Part shown: positions 1 through 60,645 of the stretch, piece after piece | How the letters are laid out: each line of letters opens with the position of its first letter | How positions within the stretch are numbered: the first letter of the stretch is position 1 | From: Nitrospiraceae bacterium | Lineage (GTDB): Bacteria > Nitrospirota > Nitrospiria > Nitrospirales > Nitrospiraceae | Length of the DNA stretch: 60,645 nucleotides | NCBI GenBank assembly: GCA_041487795.1 | Contig: JBGPNZ010000001.1 | Location: 1-60,645 of the forward strand | Reading direction: 5' to 3' | Translations under genes and position numbers: made by a program | The notes under the pieces: generated by a model | The model's input: only the letters and a program-made list of their open reading frames with translations | What the model was told of the DNA's origin: nothing | Databases searched by the model: none

Positions 1-3
1 GAG

Positions 4-588
4 ATGGCCGAGGACAAGTCTTCGGCCATCTACGTCATCGAAGAGCCGCCTGGCAAGAAGGACATCCTGTATGGCGGGACGAAGTACTCGCTTCCCATGC
101 CGTGGATCTACTTCTTCGTCAAGGCGACCAAAGACGCGACCGTCTCGGCGTTCCACGCGATGTACATCCTCTTCTCGAAAACGCGGCTGGAGACGTTGGA
201 ACAAGAGACCCTTCTTGTCCCCTACCTCTCCAACCTCTTCAGGCATGGCGGGGTATGCATGAGCCACGTCACGGCGTACAAGGCCAAGACTCCGATGAAC
301 GTGGTGCGGCTTGCCATCGGATGGTTCTGGGACTCACCAGGGAACTATTTCTGGGACTTCACCAAGCCTCCGCCAGAACTTGCAGCAGGAGGTTCGGGCC
401 TTACGCAATGGCAGGCGATGTCCGTCGAAGAGGCGCTCAAGATCTCCTGGGATGTGCCGCGCTTCAAGTCGATCAAGGCCGCCATCAAGGGCCTGTCCTT
501 CAAGTACTACACCGAGAATTACTGGAGGGTGCGCGACACGAAGGACTGTGTGAATGATATGACGGGGGAAATCGGCAACCCCTTTTGA
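4..588 (+). CDS. E2/UBC-like protein, paralog 1 (putative Ubl-conjugating enzyme)
   Basis: 194-aa ORF. Shares two motifs with 1534-2346, 37280-37963 and 38859-39473: a P-W-x-Y strand (PMPWIYF) and an N-x(7-12)-G-x-(I/V)-C flap (YLSNLFRHGGVC), like the HPN...C active site of UBC enzymes. It ends 15 nt before the RT gene. Upstream context is cut by the window edge. Confidence 0.5.
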   Translation: MAEDKSSAIYVIEEPPGKKDILYGGTKYSLPMPWIYFFVKATKDATVSAFHAMYILFSKTRLETLEQETLLVPYLSNLFRHGGVCMSHVTAYKAKTPMNVVRLAIGWFWDSPGNYFWDFTKPPPELAAGGSGLTQWQAMSVEEALKISWDVPRFKSIKAAIKGLSFKYYTENYWRVRDTKDCVNDMTGEIGNPF

Positions 589-602
589 AAAGAGAGGGAT
601 AA

Positions 603-1532
603 ATGGATCTTTCGCTCTACAAGATCGCTCGTATCCCGAAGGCCAACGGGAAGATGCGAATCCTCCACATCCCGAGTCCTGAACTCAAGGAGAAGCAGCG
701 AGAGCTTCTCTTCAACGAGTATCGAACGGGAGTCGGGCCAGGGCCCTACGCAACAGGCTTCGTCCGCGGACGGTCTATCCTTGACCACGCCAAGCCTCAC
801 GTCGGGAAGAAGTTCGTCGTAGAAGTCGACATCAAGGACTTCTTTCATTCCGTCCGCCCTTGGCATCTCTACAACGCGTGGAAAAGGGAAGGATTGAAAT
901 CGTCCGAGATCCTCGTCCGAAAGATGGTCGTCCGTGATCGGGCCTGGCAAAGGATGATGCCGCCGATCGGGCTCTTGGACATCGCCTTCGTCTGGGCTGG
1001 AAAGAAATGCTTCCTTCCGCAAGGAAGCCCGCTTTCGCCCTATCTTGCCAACCTCGCCATGAAGGAGGCGGACTTCAGGATCGGGATGCTGCTCAAGTTC
1101 TTCTTCAAGCCGGCAGACAGGGCCGCCTTCACGCGCTATGCAGACAACATCGCTCTGTCTTCGGACTCCGAGAGGATCGTCATCGCGGCAAAGCACATCG
1201 TCGACAAGATTCTTCTGTCTCTCAAGTTCCGCGTGAACCACGCGAAGTTCAGGGTCATGCGGAAATCGGCAAGGCAGAAGATCTGCGGGATCGTGGTCAA
1301 CGAGAAGGCCACCCTCCCGAAAAGGAAGCGCCACGAGATCCGTGGTCGGGTGGAAAACCTCTTTAAGGACGCGAAGGCCGGCAAGGAGATCGGTCTCGCG
1401 GAATTCAAATACGTGGACGGTTATCTGGCTTACGCAATCGGCATCGACCCGGCATGGGCGAACCGATTCAAGGCCAAGATGGCCATTGTTCGTGACTATC
1501 TACAGGCAAAACAGCTGAAGGAGGAAGTTTGA
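603..1532 (+). CDS. Reverse transcriptase, retron/Abi-like type, with YADN in place of YADD
   Basis: RT motifs: IPKANGKMRILHIP (RT1), GFVRGRSILDHAKPH..DIKDFFHS (RT2/3), LPQGSPLSPYLANLAM (RT4), FTRYADNIALSS (RT5), ICGIVVNEK (retron-like VTG region). 309 aa, with a purine-rich RBS upstream. Confidence 0.9.
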   Translation: MDLSLYKIARIPKANGKMRILHIPSPELKEKQRELLFNEYRTGVGPGPYATGFVRGRSILDHAKPHVGKKFVVEVDIKDFFHSVRPWHLYNAWKREGLKSSEILVRKMVVRDRAWQRMMPPIGLLDIAFVWAGKKCFLPQGSPLSPYLANLAMKEADFRIGMLLKFFFKPADRAAFTRYADNIALSSDSERIVIAAKHIVDKILLSLKFRVNHAKFRVMRKSARQKICGIVVNEKATLPKRKRHEIRGRVENLFKDAKAGKEIGLAEFKYVDGYLAYAIGIDPAWANRFKAKMAIVRDYLQAKQLKEEV

Positions 1533-1533
1533 A

Positions 1534-2346
1534 ATGCGTAAACAAGTCATCGTGATCATGGACGGCAAGTACTACGCCATCGACGGCAACGTGGTGGCCT
1601 CGGGAAACGCCGCCGAGATCAAGAAGGAACTCGAGGACATGTCCCTCATCCCGCTCACCATCCTGCCGCATGAGGAGATCTCCTGCGCGGCCTTCGCGAG
1701 GGTGGACGAGCGCCGGTTCTTCCTGATGTACGCCCCTTCCAAGCGCCGCCGCATCATGTGGAAGAACAAGGCGACCGGCGAGCGAAAGGAGTTCATGGTG
1801 TGGTTCCCGCATCTCTACATCGGTCTCTTCTTCCGCAACGGCGCGATCGAGCATGGCCACGCCATGGTCTCGTCGAAGAAGATCAAGAGCCCGAAGGACA
1901 TGCTGAACCGTCTTCCCTTGCCGAACACGTCGGGGACGTTCGGCCACATCTGCGAAGGCGCCAAGGGAGCCTGGGACGTGACCGCGGACACCGGGGATAC
2001 GGCGTTTTCGTACATCAAGTACTTCCTGGACTCCGAGTACATCGCGGACATCAACGATCACTTCATGCAGGTGCCCAAGCTCTTCTGGCCCGCGAACTGG
2101 GACTTGGGGAAGAAGATCTACGAGGAGTACATCGAGACGGTGAACCAGGAGATTCTCGCTTCCTGGCAGCACTGCTCGGAAACCGATGTCGAAAGGGTGA
2201 AGGCGCTCGATTGGGGCGCCCGGTTCACGATCCCGGATCTTATCCGCGCCATCTGGGAGACCAGCCCCGATGGGCTTGGGCCCGCCGCCGGCCAGATCGT
2301 GAACAACATCCTCGGTCAAGTCCAGGTCGTCGGCGACGAACAGTAA
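1534..2346 (+). CDS. E2/UBC-like protein, paralog 2
   Basis: 270 aa. The WFPHLYIGLFF strand is followed by RLPLPNTSGTFGHICEG (PN-x8-C), the closest of the four paralogs to the E2 HPN..G.IC signature. The ATG lies 1 nt after the RT stop. Confidence 0.6.
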   Translation: MRKQVIVIMDGKYYAIDGNVVASGNAAEIKKELEDMSLIPLTILPHEEISCAAFARVDERRFFLMYAPSKRRRIMWKNKATGERKEFMVWFPHLYIGLFFRNGAIEHGHAMVSSKKIKSPKDMLNRLPLPNTSGTFGHICEGAKGAWDVTADTGDTAFSYIKYFLDSEYIADINDHFMQVPKLFWPANWDLGKKIYEEYIETVNQEILASWQHCSETDVERVKALDWGARFTIPDLIRAIWETSPDGLGPAAGQIVNNILGQVQVVGDEQ

Positions 2347-2356
2347 AGGAGAAGCC

Positions 2357-2626
2357 ATGGCAGCAAATGAAGAGGAGGGGAAGAAGTTCCAGAACGAGAT
2401 CTGGTTCCTTCTTACCACCAGGCACAAGAAGGTGAAGACGCCCATGCTCATGGATGTTCTTGAGAATCCGGAAGGCCACGGCATCAAGAACGTCTACCCC
2501 GAGATGATGAAAGTCATCCATCGGACGCTCCGCAGGCAGGGCTTCGTCGCCGACCTTCCCGACACGCGCATGTCCGATCGTCTTTTCAAGAAACTACATG
2601 AGAATGGAAAGGAGGAGCTTCTGTGA
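2357..2626 (+). CDS. hypothetical protein (89 aa) in the Ubl operon
   Basis: RBS AAGGAGA upstream of the ATG. Its stop overlaps the GTG start of the next gene (GTGA). No recognisable motif. Confidence 0.55.
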   Translation: MAANEEEGKKFQNEIWFLLTTRHKKVKTPMLMDVLENPEGHGIKNVYPEMMKVIHRTLRRQGFVADLPDTRMSDRLFKKLHENGKEELL

Positions 2627-4191
2627 CACGGTTCTTTGTCACCCCGGACGGCGTCTATGAGGAGTACGAGGATCAGCTCTTCAAGGGGCTGATCAAGGTG
2701 TCGTTCCCCATCCACAACTACGACAAGGATGCGGGGGACACCTTGGACATGTCGAACGAGAAGATCGAGGAGAAGATCAAGATCGTCTTCCCCAAGATCC
2801 CGATCAACCTGTTCCAGGAGGCGCTCGCGTTCCTGGAATGGTGCTACAAGGAGAAGCGGACGGAGGGATTCCTCACGTTCCATCTTCTCAACAACAAGTG
2901 GAGTCTGGGTTGCCCCGAACAGTGGAACGGGGCAACATCGGTGTGCTACCATCCTGAGCTCCGCGAAGAGAGAGGCGGGCTCGTGGGAGACATCCATTCC
3001 CATCCGAAGTTTTCGTCGAGTGCTCACTCGCATACGGACTCCCTTGACGAGCGGAAGAACGCAGGCCTCTTCATGGTCGTCAAGGACTTCTCCCTCATGA
3101 ACTGTGAACCCGACATCCGGGGCGTCGTCCGCGGCACGACGTTCCAGATCAAGCCGAAGTATGTCTTCTCGATGGCCGGCATCAAGGATGAGGCCAACCC
3201 CGATGATCCCGAAAAGGCGGTCATCTCCTTCCCCGATGAATGGAAGGAAAGGGTGCATGTTGCTCCCTGCGAGCAGTGCAAAAGGGTCAAGGACGCAGGA
3301 GAGAAGAACGTCAAGGAGACAAAGGAGAAGGAGGAGAAGGAGAAGAGGCTGATCCCCAAGCGTCTCCTCGAAGCCTGGCGGAAGTCCCTCGACGGGAAGC
3401 CCTTCGGCGCCGAAATCATCGACTACCACGATCGGTGGGCCAAGGATTCGAAGTACAACGGGCACCTCGTCTGCCCGAACTACGGCTGCGGAAAGTTCGT
3501 CCGCAATCTCGAGTGCCCCGAATGCAAGAAGACCCTCACGCTGTACGAGGTCGCCAAGATGTTCGCCGAGCTCATCGATGAGACCGACTGCTTCGCGGAA
3601 ATGAAGGGCGATCTCAAGAAGCTCGAGGCGATCGCCGAGTTCTTCGAGAAACAGGCTGCTGGCAGCACGGCCACGGGTACGAGCAGCACGCCTGCGCATG
3701 ATCACGCGCATGATCACGACACCAAGAGGATCATCGTGCGGCCCGCAGCCAAGGATCCGGATGATACCGACATCATCCTCATCGTGGACGGGGACAAGTG
3801 CGAGGAGGACTGCCGCTTCAGGAAAGAGCAGATCTCCCACCAGCACATCCCCAACAAGAGCCAGCCGATCGTCGGACAGGAGCCGTGCCAGGACAAGGAA
3901 TGCGCCGAAATGGGGCATGTCCTCATCATGTGTAAGAACGTGTCCGCCGCAAAGGCGGCGCGTGCCGCGGAAATGAAAGATCAGGAGGCGGTCGCCGCCG
4001 CGTCGGCCAGGGAGGCCAGTGATGATCTTCCGCGGATGATTTACCCCGTCGAGTGCAGCGCCTCGTGCAACCTCGCCGGACAGCCGCACACCCATGGGCC
4101 TCGTCCGACGACGGAAGAGGCGCCGGCGAAAGTCGAGGAGACGAAGGCGACTCCCGCAACAGAACCCAACGACATGGTTGGGTGGGAATGA
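2623..4191 (+). CDS. JAB/MPN (JAMM) metallopeptidase with zinc-ribbon and low-complexity C-terminal region
   Basis: JAMM-like motif DIHSHPKFSSSAHSHTD with upstream Glu residues. CxxC pairs (CEQCKR; CPNYGCG...CPECKK). His/Asp-rich stretch HDHAHDHD. 522 aa. Confidence 0.75.
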   Translation: MTRFFVTPDGVYEEYEDQLFKGLIKVSFPIHNYDKDAGDTLDMSNEKIEEKIKIVFPKIPINLFQEALAFLEWCYKEKRTEGFLTFHLLNNKWSLGCPEQWNGATSVCYHPELREERGGLVGDIHSHPKFSSSAHSHTDSLDERKNAGLFMVVKDFSLMNCEPDIRGVVRGTTFQIKPKYVFSMAGIKDEANPDDPEKAVISFPDEWKERVHVAPCEQCKRVKDAGEKNVKETKEKEEKEKRLIPKRLLEAWRKSLDGKPFGAEIIDYHDRWAKDSKYNGHLVCPNYGCGKFVRNLECPECKKTLTLYEVAKMFAELIDETDCFAEMKGDLKKLEAIAEFFEKQAAGSTATGTSSTPAHDHAHDHDTKRIIVRPAAKDPDDTDIILIVDGDKCEEDCRFRKEQISHQHIPNKSQPIVGQEPCQDKECAEMGHVLIMCKNVSAAKAARAAEMKDQEAVAAASAREASDDLPRMIYPVECSASCNLAGQPHTHGPRPTTEEAPAKVEETKATPATEPNDMVGWE

Positions 4192-4223
4192 TTTGAAACA
4201 TCTTTTTTCAAGAAAGGAGGCTG

Positions 4224-4967
4224 ATGGAAGGGACATTCGTAAGAACCGTGGTCGTAGGTTGTGGCGGTGTCTTTTCACGCCTGGCGCTCATCCTGGCCGA
4301 GAACTCGTTCTGCATGAAGGACGCTCCGAAAGAGATCCTTCTCGCGGACGGTGACGAGGTCGAGGCGAAGAACCTCGCGAGGCAGAGCTTTCTGCCGCAG
4401 GACATCAAGCGCAAGAAGGCGGAGGTTTGGGCGGATAGACTCGGGAAGCGGTTCCCCGATCTCAATGTCCGTCCCATGCCCGAGTTCGTCACTTCGAAGA
4501 ACATCGCCACGGTCATCCAGGACGGATCCATCGTGCTGTCGGCGGTGGACAACAACGCGACAAGGCTTCTCCTTTCCCAGCACGTGCAGACGCTCGGGAA
4601 TGCCATCCTCATCTCGGGTGGCAACGAGCTCACGGACGGGAACGTGCAGCTCTTCATCCGCCTGAAGGGCGATTCGAGAAATGCTCCCATCGAGGAGGTG
4701 CACGAGGAGTTCAAGAATCCCAAGGACAAGAATCCGGGGGACATCTCCTGCGAGGAACGGCTGGCCCTTCCCGGGGGCGAGCAGCTCGCGGAGACCAATA
4801 TGGCGGTCGCGCTCTACATGGCGCGTTTCTTCAGAACGATCATCACGGCTCTCGGGAAGCCTGAGGAATGGAAGGAGGTGGAAAGAGGGAAGTTGTTCGC
4901 GGAAGTGCAGTTCGACCTCGCGGACTTCACGAGCTGTGGATACAAGCGAGGGGCAGTACTCAGGTGA
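4224..4967 (+). CDS. ThiF/MoeB-type E1-like adenylating enzyme
   Basis: VVVGCGGVFSRLALILAE (GxGxxG Rossmann), LADGDEVEAKNLARQ (DxD..NLxRQ), AVDNNATR. At 247 aa it matches stand-alone ThiF/PRTRC-type E1-like proteins. RBS AAAGGAGG. Confidence 0.8.
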   Translation: MEGTFVRTVVVGCGGVFSRLALILAENSFCMKDAPKEILLADGDEVEAKNLARQSFLPQDIKRKKAEVWADRLGKRFPDLNVRPMPEFVTSKNIATVIQDGSIVLSAVDNNATRLLLSQHVQTLGNAILISGGNELTDGNVQLFIRLKGDSRNAPIEEVHEEFKNPKDKNPGDISCEERLALPGGEQLAETNMAVALYMARFFRTIITALGKPEEWKEVERGKLFAEVQFDLADFTSCGYKRGAVLR

Positions 4968-5024
4968 GGTAACACACGTGCAGTACGTTTACTTTCTTTT
5001 CCATCCTTAATTGGAGGAGGTTCC

Positions 5025-5273
5025 ATGGCCGCACAGATCCGTTCCGGCCCCCGCGTGACGCCGATGGGCGACTCGTACAAGGGGAAGACCATCGTCGGGA
5101 AGTCGGTGCGTGAGCTGCGCCAGTGGCTCGAGCACGATCTCCAGATCCCCGAGGGGGCGGAGGCCCGTGTCTCGACCGACGGCGGCGAGACGTCCAAGCG
5201 CGTGGCGGAGGATCACATCCTCGACCACGGTCAGCTGCTCGAGTTCACGCGTCCCGCGGGGACGAAGGGCTAG
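5025..5273 (+). CDS. small beta-grasp ubiquitin-like protein (ThiS/MoaD/Prok_Ub-like) ending in Gly
   Basis: 82 aa. Pattern ..GKSVRELRQWL...ILDHGQLLEFTRPAGTKG-stop. Strong RBS GGAGGAGGTTCC. It sits directly after the E1-like gene and is followed by a GC-rich hairpin. Confidence 0.6.
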   Translation: MAAQIRSGPRVTPMGDSYKGKTIVGKSVRELRQWLEHDLQIPEGAEARVSTDGGETSKRVAEDHILDHGQLLEFTRPAGTKG

Positions 5274-5295
5274 AGCCGGGTTGAAGTGAGGTAAA

Positions 5296-5341
5296 GGGGA
5301 GGGGGGCGGGAGGAGGTTCCAATCCCCGCCCCCCTCTTTCC
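5296..5341 (+). terminator. GC-rich hairpin closing the Ubl operon (weak intrinsic terminator)
   Basis: 12-bp stem GAGGGGGGCGGG / CCCGCCCCCCTC (5299-5310 / 5325-5336) followed by only TTT. The loop contains GGAGGTTCC. Confidence 0.45.
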
Positions 5342-5390
5342 ACACGTGTCACTAGGAACTCTATCTGTTGGCAGACGGAGAGTCAAGAAA

Positions 5391-5939
5391 ATGCCGATTG
5401 TTATTGGGGTCAAGAAGCCGGACAAGGCCATCCCGATCTACACGGCGAAAAAGGCCGCCGAGCTTCTCAAGGAAATCCGCGAAGAAGAGGATGAGGTCTT
5501 CTGCTGCATCTACCTCAATCCCGATCTTGAAATCACCGGTTTTGGCCCAGTGGCCGTAGGCTCGCTCATGTCCGTATCCATCGAGCCCAAGAACGTTTTC
5601 CGGTTCCCGTTCACGGACAAGTGGACGAAGTTCGTGATCATCGCCCACAACCATCCTGGACAACGGGAACCCAGGCCCAGCTCGAAAGACGAGGACAAGA
5701 CGTACGAGTTGACCGCGGCGGGGCGCATCACCGGGTTCCCGATCGTCGATGCACTCATCATCGGCCTTGAGGGGTACTACTCCTTCATGGAGCATGGGAA
5801 GATCTGGATTAAGGGAGATTCCTATCGCGAGAAGATGAAGGAGGAAGAAGACAAGGTCGGCGAGAACAAGCACAAGGGATCCACGCGTGCGAAGCGCGAT
5901 GAACTGCGCCCGTACCCGATGGTCTTCAGACGATCTTAG
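5391..5939 (+). CDS. radC: RadC-like JAB domain protein
   Basis: AHNHPGQREPRPSSKDEDKT matches the RadC/DUF2466 signature HNHPSG..PS..D..T. Start taken at ATG 5391; the open frame reaches 5346. Confidence 0.75.
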   Translation: MPIVIGVKKPDKAIPIYTAKKAAELLKEIREEEDEVFCCIYLNPDLEITGFGPVAVGSLMSVSIEPKNVFRFPFTDKWTKFVIIAHNHPGQREPRPSSKDEDKTYELTAAGRITGFPIVDALIIGLEGYYSFMEHGKIWIKGDSYREKMKEEEDKVGENKHKGSTRAKRDELRPYPMVFRRS

Positions 5940-5983
5940 CGAGGTCGGTAGGGCCCGTATTCGCCGACAGGCGGATATGGGCC

Positions 5984-6532
5984 CTACTTCCTGCCGGGAT
6001 GGCCGAAGAAGTAGTGTTCGATGACGGGCTTGGGCTCGTTCGTGTTATGCGACGTCTTCCCATACCAGCAATAGGCTTTGGGAAGGTACTTGACCTTCGC
6101 GTCCGCCCTGTTGAGGACATGCTTCTCGAGAACCAGATCCTCGGAAGCGATCGGGAGCTCGTCCGTCATCCCAGACCACACGCGGGTGAGCAGCCTCCCG
6201 ATGTCGTTGTTGCGGACGAAGATCGTGCCGCCCCAGACCGATCCCTTGTCGCTCCTGTGGACGGCGATGTCGAACCCCGTCTCGGTTTCAAAGAAGCTAA
6301 GAGGCTGGTGGACTTTGGCGTCGCAGTCGAGATAGAGGATGTTGTGGGTCGGATACAGATAGAGCATCCTGTTCACGAAGCTGGGTTTGATCCGGCAGTT
6401 CTTGAGCCAGGCTCCGCGATCGGGGATCTCCTCGACGTGATGGCCCATGTCGAGCGCACGGAGGGACTGCGTCAGAACCGTGGCGGCGTCACGGTACCTG
6501 GCGTTAGTGTAGAACGAGACTACTTTGAGCAT
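5984..6532 (-). CDS. putative nucleotide-sugar glycosyltransferase (GT-A-like)
   Basis: 182 aa. LYLDCD (DxD) in a GT8-like/nucleotide-diphospho-sugar transferase layout. Overlaps the 3' end of the SNF2 gene by 29 nt. Confidence 0.5.
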   Translation of the reverse strand: MLKVVSFYTNARYRDAATVLTQSLRALDMGHHVEEIPDRGAWLKNCRIKPSFVNRMLYLYPTHNILYLDCDAKVHQPLSFFETETGFDIAVHRSDKGSVWGGTIFVRNNDIGRLLTRVWSGMTDELPIASEDLVLEKHVLNRADAKVKYLPKAYCWYGKTSHNTNEPKPVIEHYFFGHPGRK

Positions 6533-8225
6533 CGGCCATCCTGATCAAATCGGCTTCCTTCATCCGTTTCCCGAAGAGGTACTCCACAAGATCCTTGTGC
6601 TGCTTGAAGCTGTTGACGAGATATTCGTCGATCGAGTTCTTGAGCGCGACGTCCACGTAGAGGACGGCGTTCTTCTGGCCCTTGCGGTGGAGGCGTCCTT
6701 CCGCCTGGGAGCGGACGCCATAAGACCACCAGTTGTTGATAAAGCCGCAGGTACTCGACATCTGAAGGTTAAGGCCGAATCCTCCCTTTTGAACCTGGGA
6801 GAGGAAGAAATCGGCATTGCCCTTCACGAAGAGCTCGCGTGCGTTTTCGGCGTGTTCTGCCGGCATGCGTCCATGGTAGGAGACCGCATGGAAGCCGGCC
6901 TTTCCAAGCAGCTTCTCCATCACCCAGAGGTCTTCCACGAAGCGGGAGAAGATCACGACCTTCTGCCCGCGGGTCTCCTCGGAAAGATCCAGTACCGCGT
7001 CGCCCTTGGCGTTGTCCTTGAAGTAGATGACATCGCCCTCGGCGTTCTTCGTCCAGCCCATGCCGATCTGCTGGACTCGGGTGATCCGGGACATCGCATT
7101 CTTGATGAGGACGAACTGCTGAGTAGAAGTCTCCGCGCCCTTCTTGACGGCTTCCACGGCGAAGTGGAACTCGTCCATCGCGCGGTCGATGGCCTCCTTC
7201 TGGTCGCCCACCGGTTCGACCCAGCGCACGGAATAGCTTTTAGGCGGCAGATCCGTAAGAACTTCTTCCTTCCGAACGCTCATGCCCGCGTAGCCCATCA
7301 GCTCCTTGAGCTCGGGCTTCATCTCCTCCTTGACCTCCTTGGGCGTCTTGCCTTTGGGGTCGAACTCCATGTACCGTTCGGCAAAGCGCATGAAGGAAGG
7401 GCTCGAGTACATCTCGCCCAGGAACCTCATCTGCGACCAGAAGTCAGTGACGTTCGAGATGAACGGCGTCCCGTTCAGGGCCACCACGTACTCGGCCCTG
7501 TCGGCGATGGCAATCGCCGCCCGAGTCCTCTGGGCGGCCTTGTTCTTGATGAAGCCCGTCTCGTCCCCAATGACGAAGTCGAACTTGTAGTCGAGGAACT
7601 CTTCTTCCATCCGTCGAGCCACGTCCCAGGACATGATCCCGAACGTGAGCCGGATCGGGTTGGGCTTCTTCCACTCTTCGAGCAGTCTCGAGCGGCGCTT
7701 CTTCGCTCCCTTGATCTCGATCACTTTCGGGATCACCGTGAGGTGCTTTTCCATTTCCTCGATCCAAGTCGACGTCAGGGAAAGCGGACACAGGATGAGC
7801 ACCTTGCTCTTCCCTTCGAACTTGAAGAGCTCCTCGGCCACCCAGAGGGCTCCGTAGGTCTTTCCGACGCCGACATCCCACCAGAGGCCGTTCCGCTTCA
7901 TGTAGCGGATGCGATTCTGGCCGATCTCCTGATGGGTCATCGCCTCGTTCTTGAGAGCGACCGTCTGGCCGTTCGGAGAGATGCACTGCTCGGAGAGAAG
8001 GATCTTATGGCGAAGTTTGGCGAGCCACGCTTCGACTTCCGAGATATCGTCCCCGGGCTGGTGGGGAGAGTTGATGGCCGAAAGAGCGACCAGGACGCTC
8101 GCCGGCACGATCCAGGCCTTTCGGATCTTATCCCAATGGGCACCTAGCGTCCGTACTTCTTCGTTCCTTTCGACAGGGAGATCCCTGAAGACGAAAGTGT
8201 TCCCAAAGTCGACGTAAACCCGCAC
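6504..8225 (-). CDS. SNF2-family helicase/ATPase
   Basis: DVGVGKTYGA (Walker A), VIGDETGFIKN (DExx), ALNGTPFISN (III), GGFGLNLQ and QAEGRLHRKGQ (V/VI). 573 aa. Confidence 0.9.
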   Translation of the reverse strand: MRVYVDFGNTFVFRDLPVERNEEVRTLGAHWDKIRKAWIVPASVLVALSAINSPHQPGDDISEVEAWLAKLRHKILLSEQCISPNGQTVALKNEAMTHQEIGQNRIRYMKRNGLWWDVGVGKTYGALWVAEELFKFEGKSKVLILCPLSLTSTWIEEMEKHLTVIPKVIEIKGAKKRRSRLLEEWKKPNPIRLTFGIMSWDVARRMEEEFLDYKFDFVIGDETGFIKNKAAQRTRAAIAIADRAEYVVALNGTPFISNVTDFWSQMRFLGEMYSSPSFMRFAERYMEFDPKGKTPKEVKEEMKPELKELMGYAGMSVRKEEVLTDLPPKSYSVRWVEPVGDQKEAIDRAMDEFHFAVEAVKKGAETSTQQFVLIKNAMSRITRVQQIGMGWTKNAEGDVIYFKDNAKGDAVLDLSEETRGQKVVIFSRFVEDLWVMEKLLGKAGFHAVSYHGRMPAEHAENARELFVKGNADFFLSQVQKGGFGLNLQMSSTCGFINNWWSYGVRSQAEGRLHRKGQKNAVLYVDVALKNSIDEYLVNSFKQHKDLVEYLFGKRMKEADLIRMADAQSSLVLH

Positions 8226-8296
8226 GTCTCAAGGATACCCGAGTTGAGGCCTCCGTACAACCATCAACATTAAAGAAAGTAAAAAGGAGAGAATCC

Positions 8297-8890
8297 ATGG
8301 ATGCCAGCGATTTCATGCTCGAAGATACCAGGGAAGAGAAAGAACGCCGTGCCCTGAAGAAGGGCATTGAAGGCGTGAAACAGGTTGCCTACGAGATCCT
8401 GGGCCGGGCGAACGGTCTCTACAAGCGAGCGGCCAGGGAGAACGACCCGAGTCCCACGATCGTGGGGAAGGCGATCGCCTACCTCACCTGCTTCATCGAC
8501 CTGGCCAAAGTGCTCGGGATTCCCGCGACATACTACCAGAAGACGGTCGGGGAACTCTACGAGCGCCTGGGAGCCTTGATGACCAAGGTCGAGGAGAACT
8601 CAAAGACGACCATCGTGCAGCACCGGCGTGATCCCGAAGGGATCAAGGTCGAGGCGGAACGTGTGGAAGTCGAGAAGAAGAAACTTGAGCTCAGGGAGAT
8701 CAAGGTGGAACGCGAGGCCAATCCCGCTCCCGCGCCGGCATCCAGCAATAACACCGCCATGATCGAAGACATGGTTGGATACTTGAAGGGTCTCGGGTAC
8801 GATAAGAGCGAAGCACGCAAGCGGGCGGAAATGGCCTACCAACCCGGCGTCAGGATCGAGGAACTCGTCGCAGCCGCCTGCCGCTTGTAG
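8297..8890 (+). CDS. hypothetical protein with C-terminal RuvA-domain-III/UBA-like helical module
   Basis: 197 aa, RBS AAAGGAGAG. The C-terminal MVGYLKGLGYDKSEARKRAEMAY looks like a small three-helix module. Confidence 0.5.
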   Translation: MDASDFMLEDTREEKERRALKKGIEGVKQVAYEILGRANGLYKRAARENDPSPTIVGKAIAYLTCFIDLAKVLGIPATYYQKTVGELYERLGALMTKVEENSKTTIVQHRRDPEGIKVEAERVEVEKKKLELREIKVEREANPAPAPASSNNTAMIEDMVGYLKGLGYDKSEARKRAEMAYQPGVRIEELVAAACRL

Positions 8891-8898
8891 GAGGTAGA

Positions 8899-9642
8899 AT
8901 GGCGCCCTTCGTCTCTTGCATCATGAGCACGGGACTTCGGAGGAAGTTCCTGCCCCACGCCATCCGTTTTTGGAGCCACCAGACGCACCAGGATCGGGAA
9001 CTCATCATCCTGGACGACGACCCTGAGAGTTCCGAGGACTTGATCCCCAAGGACGAAAGGATCCGCTACGTCCGCGTCCCCTACATGACGCCGCTTGCAG
9101 CGAAGATGAACAAGGGGATCTCGATGGCCCGCGGGCCCTACATCCAGAAGATGGACGACGACGATTATTACCCTCCGAAGTTCCTGGGGATGATGGTCGA
9201 AACGATCCTGCCCTCTGGAGAGCCTTTTCTTTCGGCCGCAGGCTGCTCTCTTTGTCTCATCGCCTACACAGGCAAGCTCAAATTCACGGGCTATGAGTTC
9301 TTCCTGGGAGCCACCCTTTTCTTTCCGAAGTCGATCTGGGAGAAGATTCCCTTCAACGAGACGGTCATTCCCGAGTGTGATTACCGCTTCATGTGGGATC
9401 AGACCTTGGTAGGCGTGAAGCGGATCTCGGTCGTCTCCGATCCCGAGTTCTTCATGTTCACGCGGCATGGAGAACGCCATACCTGGGTGGAAGACCACAA
9501 TGTCAGTGTCGAGCAGTTCTTTTCGTACAGGAATGACCATACGAGAAGCCTCGAGCAGTACCTCGCGTCCGATCAGGAGAGTCTGAAGTTCTACCAGAAC
9601 CTGATCAAAGAGAAATCCAAGAAACAGGAGACCAAAGCATGA
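8899..9642 (+). CDS. family 2 glycosyltransferase (GT-A)
   Basis: N-terminal SCIMSTGLRRKFLPHAIRFWSHQTHQDRELIILDDD and MDDDDYYP (DxD). RBS GGAGG. Confidence 0.75.
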   Translation: MAPFVSCIMSTGLRRKFLPHAIRFWSHQTHQDRELIILDDDPESSEDLIPKDERIRYVRVPYMTPLAAKMNKGISMARGPYIQKMDDDDYYPPKFLGMMVETILPSGEPFLSAAGCSLCLIAYTGKLKFTGYEFFLGATLFFPKSIWEKIPFNETVIPECDYRFMWDQTLVGVKRISVVSDPEFFMFTRHGERHTWVEDHNVSVEQFFSYRNDHTRSLEQYLASDQESLKFYQNLIKEKSKKQETKA

Positions 9643-11054
9643 ACATCTCAAGCGTGAGACTCGGGCATGCGAACAACTCGAGCTCGACCCATTCGATCCT
9701 CCTCAACTCGCCGTCCAGATCCAAGAGCGGCATCGTTGAGAACTTCCAGTACGGATGGGAATGGTTCCATCTCAAGCACAAGGACGACAAGGCGATGTAC
9801 CTCTCGGCCCTGGTCTTCGTCTCTCTCCAGGGGGACATGTCCGCGGAGCACGCGGCGGTCATCGCCCATTCCCTGACGGGAATGAACCCGATCGACAGCC
9901 GCGAGAAGGACAAGTACTGGTCGGTCTATGTGGATCACCAGAGCGTGAATGCCTTCCCCCTCGGGTTCGGAACGGAACACTACGATGCGACCTTCATGAA
10001 GGAGTTCGTGGAGTACATCCGAGACACGCCTGAGATCTCGATCCGCGGCGGCAACGACAACGTGGAGGATCGTGATGAATCCGAGAGGAAGACCGCCACG
10101 GGCGAGGAGAGCATCCTGAACTCCCTCCCCAGGGACTGTGGGAAGGTCAAACTCTTCTCCAAGAAGGACAAGGACTGGTGGATCCTCTACAACAAGGAGA
10201 CGGGCGCCAAGCTCCGTGTTTCCTTCGGGAAGGAGCCCAAACCCTACACCAGTTCGTCGCAGCCCGAGCTCGTGGACATCAAGATCACGGACTACTGCCC
10301 CTACGGCTGCAAGTTCTGCTACCAGGACTCCACGAAGGGAGGGAAGCACGCGCCGCTGGGGATCCTCCAGCAGCTCGCCTACAACTGCCGGGAGGCCAAG
10401 GTCTTCGAAGTCGCGCTCGGCGGCGGTGAGACGACCCAGCACCCCCAGTTCACGGAAGTGCTCAAGGCCTTCGGGTGGAACGGAGTCACTCCCAACTTCA
10501 CGACCTTCAACATGAGCTGGGTGACCGATAAGGACAAGGTCGAAGCAGTGGAGAAGTTCTGCCGCAGCTTCGCGGTCTCCGACCCCTATTCGATCAAGCA
10601 GATCGCCCGGTGGAACGACGATCACCCTTACGGTTACGTCGATAAGACGGGGATCAAGGCCACGCTCCAGCTCCCGCTGGGATGCTACGAGGAGAAGGTC
10701 ACCAGAAAGGCTCTCGATGGCGCTTCGGCCCTGAACGTTCCTGTCACTCTCCTGGGATTCAAAGACCACGGGAGAGGCAAGGAGGTCGTTCCTGTCGATG
10801 CGTCCTGGATCATCGACTACCTCGTGAAGTCGGATTCGTTCCATGCCTTCGGCGCCGACTCGGTCTTCGTCGAGCAGTTCAGAGGCCAGCTCAAGTCCGC
10901 CGGGATCTCCGAGAAGCTCATGGTGAACAAGGAAGGCGCCTACTCCTGCTACATCGACGCGGTGAGCATGCAGGGCGCCGCATCCTCCTACACCAAGGAG
11001 CTTCATCCGTTCGATCCGAATAAGCCCTTTGAGAGGTTCCCGTACGCCGCATAG
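9639..11054 (+). CDS. radical SAM enzyme with ~200-aa N-terminal extension
   Basis: CPYGCKFC (CxxxCxxC) followed by ALGGGETT (SAM-binding GGE motif). The ATG overlaps the previous stop (ATGA). Confidence 0.85.
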   Translation: MNISSVRLGHANNSSSTHSILLNSPSRSKSGIVENFQYGWEWFHLKHKDDKAMYLSALVFVSLQGDMSAEHAAVIAHSLTGMNPIDSREKDKYWSVYVDHQSVNAFPLGFGTEHYDATFMKEFVEYIRDTPEISIRGGNDNVEDRDESERKTATGEESILNSLPRDCGKVKLFSKKDKDWWILYNKETGAKLRVSFGKEPKPYTSSSQPELVDIKITDYCPYGCKFCYQDSTKGGKHAPLGILQQLAYNCREAKVFEVALGGGETTQHPQFTEVLKAFGWNGVTPNFTTFNMSWVTDKDKVEAVEKFCRSFAVSDPYSIKQIARWNDDHPYGYVDKTGIKATLQLPLGCYEEKVTRKALDGASALNVPVTLLGFKDHGRGKEVVPVDASWIIDYLVKSDSFHAFGADSVFVEQFRGQLKSAGISEKLMVNKEGAYSCYIDAVSMQGAASSYTKELHPFDPNKPFERFPYAA

Positions 11055-11197
11055 ATAGCACGGCACCGCGAATGTCATCCGGGGTTCAAGACACGAACGT
11101 CGTCCAGGCTTCCGGTGCCGTGCTTTAACCGATCGTAGGCGGTTCGATCTACGACGCCCACTCCAAGCGTTGTTGGAGTCTGTCCGGAGGTTCGTTT

Positions 11198-11341
11198 ATG
11201 TTGCAGCGTCCAATGGCAAGGTCGATGAAGCGTAAACAGTTTACTTGTCACGGATGCAGGCGACGGTTGCAGAAGAAGAACATCCACCATCACAGAGACG
11301 ATCAACCGTACTGCTGGAATTGTTGGCGATCAATGTACTAG
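11198..11341 (+). CDS. small zinc-ribbon protein (47 aa)
   Basis: Not in the ORF track (<60 aa). GGAGGTTCgttt-ATG RBS of the type used by many genes here. CHGC...CWNC pairs. Confidence 0.4.
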   Translation: MLQRPMARSMKRKQFTCHGCRRRLQKKNIHHHRDDQPYCWNCWRSMY

Positions 11342-11448
11342 ATCTTTGGAGGAAAAAATGAAAAGCGGATCCAGGCATATCCGAGATCCCGACCCGTCGT
11401 CGGGAGCACCCATGTGAAGTATCTTTGACCTTACTTTACGGAGGTTCC

Positions 11449-11721
11449 ATGGAAGCCTTGCTTCCGGCCAAAACGGCCGAAGAGAAGGTGGAACGGGGAG
11501 TCATGAAGATCCTGTCGACGAGCGGCGACGACAAGATCTCATGGGATCCCCGCTACAAGGAAGAAGTGGAGTTTGCACGCAAGCAGTTCGATGAGCTTCT
11601 GGCCAAGGGCTATCTCGCCTTCTCGATCGACAAGAAGGACAAGACGAAAGGCCAGAAGATCACGGAGTTCACGCCGCTGGCGGGGGAGATCATCATGACG
11701 CCGCCGATGCGAGGAGGGTAG
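11449..11721 (+). CDS. small protein ending in ...PPMRGG-stop (candidate second ubiquitin-like protein)
   Basis: 90 aa from ATG 11449 (RBS GGAGGTTCC). The alternating strand/helix pattern (VMKILS, KISW, helix EEVEFARKQFDELLAKGY, LAFSI, KITEF, EIIMTPPMRGG) fits a beta-grasp order. The terminal di-Gly sits exactly at the stop, and TAG abuts the next ATG. Confidence 0.4.
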   Translation: MEALLPAKTAEEKVERGVMKILSTSGDDKISWDPRYKEEVEFARKQFDELLAKGYLAFSIDKKDKTKGQKITEFTPLAGEIIMTPPMRGG

Positions 11722-12327
11722 ATGACAAGCTACGACTGCACCTACGCCACCTACAACCAGACCAACGCCTACATCTATCAGACGTCGGGCTATGTGTCTG
11801 GGACGGCGTGCAACGCGATGAATACCTACGTGACGTATACCGTCGAAAGCACAGCGGCGACGACGGCCACGACCGACTTCTACGGCTACGTCGATACCTA
11901 CGGCTACGTTGGAGGGCGTATCTCCAACTACGGCATCGGCTCCACCGGCGTCTATCAAGTCTCGTCGTACAAAGAGACGGAAGAGGAGCGCGCCAAGCGC
12001 CTGGAAACGGAGAAGAAGCGCCAGGCGGCCGAGAAGAAGGCGAGGAAGCTGCTCGCCGAGATGATCGGGCGCGTCGCCTTCAAGATCTACCGCAAGAGAG
12101 GTTACCACGAGTTCGTGAGCGAGTTCGGACGCAGGTACCGCCTGCGGCCTGGAACCATGATCGACGCGATGGAAGGGAACTTCGGCGACAAGGTCGACCA
12201 TCGCCTCTGCATCCACTCCGACTACTCGTACGGGTTGCCGCCGACGGATCAGCTGGTTCAGCAGCTTCTCCTCCTCAGTTCGGACGAGAAGTATGTCCTG
12301 AAAACGGCCAACAAGCACGCGGCGTAG
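11722..12327 (+). CDS. hypothetical protein (Tyr/Thr-rich N-terminus, basic coiled-coil middle)
   Basis: 201-aa ORF whose start abuts the stop of the previous gene. No recognisable motif. Confidence 0.55.
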   Translation: MTSYDCTYATYNQTNAYIYQTSGYVSGTACNAMNTYVTYTVESTAATTATTDFYGYVDTYGYVGGRISNYGIGSTGVYQVSSYKETEEERAKRLETEKKRQAAEKKARKLLAEMIGRVAFKIYRKRGYHEFVSEFGRRYRLRPGTMIDAMEGNFGDKVDHRLCIHSDYSYGLPPTDQLVQQLLLLSSDEKYVLKTANKHAA

Positions 12328-12414
12328 TCCATCCACATCGCGAAGTAAAGCAGGGGACGGGTCTGTTATCCGTCCCCTGCTTGTTTTTTAGGTTAGAATT
12401 CATAAGGAGGTTCT

Positions 12415-13071
12415 ATGACCGATCTCAAGAATGGCGATCGGGTCATGTTCGCCCAGGAAGCGGATACGGACACGATCGTGCACACCTACCCCGGCGGGGT
12501 GAAGATCCCCGTCCCCCTGAGAAAGGGAGACCAGGCGACCGTGGTCAGCGCCGAGCTCCCCGGCTGGGCCAAGGGCTACGTCGCGGTTCGGTTCGACGGC
12601 CACACGAAGGACGTGGCCATCAACGTGTCGTACCTCAAGAAGCTGGAGGACAAGGTCGTGAAGAAGGAAGTCGCTCCCGTCACCCCCATGGCCAAGGCGA
12701 CGCCCGCGTTCAACGGGCAGGCCTTCGGCGAGTCGCTCAAGAAGATGGCGGCCGGCGCCATGAGCGACGTCCAGGAGATGAATGCCGTGCAGGCGGGCGA
12801 GGAGAAGGATCGTCCCAGGAAACGGGCGGACTTCGCGAAGCTGGCAGAGGCCCGGCGGGTCGCCTGCGCCCAGTGGGCGCGCGGCCACGTCCGTAGCCTG
12901 GACAAGCTCTGCGCGCAGGATCGCACGTCCATGGGCCTCAACGCGCGGTACCACGACAACGACATCCGCAAGGCGCTCATGATCATCTCGATGTGCGCCC
13001 AGGGCCACGAGGGCGAGGTGCTCGTGACCAACATCGACCCCCGGCAGTTCGAAGTGGCGGTCGAGGTCTAA
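12415..13071 (+). CDS. hypothetical protein
   Basis: 218 aa, RBS AAGGAGGTTCT. The N-terminus (GDRVMF...GDQATVV) looks SH3/Tudor-like. Confidence 0.6.
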   Translation: MTDLKNGDRVMFAQEADTDTIVHTYPGGVKIPVPLRKGDQATVVSAELPGWAKGYVAVRFDGHTKDVAINVSYLKKLEDKVVKKEVAPVTPMAKATPAFNGQAFGESLKKMAAGAMSDVQEMNAVQAGEEKDRPRKRADFAKLAEARRVACAQWARGHVRSLDKLCAQDRTSMGLNARYHDNDIRKALMIISMCAQGHEGEVLVTNIDPRQFEVAVEV

Positions 13072-13177
13072 GGCTTATTAGGAGCAGGCGCCGAAAGGCG
13101 TGTGTTCCCTCTCTCACTCGGGGGAGGAGTCCACTCGTTGGGCTCCTCCCCCGCTGTTAATCTTAAGGAATGATACC

Positions 13178-13405
13178 ATGCCCAAGTTCACCGTATGTGT
13201 GAGAGAAGTCTGGATCCAGATGGTGGCAGTCGAGGCACCCGATGAGGCGAACGCCAAGGAGCGGGTTGCCGACGGCCAGGGCACGTATCTCGGTGCGCCG
13301 GGCGGCCTAGAGTACTCCCACACGCTCGATCGCGAGACCTGGACTGTGGACGCAGAGGCGGATCCCAAGGAGACGACCCGGCGGATCCAGCCACCGAATC
13401 CTTAA
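13178..13405 (+). CDS. hypothetical protein (75 aa)
   Basis: ATG 13178 with AAGGAA upstream, in frame with track ORF 13100-13405. Confidence 0.5.
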   Translation: MPKFTVCVREVWIQMVAVEAPDEANAKERVADGQGTYLGAPGGLEYSHTLDRETWTVDAEADPKETTRRIQPPNP

Positions 13406-13493
13406 ACCTTCTTTAAGATCCTTTACGCGATTTTCCTTGCTTTCAGACCCCAAGGGCATGCTATAATCTCCCCCGCGTAGAGGGAGACTAAAC

Positions 13494-13877
13494 ATGTCAG
13501 CACTACCCGCAGGTATCCCTTACGGCTTCGACTTCGACGACGAACGTCAGGAAGCCGCTCTCGGAAAGCACCAGGCCGAGCTCCGGAAGCCTGGAGACAG
13601 CTGGGCCGCCCACAGCCGCGCCAAGGTGCGTGTCGGCCGCCATCGCAAGCGGGAGCGTCAGTGGAACACCATTCGAATCCCCCTCTACGATCACGACCGC
13701 GGAGTGATGGGCCTCCAGTACGAGCAGGCGCTCATCCACGAGATCCTGGATCTTCTCCCCTACTCCAATCGGGAGGAAGTCCTGAAGAGCCTGCTTTCGG
13801 GAGAAGGGAAGGTCATCAAGGAAGTTAAGAGCATCCTCGAGAAGAAGTATCCCGGCATCACCGAGGAAGAGCTCTAA
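13494..13877 (+). CDS. hypothetical protein
   Basis: 127-aa ORF. Converges on the minus-strand recombination block with a 4-nt overlap. Confidence 0.55.
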   Translation: MSALPAGIPYGFDFDDERQEAALGKHQAELRKPGDSWAAHSRAKVRVGRHRKRERQWNTIRIPLYDHDRGVMGLQYEQALIHEILDLLPYSNREEVLKSLLSGEGKVIKEVKSILEKKYPGITEEEL

Positions 13878-14368
13878 ACCTTCCTCGACCGCCGGCCCCA
13901 CTCCCCGATCAAGGCGGCATCAACCAGCCCTTCATCCGCCTTCTTGGCCCGTTCGCTTTTCCGCCAGTCTTCCTTGGGCCAAAGCCGCTTAACCGCGATC
14001 AGGGCGGCCTGCTTGGTGTCTGCCGCGTTGATCCCTGCCAGCATGACCTTCTGCCATCTCTGAGGCGCTACGGCCTCGTAGGAGGCGCCCAGGGCCGCCA
14101 GAATGCCCTGCCAGAGGCCGAAGGACAGCCCGCGCTGGAAATTGGCCTGGGTTCCGCCCATCTTCATCGGCATCGGCTGAGCCTTCTCCACGATGAACAC
14201 CGCGGGAGACAGGCTCTTGACCAGCTCGCAGAGCCCGGGAATGTCGTACTCGCTCTTGGCCTTGGTTGACGTGATGAGCGGGATCTTGGCCTTATCGAGA
14301 ATCCTGCCATCAGGATCAAGCGACACGACGCCGCCGTCCTTGCCCAGATCGACGCCGACGAAGATCAT
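13874..14368 (-). CDS. RuvC-like Holliday junction resolvase (RNase H fold)
   Basis: MIFVGVDLGKDGG (N-terminal Asp), FIVEKAQPMP (Glu), C-terminal VDAALIGEW (Asp). 164 aa. Confidence 0.6.
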   Translation of the reverse strand: MIFVGVDLGKDGGVVSLDPDGRILDKAKIPLITSTKAKSEYDIPGLCELVKSLSPAVFIVEKAQPMPMKMGGTQANFQRGLSFGLWQGILAALGASYEAVAPQRWQKVMLAGINAADTKQAALIAVKRLWPKEDWRKSERAKKADEGLVDAALIGEWGRRSRKV

Positions 14369-15067
14369 TTATCCCCTCACCGCGATCTGGTCTTCCTGCT
14401 TGAGGCGAATGCCGGGGATCTTCAGCGTCTCGCCCAGCGCCCCGACCAGCTTGTTGATCTCGGGCATGTTGGCCATGATCAGCCGTTCAGGAGCTTCTTG
14501 TTCAAGCACGGCCTTGAGAAGCGCCTTGAAATCGTAGACCTCGGCCTTCCAGACCTTCTTCTGGATGATCCCAGGAAGGGCAACCCGTTCGACGTGATGA
14601 ACCATCGGGCCATCTTCAACAGTGTCCCCTTCGAGCAAGACGAGCGCCTCTTCGGCCTTGCCTTCGGCGAGCAGATCTTCCGCACGCTTGAGCCGCTCCA
14701 CTTCTTCCGCCTCCTGGGCGGCCTTGCGGAGCCTGGCCTCTTCCTCCTTGGCCCGCTTCTCCTCTTCGCCTTGGTACACGAGCATCTTCGCCTTCACGAT
14801 GTGTTCGGCGGCGACGATGGGTTCGGCATGCTTGGCCTTGGCCCCAAGGGCCGCCTTATGAGCATCGTGGGCGGCCTTGATCACGGGATCGAAAGTCTCG
14901 TTGATCGCCTTCTCGATGGCCTTCAGATCCCTGAGAAAGTTGGCCGCCACGGCGTAGGTCTCGCGGCTCACGATCAGGACGGCTCTCGACGCTTCGAGGG
15001 CCTGGTTGGCCTTCGTGTCGATCTCTTTCGTGTTGGGAATGGCGAGTTCAGTCTTCGCCGGGATCAT
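14369..15067 (-). CDS. hypothetical coiled-coil protein of the recombination module
   Basis: Start set at ATG 15067, which has AAGGAGG upstream and forms an ATGA overlap with the upstream gene stop. Charged coiled-coil centre. Confidence 0.55.
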   Translation of the reverse strand: MIPAKTELAIPNTKEIDTKANQALEASRAVLIVSRETYAVAANFLRDLKAIEKAINETFDPVIKAAHDAHKAALGAKAKHAEPIVAAEHIVKAKMLVYQGEEEKRAKEEEARLRKAAQEAEEVERLKRAEDLLAEGKAEEALVLLEGDTVEDGPMVHHVERVALPGIIQKKVWKAEVYDFKALLKAVLEQEAPERLIMANMPEINKLVGALGETLKIPGIRLKQEDQIAVRG

Positions 15068-15579
15068 CAGACCTCCTTCACCACCGAGCCCATGAGCTCG
15101 GCATAGTTGAACTTGTTCCCGAACTCCAGGCACTGGCGGACATCGACCTCCGCGCCGGCGAAGCCCAGGAGTTCGCTTCCCCACTTCAGGATGACGTACT
15201 GGGGAACCTTCATCTCCATGCAGACGAACTTGGTTCCTTCCTCGGTGATCCGCCAGAGGCCGCTCGACTTCTTAGTTTCATCCTCGTTCGGCGCCTCTTC
15301 GATCATCCCCCAGAACTTGAGCTTGGCGAAGTCTCCGCGCTCGCGGTAGAACTCCCTCACGTGGAAGTAGGAACGGTTGGGGACATCGATCGCCATCCCG
15401 AAGAGGCGGACAAGGGCCAAGGCCATCGCGGTCGACAGCTTCCGGTAGTAGACCTTGAGAAGCCTGCCGCAGGCCTCGCAGGTCCCACCCTCCCTGCGAC
15501 TGGGTTCAGGATGCCATGGGAGATGGTTGTAGTATCGGCTGGCCAGGTTCATTTGACCATTCCGAGTTTTCTTTTCCAC
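15067..15579 (-). CDS. hypothetical protein (CxxC plus winged-helix-like region)
   Basis: 170-aa ORF in the operon with neighbouring minus-strand genes. No confident motif. Confidence 0.55.
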   Translation of the reverse strand: MEKKTRNGQMNLASRYYNHLPWHPEPSRREGGTCEACGRLLKVYYRKLSTAMALALVRLFGMAIDVPNRSYFHVREFYRERGDFAKLKFWGMIEEAPNEDETKKSSGLWRITEEGTKFVCMEMKVPQYVILKWGSELLGFAGAEVDVRQCLEFGNKFNYAELMGSVVKEV

Positions 15580-16142
15580 GAGGCGAGGCAGACGGCTGCC
15601 CTGAAAACATCCCAGTCCGAAGGATCCTTGTGCTCTTCGAGAGCATACTGGCCATCAGGCGAGAGGTAGAGACAGAACCTCTGCATCGGGCGGTCGAAGG
15701 TCTTGGCATATCCCATCGTCTGGACGGGATGCCACGGCGCCTTGGCTCCGCTCTTGATGTCAATGATCCCTTCCTTGCCTCTCCACCTCACCCGCCGGTC
15801 GAGCTTGCCCGCGTATCGATAGATCGGATGGTAGACCGCCTCTTCGACCGCGAGCACCTCGATGTTGGTATCGCTCTTGAACTTCCTCCAACCCTCGAGA
15901 GGGCCGAGCAGCGGGTTCTCGATCTTCGACGTGTCGAGAGCTCCCGCATCGTCCAGTTCGGTGACCGTATGGATGGCAGTTCCACGCTCGGCCCACATCA
16001 TGTTGAGCGACGTGTAGTCGAAGACCTTGGCATCGCGAAGGATGCCCGTCACCGACGGGACGGGCACCCCATCGTAGTAGTACTTATGGGCCTTCTCATC
16101 GAAGAAGAGTCCCTTGGTGTTACTCAGTTCCTGCGACTTCAC
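15549..16142 (-). CDS. PD-(D/E)XK (RecB/Cas4-like) nuclease
   Basis: KYYYDGVPVPSVTGIL, GTAIHTVTE, YAGKLDRRV...IIDIKSG (D...D/ExK core). The GTG at 16142 is preceded by GAAGGAGA. The longest ORF reaches ATG 16196, inside the RecA-like gene. Confidence 0.6.
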   Translation of the reverse strand: MKSQELSNTKGLFFDEKAHKYYYDGVPVPSVTGILRDAKVFDYTSLNMMWAERGTAIHTVTELDDAGALDTSKIENPLLGPLEGWRKFKSDTNIEVLAVEEAVYHPIYRYAGKLDRRVRWRGKEGIIDIKSGAKAPWHPVQTMGYAKTFDRPMQRFCLYLSPDGQYALEEHKDPSDWDVFRAAVCLASWKRKLGMVK

Positions 16143-17298
16143 TCTCGGTCTCCTTCGGGGCTTCTTCGGGGTTGTCCCCTTCCGACGACAGATCAAGGCC
16201 TGCGGATACGGAATCGAGCGTTCCCGTCAGCGGATCGATCAGTCCCGGCATCTCGCCGATCAGGCGCTCGATCTCGCCGCCGCGGAACGTCTTGTCTCCG
16301 AACTGGAGCCAGCCCGCCTTCTGGTGGATGCGCCCATGCCGAAGCAGGAGTTCATCCAGTCCCGAGTAGGCGGCGAAGCCCGTCTCGAAATAGAACTTCA
16401 CGTAGCACTTGCGGAAGGGCGGAGCGACCGTGTTCTTGATCGCCTCGATCTCAAGCTGGATGCCCGTCACGACATCGGTCGCCTTGTGCTTGATCTTTCC
16501 CTTCTCGCGCATGCGGATGCGGACGCCCGAGTGGTACTTGGGTGCCTTGCCGCCGGGAGTCTCCATGGACGAGTGGCCCATGAAGTTGAACTTCGTCCGG
16601 AGCTGGTTGATTGCGATGATCGTGACCTGCTTCCGGGCAAGCTCTCCCAGGACGGCACGGAATGCCGCCGAGAGGAACCTAGCGCGCGACGCCTTCTCTC
16701 CCGTGAAGTCCTTCTTCTCGTCCATGTGTTCGCCCATCTCCCACGCGCCAGGAGTGGAAGCGATGGAGTCCCACACGACCAGGACGGGCTTCTTGGGATC
16801 GGCGAGCTTGGCGATCTTACCCAGGATGTGGACGCAGCTCTTGAGCGTCTCTCCCGCGGAGTAGTGCAACTTCGACCAATCGACTCCCAGCCTCTCGATG
16901 AAGCTCTTATCGGCCTTGGCCTCGCTGTCGATCAGCATGCATTCTGCGCCAGCTCTTTGGAAAGCCGCAATCACGCAGTAGCCGAAGGCGCTCTTCGCCG
17001 TCGAGTGCTCGCCCAGCACCTCGATGAATCGGCCCCTGGGGATCCCGGCACCGATGATGAGATCGATGGCGGGAATCCCCACGCGGATCCACTCGATGGG
17101 TTGGTACTGCCGGAAGGAAGAAAGATAGGCCGACAGCCCCTGGCCGGCCTTCTTCTTCTCTTCCTTCAGTTCCTTCTTACTGGGCGCTTCGCTTCTGGAG
17201 GGCGGCTCTTGCACGCTTGATGAGCTCGTCCTGGGACGGCCGGGCGACTTGCGCGGATCCTTCGGCCTTGCCATGGCTCTTCTCCTGCGTCGAGACAA
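16120..17298 (-). CDS. RecA/UvsX-like recombinase
   Basis: IPAIDLIIGAGIPRGRFIEVLGEHSTAKSAF (RecA N-terminal core with variant P-loop GxxxxAKS), MLIDSE, VLVVWDS (Walker B-like). The Arg/Ser/Pro-rich first ~40 aa overlap the gp32-like gene, so the true start is probably downstream and is unresolved. Confidence 0.75.
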   Translation of the reverse strand: MSRRRRRAMARPKDPRKSPGRPRTSSSSVQEPPSRSEAPSKKELKEEKKKAGQGLSAYLSSFRQYQPIEWIRVGIPAIDLIIGAGIPRGRFIEVLGEHSTAKSAFGYCVIAAFQRAGAECMLIDSEAKADKSFIERLGVDWSKLHYSAGETLKSCVHILGKIAKLADPKKPVLVVWDSIASTPGAWEMGEHMDEKKDFTGEKASRARFLSAAFRAVLGELARKQVTIIAINQLRTKFNFMGHSSMETPGGKAPKYHSGVRIRMREKGKIKHKATDVVTGIQLEIEAIKNTVAPPFRKCYVKFYFETGFAAYSGLDELLLRHGRIHQKAGWLQFGDKTFRGGEIERLIGEMPGLIDPLTGTLDSVSAGLDLSSEGDNPEEAPKETESEVAGTE

Positions 17299-18118
17299 TG
17301 ACTTCCTCTTCGTTCTCCTCGATCACCGTCGTGGTGGCGTCGGGGACGGGGGCGTCCGCGATCACGTCTTCCTGGGACGGCGCGGGAGGGGGCGGCTGCT
17401 CGGAGCTGCCGGCGCCCATCAGGATCGTGCGCAGCTCGTCGAAGCTCTTCACCTTCGAGCGGATGAGCTCGTGCATCGGGTAGAGCTTGTTGAGCACGTT
17501 CTTGTCCGGGATGGCGCAGGGCTTGAGCTCGGGCATCACGGTGTACTCGGGGAAGTTCTCGGTGCCCGAGGACTTGGTCGAGACCACGATCTTGATGTTG
17601 TAGCCGTGATCGGGATCATCGATGGGAACGATCTCGCCCGATTCGCCCACGCAGAGCTCGTTGAGCGGCGTCCAGACCTTGGGGCCGTACGACCAGAGCT
17701 TCGGCTCGTTGCCCTTGAAGAGCTCCTGGCCCTTGCCCAGAACCACGAGGTTCGAGCAGAAGCGGGTCTTGGAGCCGATGTCCCGCGCGAGGTTCTGGTC
17801 GGCTTCCGTGCCGCTCTTCCAGAGACCCTTGGTGAACTCGCAGACGGGGCAACGCTGCTTGAGTGTCTTGAGCGGACAGGTGGCCGAGACGTTGCTTCCG
17901 TCCTCGTTCTTCAGGCGGTAATGGACGCCGTACTCCAGGTACCAGAAGTTGAAGCCGTCGGGCGGCGGCAGGATGCGGATGCGATGGGTGATCGGATTGC
18001 CCGAAGAGCTTTGCGGGGCTTCCGCCTTCCACCACTTGTCGTCATCCATGTCCGCCTTGCGGTTCTTCACCTCGGCGAACCGCGCCTTCATCTTGTTGTA
18101 GTCGCTCTTGCCTGCCAT
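17177..18118 (-). CDS. T4 gp32-like single-stranded DNA-binding protein
   Basis: Collinear with T4 gp32: HRIRILP, H..x..CPLKTLKQRCPVCE (Zn site), SKTRFCSNLVVL, KLWSYGPKVW, DHGYNIKIVV, KSFDEL. Confidence 0.85.
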   Translation of the reverse strand: MAGKSDYNKMKARFAEVKNRKADMDDDKWWKAEAPQSSSGNPITHRIRILPPPDGFNFWYLEYGVHYRLKNEDGSNVSATCPLKTLKQRCPVCEFTKGLWKSGTEADQNLARDIGSKTRFCSNLVVLGKGQELFKGNEPKLWSYGPKVWTPLNELCVGESGEIVPIDDPDHGYNIKIVVSTKSSGTENFPEYTVMPELKPCAIPDKNVLNKLYPMHELIRSKVKSFDELRTILMGAGSSEQPPPPAPSQEDVIADAPVPDATTTVIEENEEEVIVSTQEKSHGKAEGSAQVARPSQDELIKRARAALQKRSAQ

Positions 18119-18148
18119 GGGTCTCGTCTCCTAAAAACCTATCGAACA

Positions 18149-18631
18149 CTATCCGAGCAAGTTCCTCTTCATGCGCTCCGTCTCGTCCGCCGAAGGGGCG
18201 GACATCTCAAGATGGCGGCTGCGGGCCAGCGCGATCAGGCAGTCCTTCCGCTGCACGAAGGCGGCGGCGATCTTTTCGAGCAGGCCCTCGTTGTGGTAGA
18301 TGTTCCTGAGCTTGGTCGAGATCATCCGGAGACGCGGGTCGACCATGACCAGCGCCTTGATGGTGTCTTCGTTGGGCTTCTTCTCTTTGCGCTCGGTGAA
18401 GCCCTTCCTGGTCTCATTCGAGATCTCATACTCGAGACTCTCGAGTTGGGCTTCGAGCGAGAGCCGCTCCGACCGGATACGCTCCAGGAGAACGGCGAAC
18501 CAGGCGAAGGTCGCGGCCTGCTTGGCGAGCTCGGTGTCGAGATCATCCCGGTCGATGAGCAGTTCCTTCTCGGTCGAGAACTCGAACTTGTCCCCGCCCA
18601 CGATGATCTCGATCTTGGTGTCTCTTACCAT
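18149..18631 (-). CDS. UvsY-like recombination mediator (tentative)
   Basis: 160 aa. Its layout (ATFAWFAVLLERIRSE..LEAQL.., ..KALVMVDPRL.., ..LLEKIAAAFVQRKDCLIAL) parallels T4 UvsY. Sits next to the gp32-like and RecA-like genes. Confidence 0.45.
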   Translation of the reverse strand: MVRDTKIEIIVGGDKFEFSTEKELLIDRDDLDTELAKQAATFAWFAVLLERIRSERLSLEAQLESLEYEISNETRKGFTERKEKKPNEDTIKALVMVDPRLRMISTKLRNIYHNEGLLEKIAAAFVQRKDCLIALARSRHLEMSAPSADETERMKRNLLG

Positions 18632-18644
18632 TTGCCCTCATCTA

Positions 18645-18659
18645 GTAGTCTTCTCAGCG
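18645..18659 (-). promoter_or_regulatory. conserved upstream motif CGCTGAGAAGACTAC (copy 1)
   Basis: The plus-strand 15-mer GTAGTCTTCTCAGCG is identical to 22018-22032. It lies 13 nt upstream of the UvsY-like ATG and follows a shared T-run element. Confidence 0.45.
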
Positions 18660-18685
18660 TTCCCGGAAAAAATCCGAGAATTCTG

Positions 18686-21600
18686 TCATCTCTGGAAAAA
18701 TTGTCTGGCCCGGTCGAAGTTCTGAACCTGGGGCGGCAGGACGCGCCGTTCGATCTCCTTCCCGTCATAAGGGAGCAGCGTACGGTAGAGATCCACGAAC
18801 TTGTCGATCGCCGCCTCGAAGTCGGGCATCCGTTCCTTTCCGTGATCCCGAAGGACGGAGGCGGGATGGATGCAGGCGACCACTTTGACGCCCTTACGAT
18901 CCATGACCGTGCCGTTCGCCTTGGTGATGGAGTTCGACCCTCCAAGACGCGTCCACGCCTTCTTGCCGAGAGCCAGAATGAGAGGCGGCTTGAGCGTGTC
19001 GATCTCCTCGTCGACCCAGGGGCAGGCGAGCATGAGTTCCTCGATCTTGGACTTGGGCATGGGGCCCGTCTCGCCCTCGCCCACGTAGGGCGGCTGGCAG
19101 TGGGAGACGTTCGTCCAGGTGAAGTCCTTGCCGCTCACCTTGCGGTTGAAGAGAAGCCGGTCGACCAGCTCTCCCGAAGGGCCCACGAAGGGGGCCGCCT
19201 TCCAGGTCTCGGTCTTTCCGGGGGACTCTCCCACGATCATGACGTTCGTGCGGCCGAACTCGAGCGGAACGACCTTCTTGCAGGTGACCCGAAGGGCGCA
19301 GGCCGTGCAGTCCTTTTCCCTGTCGCGGAGCGCTTCCTGCTCTTTCTTCTGGAACTTCTCCTGCGGGTTCCAGGTGGGGAAGCCGAACGTATAGCCCGGC
19401 ATCCTCCCGTCGAAAAGGCTCTCGAGAATGATCGGCGGGTACTTGTACTCCACGATCTTGGCTTTGGCCTTTGAAGGACGGCCCGTCTTGGTGAGCGGCT
19501 TGGCGGCGATCGTCCGAATGAGCCTGTTCTTGAGATCTTCGGGCCCCTTGAACAGACCGCCTTCTCCACGAAGCCTCTTCACGATATTGGCGAGCCTCAT
19601 GTCCATGCCGTCGCCCATCTGGAGCGGCATGCGGATCGCCTTATCCTCGAACGTCCAGTCGAGATCGCTCTTGTTGGCGTCAGGGGAAAGGATCTTGATC
19701 CCGAACTTCGGAGCCTCCTCGATGATGGGCTGGAAGTTCTCCGCCCTGGACTGAAGAAGCGCCCTGAACGTCGGAAGCGGATGGTAGCGCTTGGCCCAGG
19801 CGATACGGTAGGCGTTCCAGGCGTAGGACGTCGCGTGGCTCTTGTTGAAGGCGTAGCGACCGAAGTTGAGCAGCTTCTGCCAGAAGGCATCGGCCGCTTC
19901 CTTCTCGGCACTCGAGTTCTTGATGCAGCCCTGAACGAAGGCCGTCCGCCACTTCTCCATTTCCTCGATGCCCTTGGACTTGGCCATGACCTTTCTGACC
20001 TTGTCGGCGTCCGTCCACGAGAAGCCGGCCAGCCTCACGCAGATGTTCATGACGTCTTCCTGGTAGACGATGATCTCGTTGGGATCGTCTCGATACTGGG
20101 CGACCATCTGCTCGGGCGTGTACTGGCCCAGGCCGCCGGGTCGGAAGGCCGCGTTCGCCCAGACGAGATCAAGAAAGCAGGTGGGCTTCAGGTTCCTGAG
20201 GAAAGAACGGAAGCCCTGGGACAGGAACTGAGGGACTCCCGCAGTACGTCCTTCGGAAAGATCCTTCATGACCTCGGGATCGTTGAGATCGATCGCGTTC
20301 CAGTCCATCTTGACTTGGGCTTCGATCGTCTTGATCGCGGAAAGGGTGTCCAGTCCCAGGAAGTCGAGCTTCACGAACCCGAGTTCCTCGGCCACTTCCA
20401 TGTCCCACGGCAGGGCCTTGTCCTTCCCTCGGGAGACGATGGCGGCTCTTCCGGACGTGAGAGGCTCGGCCGCGATGACGAAGCCTCCCGCGTGGGCGCC
20501 GAACTGGCGGATGCGGCCCACCATCATTCGGGCGAACGTGACCGCATCGGCGCTCTTCTTGGCCAGTTCCTTCCCGGGCGGGATGTCCGTGACATCGATG
20601 TCTTCTTCCCGCTTGCCTTTGAGGATGTTCTTGTCGTCCTCGAACTTGGAGTCGTCCATGAGCTCGATCCCGTAGGCACGGGCGGCGTCGTTGATCGCCA
20701 TCCGAAGTCCGAAGGTGGTGTAGTTCGAGATCTGGGCGACCTTGTCATCGCCGAACTCCCGGCGCAGGATCTCGGGCACCCGAAGACGGCTTTGCTCGTC
20801 AAGGTCAAGATCGACGTCGGGCCATCCTTTTCGGCCAGGAGCATAGAAGCGTTCCCACGACAGGCCGTGGACGATCGGATCAAGCGGGGTGATGTCGAGG
20901 CAGTAGGCGAGCAGGGAGCCGCCGACCGATCCACGAGGGCCGATCTCGGCGCCTTCCTTGCGGAGAACCTGCATGCAGTGGCGGACGAGAAGGATGTACT
21001 GGTCGAGTCCGCCCTGCGCGAAAGTGGCAAGCTCGGTCTTGAGCCGTTCGTCATACTCGGACTTTCCCTTGAGTCCCTTATCCTCGAGAGCCTTCCAGGC
21101 GATCTCGCTCATGTTTCCTTCCATGTGGGGAAGGGTCGGCTTGGGGAGATCGTCCCACGTCCAGGCGCTGATCTTCTCGCTGATCGCTTCGGTGATCTCG
21201 ACGGAGGCCTGGGCGACCATGGGGCCGAACCCCGCGTTGGTGAGATCGGCGATGGCATCCTGGGGCGTTCCGATGTAAGACCGATCCGTCGAGAACTTCC
21301 AGCGCTTGGGATCGTGGATGTTCGTCCGGTCGGCCACCGCGAGCAGCGCGTCATGGAAGACCTTTTCCTCCTTGCGGCAAAAGTGGCAATCGGGCGTCAT
21401 GACCGTCGAAATGCCCAGCTGCATCGAGAGGTCAAGGATGGTTTTATTCAGCTTGATCTGCTCGTCCCAGTCGTGAAGGGGCTGTACTTCGAAGTAGAGA
21501 TCGTCTTTGAATTTGTCGGAGAAGTTGATCAGGTCTTCAGCGGCAGCCTCCGTCCCACGCCAGAAGGGACTCGAGAAACATCCCGAAAGGATGACGCAGT

Positions 21601-22000
21601 TGTCGATCTTGTCCAGGACGAGCGAGAGCGGGATCGCTGCCTTCTGGCGCTTGGTGTCATAAAACTGGCGGTGCCCGATGGAAAGCAGGCTCATCAGGGA
21701 GCTGAAGCCCTTGGCGTTCTTGGTGAGAATGGTCAGATGGTTGAGCTTGTCTTCCTTGTGGTACTTGCCGTGATGATGGGTGTCGGGACACGAGACGTAG
21801 ATCTCGCATCCGATGATGGGCTTGATCCCGACCTTCGCGCAGGCCTTCATGAACTTGGGGACTCCTTCGATCCCACCATGGTCTGTGAGCGCGCAGGCAG
21901 TCCATCCTTCCTTGGCTGCGGCAGCGGGAAGTTCGTCGATACGGATGAGAGAGTCCCGGGTGCTGAACTCCGAATGTGCGTGCAGGATGGCAGGTTTCAT
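18686..22000 (-). CDS. dnaE: DNA polymerase III alpha subunit (PHP + pol core) fused to C-terminal family-4 uracil-DNA-glycosylase-like domain
   Basis: N-terminal PHP motif LHAHSEFSTRDS..ALTDHGG. The C-terminal ~220 aa (about 18686-19360) carry CTACALRVTC, IVGESPGKTE, PFVGPSGELV and HPASVLR, the UDG family 4 motifs. Confidence 0.9.
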   Translation of the reverse strand: MKPAILHAHSEFSTRDSLIRIDELPAAAAKEGWTACALTDHGGIEGVPKFMKACAKVGIKPIIGCEIYVSCPDTHHHGKYHKEDKLNHLTILTKNAKGFSSLMSLLSIGHRQFYDTKRQKAAIPLSLVLDKIDNCVILSGCFSSPFWRGTEAAAEDLINFSDKFKDDLYFEVQPLHDWDEQIKLNKTILDLSMQLGISTVMTPDCHFCRKEEKVFHDALLAVADRTNIHDPKRWKFSTDRSYIGTPQDAIADLTNAGFGPMVAQASVEITEAISEKISAWTWDDLPKPTLPHMEGNMSEIAWKALEDKGLKGKSEYDERLKTELATFAQGGLDQYILLVRHCMQVLRKEGAEIGPRGSVGGSLLAYCLDITPLDPIVHGLSWERFYAPGRKGWPDVDLDLDEQSRLRVPEILRREFGDDKVAQISNYTTFGLRMAINDAARAYGIELMDDSKFEDDKNILKGKREEDIDVTDIPPGKELAKKSADAVTFARMMVGRIRQFGAHAGGFVIAAEPLTSGRAAIVSRGKDKALPWDMEVAEELGFVKLDFLGLDTLSAIKTIEAQVKMDWNAIDLNDPEVMKDLSEGRTAGVPQFLSQGFRSFLRNLKPTCFLDLVWANAAFRPGGLGQYTPEQMVAQYRDDPNEIIVYQEDVMNICVRLAGFSWTDADKVRKVMAKSKGIEEMEKWRTAFVQGCIKNSSAEKEAADAFWQKLLNFGRYAFNKSHATSYAWNAYRIAWAKRYHPLPTFRALLQSRAENFQPIIEEAPKFGIKILSPDANKSDLDWTFEDKAIRMPLQMGDGMDMRLANIVKRLRGEGGLFKGPEDLKNRLIRTIAAKPLTKTGRPSKAKAKIVEYKYPPIILESLFDGRMPGYTFGFPTWNPQEKFQKKEQEALRDREKDCTACALRVTCKKVVPLEFGRTNVMIVGESPGKTETWKAAPFVGPSGELVDRLLFNRKVSGKDFTWTNVSHCQPPYVGEGETGPMPKSKIEELMLACPWVDEEIDTLKPPLILALGKKAWTRLGGSNSITKANGTVMDRKGVKVVACIHPASVLRDHGKERMPDFEAAIDKFVDLYRTLLPYDGKEIERRVLPPQVQNFDRARQFFQR

Positions 22001-22017
22001 CGAGTCCTCCCACCCAT

Positions 22018-22097
22018 GTAGTCTTCTCAGCGATCTCCAGAAAAATCGTCAAATTCCAAGATTGTCGCGATTTTTCCTGGGATGCTGAGAAGATTAC
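22018..22097. promoter_or_regulatory. divergent near-palindromic control region carrying motif copies 2 and 3
   Basis: GTAGTCTTCTCAGCG (22018-22032, facing dnaE) and GCTGAGAAGATTAC (22084-22097, facing the helicase) are inverted copies with 1 mismatch. Each follows GATTTTTC(C)..GG. Confidence 0.5.
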
Positions 22098-23515
22098 ATA
22101 GTATGGGGCACATCACGATCCGCCTCGGGAACGCCTGGAGCAAGCTCGAGACTGATCGCACCGAACTCGAACGCCTGGACAACGAACTGGCGGTCGAAGA
22201 CCCTGGGGCCTTCTGGGCGCGTCAGCGGCGTCCCGGCTGGGATGGGTTCTGGCACTTCGTCGACATGGTGAACGGCAAGTTCCCCACGGGACTGGCCGAA
22301 CGTGTCAAGAAGATGCGCCCGATCGACTGTGATACCGTCGATGCCCGTGTCCGCCCGCCCACCATCCCCTTCAACAAGGACATCCTGAGAGGTATCGAGT
22401 TCGCCGACCACCAGCGGGCTTCGATCCTGAAGATCCTGGAAAAGGGGATCGGGACGGTGGCAACTTCAGTGGGTAGCGGCAAGACCGAACAGGGGATCGG
22501 GATCGCCTGTCACGTCCACGGACTCTGCGTCTGGCTCACCCATCGGCGCGATCTCATGCACCAGACCGCGGAGCGGATCCTCTGGAGAACGGGCAGCGAG
22601 GCCGCCAAGATCGGGGACGGCATCTGGGACGACGTCAGCCCCAAGACCAAGTTCCTGGTCGGCATGCCCCAGACGATCCTGACCGACATGGACACCTTCC
22701 GCTGGCAGACCAAGGACGCCAACGTCATGATCGTCGACGAGTGCCATACGGCCAGCGCCGCCAACGACTGGTATAACGTCTCTCTCATGGTGCCTTCGTA
22801 CTATAGGGTCGGTCTCACGGGCACGCCCGACATCGGAGACCCCGTCCGCGAACGGCGCCTGGAGGCCGCGACGGGAGAGGTCGTGATCCGCATCCGGTCA
22901 GGAGAGATGGCCAAGATCGGTTGGGTCGCTCCGGCCAGGGTTCACTATCACAAAGTCCATAACCAGGCCGTCCATGGCGTCACTTACATGGACGCGAGAC
23001 GGATCCTGATCGAAGAGAACCCCGAGCGCAATGCGATGATCATCGAGCTGGCCATGAAGGAGGCCAGAAGCGGCAAGCGCTGCCTGATCATCTGCGACAC
23101 CGTCAAGCATGCCAAGATCATCTCCGAAGTCCTGGCGGGGGAGAGCGTCAGATCCAGGTTCCTCTACGGAGGCCACTCGAGCGCCGCCCGGAACGAGGCA
23201 AAGAAAGAGTTCAAGAGCGGCGCGCTCGAGATCGTGATCACCACTCCCATCTGGGACTTGGGCGTCGACATACCCGAGATCGAGACAGTCATCCTGGCCG
23301 CCGGCGGCAAGAGCGCCGTCAGGGTCATCCAGCGCTGCGGCCGGGCCCTCCGGACGAGCAAGGGCAAGACCCTGGCCACCATCCATGACTTCTTCGACAC
23401 TGGCTCCCGCTACACCATGCGGCACTCCGAGGCCAGGATGAAGGCGTGCAGGGATGAGGGGTTTGAGATTGCTGGCGAGCTCAAGCCGAAGCCTACCGCC
23501 GCGCCGCAGCGGTAG
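22082..23515 (+). CDS. SF2 DEAD/DEAH-box helicase (UvsW/RecG-like)
   Basis: SVGSGKTEQG (Walker A), MIVDECH (DExH), LTGTP (III), QRCGRALR (VI). The motif copy inside 22084-22097 suggests the real start may be ATG 22103. Confidence 0.85.
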   Translation: MLRRLHSMGHITIRLGNAWSKLETDRTELERLDNELAVEDPGAFWARQRRPGWDGFWHFVDMVNGKFPTGLAERVKKMRPIDCDTVDARVRPPTIPFNKDILRGIEFADHQRASILKILEKGIGTVATSVGSGKTEQGIGIACHVHGLCVWLTHRRDLMHQTAERILWRTGSEAAKIGDGIWDDVSPKTKFLVGMPQTILTDMDTFRWQTKDANVMIVDECHTASAANDWYNVSLMVPSYYRVGLTGTPDIGDPVRERRLEAATGEVVIRIRSGEMAKIGWVAPARVHYHKVHNQAVHGVTYMDARRILIEENPERNAMIIELAMKEARSGKRCLIICDTVKHAKIISEVLAGESVRSRFLYGGHSSAARNEAKKEFKSGALEIVITTPIWDLGVDIPEIETVILAAGGKSAVRVIQRCGRALRTSKGKTLATIHDFFDTGSRYTMRHSEARMKACRDEGFEIAGELKPKPTAAPQR

Positions 23516-23535
23516 TTGGGTCACGGGAAGAAAGA

Positions 23536-23652
23536 ACCATGTATGTATTCTTTCTGAGAATACCCTTCTTTCAGTTCTACAAGCTACCTAAATATCCTGC
23601 TCTTTCGTGCCTCAGGAATAGCGGTAGTTCTCAGATAGAATACATACATGGT
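23536..23652. repeat. 25-nt inverted repeat pair with ~67-nt AT-richer spacer
   Basis: ACCATGTATGTATTCTTTCTGAGAA (23536-23560) pairs with TTCTCAGATAGAATACATACATGGT (23628-23652), with 1 mismatch. Lies in a ~500-nt non-coding gap before the replication-initiation genes. Confidence 0.8.
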
Positions 23653-23762
23653 CAAGTCGATCTACGAACCGCCACCACTCGCATGATGCGAGCGGTGCTA
23701 CCAAGCTTGCGATGGACATGGAGAGCGGTCAGAACTATTTTTTCACTTTTCGAATTTTTCCG

Positions 23763-23791
23763 TTGACATCGGCTCTAGGAAGACGTATATA
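23763..23791 (+). promoter_or_regulatory. sigma70-like promoter
   Basis: TTGACA (23763-23768), a 17-nt spacer, then TATATA (23786-23791). Confidence 0.55.
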
Positions 23792-23797
23792 GGGACA

Positions 23798-23981
23798 GAG
23801 GAAGAAGCGCCTTCTGCCCCGTCGGCAGAGGGATGTCGTTTTAAGTGGGTTCAGGCCAGACATGACGAGATACTGTCGTCGATCGAGCCCCTCTACGGGG
23901 GCGCAGTGCGTGGGGAACCCTTTCTTCCTCTACGCATGTCTGGCCCGCGCCTGCGATCCCCGTAGCGGGGCTTTTTCTTTT
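23798..23981 (+). ncRNA. structured leader / candidate ncRNA ending in an intrinsic terminator
   Basis: Two long-range pairings cross each other: GAGGAAGAAG (23798-23807) with CTTTCTTCCTC (23920-23930), and GGCCAGACATG (23854-23864) with CATGTCTGGCC (23935-23945). There are internal hairpins. The 3' end is CCCCG-TAG-CGGGG followed by CTTTTTCTTTT (23958-23981). Confidence 0.4.
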
Positions 23982-24017
23982 ACCCACGCCTTTACCGTAA
24001 TCTAGCTGGGGGTCTCA

Positions 24018-24812
24018 ATGTCTGGTTTTCTGCCCCGCGGGGCACTGCGTCGCCATCGCCAGAAGTGGGGCAAGTACGGCAACTACATCACGTTCAAAAT
24101 GCTCGAAACTCTTTCCATCCTGTATTGCCCGCAGGGGGAGAATGAGCCCGCGTGGACTTCGAAGAGCCTTGCCGAAGCCGCGGACATGTGCCAGCAGAGC
24201 ATGCTTCTTCAGCTCGAACGAATGAAGAAGATGGGCTGGGTCGAATGGGCGAAAGACGCCTTCGGCCGCAGGGCATGGATCATCACCCAGCCCGGGATGC
24301 TCGCCGTGGACAAGAACCTCCACAGCCGAGTCAGCTTTGAAGTTCCCCAGAAAACCACCGAAGCGCAAGCCTTGATCCAGATCGTCCGCCGGGCGATGGT
24401 TGTCCTCGAGAAACTGAAGAAGGCCGGCTGGACGGACGTCCAGGCCCGCGAGTGCCTGATCAACTATCCCCTCTGGAAAATCGAGAAGGCGTTCCGAACC
24501 GCCCGAAACCGCCAGGTGAGAAACCTCGGTGCTTACGTTCGCCGCCTGATCGAGTGGGGCGATCGTGAGGCCGTGCAGATCGGCGCCTACGTGGACAAGA
24601 CCATGAAGGAGGCCGACTACACCGTCAGGAACTTCGTCGTCCGCGAAGCCTGCCGAACCGAGGAGCCGCTCACGACCGCACGGACGGTCATGCTCATGCT
24701 GTACAAGCGGTACGGTTACTCCGTTCGCCAATGCACCCGAAGGGACGTGAACGATATCCTGTACGACATGGTCAGAGTCGGGGAGGTGTGCCTCAAAAAA
24801 GTCGCGGTCTAG
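24018..24812 (+). CDS. winged-helix DNA-binding protein (putative replication initiator/regulator)
   Basis: 264 aa. The MarR-like wHTH segment LSILYCPQGENEPAWTSKSLAEAADMCQQSMLLQLERMKKMGWVEW sits directly upstream of the primase-helicase gene. Confidence 0.55.
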   Translation: MSGFLPRGALRRHRQKWGKYGNYITFKMLETLSILYCPQGENEPAWTSKSLAEAADMCQQSMLLQLERMKKMGWVEWAKDAFGRRAWIITQPGMLAVDKNLHSRVSFEVPQKTTEAQALIQIVRRAMVVLEKLKKAGWTDVQARECLINYPLWKIEKAFRTARNRQVRNLGAYVRRLIEWGDREAVQIGAYVDKTMKEADYTVRNFVVREACRTEEPLTTARTVMLMLYKRYGYSVRQCTRRDVNDILYDMVRVGEVCLKKVAV

Positions 24813-24851
24813 CAACCATAACTTAACTTTAACTGGGTAAAGGGGTCTCAA

Positions 24852-26798
24852 ATGCTGCCTGAGAGTCACCCGCTGTATCGCGCGGAGGTGATGTTCCTCC
24901 TGCTCTTCGACAAAGCTCCCGCCGAGCAGTACATCGAGTTCCGGATGATCTGGGACACGAAGCACCGTGGAGAGCCCGCCCCTGACGGCAAGCCCGCCCA
25001 CGTCGAGTTCATTCTGGTCAAGGACTTCCAAAAGATGTTCGACCAGGTGATCGCCGACTGGATCATGCGGCACAACCGCGCCAAGTATGACGCCTTTTAC
25101 AGCGTCTGCCCCAGGCGCGTGGTGAACCGCACCCGCGGCGGCTTCCCGGTCGGCGGCAAGAACGAAGATGTTTCCCACGCCGTCTGCGCGTGGATGGACT
25201 ACGACAAGCCCACGTGGAAAGCGGTCGCCGAAGACAAGCCCGAACCCACGATCGTGGTGGCGACGGGCCACGGCGCTCATTTCTACTATCTCTATCCGAA
25301 GGCGGTCGAGATCGAGAAGGCCGTCGCCGACAGCGAGGCGATCGCGAGGAAGTACGGCGGTGATGCCACGTATGATCCCGCCAGGATCCTCCGCATCCCG
25401 GGCACCAAGAACTGGAAGGAGCCCGAGAAGAATCTGATGGCCGAGTGGATCGGCGGCAATCTCGAAAGCATCATCGAGAGCTGGAAGGACGAGAGCGCGA
25501 AGGCCACGGCGGGCGCGGACGGCGCGAAGAAGAATATCCATGATCTCCGGTCGCTCGACTGGGATCTCCACAACGTTCTCGTGAGCGGACACAGCTCTGC
25601 CGCGGGAAAGTATCTCCACCTGAAGAAGGAGGGCGGGGAGGTCGACCGCTCCGTCGTCGACTTCGTCGTGATGGCGAACCTCCTCAAGCACGAGTACAGC
25701 GAAAACGAGATCAAGGAGATCTTCTTCGACAAGGAGTTTGGCATCAGCGCGAAGTGCCTCGAAGAGACCCAGCGCGGGAACGCCGACAACTACTTCAACC
25801 GCACCTTCGACCGGGCCCGTCTGGAGTACCAGAAGGACTCGTTCAAGAACGAGGACATCAGCGAGCGGGTCGAGTTCGAGACGTGGGAGGATCTCCGCAA
25901 GGCGCCGTCCCTCAAGTTCTGCGTCGATCGGGTTCTCCCCCAGGCCGGCATGCTGCTCGTCTCCGGGCCGGCCAAGACGGGCAAGAGCTATCTCGTCAAC
26001 GATCTAGCCCTCCTTCTGGCGGGCGCGCCCGGGAAGTTCCTCAACCGGCTCGAAGTCCGCCAGCCGGGGAAGGTTCTTTACTGCCAGGCTGAGATCCAGA
26101 GGGGATCGCTCGACTTCCGCCTGTCCAACATCGCCCAGTCGCGCGGCGTGAACTGGCGGGACATGAAGATCAAATTCCTGAACCAGCGCTTCGACATCTG
26201 CAACACCAAGCACATGTTCTCCCTCATCAACGGGATCAGGAACGAGGGGATCGAATATCTGATCATCGACCCGCTCGCCCGCTTCCATCACGAGGACGAG
26301 AACAAGCAGCGCGACATGTCGAACGTCCTTTCGAACGTGGAGAGGATCAGCCGCGAGGGCAAGGTGCTCGGAACCATCCTCGTTCATCACCACGGCAAGC
26401 CGTCGAGCGACGGGCCGCAGAGGGAAGGTGTCCACCAGATCCGCGGCGCGTCGGTCATCGGCGACTGGGGCAACGCCCACATCCTTCTTCAGAAGCGATT
26501 CAACAAGATCACGAAGGCGAAGTATGTGAGCGTCGGGTTCGAGCTACGTGACGCTGAGGAGCCTGAGCCCTTTGACATGCTCTTCAACAAGTCGACGCAT
26601 CTCTTCGACGAGTACTCCGAGGAGAGCGATTCGCTCAAGACGGCCAAGAATATCAAGGCCGGAGCGAACACCAAGGAAGAAGCGATCCTGGCGCTCATGA
26701 AGGAGCTCAGACTGAGCAGGAATGAAGCACTCGGTCTCTATGCCGAGGTCGAACATGACGGGAAGGGCAAGCTCTTCCCCGACGATCCGACCCCGTAA
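24852..26798 (+). CDS. primase-polymerase / RepA(DnaB)-like helicase fusion
   Basis: N-terminal prim-pol motifs AWMDYD, ATGHGAHFYY, RIPGTKNWK. C-terminal P-loop VSGPAKTGKSYL and Walker B YLIIDPLARF (AAA_25/RecA-like). Confidence 0.8.
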   Translation: MLPESHPLYRAEVMFLLLFDKAPAEQYIEFRMIWDTKHRGEPAPDGKPAHVEFILVKDFQKMFDQVIADWIMRHNRAKYDAFYSVCPRRVVNRTRGGFPVGGKNEDVSHAVCAWMDYDKPTWKAVAEDKPEPTIVVATGHGAHFYYLYPKAVEIEKAVADSEAIARKYGGDATYDPARILRIPGTKNWKEPEKNLMAEWIGGNLESIIESWKDESAKATAGADGAKKNIHDLRSLDWDLHNVLVSGHSSAAGKYLHLKKEGGEVDRSVVDFVVMANLLKHEYSENEIKEIFFDKEFGISAKCLEETQRGNADNYFNRTFDRARLEYQKDSFKNEDISERVEFETWEDLRKAPSLKFCVDRVLPQAGMLLVSGPAKTGKSYLVNDLALLLAGAPGKFLNRLEVRQPGKVLYCQAEIQRGSLDFRLSNIAQSRGVNWRDMKIKFLNQRFDICNTKHMFSLINGIRNEGIEYLIIDPLARFHHEDENKQRDMSNVLSNVERISREGKVLGTILVHHHGKPSSDGPQREGVHQIRGASVIGDWGNAHILLQKRFNKITKAKYVSVGFELRDAEEPEPFDMLFNKSTHLFDEYSEESDSLKTAKNIKAGANTKEEAILALMKELRLSRNEALGLYAEVEHDGKGKLFPDDPTP

Positions 26799-26890
26799 TA
26801 GTCTCATGAAAGATCCTCTCAAGAACTCAGAGATTCTTTCGTGAAAAAAGGAGAAGTCATTTTAGAATTTGGAAAGGGCCAGGTATAATC

Positions 26891-27175
26891 ATGGAACCTG
26901 TTCCGGTTCGGCTTGAGAAAAGCGGACTCGAAGTCAGGCTCACCGAAGAGTTCCAGGAACGCCTGGGGATCGAACTCGATGCCGATGAAGAGTGGATCTT
27001 GGTGCTCGCCACCTGCATGGAAGGCACCAAGATGAAATATGTCATCGCTCTTCCATGGTTCCCTGAAAGCGGAGACGCCAAGGACGAAGAGCTCGACTGG
27101 TTCGTCCCGACGGCCGTTCAGGAAAAGGACGTGGACGCCGTTCGCTGGAGGGCGCTCCACTACAAACCCGATTAG
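26891..27175 (+). CDS. hypothetical protein (94 aa)
   Basis: ORF between the primase-helicase and RNR genes. No motif. Confidence 0.5.
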   Translation: MEPVPVRLEKSGLEVRLTEEFQERLGIELDADEEWILVLATCMEGTKMKYVIALPWFPESGDAKDEELDWFVPTAVQEKDVDAVRWRALHYKPD

Positions 27176-27186
27176 AATGTGAACCC

Positions 27187-29268
27187 ATGAATAAAGGCAA
27201 CAGAGAGGGCGCTATGGCTGAAAATGCAACCGTGATCCCGATGCAGAGGATCGTCTTTCCTACGGTCCAAAAAGACCTTATGAAAGAAGAGAGCGTATCG
27301 TGGGGGCCGATCGGAAAAGAAGTCTACCAGAGGACTTATTCCAGAACCAAGCCGGACGGAACCCAGGAGACGTGGGCGGACACGGTGGAACGCGTGGTGG
27401 ACGGGAACCTCGGCCTCGTCCCCAGAAAACATCACGAGCCCGAAGAGCGGCGGAAGCTGCTCGAACTCATCTACAAGATGGACATGCTTCCCGCGGGACG
27501 CCACCTCTGGTCGAGCGGCGTTCCCGGGCGCCAGTTCCTCTTCAACTGCCATGCGACTCATTTCAGCCGGAAGGATCTGGCTGCCCACTTCACCTTCCTC
27601 TTCGATGAACTCATGAAGGGCGGCGGCGTCGGATCCAACTACTCGAACAAGCACATTGAGCTCTGCCCGCCCGTCTTCTCGAAGGTGGACTTCCACGTGG
27701 TCTGCAACCCCTCGCACCCGAACTACGTGGAGTTCTCGAACTTGATCTCTCGCGATTACGGACACTACTCTCCCGACCGCTTCGTGATCGACGACAGTCG
27801 CGAGGGCTGGTGCGCGGCCCTCTCCGAAGTCCTGCTCGCCGCGTGGCACGGGAAGGACACGCCGCTCATCATCGACGTCTCGATGCTCCGCGAGAAGGGC
27901 GCGCTCCTCAAGAGCTTTGGCGGAAAGTCCTCGGGCCCCGCTCCGCTCGTCGCCATGCTCGTGAACGTGGCTCGCATCATGAACGCCAAGGTCGGGCATA
28001 AGCTCTCGAGCCTGGACATCATGGCGATCGATCATGAGATCGCGACCTGCGTGGTCTCGGGCAACATCCGCCGTTCGGCGAGGATGAGCATCAAGCATTG
28101 GGCCGACAAGGACATCTCGGAGTTCATCCAGTGCAAGACCGACGAGAAGTCGCACTGGTCGACCAACATCTCGGTCGAGGTGGACGACGAGTTCTTCCGC
28201 TGCCTTCGTAAAGGAGAGGCGAAGGCGAAGAAAGTCCTTCACGAAGTCGTGGAAGGCGTGAGGAAGAACGGAGAGCCCGGCCTCTGGAACAGCTCGCTCT
28301 CCTCCGTCGGCGAGGTGGAGACTCCATGCACGACAAACCCCTGCGGCGAGATCGCGCTCGCCCCGTGGGAGAACTGCAACCTGGGTCACGTCAACCTGGA
28401 ACGCTTCGCCGGCCGCGATACCGAGGCCCGCGAGGCTTTCCGCCTGATGGCAAGGTTCCTGGTGAGGGCCACGTTCGGTGACGTGCTCTCGGAGTACCAG
28501 AAGGCCGTCCAGTCGAAGAATCGCAGGATCGGCGTCGGCTTCTTCGGCTTCCATTCCTGGCTCGTGTACCAGGGCGTCCGCTTTTCCGAGAGTCATCACA
28601 ACAAGGGGGTTCGTGAGCGGCTCAAGTCGTTCTACACCATCTGTCGCGAGGAGGCCCGGAAGTACGCCTTCGAGCTCAGAATGCCTGAGCCGATCAAGGT
28701 GACCACCATCGCGCCCACGGGAACGATCTCGAACTTGCCGGGGACGACCTCGGGCTGCCAGCCGATCTTCGCGAAGTACTTCAGGCGCCGCGTGAACTAT
28801 GCCTCGAACGACGCCAATCTGAAGGCGCTTGGAGAGCACGGCTTCCCGATCGAGGATTCGGTCTACACGAAGAACACCAAGGTGGTGACCTTCTTCTGCA
28901 AGGATCCGCTCGTGGATGCCTGCGAGCGTCGCGGGATCGCGCTGTCGGTTCTGGAAGAGCAGACGGAGATCTCGGTCTCCGACCATCTGGCCGTCCAGTC
29001 CATGCTCCAGCAGGAATACGCCGACAACGGCATCTCCTACACGATCAACTGCCCCGCGGACGTGACGGCCGAAGAGATCATCCAGGCGCTCAAGGTTCAC
29101 CTGCCGCACTTGAAGGGAACGACTCTCATGCCCGAGGGAGAGTCGCGGGCCCAGATGCCTCTCGAGCGGATCACGAAGGAGGAATTCGAGGAGGCCGAGA
29201 AAAAGGGCCTCGCCAAGGTTTCCGACGCCGAAAGGGCGTGCTTGAACGGGGCGTGCCCGATCAAGTGA
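27187..29268 (+). CDS. nrdJ: class II (adenosylcobalamin-dependent) ribonucleotide reductase
   Basis: Active-site TNPCGEIAL..NCNLGHVNL and C-terminal redox pair CLNGACPIK. 693 aa. Confidence 0.85.
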   Translation: MNKGNREGAMAENATVIPMQRIVFPTVQKDLMKEESVSWGPIGKEVYQRTYSRTKPDGTQETWADTVERVVDGNLGLVPRKHHEPEERRKLLELIYKMDMLPAGRHLWSSGVPGRQFLFNCHATHFSRKDLAAHFTFLFDELMKGGGVGSNYSNKHIELCPPVFSKVDFHVVCNPSHPNYVEFSNLISRDYGHYSPDRFVIDDSREGWCAALSEVLLAAWHGKDTPLIIDVSMLREKGALLKSFGGKSSGPAPLVAMLVNVARIMNAKVGHKLSSLDIMAIDHEIATCVVSGNIRRSARMSIKHWADKDISEFIQCKTDEKSHWSTNISVEVDDEFFRCLRKGEAKAKKVLHEVVEGVRKNGEPGLWNSSLSSVGEVETPCTTNPCGEIALAPWENCNLGHVNLERFAGRDTEAREAFRLMARFLVRATFGDVLSEYQKAVQSKNRRIGVGFFGFHSWLVYQGVRFSESHHNKGVRERLKSFYTICREEARKYAFELRMPEPIKVTTIAPTGTISNLPGTTSGCQPIFAKYFRRRVNYASNDANLKALGEHGFPIEDSVYTKNTKVVTFFCKDPLVDACERRGIALSVLEEQTEISVSDHLAVQSMLQQEYADNGISYTINCPADVTAEEIIQALKVHLPHLKGTTLMPEGESRAQMPLERITKEEFEEAEKKGLAKVSDAERACLNGACPIK

Positions 29269-29271
29269 CCT

Positions 29272-29478
29272 ATGAATGAACCCGTGAAGTGGGACAAGCC
29301 TTCCTGCCCGGTCTGCGGATCGAAAGGCCGCTTATTTGTTTTCGGAAGCGGGAAGACCAGTCTCTTCGAATACGTATATCTTAAATGCGACTACTGCGCC
29401 GCCACTTGGTCGGAGGACACGGGCCATCCGGGGTGGCTTAGGCTCGAAAAGGAGCCGACTTCTCGCAGCAGTCTATAG
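29272..29478 (+). CDS. small zinc-ribbon protein
   Basis: 68 aa with CPVCGS...CDYCAA. Starts 4 nt after the nrdJ stop. Confidence 0.5.
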   Translation: MNEPVKWDKPSCPVCGSKGRLFVFGSGKTSLFEYVYLKCDYCAATWSEDTGHPGWLRLEKEPTSRSSL

Positions 29479-29498
29479 AGGGAACGCAGGAGGTTCCG

Positions 29499-30509
29499 AT
29501 GAACCAGAATAACATGAGCTACGGGTACGTGACGGCCTCGGGGAGCTACCCCAACGTCAGCATGAGCGGCGGATATTCGCCGTTCACGGGTACCATCGTC
29601 CCTTACTCCGCGGCTAGTGTCACTAGCGGGGGTACGGGCGTCAATGGGGGCTGGATCCAATATTATCCTCCTCATCAGGCCATGCCTGATAAGAAGGAGG
29701 ATGACCCCATCAAGAAGCTCATGGAGTTCATGGTGAAGGACAAGGAGGATCGGATGGCGAGGGAACGGGCCGATCGTGAAGACGAGCGCCGCCGGATGGA
29801 AGCCGAGCAGAAGGCGCAAAAGGAGATGTTCGAGATGATGAAGCGGGACATGCAGAAGGGCAGGGACGACGCGGCCACCCGCATCCAGGAAAAGATCATG
29901 GAGCAGATGCTCAACGGGAAGGACACCGAAGACGACTTCAAGGATCCGACCAAGTTCGAGACGTGGAGCGACATCCGCGGCGGCACGAGCGACACGATCG
30001 ACGGGAAGATCGGCAAGGCGCAGGATACCAAGTCCTCGCTCGACGAGATCCTGATGTACAAGATGCTCTTCGGGGACGACAAGAAAAAGGAAGAGGAACG
30101 CGAGAATCGGGAACGCATGGAATGCGAGATCAAGCGTCTCCAGACCATGCTCGAGAAAGAGAAGGAGATGAACGCGTACCGCCGGGCTGAAGAGAGGACG
30201 CGTGAGAGGGAGGACGATCGGATCAGGTTCGAGATCGCGATGCGGGAGCAGGATCGGGCCCGCGAGAAGGCGCTCGAATCCGACAGGATCTCTTTCGATC
30301 GCTTCCGGATGGAGCTCCAGGCCAAGCAGGCCAGCGAGATCCTCAACCACAAGTACAAGCTGAAGAGTAGCCTCGTGACGGGCTTCATGACCCTTGTGAC
30401 GGCGGTCGTCATTCTCGGCGCTCTCGCGTTCGGAGTGATCGCGACCAAGGAATACGAGCTCAAGATGCTCAAGCTGAACAAAGGAGTGGAGACCTCGCAG
30501 GGGAAGTAG
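29499..30509 (+). CDS. coiled-coil protein with C-terminal transmembrane anchor
   Basis: RBS GGAGGTTCCG. Long K/E/R/D-rich coiled coil. TM segment LVTGFMTLVTAVVILGALAFGVIA. Confidence 0.6.
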   Translation: MNQNNMSYGYVTASGSYPNVSMSGGYSPFTGTIVPYSAASVTSGGTGVNGGWIQYYPPHQAMPDKKEDDPIKKLMEFMVKDKEDRMARERADREDERRRMEAEQKAQKEMFEMMKRDMQKGRDDAATRIQEKIMEQMLNGKDTEDDFKDPTKFETWSDIRGGTSDTIDGKIGKAQDTKSSLDEILMYKMLFGDDKKKEEERENRERMECEIKRLQTMLEKEKEMNAYRRAEERTREREDDRIRFEIAMREQDRAREKALESDRISFDRFRMELQAKQASEILNHKYKLKSSLVTGFMTLVTAVVILGALAFGVIATKEYELKMLKLNKGVETSQGK

Positions 30510-30549
30510 TAATATTCGTTTCTAAGGCACCTGATCGAAGAGGTGAGAC

Positions 30550-30840
30550 GTGGAGCAGATCGAGAAGATCGCACAGTTGTCGGCGTCGTATCAGGCCGCC
30601 AACGGCAAGCTGACCGAGGTCGAGCTGCGCCGGCAGACCGGCCTCGGGATCGACGTGAAGCTTCTCACGATCATGACCGCGTCCATCGAACACGCCAAAG
30701 CCGTCCATATTGCGCTTCAGTCCAAATTGATCTCACAAGACAGGGTTACCTGGTCTCAGACTCTTCAGCGGCTGGCCGACGCTGAGCGTCAGGAAGAGGA
30801 GCCCGAAGAAGGAGGTGATGCAGTCACGGGTACCGCGTGA
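30550..30840 (+). CDS. hypothetical protein (96 aa, GTG start)
   Basis: GAGGTGA lies just upstream of GTG 30550. No motif. Confidence 0.45.
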   Translation: MEQIEKIAQLSASYQAANGKLTEVELRRQTGLGIDVKLLTIMTASIEHAKAVHIALQSKLISQDRVTWSQTLQRLADAERQEEEPEEGGDAVTGTA

Positions 30841-30966
30841 CATTCTGGAAGTAGGGCTGGACGTAGACGTACGCGCCAGCCATCATACCGGCCTGGTTCC
30901 AGCGGAAGGGCGAAGCGCTCCCTTTCGCGTTTTTCTATTCCACATGTGGACACTGGAGGAGGTTCC

Positions 30967-31809
30967 ATGAGTCTGCACCTGGCCGCGATCCTGGATGTTC
31001 CCTGGAACGCGGCGCTGTCGGCTCTCCACCACTGGCAGACCGTTGTGGCCAGCGTGTGGGGGCTGGGCATTCTCGTGCTGGCGTATCGCTGTATGATTCG
31101 CTGGTACAAGGAAGATGCCGAAGATGCGCACCGGATCGCTCCCAAGGGCGATGCCGATGCCATCTATGTCGCGATGAAGGAGGTGAAGAAGGGCAAGCGG
31201 GAACCCCGCTTGAAGCACTTCTTCACGCAGGTTCTGTTCTGGCTCCCCATCGCGGGCTTCCGCGGCGGCAAGAAGATCGGGAAGCTCATTGCGTATCCGG
31301 TTCTTCTTCTGGCCGACAAAGCCAAGACCGAGGCCGTGGCTTCGACGCTCAACCCGCCGAAGGATCACGTGCATCGTTGCTCGTGCGGTATCAACCTGGT
31401 TCCCGCCGGGAAGTCGGGCGTCATCACCGCCCACGAGGTGGAAGTCCACGTTGAAGCGAAGTGCAAGAGCTGTAAGGAGGTCATCATCGCGGATGCCGTT
31501 CACACCTGCTCGAAGGCGACGCCTTCCTGCAAGGAGTGCGGCAAGCGGATGATCCCCGACAAGGTGCACGACTGTGCGGAAACGGCTGAGGCTGAGACCG
31601 AGGAGTCGCACCAGGATTGCCCCCATTGCGGTGATTGCATGGTGGCAGATCAGGTTCATGTCTGCTCGGCCCTCGAGGCTCAGGAAGAGGAAGCCGAGGC
31701 GGAGTACTGCGACGACTGCGACAAGGAGTACGAACGCAGCGAGAAGCATGTTGCGAAGCACTGCATCGAGTGCAAGGAAAAGCATTGCACCAGGGCAGGC
31801 TGCGCCTAA
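30967..31809 (+). CDS. membrane-anchored Cys/His-rich repeat protein
   Basis: RBS GGAGGAGGTTCC before ATG 30967. N-terminal hydrophobic segments. A repeated unit C-x2-C-x(6-10)-VH-x-C occurs about 5 times (CKSCKEVIIADAVHTC, CKECGKRMIPDKVHDC, CPHCGDCMVADQVHVC ...). Confidence 0.6.
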   Translation: MSLHLAAILDVPWNAALSALHHWQTVVASVWGLGILVLAYRCMIRWYKEDAEDAHRIAPKGDADAIYVAMKEVKKGKREPRLKHFFTQVLFWLPIAGFRGGKKIGKLIAYPVLLLADKAKTEAVASTLNPPKDHVHRCSCGINLVPAGKSGVITAHEVEVHVEAKCKSCKEVIIADAVHTCSKATPSCKECGKRMIPDKVHDCAETAEAETEESHQDCPHCGDCMVADQVHVCSALEAQEEEAEAEYCDDCDKEYERSEKHVAKHCIECKEKHCTRAGCA

Positions 31810-31874
31810 CGTGAGGTAACCATCGGGGGGAGCACTCCACTTCGGGGTGCTCCCCCCTTCTTGGGGAGGTGGCC

Positions 31875-32066
31875 ATGTTTCTTTGGATGTGCTCGGGACA
31901 GGTGAAGCACGCGGTCGTGGTCGGATCCGACCTCACGGCCTGCGGCGTGTCCATCGACAAGCTTCGCGTCGCCGAGTACGACAAGGGACAGTTGGCGTGT
32001 GAAGTATGCGAGGAGAAGGTCAGGCAGTCCAGGCGGAGAAATATTGAAACGCCTAGTGAGGAGTAG
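31875..32066 (+). CDS. hypothetical small protein
   Basis: ATG 31875 lies 5 nt after GGGGAGG. Contains CEVCEE. Confidence 0.4.
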   Translation: MFLWMCSGQVKHAVVVGSDLTACGVSIDKLRVAEYDKGQLACEVCEEKVRQSRRRNIETPSEE

Positions 32067-32086
32067 GAATCTCAATAGGAGCGTCC

Positions 32087-32281
32087 ATGATCAGCAAGCA
32101 CAAATGCATTGAGGGCAAGGCCCTGGGTGTTGACCTCGAACAAGGTTATCCGCGCGGAATCATTTTCTGCGAGATGTGCCGTACGATCATCAGGAGAGTC
32201 CCCATGGACGACCTCAATGAGTCCAGGTTCGCGGAGGCCGTTCGCCTGATCAAAGTGATGAAGGGCATGGGAGACAAATAA
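32087..32281 (+). CDS. hypothetical small protein
   Basis: 64-aa ORF with AGGAG upstream. Contains CEMC. Confidence 0.45.
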   Translation: MISKHKCIEGKALGVDLEQGYPRGIIFCEMCRTIIRRVPMDDLNESRFAEAVRLIKVMKGMGDK

Positions 32282-32296
32282 AAGGGAGAGAAAACC

Positions 32297-33958
32297 ATGG
32301 CCGGAAAAATGGCGGAGACGTCGTCCGGAACACTAGAGAAGCCGCACGTGCTAGTAGTGGGCGGCTCTGCCAGGAACTTCGGTTCGAAGAAACTGAAGGA
32401 CTTGTTCGAGTTCACCCTTGTTGACAAGGACGAAGGAAAGATCCCCAACTTCCGGGACAAGAAGTTCGAAGCGATGGTCATCCTCAGGTTCATCAGCAAG
32501 AACCTGCTCAGGAAGGCCAAGGAGTGGGCCGATGAACACGACCTGATGTATGTAGAGGCCCATTCGATAGGACGATGCCCTTTGCTTCTATCGGAGCGGA
32601 TTCCCAAGATCCGCAAATACCTCGAAGGTGTAGAAGCGAAGTCGCGCCGCACGGTCTTCGTCAACGATCCCGTCGACGATGTAACAGCAGAGGGGGGAGA
32701 AGCACAAGCTCCTCCGGAAACGCAGCTTGCCGCAGTCCAGCAGACTTTGTCGGACGACGACCTCTGGCTCGCCTACGGCGAGAAGTTCGTGACAGAGCTC
32801 CGTGGGATCACCAACAACGGAGAGATCTTCAAGCTGCAAGAGTTCAAGACTGAAGTGATCGAGTACTTGACCGGGCTCAAGGGCGACCTCGTCGACCAGA
32901 TGATGTCCATCCTCAGGATCCAGGGCGTCATCAGCGAGGTCGACGGAAGCATCGTGGTTGGGCAGATTGCCGATATCGACTTCGAGAAGGTCAAGAACTA
33001 CATCGCCACCCAGGCAGCAGCTCCGTCCACGAGGCCTCAGTCCTACAAGAACCATGAGAACCCTTCCACCATCCGCGGCGAGGTTCGCGATGCATTCGCC
33101 GCCGAGGAACCTCCCGCTGTGGAAGAGGAAGAGGTCACGGAGAGCACGTTCACGACTGGCAAGATCTGGCGTGGAAGATTCTCAAGGGAAGAGCTGACGA
33201 GGATGTGTCATAGCATTCCTGACGGCAAGAAGTATATCGGTCAGGCGCCGCTCTTTGTGGATCTCCATAAGGCAGGTGTGCGCAGGAACGACGGCAAGCC
33301 ATTCTCCCCGTCGGGAATGAGGAACTACCAGCGGGAGATCCTGGGTCTTGGGATCTTGAAAGTCGTGCAGGACGGCCCCGAGAAGACGGCGTTCCGGATC
33401 CGCCACGGGAGCGATGCTTCCACCGCGACAGCACCCGTGCCGGTGAAGTCGTCCGTCCCCCCTCCTCCGACCGCCGTCCTTGTGCCGTCAGCGCCGCCGC
33501 CCCCGCCGAAGCCCGTCTTTACGGTGAACCTGGACAACGTCGAGGAGATTTACAAGGCGACCTCGGAGAACTTTCCGCAGAAGAAGATCCCGTTCCTCAT
33601 GGCGCTCACGGATGCGGCACGCGTGATCAAGAACATGATGCACGAGCGGTTCTTCAACGAGTCGGCGGCCAGGGGAATTCTGATCAGGATCAAGGGCCCT
33701 ATCGATGATGCTTCGATCACCAAGGTGATCCAGGCAAAGATGTCTTTCACCGATGACCAGTGGTCTTACATGGCGCTGGAGTTTTTCAGGGATCAGATGA
33801 TCGGAGCCCTGTTCCCCGTGCTCAAGCCTTCCGAGGGATTCTGGAAGAACTGTACGGACTGTCAGGATGACTTCTACTTCTATCTCCCGAAGCGCTGCAA
33901 GAAGTGCTGGGAGGCGAATCGGAGCATCATCCAGGACGCGAAAGGAGGCCCCTACTAA
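32297..33958 (+). CDS. hypothetical protein (553 aa)
   Basis: Long ORF with RBS GGGAGAG. Pro-rich linker (PPPPTAVLVPSAPPPPPKP) and a C-terminal CTDC...CKKC pair. Confidence 0.65.
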   Translation: MAGKMAETSSGTLEKPHVLVVGGSARNFGSKKLKDLFEFTLVDKDEGKIPNFRDKKFEAMVILRFISKNLLRKAKEWADEHDLMYVEAHSIGRCPLLLSERIPKIRKYLEGVEAKSRRTVFVNDPVDDVTAEGGEAQAPPETQLAAVQQTLSDDDLWLAYGEKFVTELRGITNNGEIFKLQEFKTEVIEYLTGLKGDLVDQMMSILRIQGVISEVDGSIVVGQIADIDFEKVKNYIATQAAAPSTRPQSYKNHENPSTIRGEVRDAFAAEEPPAVEEEEVTESTFTTGKIWRGRFSREELTRMCHSIPDGKKYIGQAPLFVDLHKAGVRRNDGKPFSPSGMRNYQREILGLGILKVVQDGPEKTAFRIRHGSDASTATAPVPVKSSVPPPPTAVLVPSAPPPPPKPVFTVNLDNVEEIYKATSENFPQKKIPFLMALTDAARVIKNMMHERFFNESAARGILIRIKGPIDDASITKVIQAKMSFTDDQWSYMALEFFRDQMIGALFPVLKPSEGFWKNCTDCQDDFYFYLPKRCKKCWEANRSIIQDAKGGPY

Positions 33959-34707
33959 TGGTCTATAAAGCAATATCCGAGAAGGAGCACCTCAAGCTGC
34001 TGATGCCCGAAGCGATCGAACTCGCCAAGACGGGGATGAGCATTACGGAGATGACGAGGGCGCTCACGCCGAAGTGGGATGGGCTTGTCAAGACCATCGA
34101 CGCCTGGGTCGTGATCTTCACGAGGCTATCCGAGGAGTCCCTTGCGTACTACTGGGACGACCGCATCAGCTTCAGAAGGCTGAACTTGATCGCTTCGAGC
34201 GAAGTTCCGACTCCTGCCTTCCGCGACGACATGATCAGGATCTCGATCCTCCAGAACATGACGATCGCGGAAATCAAGTCGATGAGGGACTACATCTACA
34301 AAGGGTTCAGCCCCATGAAGGCTGCCGACGTCGTGAAGGGCAGGGCATCAGACAAGCCCATGACCAAGTACGAGATGCTCAAGCTCTCGAACATCATGAA
34401 GCGGCTGACCCGCGGCGTGGTGGACGTCCGGAAGACGTGGGAACTGCTTGAGACTTTTGGGCCCATCCAGACGGTGTCCGGAAACGATGTCTACTTGCCG
34501 CTCGTCGACGACTGCATGGCGCTCTTTTCGGCGATCGACAATATGTCTCTCTGGAAGGAGAAGCTCAAGAAGGAACTGCCCAAGGAGTTCTTCGAGCTGA
34601 TGACCGCGAGGTACGGGAAGCCCGAAGTCAAGCCGAAGGAAGCAGTCGTCATCATCGACGTGCCCGAGGCGGAAGTTCCGTTGCTACAGGCTCCCAGGGA
34701 AGGTTAA
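33958..34707 (+). CDS. hypothetical protein with N-terminal HTH-like segment
   Basis: ATG 33958 overlaps the previous stop (TAATG). AIELAKTGMSITEMTRAL looks HTH-like. Confidence 0.55.
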   Translation: MVYKAISEKEHLKLLMPEAIELAKTGMSITEMTRALTPKWDGLVKTIDAWVVIFTRLSEESLAYYWDDRISFRRLNLIASSEVPTPAFRDDMIRISILQNMTIAEIKSMRDYIYKGFSPMKAADVVKGRASDKPMTKYEMLKLSNIMKRLTRGVVDVRKTWELLETFGPIQTVSGNDVYLPLVDDCMALFSAIDNMSLWKEKLKKELPKEFFELMTARYGKPEVKPKEAVVIIDVPEAEVPLLQAPREG

Positions 34708-34745
34708 CTGGACATTCCATAATTACTTTTTAAGGAGGTTCTCGC

Positions 34746-35423
34746 ATGGCTGTTCGCGCAGTGCAGGTGAAGGAGGCATCCGAGAGAGGCGCGAAGCCGC
34801 CTTCTCCGTCCGGCCGTCTCAAGAACGAGTCGGAGAAGAAGTACGCCCCTCTGGCCCGTCGCTTCATGCTGTCGAAGACGGAGGAGAAGCCCGGCCGTGA
34901 CGGCGTGAAGTACAGGATCCACACCCGTCTGGGGCCGTCGGGTGGCGCCTTCACCACGGACGATCTCCTGGAGATCTTCGGCTTCAAGGCCAAGCTCGCG
35001 AAGTACGAGCGTGATCTGACCAAGAGGCACGAGCCCGACTCGGACGAGTTCAAGGAGAACTATGCGCACGAGCGGTCGCGCCTTGTCGGGAAGGTCTCGG
35101 GGTACGTGGCGCTCTACCGGCGCCGTCTCGAAGCGGAGTACGCCGAGCAGGGCATCATCCCGCTCTTCACGAAGGTGAGGATCCACAGCGAGGATGAGGA
35201 GCCGCGTCTCTTCATCCAGGGCTTCATGCGTCCCGATTCCAAGAAAGAGAAGTTCGTGCTGGGGAATCGCGACGATGGCGCTCTCTGGGCGATCGTGAAC
35301 AAGTCCAGAACCGAGTCCAAGGCCAGGGTCTACTCGATGTCCGTCACGCTGGGGCGCGAGTTCATGCAGGGCGCGCTCACCGACGCGGTCAAGCAGCGTC
35401 TCAACCTGGCTTTCCAGAACTAG
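34746..35423 (+). CDS. hypothetical protein
   Basis: 225-aa ORF, RBS AAGGAGGTTCT. Followed by a terminator. Confidence 0.6.
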   Translation: MAVRAVQVKEASERGAKPPSPSGRLKNESEKKYAPLARRFMLSKTEEKPGRDGVKYRIHTRLGPSGGAFTTDDLLEIFGFKAKLAKYERDLTKRHEPDSDEFKENYAHERSRLVGKVSGYVALYRRRLEAEYAEQGIIPLFTKVRIHSEDEEPRLFIQGFMRPDSKKEKFVLGNRDDGALWAIVNKSRTESKARVYSMSVTLGREFMQGALTDAVKQRLNLAFQN

Positions 35424-35437
35424 TACGGTAAGATTAT

Positions 35438-35479
35438 GGGCGGCCTGGTCGTCTCCACAGGCCAGGCCGCCCCTTTCTT
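35438..35479 (+). terminator. intrinsic terminator
   Basis: GGGCGGCCTGG (35438-35448) pairs with CCAGGCCGCCC (35462-35472), followed by CTTTCTT. Confidence 0.65.
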
Positions 35480-35711
35480 GGTGGAGGTCGAGAAAGGGGG
35501 TGGTTACGTCCCGGAAGACGTATGTTCACTTTTGCAGTACGTGCGGGGTCGGCTTCCGGAGTACACGTAAGAAAGACAAAGACTGTAAGAAGCATGCGAA
35601 GAAAGGGGGTGTGAAGAAGCCCAGCTGACGACCCTCGCACGGCAGTGGCAGTAACCTTGTGAGGCGTCCAGGATGTCTGGATGCCGGTTATTTAATCTCG
35701 GAGGAGGTTCC

Positions 35712-36206
35712 ATGCACATCTCGTTCACGGTTCCGCTGAGCGCCTTGATCGGCGCCGCGGGCGTGCTGTACCCGGCGATCATGGTCGCCGTGGCGCGTTT
35801 CATCTCCCGTCGCTCGGCGGGTCGCTTCCACCCCCTCATCGTCGGGGTGCTCGCGGCCGTCTGGCCGGCGACGCTCGGCGTGACCCTCGCGGCCATGCCG
35901 GTGTGGTTGGCGTACTGGTTCGTCTCGAACTACTTCGGCACGGTCGGTGACCTGCTGCGTGGTCGGAACCAGGGGCAGCCCAACCAGGTTCAGGGTCAGG
36001 CCCAGGTGCAGGCCCGTCCGCAGGTGGTGGACGGCTTCGTCGTGGGTTCGAGGGTCGAGATCGCGCGGCGCGTCAACGATGACGTCCCCGCCGGCTGGAA
36101 GGGCCGGATCCTCGACCGTCGTGACAACGAGTACAAGGTGGACTTCGACTCCTTCGGTGGAGGCGGCGTTCACTGGGTGAAGGAGACGTACCTCAGGCAG
36201 GCGTAG
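35712..36206 (+). CDS. membrane protein with C-terminal SH3/Tudor-like domain
   Basis: RBS GGAGGAGGTTCC before ATG 35712. Three hydrophobic helices, a Q/V-rich linker, then GSRVEIARRV..GWKGRILDRRDNEYKVDF. Confidence 0.6.
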   Translation: MHISFTVPLSALIGAAGVLYPAIMVAVARFISRRSAGRFHPLIVGVLAAVWPATLGVTLAAMPVWLAYWFVSNYFGTVGDLLRGRNQGQPNQVQGQAQVQARPQVVDGFVVGSRVEIARRVNDDVPAGWKGRILDRRDNEYKVDFDSFGGGGVHWVKETYLRQA

Positions 36207-36235
36207 TCGTTCTGTCCTGATCGCGCGATTAGTGG

Positions 36236-36279
36236 GAACGGGGGGCCTGGGCAACTGGGCCCCCCGTTCTTTTTTTTTA
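36236..36279 (+). terminator. strong intrinsic terminator
   Basis: GAACGGGGGGCC pairs with GGCCCCCCGTTC, followed by a run of nine T. Confidence 0.85.
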
Positions 36280-36314
36280 AGGTCGGAGAGAGGATAAGAA
36301 CAAGAGAGGGAACT

Positions 36315-36833
36315 ATGGTGAAGAAGAAAATCGTCGCCATCCACAAGCCCACTTATTTCAGGTTGAAGAAGGAACGAAAGTGCTTCGACCCGGAGCACCC
36401 GAAACGGATCGAAGCACTAGCCAAGTCCGCTGAGATAGCGGGCAAGAGGACGTCAGACCTCGAAACCGCCAACTCGGATCTTCTCGTGAAGATGAGCAGG
36501 ATGGTGGATAAGGAGCTTCTTGAAGAGGCTGAAAAGACGGCCTACTCCAAGGGCCTTCACGATGGCTGCGAAGATCGTGAGGCCATGCTCAAGAGCCATA
36601 AGACATGCTTCAACGGCATGCACAAGGCGCTCGACAACGGACGGCTCATGGTGCTCGACTTTTCCCAGATCATCTCGCTCTACGAGCAGATGAGGGAAAG
36701 AAGCATGCTGTCCAACACGATCAAGATGCAGGTGATGGTTCCTGAGGGAATCAACCTTGACGGATCCCAGACGGTGAAGTCGATCCAGGACATGCTTGGG
36801 AAGATCATCGGGCGCATGATGCGCGGAGGATAA
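36315..36833 (+). CDS. hypothetical protein
   Basis: 172-aa ORF. No motif. Confidence 0.55.
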   Translation: MVKKKIVAIHKPTYFRLKKERKCFDPEHPKRIEALAKSAEIAGKRTSDLETANSDLLVKMSRMVDKELLEEAEKTAYSKGLHDGCEDREAMLKSHKTCFNGMHKALDNGRLMVLDFSQIISLYEQMRERSMLSNTIKMQVMVPEGINLDGSQTVKSIQDMLGKIIGRMMRGG

Positions 36834-36846
36834 TTTAGGAGGAAGA

Positions 36847-37158
36847 ATGGAAACGTTGAAGAAGAAAATCGTCGTACGGGGACAGGTGGCCAAGCCGATC
36901 ATGTATCCGAAGAACGGCTCGGACGTCAAGTGCGTCTTCGATCTCCTGCTGATCGTGAAGGACGGCACCCAGGCCGCCTATCAGGGGGTGAGGTTCCGGG
37001 TGGTGGGGGATCCGAAGATCACGGAGAAGTGCAAGCAGTTCGTGGAAGACGGCATCCGACTGACCGTGGTCGGGATGATCGAAACCTCCAACTTGAGCGG
37101 CGTGGGAGTCCACAAGCTCATGGCGGAAGACCTCTTCACGGACAAGATCGCGATCTAG
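36847..37158 (+). CDS. small OB-fold (SSB-like) protein, tentative
   Basis: 103 aa, RBS AGGAGG. The pattern KIVVRGQVAKP...VKCVFDLLLIV...FRVVGDPKITEKC..FVEDGIRLTVVGMIE resembles an SSB OB domain. Confidence 0.4.
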   Translation: METLKKKIVVRGQVAKPIMYPKNGSDVKCVFDLLLIVKDGTQAAYQGVRFRVVGDPKITEKCKQFVEDGIRLTVVGMIETSNLSGVGVHKLMAEDLFTDKIAI

Positions 37159-37215
37159 CGACTGCTAACCCCCAGCATATGGGGGCGGGCCCCGGTAAAC
37201 GGGGCCTTGGTAAAC

Positions 37216-37266
37216 GGAGAGGCTGGATCTGTGGATCCAGCCTCTCTGCTTTTAATCTTCTTTTTT
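37216..37266 (+). terminator. intrinsic terminator (second of two tandem hairpins)
   Basis: GAGAGGCTGGATC-tgtg-GATCCAGCCTCTC followed by TGCTTTTAATCTTCTTTTTT. Preceded by the hairpin GGCCCCG-gtaaa-CGGGGCC. Confidence 0.75.
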
Positions 37267-37279
37267 CAGGAGCCCGTTC

Positions 37280-60645: not shown

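Follow-up and report, generated by a model that had tools for sequence, protein, structure and literature searches.

Gene content and organization of the locus

The first 5939 nt of the window, by which we mean the whole stretch of 60,645 nt analysed here, carry eight co-oriented and closely spaced genes on the forward strand (Table 1), with successive intergenic gaps from ORF1 to ORF8 of 14, 1, 10, -4 (an overlap), 32, 57 and 117 nt. The open reading frame coordinates given in a preliminary description of this DNA (4-588 for ORF1, the others as tabulated) were correct, and the gene order that it proposed is borne out: an E2-like gene, a reverse transcriptase (RT) gene, a second E2-like gene, an 89-aa frame, then JAB, ThiF/E1-like and 82-aa frames followed by RadC. 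The operon and its domains are confirmed, and purifying selection (dN/dS) acts on all eight genes. Position 4 had been taken as the start of ORF1; the gene is actually cut by the window edge. Its frame is already open at base 1, the ATG at position 4 specifies an internal methionine, and positions 1-1225 match positions 10121-11346 of the related locus L024 at 96.7% of nucleotides, where the homolog begins 120 nt earlier and encodes 235 aa. Full-length homologs, including P0008 (235 aa) and P0009, measure 233-237 aa. What the 5' end of the window holds is the distal portion of a cassette conserved among phages.

Table 1. Features of the cassette and related elements in the window.
Feature	Coordinates	Strand	Basis
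ORF1, Prok-E2_D-like protein, 5'-truncated by window start	1..588	+	homologs, hhalign
ORF2, retron-family reverse transcriptase, 309 aa	603..1532	+	RVT_1, retron models
ORF3, divergent Prok-E2_D-like protein, 270 aa	1534..2346	+	profiles, alignments
ORF4, conserved 89-aa protein, function unknown	2357..2626	+	position conserved
ORF5, JAB/JAMM metalloprotease with Cys-rich C-terminal region	2623..4191	+	Prok-JAB
ORF6, ThiF/E1-like adenylating enzyme, 247 aa	4224..4967	+	ThiF
ORF7, candidate ubiquitin-like modifier, 82 aa, ends ...AGTKG-stop	5025..5273	+	context, profiles
G/C-rich hairpin between Ubl and RadC genes	5296..5341	+	folding, -36.5 kcal/mol
ORF8, RadC-type JAB protein, 182 aa from ATG at 5391	5391..5939	+	RadC
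Strong hairpin between RadC and convergent gene 5984-6532(-)	5947..5988	.	folding
Orphan Prok-E2_D-like paralog, 227 aa, PLPNIDYGTYKTLGVC	37280..37963	+	phmmer with ORF1 3e-3; family HMM 4e-23
Orphan Prok-E2_D-like paralog, PLPNTSAGRNRRPGTIC	38859..39473	+	phmmer with ORF1 6e-4; family HMM 6e-24

The operon had been described as seven genes (4-5273) closed by the first hairpin of Table 1. The tight packing is evident; the proposed end is not, since RadC is the last conserved cassette gene and sits behind the Ubl gene in L015, L016, L022, L025, L027, L028, L029 and L031. The hairpin itself exists, folds no better than shuffled sequences (z -1.6), was not called by a terminator scan and found only weak, chance-level microRNA matches in Rfam. 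It is not a convincing terminator and might act as an attenuator within the operon or as a processing site. The second hairpin, with 18-nt arms that are 89% complementary (-42 kcal/mol, z -7.2), is likely the actual end of the transcription unit.

The DNA is assigned to a large phage, an attribution that agrees with the presence in the window of genes for a DNA polymerase, helicases, a primase, a ribonucleotide reductase (RNR), a UvsX-like recombinase and NAMPT, together with 28 tRNA genes. Genes for a radical SAM protein and a glycosyltransferase are located 3-5 kb away.

The reverse transcriptase and its linkage to the cassette

ORF2 belongs to the retron family by sequence, as had been suggested. 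It matches RVT_1 at 4.5e-22, the PADLOC retron RT models at about 1e-50 and the NCBIfam retron St85 model at 3.7e-48, under the cut-off of the latter, and the profile of its clade matches retron Ec86 in the PDB (6e-42). Asp76 of motif A and the LPQG of motif B are intact. Motif C (aa 179-182, nt 1137-1148) reads YADN, not YADD; YADN or YADG is restricted to the 17 closest RT clusters, and YADD is found in the next subclade and in nearly all outgroups. The enzyme may therefore have little or no polymerase activity. Despite YADN, ORF2 is under strong purifying selection (dN/dS 0.10) and ranks among the most constrained genes.

Relatives carrying YADD contain, between the RT and E2 genes, a structured non-coding element of 0.5-0.8 kb with a hairpin of 140-195 nt, an arrangement resembling the RT and RNA/cDNA unit of retrons. 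These elements fold far better than shuffled sequences (z -13 and -20). They have in common a small hairpin, instances of which were collected by a pattern fixing the inner four pairs; 93% of its cells are paired, seven of its ten pairs display compensatory changes and none of 500 shuffles scored as high. The change of motif C goes together with the shrinkage of this intergenic element, and no candidate template RNA or non-coding element adjoins the RT in the window.

An operon of the same kind lacking the RT in related phages had been named beforehand as an outcome that would refute an integral RT. The result went the other way: in every one of the 13 lineages whose upstream region can be inspected, the RT gene immediately precedes the orthologous E2 gene (the window, L013, L016-18, L019, L020, L022, L023, L025, L027, L028, L029, L031 and L079), over RT identities from 100% down to 36%, the copy in L022 carrying an in-frame stop. 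Among more distant RT loci, surveyed with family HMMs built in this analysis from the same loci, ThiF occurs within a few kb at 19 of 46 loci in viral contigs, against a single case among the best 80 loci of bacterial and archaeal genomes. Three gene arrangements were encountered, RT-E2-JAB-ThiF, E2-JAB-ThiF-x-RT and JAB-ThiF-RT, and the pairing of an RT with a ubiquitin-like cassette recurs in many uncultured phages.

These data bear on an alternative in which the RT is an accessory gene of the phage with a function of its own, retron-like or anti-defence, and shares only an island and a promoter with an ordinary PRTRC-like cassette. RT-less E2-JAB-ThiF-Ubl cassettes do exist, as a second copy just upstream of the equivalent of the window start in L024 and L013, which belong to the same phage lineage, and in the cultured Salmonella phage Arash and Vibrio phage D69, and they indicate that the conjugation kit needs no RT. 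The absence of a nearby ThiF in the remaining 27 viral and 79 genomic RT loci and the variable placement of the RT with respect to the kit point the same way. We nevertheless consider a separate RT unlikely, given the adjacency kept in every informative orthologous lineage, its recurrence in three independent gene orders, the ThiF enrichment in viral loci, the gaps of only about 1-15 nt flanking the RT gene in the window, and an RT clade that tracks the cassette clade, with a motif C change accompanying intergenic shrinkage. On comparative sequence evidence, the RT would be an integral cassette member and not a chance insertion, a conclusion that we regard as supported.

Activating enzyme, proteases and candidate modifier

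The earlier E1-like and JAB-domain assignments agree with curated models. ORF6 matches ThiF at 1.5e-24, PRTRC_ThiF at 1.7e-15 (under cut-off) and, by its E1 part only, the PADLOC E1-E2 models at 1.5e-8. It conserves GxGG, N50-x2-R53-Q54 and D109-N110 (dN/dS 0.07); the invariant Cys176 is a candidate thioester cysteine, as judged from the alignments. ORF5 matches Prok-JAB at 4.2e-6 (27 bits for a gathering score of 25) and PRTRC_A, under cut-off, at 2.7e-5. Its JAMM domain spans about aa 1-180, with E81, H125, H127, S136 and D139 invariant in ten cassette JABs, and is followed by a variable, zinc-ribbon-like region in which CxxC pairs are visible. ORF8 matches RadC at 9.7e-22 with an intact HNHP...D motif (dN/dS 0.075). 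Active-site residues of the JAMM, E1 and RadC proteins are invariant among cassettes. ORF4, which finds no family in profile-library searches, occupies the position between the E2-like and JAB genes in all related cassettes (dN/dS 0.23).

The assignment of ORF7 as a ubiquitin-like protein is less secure. It is favoured by context, by a C-terminal Lys-Gly that is invariant in ten homologs and followed by tails of 0-11 aa, and by weak profile matches: a ubiquitin variant comes first in the PDB (E 0.014), and roughly half of that list consists of ubiquitin-family, SAMP2 or ThiS chains. Direct searches of profile libraries returned no family, hhalign gave the ORF7 family only 10% against ubiquitin, and the low-confidence single-sequence AF2 model (pLDDT 68; strand-strand-helix-strand...strand) retrieved nothing significant with Foldseek (best E 0.08). 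The fold remains unproven.

Proteins of the ThiF type also act in sulfur relay, with the pairs ThiS/ThiF, MoaD/MoeB and TtuB/TtuC, and E2-like proteins are not required there. ORF6 and ORF7 could accordingly form a sulfur-carrier (thiocarboxylate) pair modifying a nucleic acid, whether the RT product, phage DNA or tRNA, with the JABs only maturing the carrier. In NCBIfam, ORF6 indeed matches ThiS and MoaD adenylyltransferases best, the radical SAM, glycosyltransferase and tRNA genes mentioned above could be accommodated, and the single terminal Gly of ORF7 with tails in its relatives resembles JAB-processed sulfur carriers (Iyer et al. 2006, PMC1779556). This scheme appears quite improbable to us: each cassette is accompanied by E2-like proteins, two to six in number and sharing an invariant Cys, for which a sulfur relay has no need, profile searches revealed no rhodanese, cysteine desulfurase or thiolase-type partner among cassette genes, and Cys176 fits a thioester relay.

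E2-like proteins

The E2-like assignments of ORF1 and ORF3 stand at the profile level and are not backed by Foldseek, run on the ORF3 model. Neither protein has a direct Pfam, NCBIfam or PADLOC match. The ORF1-type family A2 aligns with the E2_D-like family A4, whose paralogs match Prok-E2_D and PRTRC_B, at 98.8% (hhalign, E 4e-17), and ORF3 does so at 97% (E 1e-10); these alignments span 150-180 columns, beyond the motif. ORF3 homologs share 45-90% identity, and a profile search recovered only 64 representatives among 1.84 billion; Prok-E2_D is matched by 36 of 62 such relatives scanned (best 2.8e-10), with no other family recurring, and the L029 ortholog has a precomputed Prok-E2_D match (E <= 1e-5). 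ORF3 displays the motif PLPN-x6-GHICEG, with a PxN...C arrangement whose Cys140 (nt 1951-1953) does not vary across the family and whose Asn131 hardly does; the candidate catalytic Cys of ORF1 lies within YLSNLFRHGGVC. In the AF2 model of ORF3 (pLDDT 76), the predicted order of helix, strand meander, Cys loop and helices is that of the UBC fold, and about seven strands precede the Cys loop, more than in the canonical UBC core. Foldseek of this model against the PDB gave no UBC match (best E 0.1), and the A4 profile found no PDB sequence. These last observations and the lack of direct matches would suit a short motif likeness in another fold, with a cassette reduced to E1, JAB, carrier and unknown proteins, a very doubtful reading in view of the long alignments, the recurrent Prok-E2_D matches, the conserved Cys and Asn and the element order.

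The count of four E2 paralogs is correct for the window as a whole, since the two orphan paralogs of Table 1 carry the PLPN..G.[VI]C motif. The second likely starts at the Met of MPLVT, inside a frame listed from 38625; the first possibly works with the cassette.

Proposed function of the module

Of the systems known, the PRTRC cassette comes nearest, but none of the window's ORFs reaches the curated PRTRC cut-offs; those for Bil and retron systems are not reached either. No paper that connects an RT with ThiF, JAB, E2 or PRTRC genes emerged from a literature search, in keeping with the earlier remark that no described system with an integral RT was known to its author. Our preferred reading, to which we attribute a probability of roughly 55%, is that a retron-family RT forms an integral part of a ubiquitin-like conjugation module of the PRTRC type, operating as follows.

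The conjugation cycle is inferred from conserved catalytic residues and known family activities, without experiment on any step. The E1-like enzyme would adenylate the modifier at its terminal Gly82 and load it onto Cys176. From there the modifier would be handed over to an E2-like cysteine (Cys140 of ORF3 or its ORF1 equivalent) and then be attached to a target. The JAMM protein would trim the modifier tails, which in relatives extend 1-11 residues past the Gly, and reverse conjugates, RadC providing a putative second JAB-type hydrolase.

The role of the RT is deduced from comparative anatomy. The ancestral form would have combined a YADD enzyme and the structured intergenic element into a retron-style RT and RNA/cDNA unit, with the conjugation machinery as effector; the nucleic acid-protein complex might serve as sensor, specificity factor or substrate scaffold for tagging. 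Because it is strongly constrained despite YADN and the loss of the adjacent element, the RT of the window would be a retained subunit that binds nucleic acid or has weak or altered activity. The cassette might serve in counter-defence, in the exclusion of rival phages or in phage replication; the counter-defence and cDNA-linked tagging roles advanced in the preliminary description remain untested speculation.

A related non-coding element is located 7.9 kb upstream in a 97%-identical relative, outside the window, and may be used by the RT. The small shared hairpin also precedes the RT-less cassette; the non-coding element may go with the E2 module, for instance as its leader, and not with the RT.

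Organization of the cassette

The first 5939 nt of the window carry eight co-oriented ORFs, the spacings between consecutive members being 14, 1, 10, -4, 32, 57 and 72/117 nt, which bears out the tight packing reported in the preliminary description. Its identification of an RT, a JAB protein, an E1-like protein and a RadC is likewise upheld by curated models (RVT_1, Prok-JAB, ThiF and RadC). The core gene order in orthologous cassettes is RT, E2, ~85-aa protein, JAB, ThiF, ~80-aa protein and RadC; the last of these, formerly regarded as a gene that merely follows the operon, is a conserved member of it. All eight genes are under purifying selection.

Coordinates of the cassette genes and of the orphan E2-like genes in the window
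Feature	Window position	Strand	Support
ORF1, E2-like	4-588 as called, frame open from base 1	+	ORF listing
ORF2, RT	603-1532	+	RVT_1 4.5e-22; retron RT models near 1e-50
ORF3, E2-like	1534-2346	+	indirect profile links
ORF4, ~85-aa-type small protein	2357-2626	+	without PADLOC match
ORF5, JAB	2623-4191	+	Prok-JAB 4.2e-6, above gathering score
ORF6, ThiF/E1-like	4224-4967	+	ThiF 1.5e-24
ORF7, Ubl candidate	5025-5273	+	C-terminal ...TKG-stop
ORF8, RadC	5346/5391-5939	+	RadC 9.7e-22
Orphan Prok-E2_D-like paralog	37280-37963		intact PLPN..G.[VI]C motif
Orphan Prok-E2_D-like paralog	38859-39473		intact PLPN..G.[VI]C motif

Two limits of the operon have to be redrawn. The start assigned to ORF1 at base 4 is wrong, the gene being truncated at its 5' end by the window start: its homologs measure 233-237 aa, and window 1-1225 aligns at 96.7% to positions 10121-11346 of L024, a close relative that extends further upstream and in which the gene begins 120 nt earlier. 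At the other end, the hairpin at 5296-5341, which had been thought to close the operon, folds at -36.5 kcal/mol with a z score of -1.6, no better than shuffled sequences; a stronger hairpin (5947-5988, z -7.2) lies after RadC.

Linkage of the reverse transcriptase to the conjugation genes

Wherever upstream DNA is available, the RT gene lies directly upstream of the orthologous E2 gene. This arrangement was found in 13 of 13 visible lineages, namely the window and the related loci L013/L014, L016-18, L019, L020/21, L022, L023, L025/26, L027, L028, L029, L031 and L079. It answers the objection, raised at the outset, that the same operon lacking the RT in related phages would point to a fortuitous insertion. 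The lineages are widely spread: ORF3 is only 45% identical on the 147-kb contig L013/L014, and RT identity to the window falls to 48% in L031, 43-46% in L025/26, L027 and L028, 39% in L029 and 36% in L079, a Planctomycetaceae MAG scaffold that holds the closest copy from a genome. In L022 the RT is in place upstream of E2, with one in-frame stop.

The association extends to more distant enzymes. Among viral-contig loci with RTs 23-48% identical to that of the window, ThiF lies no more than a few kb from the RT in 19 of 46, the genes standing in three different orders; in the JAB-ThiF-RT order, an HxHx7Sx2D motif is encoded by the gene preceding ThiF. In a survey of 185,579 bacterial and archaeal species genomes, only one of the 80 best loci has ThiF near the RT. 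Cassettes without an RT exist: L024 and L013 each have one upstream, and Salmonella phage Arash and Vibrio phage D69 carry triads. The kit can therefore work without the RT. This RT lineage, for its part, is rarely found without the kit. We consider it highly probable (roughly 0.85) that the genes form a conserved RT-plus-conjugation cassette.

No match was returned by blastn of window 1-6000 against 50,697 GenBank phages. A tblastn search with the RT and ThiF as queries revealed no RT-containing cassette among the cultured phages of GenBank, only an unverified Staphylococcus record with an RT alone and a fecal contig with JAB-ThiF alone. Single-protein scans of viral contigs gave distant RTs and no E1 relative. 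A metagenome scan with the ORF3 family produced four loci, two already known and two cut at the E2 gene.

The reverse transcriptase and its neighbouring elements

Profile comparisons place the window RT in the retron RT clade. The best PDB match of the RT-clade profile is retron Ec86 (6e-42), in a group with Ec67, Ec78 and Ec83 (1e-36 to 6e-42) and followed by Kva2; PADLOC retron RT models match the window RT at ~1e-50, and the NCBIfam model retron_St85_RT scores 164 bits, under its cut-off of 235. A group II intron maturase or a DGR RT was rejected on the PDB and NCBIfam rankings, group II RTs appearing in the PDB search at only 1e-12.

Motif C of the window RT reads YADN and not the catalytic YxDD. 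In the 17 closest RT clusters the motif is YADN (5) or YADG (12), and YADD occurs in the next subclade, at 43-46% identity, and in about 80 outgroups. A reading of the RT as a decaying pseudogene was rejected on the grounds of invariant motifs A and B and of a dN/dS of 0.10 against L016, one of the orthologous loci, as low as that of ORF3 and close to that of ThiF. Judging from this conservation, the RT protein is needed, though probably not as a standard polymerase. In L022 (positions 1-533), a 58%-identical relative, the RT is interrupted after motif B (…IDHRSR*LIRR…), the remainder being intact; the stop may reflect a sequencing error or recoding, or the gene may have become a pseudogene recently.

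The motif C variants are accompanied by differences in the adjoining DNA. In YADD cassettes, such as that of L028, the RT and E2 genes are separated by 530-790 nt of non-coding DNA, which contains near-perfect hairpins whose arms measure 47-75 nt and, after them, a terminator-like stem. YADG cassettes, such as that of L013, have a gap of 175-300 nt with hairpins of ~75-80 nt. The corresponding gap of the window measures 1 nt, with 14 nt before the RT gene. The series YADD, YADG, YADN parallels the shrinkage and then the loss of an adjoining structured RNA, and offers a natural comparison for the contribution of the RT.

Large structured elements, with long hairpins (arms of 47-75 nt) and a terminator-like stem, were located at L024 2240-2960, L025 9663-10196, L027 1408-2061 and L028 10952-11739; the two that were folded gave z scores of -13 (L024) and -20 (L028). 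The L024 element is 720 nt long, contains a perfect 48-bp hairpin and lies 7.9 kb upstream of the L024 RT. No copy of these elements was detected in the window by blastn, and no retron or other Rfam family matched the cassette region or the elements of the relatives. An msr-msd RNA with flanking inverted repeats, as expected beside a retron RT, does not adjoin the RT of the window: only 14 nt precede the gene and 1 nt follows it, Rfam gives no match and no long inverted repeat lies beside it. A 22-nt repeat at the RT/ORF3 junction (1370-1391/1677-1698) was tried as an embedded retron a1/a2 pair and rejected, since it is not conserved in the orthologous locus L017 and the window holds 17 pairs of this kind. 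The relatives do have structured elements with a long hairpin, whose retron nature is only conjectural.

A smaller hairpin, GGYG-NAN-CGYC, shared by these elements, recurs in RT-E2 gaps and also precedes the cassettes of L024 and L013 that lack an RT. In an alignment of ten instances, pairing holds in 93% of cells and compensatory changes are seen at 7 of 10 pairs, with no shuffled or slid control coming close; the inner pairs were fixed by the search pattern.

The E2-like proteins

The description of ORF1 and ORF3 as E2-like has indirect support in its family assignment, and the fold is unproven. Neither protein has a direct library match (no Pfam Prok-E2_D at E<1), but several indirect links lead to this family. 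In the upstream cassette of L024, three tandem genes match Prok-E2_D with E values of 9.6e-6, 2.6e-4 and 0.029, the first of which passes the gathering score, and one of the three matches PRTRC_B at 3e-4 (20 bits, cut-off 131). Aligned to these L024 proteins by hhalign, the ORF1 family reaches 98.8% (E 4e-17, 177 columns) and the ORF3 family 97% (E 1e-10, 152 columns). Searched in full by HMMER with the ORF3 profile, a set of 1.84 billion representatives yielded only 64 proteins; 36 of the 62 that were scanned match Prok-E2_D (best 2.8e-10), no other family recurs, and the L029 ortholog has a precomputed Prok-E2_D match at E <= 1e-5.

The putative catalytic region is well conserved. Seven ORF3 homologs with 45-90% identity share an invariant PLPN-x6-GHICEG block, and across the 62 sequences the cysteine after the PxN loop (C140) is invariant and N131 is at least 90% conserved. 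The PxN...Cys motif is also present in ORF1, whose homologs carry YL(P/S)N-x5-GG(I/V)C, and in two orphan paralogs (see the table), in line with the four E2 paralogs of the preliminary description. The AF2 model of ORF3 (8-sequence alignment, pLDDT 76) consists of a helix, a strand meander, the Cys loop and helices. Foldseek of this model against the PDB returned nothing below E 0.1 and no E2/UBC structure, nor did the E2 profile match any PDB sequence. We accept ORF1 and ORF3 as a divergent Prok-E2_D lineage on profile evidence, the fold being left unproven because no UBC structure was found with the ORF3 model.

The two orphan genes flank an unknown 272-aa ORF (37978-38796), far from any E1 or JAB gene, and are followed by a treble-clef zinc protein (zf_Tbcl, 39966-40445). 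Just upstream of the window start, L024 3278-7722 holds a second cassette, which has no RT. It comprises the Prok-E2_D-like tandem of three genes together with Prok-JAB, ThiF and a KG protein of 83 aa whose tail is 11 residues long; between it and the ORF1 homolog lie three small genes and one more E2-like gene. From this inventory, the phage lineage has at least six E2-like genes.

The modifier, E1-like, JAB and RadC proteins

The case for ORF7 as a Ubl rests in part on its C terminus. Lys-Gly is invariant in its ten homologs; no residue follows it in the window and one relative, one does in L025 and L031, and up to 11 do elsewhere, six homologs having 1-11 extra residues. On alignment evidence, KG with variable tails is the pattern of precursors trimmed by JAB proteases. 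The best PDB match of the family profile is a ubiquitin variant (E 0.014), and about half of the weak list consists of polyubiquitin, SAMP2, ThiS and FAF1-UBL chains, HPr proteins being also present. The structural evidence is weak: the single-sequence model is of low confidence (pLDDT 68; strand-strand-helix-strand...strand), Foldseek against the PDB found nothing significant, and hhalign to ubiquitin is weak (10%). The terminal KG and the weak ubiquitin-type profile matches favour the Ubl assignment, and a beta-grasp fold is unproven.

The remaining enzymes look competent from their conserved residues. ORF5 scores 27 bits against Prok-JAB (gathering 25), and the JAMM residues E81, H125, H127, S136 and D139 are invariant in ten cassette JAB proteins. 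ORF6 scores 87 bits against Pfam ThiF (gathering 28.1) and has the nucleotide-binding and Mg motifs, with the glycine loop (G12/G14/G15), N50, R53, Q54, D109 and Cys176 invariant and N110 nearly so. The HNHP...D motif of RadC (H101, N102, H103, P104, D115) is likewise invariant.

In the upstream cassette of L013, the Ubl gene is directly bordered on its 3' side by an ORF-less group II intron RNA (L013 5182-5731; RF01999 95.6 bits, RF00029 52.3 bits), and an HNH gene adjoins on the other strand. The intron may interrupt this Ubl gene, since the called ORF ends before the conserved KG.

Comparison with known systems

The nearest named system, as far as profile matches indicate, is the PRTRC cassette (ParB-related, ThiF-related cassette; NCBIfam TIGR03735-03742) found on plasmids and integrative elements, one of the E1/E2/JAB/Ubl operons of Iyer, Burroughs and Aravind 2006 (PMC1779556). 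Both reside on mobile elements, comprise the same four protein kinds and include a small Gly-terminated modifier, and the best specific matches of the phage cassette are to PRTRC models, ORF5 to PRTRC_A, ORF6 to PRTRC_ThiF and a paralogous E2-like protein to PRTRC_B and Prok-E2_D. However, these scores are far below the cut-offs (PRTRC_ThiF 57 vs 144.75 bits; PRTRC_A 23.8 vs 101.8; PRTRC_B, for the L024 paralog, 20 vs 131). No window ORF matches PRTRC_B or PRTRC_C (NCBIfam), and none of the eight cassette ORFs matches a ParB-related gene or PRTRC_D/E/F (NCBIfam, Pfam). The host is moreover a lytic-type large phage, the E2-like genes are multiplied, and the cassette has an RT, the ORF4 protein and RadC in addition; neither RT nor RadC is mentioned in the founding paper (PMC1779556).

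Retrons combine an RT, an msr-msd RNA and an effector and were sorted into 13 types by Mestre et al. 2020 (PMC7736814). The cassette shares with them a compact (~300 aa) RT of the retron family and, in YADD relatives, a neighbouring structured element with a long hairpin and possible effector genes. In contrast to retrons, it is phage-borne and not in a bacterial defence island, and ThiF, JAB, E2 and RadC are partners in none of the 13 types (PMC7736814). Motif C of the window RT is YADN, the VTG of retrons is replaced by ICG, and there is neither an adjoining msr-msd nor an Rfam retron match; in the relatives the element follows the RT gene and has 3-4 times the length of a typical retron RNA.

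Bil (BilABCD) and type II CBASS Cap2/Cap3 share the logic of E1, E2 and JAB with or without a Ubl in a setting of phage-bacterium conflict. ORF6 is weakly matched by the PADLOC models of BilD (4.9e-4) and of Cap2-type E1-E2 fusions, the latter over their E1 part (1.5e-8). Here, however, E1 and E2 are separate, the genes are encoded by the phage and not by the host, and an RT is present. PADLOC found no CD-NTase, BilA, BilB or BilC in the cassette and no match of any kind for ORF1, ORF4, ORF5, ORF7 and ORF8; ORF3 had only a chance-level match to PDC-S02 (E 0.049).

The RT-less sets of large phages (upstream in L024 and L013, Arash gp248c-246c, D69) have Prok-E2_D-like, JAB and ThiF genes, with or without a Ubl, in the same order but no RT, ORF4 or RadC, and are annotated only as hypothetical or 'structural'. 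In Arash (OQ632216, locus L077), the E2-like and ThiF-like genes of gp248c-gp246c were labelled 'structural protein' via virion mass spectrometry. That list of 116 proteins includes many enzymes, among them RNR, kinases and RNA polymerase, and the label was set aside as proof of virion packaging, at which it weakly hints.

Proposed function and significance

Beyond the observed gene content and catalytic residues, the RT linkage, the selection on eight genes and the motif C series with its elements, a mechanism can only be inferred. A Gly-terminated modifier would pass by thioester relay from E1 to E2, with JAB and RadC acting in maturation and reversal. The RT-nucleic acid complex might serve as sensor, guide or substrate of tagging, and in the window lineage the RT may have been reduced to a binding or low-activity subunit. 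This specific role for the RT is tentative and rather doubtful; the explanation as a whole, cassette and RT role together, we hold at slightly better than even odds. More speculative, and unlikely on present evidence, is the idea of unrecognised retron-derived systems of phages with Ubl conjugation as effector, in which RNA or cDNA bound by the RT would direct the site of E1/E2 attachment or itself be covalently joined to the modifier, the YADN/YADG RT being a subunit that reads nucleic acid without normal polymerisation in some lineages, including that of the window.

Ubl conjugation (Bil, CBASS Cap2/Cap3) and RTs (retrons, DRTs) are among the most active topics in phage-bacterium conflict and have been treated as separate toolkits. 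The joined cassette, its deep conservation and its enrichment in phages over hosts suggest that the synthesis or recognition of nucleic acids is linked biochemically to the tagging of proteins, a link that is so far hypothetical; if the RT and the tagging chemistry are coupled, the mechanism would be substantially new. The earlier assertion that no system with an RT in such an operon had been described agrees with the full-text literature searched, which contains no description of an RT linked to E1/E2/JAB/PRTRC genes; most subscription journals were outside its scope, and the cassette is only provisionally regarded as undescribed. The PRTRC-type cassette, whose function is not described in the literature searched, gains a tractable viral context. 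Phages carry whole E1/E2/JAB/Ubl kits, two per genome in some lineages, with up to six E2-like genes.

The phage background

Beyond the cassette the window is that of a large phage, with DNA polymerase, two helicases, primase, RNR, a UvsX-like recombinase, NAMPT and 28 tRNA genes. The tRNA genes (42833-60428, all on the + strand, with small ORFs interspersed) are a very large set for a phage fragment. Directly before the first of them lies a gene for a TROVE/Ro60-like RNA-binding protein (41152-42771; Pfam TROVE 1.8e-7; phrog_850); Rfam gave no Y-RNA family for the window. Downstream of the cassette, a family 2 glycosyltransferase and a radical SAM protein are encoded beside an SNF2-type helicase (8899-11054 and 6504-8225(-)) and could form a DNA or RNA modification module. 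An AT-rich inverted repeat (23536-23652; 25-nt arms, 96% complementary, 67 nt apart), intergenic after a helicase gene, is a candidate origin or regulatory site.

Follow-up and report, generated by a model that had tools for sequence, protein, structure and literature searches.

Among the closest described systems to the locus reported here are retrons. Their reverse transcriptases (RTs) are characterized by a YxDD active site that acts on a noncoding RNA (ncRNA) encoded in cis. Known retron effectors include nucleases, NDT, TIR, protease and transmembrane proteins and the like. To our knowledge, the ncRNA is part of the operon in the retrons described so far. Two regions have been reported as hallmarks of retron RTs, namely region X (NAxxH) and region Y (a VTG triplet), with the H and the G called the most conserved residues (Mestre et al., 2020; PMC7736814). 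The words "ubiquitin" and "ThiF" have zero occurrences in this classification of retrons.

Here, we analyzed an RT gene located near the start of a 60.6-kb stretch of DNA (hereafter the window), within an operon of ubiquitin-like conjugation genes (Table 1). Similar to the retrons Ec86/Eco1, Ec78/Eco7, Ec83 and Ec67/Eco2, the window RT has motifs 1-7, region X (in the form xAxxH) and region Y (xxG), and its predicted fold is the same over the full length; the operon contains an effector-type gene set, and relatives of the window have an adjacent ncRNA composed of a closing stem, small hairpins and a long hairpin. On the other hand, the window RT has YADN instead of YADD and its locus lacks an msr-msd, the ncRNA of the relatives is located downstream of the RT gene (between RT and effector), the effector set consists of E2, JAB, E1, Ubl and RadC, the RT clade has an insertion of roughly 30-40 aa, and the operon is carried by large phages.

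Table 1. Features of the RT-containing operon in the window.
Feature	Coordinates	Strand	Basis or remark
E2a, 3' part of a Prok-E2_D-like gene, cut by the window start	4..588	+	tblastn, alignment A6
14-nt spacer with ribosome-binding site GAGAGGG	589..602	+	sequence read
Retron-type reverse transcriptase, 309 aa	603..1532	+	ATG start; Pfam RVT_1 and retron RT models
Motif A catalytic Asp codon (D76, GAC)	828..830	+	intact, invariant in clade
Motif C codons TAT GCA GAC AAC (Y-A-D-N)	1137..1148	+	N182 codon AAC at 1146-1148
E2b, E2-like, 270 aa	1534..2346	+	ATG 1 nt past RT stop (TGAaATG)
Small conserved protein, 89 aa	2357..2626	+	syntenic in relatives; alignment A11
JAB/JAMM-domain protein, 522 aa	2623..4191	+	Pfam Prok-JAB 4.2e-06 (27 bits, cutoff 25)
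ThiF/E1-like adenylyltransferase, 247 aa	4224..4967	+	Pfam ThiF 1.5e-24
Ubl-like small protein, 82 aa, ends ...GTKG	5025..5273	+	synteny; C-terminal K-G
RadC-like JAB protein, 197 aa, last gene of conserved block	5346..5939	+	Pfam RadC 9.7e-22

Judged by sequence profiles and predicted fold, the window RT is of the retron type, and both lines bear out the initial annotation of a retron-like RT. Residues 11-230 match Pfam RVT_1 (E 4.5e-22), PADLOC retron RT models reach ~1e-50, and the best 25 PADLOC matches listed were all retron-type RT models. When the PDB was searched with the RT family profile (A1), the Ec86, Ec67, Ec78 and Ec83 retron RTs were found at 1e-56 to 1e-45 and group II RTs at 1e-19 only. 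Retron RTs were also the top Foldseek matches of the AF2 model (pLDDT 95; TM 0.72-0.76). The score for the NCBIfam model retron_St85_RT was below its cutoff (164 vs 235 bits). Region X reads H-A-K-P-H (residues 62-66), in which the N of NAxxH is replaced, and region Y reads I-C-G (227-229), in which the V-T of VTG is replaced; H66 and G229 are invariant across the clade and A63 is nearly so. The clade-specific insertion (roughly 30-40 aa) was located by alignment between motifs 2 and 3. It is very improbable that the protein belongs to a different class with no relationship to retrons, such as group II intron maturases, DGR RTs or the DRT/UG/Abi defense RTs. The scores in favor of such an assignment are weak and sub-threshold, including 62 bits for group II (TIGR04416, cutoff 300), 30.5 bits for Drt2 (cutoff 390) and 25.5 bits for Drt3a (cutoff 200), whereas retron models far outscore the other RT classes in PADLOC, NCBIfam, PDB profiles and Foldseek. 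Moreover, the most conserved residues of the retron-specific regions X and Y are present, relatives bear retron-like ncRNAs, and no intron RNA family was detected by Rfam near the RT or elsewhere in the window. Both the group II RT/maturase and the DRT/UG/Abi identities were rejected on these scores, the former also on the Rfam result.

Motif C of the window RT lies in the context FTRYADNIAL (Y179, A180, D181 and N182), and motif B (LPQGSPLSP) and K215 are intact. The YADN box in the presence of the other palm motifs, as first noted, was read directly from both the codons and the alignment. All of the other catalytic and dNTP-binding residues (K13, R19, D76, Q140/G141, Y179, D181 and K215) show no variation among the N, G and D lineages. 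The earlier proposal to check whether the D-to-N change is conserved in homologs had a clear outcome: the same GAC AAC codons are present in two close homologs from other samples (P0002 and P0003 from loci L002 and L003; 86% and 83% identity), and the AAC codon is common to the window, L002, L003, L091 and L172. Among the 204 nearest retron-like RTs, YADD was observed in 150, YADG in 14 and YADN in 12. The neighbor-joining tree grouped YADN and YADG sequences into one clade, sister to the YADD group. One clade has exclusively N at residue 182 and the other exclusively G, which implies that this position is still constrained. The codons used at the second motif C position are GAC, AAC and GGN; thus, N and G are each one step from D. 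D-to-N changes at this position have also occurred in a number of unrelated retron-like RTs (P0026, P0133, P0142, P0151 and L012).

The RT is under purifying selection as estimated from coding sequences, with a dN/dS of 0.10 against the L002 homolog (86% amino-acid identity); the values for E2b and ThiF/E1 are 0.105 and 0.07. Comparison of the sequences demonstrates that YADN is a fixed and selected state of the window lineage, with YADG in the sister lineage and YADD in the next group out. The initial annotation had considered that homologs might uniformly have YADD and that this copy might be an isolated mutation or a decaying gene, which is not what we observed. The chance that the Asn represents a sequencing or assembly error or the mark of a decaying pseudogene is negligible: the sole support for it is the deviation from YxDD itself, and it is already refuted at the sequence level by the same codon in independent assemblies, an intact reading frame, the low dN/dS, and the fixation of N or G across a clade whose members are just 44-59% identical to the window protein. 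In other polymerases, Asn at the equivalent position of motif C is functional, such as in the GDN of Mononegavirales L and the ADN of birnavirus VP1. These enzymes resemble the window protein in having Asn as the equivalent palm residue while being catalytically active; however, they are RNA-dependent RNA polymerases, whereas the window protein is an RT. Where RTs have been mutated, as at D186 of HIV-1, the second Asp is known to be necessary, and we know of no characterized RT with YxDN or YxDG.

The genes are arranged in the order E2a, RT, E2b, 89-aa protein, JAB, ThiF/E1, Ubl-like protein and RadC. The embedding of the RT in an E2/JAB/E1/Ubl operon had been missed by the initial annotation. 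By tblastn, the truncated E2a matches genes designated Prok-E2_D at the loci L007 and L001; its full-length homolog (233 aa) lies just upstream of the RT in L003. The PxxY and N...G.xC motifs, including the Cys, are invariant in the E2 alignment (A6). PF14460 was matched by 6 of the 14 E2 family members (best 2.7e-08), and both E2-like proteins of the window scored below Pfam thresholds. E2b aligns with Prok-E2_D-like proteins and shares with them a conserved Cys140, and its L088 homolog has a faint Prok-E2_D match. It directly follows the RT (or RT plus ncRNA) in all clade loci with enough downstream sequence except L007, where a Prok-E2_D gene of the E2a type occupies the E2b position. The 89-aa protein and the Ubl-like protein have no match in Pfam or NCBIfam. 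The former has a syntenic counterpart of 81-102 aa in the relatives checked, and the latter corresponds to a syntenic gene of 72-89 aa that comes after the E1 gene; its C-terminal K-G is invariant in 9 homologs, some of which have short C-terminal extensions. The JAB protein contains the sequence HSHPKFSSSAHSHTD. The RadC gene is syntenic in L002, L004-L008, L088 and L089. Overall, the RT-E2-JAB-E1-Ubl-like-RadC synteny was observed in ~15 independent loci, and the block comprising E2b, the 89-aa protein, JAB, E1, the Ubl-like protein and RadC is conserved beside the RT in all relatives examined. Two loci found with E2b as query both carry the RT too. The genes of this operon might serve as retron effectors.

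Apart from the RT, the operon resembles two groups of described systems. Like the PRTRC or Prok-E2_D cassettes of mobile elements (TIGR03735, TIGR03736 and PF14460), it combines a separate ThiF-like E1 with a JAB peptidase, a Prok-E2_D-like protein in which a Cys is conserved, and a small protein whose C-terminal residue is Gly. However, the scores are far below the cutoffs (23.8 vs 101.8 bits for the JAB protein against PRTRC_A; 57 vs 144.75 bits for ThiF/E1 against PRTRC_ThiF), no ParB domain was found among the scanned window neighbors, and the operon contains two E2 paralogs, a RadC gene and an RT. Similarities to bacterial antiphage systems with E1, E2 and JAB components (Bil, CBASS type II Cap2/Cap3 and 6A-MBL) include low-scoring matches of ThiF/E1 to the PADLOC E1-E2 and BilD models and to the NCBIfam 6A-MBL cap2_3 model, as well as the same predicted enzymology (adenylation, thioester transfer and JAB deconjugation). 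Different from these systems, the window operon has neither a CD-NTase nor a fused E1-E2, is encoded by a phage and includes an RT component. None of the PADLOC system models was matched by the other genes of the operon.

The operon was found solely on metagenomic contigs that resemble large phages. No clade member was detected in GTDB (185,579 species genomes), in which the best cellular relative of the RT is only 36% identical; this suggests that the RT module is carried by large phages and not by bacterial chromosomes. Only two cassette loci were present in IMG/VR, and at least one new locus (L144) was identified among the matches listed for the JGI metagenome collection. Phage-borne retron-like RTs are also present in cultured phages, such as Staphylococcus Kay-type and jumbo phages, Klebsiella phage 4LV2017 and Pseudomonas Pf phages, but these are at most 33% identical to the window RT. 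E2b had no match in cultured phages or plasmids; thus, none of the cultured phages with retron-type RTs carries the cassette.

In relatives with each of the three motifs (YADD, YADN and YADG), the space that separates the RT gene from the E2 gene following it contains a retron-like ncRNA. Its components are a closing stem, a covarying triloop hairpin and a long hairpin, and fold z-scores range from -4.5 to -6.4. Copies with flanking inverted repeats (a1/a2) are present in L004, L006, L088, L089, L008, L172, L001, L144, L173 and L174, the last six of which represent N/G lineages with a complete ncRNA (closing stem and hairpin, the closing stems being defined by folds of individual sequences and repeat calls and not by a covariation count). 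Within the triloop hairpin, 98.4% of cells are paired, and 5 of the 8 pairs show compensatory changes; for four of the five measures, the observed values were reached by 0 of 500 shuffles. A G follows the 5' arm of the closing stem in 4 of the 5 N/G-type ncRNAs. In the MAFFT full-length alignment of N/G-type ncRNAs, the 3' arms are out of register. Considering that several YADN and YADG relatives have the ncRNA, Asn alone is no sign of a lost RNA partnership.

In the window, the RT gene is separated by 14 nt from the upstream gene and by 1 nt from the downstream gene. The earlier observation that these flanks hold no adjacent ncRNA stands, and it is meaningful because relatives encode the ncRNA exactly at the position of the 1-nt gap. 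Two covariance models were built, one (R1) from YADD-type and L008 hairpins and the other (R2) from all types. The best scores for either model in the 60.6-kb window were 14-15.5 bits (E 0.13-0.16), compared with 24-46 bits for true copies; none of these is credible, and the best R2 match (51179-51213, minus strand) lies inside a tRNA-Asn gene. Scans of sister loci (3.9-12.3 kb) revealed no match in L002, L003 or L091 and one weak match in L090 (16.5 bits, E 0.19). Simple hairpin-motif searches gave no hits or hits at chance level, and no long inverted repeat was detected in these ncRNA-less loci or in or near the window operon. Outside coding sequence, the window has a single inverted repeat whose arms reach 25 nt or more (23536-23652). 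In L090, an inverted repeat of 21 nt (2795-2988) was discarded, being a terminator followed by a coding gene. Thus, the ncRNA is absent from the window group, from L091 (whose sister L172 keeps it) and from L090, and as judged from this distribution it was lost at least three times. Deletion of the ncRNA on several occasions is a simpler explanation than its relocation on several occasions, and this speaks for a dispensable ncRNA. Losses were found in 3 of 9 N/G lineages vs 0 of 4-5 YADD lineages, a difference that is not significant (Fisher exact p ~0.23). A search for convergent amino-acid changes in the ncRNA-less RTs found none, and residues conserved in ncRNA-bearing RTs are almost all kept in them, including in the thumb.

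The reading that we favor, at slightly less than an even chance, is that a retron-derived RT has been retained within a phage ubiquitin-like module as one of its subunits and works without cis-templated msDNA. In the window lineage, the RT would no longer make such msDNA and would have been retained for a role that needs no ncRNA, most likely as a nucleotide- or nucleic acid-binding partner or regulator of the E2/E1/JAB machinery, with whose genes it may be translationally coupled. Its polymerase activity might be weak, vestigial or dispensable. It should be mentioned that an invariant remaining active site is unlike the usual dead enzyme and runs counter to this reading, as do the constraint on residue 182, the complete ncRNAs of six N/G lineages, the retention of nearly all conserved residues in the ncRNA-less RTs and the non-significant difference in ncRNA loss between N/G and YADD lineages. 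Instead, the YADN enzyme could be a working retron RT that uses two carboxylates and the Asn carbonyl, with an msr-msd moved outside the window and msDNA produced in trans. We regard this as rather unlikely. In its favor, the rest of the active site is invariant, the ncRNA-less RTs keep nearly all conserved residues of the ncRNA-bearing ones, D-to-N has arisen repeatedly, and Asn is functional in GDN and ADN polymerases. YADN and YADG relatives keep complete ncRNAs, mostly with a G after the 5' arm of the closing stem; the six N/G lineages with a complete ncRNA imply that an RT with N or G can still partner with an RNA and possibly reverse transcribe. The window is probably part of a larger genome, and a template could be encoded elsewhere. 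However, such an enzyme would require three independent relocations of the ncRNA, the RT-linked hairpin has no copy in the 60.6 kb or in the sister loci of 3.9-12.3 kb, the second Asp is needed in the RTs mutated so far, and the Gly of the sister clade cannot bind metal.

Still less probable is a non-canonical nucleotidyl transfer in the absence of a retron ncRNA, in which the RT would act untemplated, be protein-primed, or copy tRNAs or operon transcripts, and its product would feed or regulate Ubl conjugation. The conservation of dNTP-binding and catalytic residues without a cis template would fit such an activity, and so would the tight coupling of the RT gene to E2 genes on both sides and the large tRNA array within the same window. 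Nevertheless, this scenario is purely inferential: the fold is that of a plain retron RT, neither a priming Tyr/Ser feature nor an additional domain was seen, and the RT has no lineage-specific changes that hint at a new substrate.

On a broader level, we tentatively propose, with confidence well short of even, that the large uncultured phages carry an undescribed hybrid that connects a retron (RT plus ncRNA/msDNA) with a full Ubl-conjugation set (two E2s, E1, JAB, Ubl and RadC); "undescribed" here refers to the retron classification of Mestre et al. (2020; PMC7736814) and general knowledge. The loci may form a natural series that begins with YADD and very long msd-like hairpins, continues with YADN/YADG and compact ncRNAs, and ends with YADN/YADG lacking an ncRNA. 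They would then represent either the first natural active RTs with two carboxylates (YxDN/YxDG) or a retron RT turned into a non-polymerizing regulatory subunit of the Ubl machinery. If true, this would link reverse transcription and ubiquitin-like conjugation, otherwise separate toolkits, provide a natural experiment on the need for the second motif C aspartate in an RT, and show what a retron RT is capable of without msDNA. The presence of a retron-type RT as a fixed part of an E1/E2/JAB/Ubl operon in large phages rather than in the host may point to a phage-side use, such as counter-defense or superinfection exclusion.

It had also been suggested that the RT might use a distant template, with candidate structured RNAs at 23798-23981 and 39517-39751 or the tRNAs. 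No link between these and the RT emerged, and the RT-associated hairpin is absent from them. An Rfam scan of the window at gathering thresholds detected tRNAs only, and permissive E-values yielded only sub-threshold noise for the two regions. Both have promoter-like TTGACA/TAnAnT boxes and a terminator, with fold z-scores of -4.6 and -5.7, and thus resemble independent small-RNA genes, each transcribed from a promoter of its own.

The reverse transcriptase (RT) of the window is a retron-type enzyme with deviations, because profile searches and structure comparison indicate this class; the regions typical of retron RTs are matched in part. Each of the best 25 PADLOC matches listed was to a retron RT model (RT_other, RT_outgroup, RT_XIII and RT_III-A; ~1e-50). 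The NCBIfam model retron_St85_RT scored 164 bits, under its cutoff of 235; the NCBIfam group II model reached 62 bits, far under its cutoff of 300, and Drt2 and Drt3a were both far under theirs. Against the PDB, the RT family profile (A1) matched the Ec86, Ec67, Ec78, Ec83 and Kva2 retron RTs at 1e-56 to 1e-45 and group II RTs at ~1e-19. An AlphaFold2 model (pLDDT 95.1) superposed best on the retron Eco7/Ec78, Ec86, type I-A and Ec83 RTs (TM 0.72-0.76 over ~305 columns). Two regions define retron RTs (Mestre et al., 2020; PMC7736814): X, which reads NAxxH with H as its most conserved residue, and Y, which reads VTG with G as its most conserved residue. Here these regions read H-A-K-P-H and I-C-G, and H66 and G229 are invariant in the clade. 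The initial annotation of the gene as retron-like agrees with the PADLOC, PDB and AlphaFold2 results, and direct reading of the sequence confirmed the YADN box and the short flanking gaps that it had described. Motif C is FTRYADNIAL (codons TAT GCA GAC AAC, 1137-1148), and motif A Asp D76, LPQGSPLSP and K215 are retained. The gaps are 14 nt to the upstream ORF (end at 588), which is clipped by the window start and whose homolog in the related locus L003 has 233 aa, and 1 nt to the downstream ORF (start at 1534).

The YADN box is an old, selected state. Among the 204 nearest retron-like RTs, motif C reads YADD in 150, YADG in 14, YADN in 12 and YSDN in one. In the neighbour-joining tree, YADN (P0001-5) and YADG (P0006-17, P0117 and P0118) proteins form one clade (N/G), a YADD group (P0018-23) is its sister, and a YADN/YSDN branch (P0119, P0120) is placed just outside. 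At the second Asp position, the codons are GAC for D, AAC/AAT for N and GGN for G. Since either N or G can be reached from D in one step, and N from G only in two, the second Asp was replaced separately at least twice, and probably three times, in this small clade. For the Asn, the initial annotation had raised two counter-explanations, an isolated mutation and a sequencing error. The former is ruled out by the presence of N or G throughout the clade and by dN/dS against the related locus L002 (RT 0.10; downstream gene 0.105; ThiF 0.07), and the latter by identical GAC AAC codons in the nearest homologs (86% and 83% identity), which come from other, independent samples. Across 28 clade members, K13, R19, D76, G141, Y179, D181 and K215 never vary and Q140 almost never does. 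YADN (GAT AAT) also occurs in an unrelated retron-like RT (32% identity) on an IMG/VR contig (L012, 5798-6733), with a 664-nt gap upstream, and further YADN retron-like RTs are scattered (P0026, P0133, P0142 and P0151).

Relatives carry non-coding DNA at the exact place of the 1-nt gap of the window (see table). Flanking inverted repeats were observed in YADD loci, such as L004 (9810-9826 with 10110-10126). A small hairpin with a 7-8-bp stem, (C/T)G...CG closing and an NAA-type triloop is recurrent and confined to RT-downstream gaps, except for one copy ~0.8 kb upstream of the RT of L004. In 16 copies, 98.4% of cells were paired and five of the eight pairs had compensatory changes; none of 500 shuffles reached the observed value on four of five measures, with an alignment register chosen by hand. 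Five N/G gaps (L001, L144, L173, L174 and L172) have in common a GGGCG-GAA-CGCCC hairpin and a closed RNA whose outer stem (10-27 bp) is locus-specific in sequence; L144, L173 and L174 also hold a 26-29-bp hairpin, and fold z-scores of the four YADG gaps were -4.5 to -6.4. In YADD relatives the triloop hairpin is multi-copy (4-6 copies in L089 3772-5384; four in L004 7812-10882, one upstream of RT), and a CTCCGCGG(T/C)ATTACC(C/T)AG box is common to two units of L004; instead of one msr-msd, this suggests ncRNA units in tandem.

The retron-like ncRNA of the relatives is missing from the window. Two covariance models of the RT-linked hairpin (R1 and R2) recovered their training copies at 24-46 bits and, at 16.6-26.7 bits, a few additional ones in L004, L008 and L089. 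They found nothing above 15.5 bits (E 0.13) in the window, no match in L002, L003 and L091, and one weak match in L090 (16.5 bits, E 0.19); long inverted repeats were absent from these four related loci. The ncRNA is lacking in the window group, in L090 and in L091, although it is present in L172, the sister of L091. It was thus lost three times or more, each time in an N/G lineage; among the YADD loci compared, none was without ncRNA. The numbers are small (3/9 N/G lineages versus 0/4-5 YADD; Fisher exact p ~0.23, hand calculation).

The RT gene belongs, as a fixed component, to a phage operon for E2-like, JAB, E1 and Ubl-like proteins. The window resembles large-phage DNA, with genes for a helicase, a primase/helicase and ribonucleotide reductase besides at least 32 genes for tRNAs, and the contigs of relatives reach 148 kb, with gp32- and RecA-type genes. 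In every related locus with enough downstream sequence, the same block 3' of RT encodes an E2-like protein (242-299 aa; in L007 the Prok-E2_D gene itself), an 81-102-aa protein, JAB, ThiF/E1, a 72-89-aa protein and RadC. Alignment with genes called Prok-E2_D placed both RT-flanking genes in one E2-like superfamily with invariant PxxY and N...G.xC motifs, Cys included; 6/14 family members matched PF14460. The 82-aa protein has an invariant C-terminal K-G, and the short extensions in some homologs are like those of Ubl precursors. Searches of cultured phages, of plasmids and of 185,579 species genomes gave no match to the downstream E2-like gene (E2b), and the closest cellular RT is 36% identical to that of the window. 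A second, more upstream ubiquitin-like set (Prok-E2_D gene, 408-423-aa protein, longer ThiF of 318-335 aa and 64-83-aa protein) occurs in YADN and YADG lineages (L001 1076-4255; L090 703-2028; contig of P0002); it would precede the first base of the window and is therefore not visible there. Between the E2-RT block of L001 and its upstream ThiF/small-protein pair, an HNH-domain ORF on the minus strand is accompanied by group II intron RNA domains (4283-5887; Rfam RF01999 95.6 bits, RF00029 52.3 bits).

RT operon of the window and RT-E2b gaps of related loci
Feature	Locus	Position or gap	Strand	Remarks
RT ORF	window	603-1532	+	309 aa; Pfam RVT_1 residues 11-230, E 4.5e-22
E2-like E2b	window	1534-2346	+	conserved block
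Small protein	window	2357-2626	+	conserved block; 81-102 aa in relatives
JAB protein	window	2623-4191	+	conserved block
ThiF/E1 protein	window	4224-4967	+	conserved block
82-aa protein	window	5025-5273	+	72-89 aa in block of relatives
RadC	window	5346-5939	+	last gene of conserved block
YADD gap	L004	1324 nt		long hairpin, 64-nt arms, 97% complementary
YADD gap	L006	655 nt		long hairpin, 47-nt arms; two adjacent repeats, 30 and 24 nt
YADD gap	L088	788 nt		long hairpin, 75-nt arms, 99%
YADD gap	L089	1843 nt		long hairpin, 94-nt arms, 90%
YADG gap	L001	183 nt		
YADG gap	L144	365 nt		
YADG gap	L173	302 nt		
YADG gap	L174	263 nt		
YADN gap	L172	97 nt		element extends into called C-terminal tail of RT ORF
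YADN gap	L008	~1 kb		small hairpin; hairpins with 49-nt and 32-nt arms

Because the ncRNA was repeatedly and cleanly deleted under continued purifying selection on RT, the selected role of the protein would be independent of a cis ncRNA or msDNA. Translational coupling of RT and E2b (TGAaATG) suggests that the two may form a protein complex. We tentatively prefer, with slightly less than even confidence, the reading that RT is a regulatory or scaffolding subunit binding nucleotides or nucleic acids, whose polymerase activity would be weak or dispensable. Four observations count against this: no other part of the active site varies, position 182 is under constraint itself (one clade has N, the other G), the full ncRNA is retained in six N/G lineages, and the residues that are conserved in RTs with an ncRNA are not relaxed in those without. 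All of these would fit an active two-carboxylate RT using a template elsewhere in the genome, a reading that we consider less likely. The templates proposed in the initial annotation (23798-23981, 39517-39751 and tRNAs) found no support: the covariance models detected no credible copy of the RT-linked hairpin there, and the first two look like independent small-RNA units. The same four observations would also fit a non-canonical activity of RT, which seems quite improbable.

The window RT is predicted to descend from, and to work like, retron RTs. We do not file the locus as a retron because two defining features, the YxDD box and an adjacent msr-msd, are both missing. Its partner genes resemble PRTRC-type/Prok-E2_D cassettes as well as E1/E2/JAB defence systems, but fall under curated cutoffs. 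In the retron classification paper of Mestre et al. (PMC7736814), 'ubiquitin' and 'ThiF' occur 0 times each; this count covers that paper, and an earlier description may exist elsewhere.

Two stand-alone small-RNA-like units were observed in the window. In the unit at 23764-23981, a structured RNA of ~185 nt (fold z -4.6) follows a promoter-like TTGACA-N17-TATATA; the unit closes with a terminator (CCCCGTAGCGGGG plus T-run) and matched no Rfam family. A pseudoknot or alternative folds are suggested by two long-range helices (AGAGGAAGAAG/CTTTCTTCCTCT and GGCCAGACATG/CATGTCTGGCC) that cross. The unit at 39481-39752 has a promoter-like TTGACA...TAGAGT ahead of a structured RNA of ~235 nt (fold z -5.7), and a strong terminator at 39711-39746; its Rfam matches are all sub-threshold and lie on this terminator. 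An AT-rich inverted repeat (23536-23652; 25-nt arms, 96% complementary, 67-nt spacer) could be a replication origin or regulatory site; it is located in an intergenic region of 500 nt that follows the helicase gene (22082-23515), and a primase/helicase-like gene (24852-26798) lies downstream of it. A very large tRNA array (42833-60431, all + strand) contains 32 genes according to ARAGORN, for nearly all amino acids, and Rfam adds four tRNA-like matches (44993-45063, 46143-46214, 49310-49380 and 51075-51147). Directly upstream, a 539-aa protein (41152-42771) matches PHROG 850 ('RNA-binding protein', 4.2e-34) and may be linked to the Y RNA mentioned in the initial annotation. Two minus-strand genes adjoin the operon: an ORF weakly similar to nucleotide-diphospho-sugar transferases (5984-6532) and the gene of an SNF2-family helicase (6504-8225). 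Next, on the + strand, come a 197-aa ORF without a named family and the genes of a family 2 glycosyltransferase (8899-9642) and of a radical SAM protein (9639-11054).
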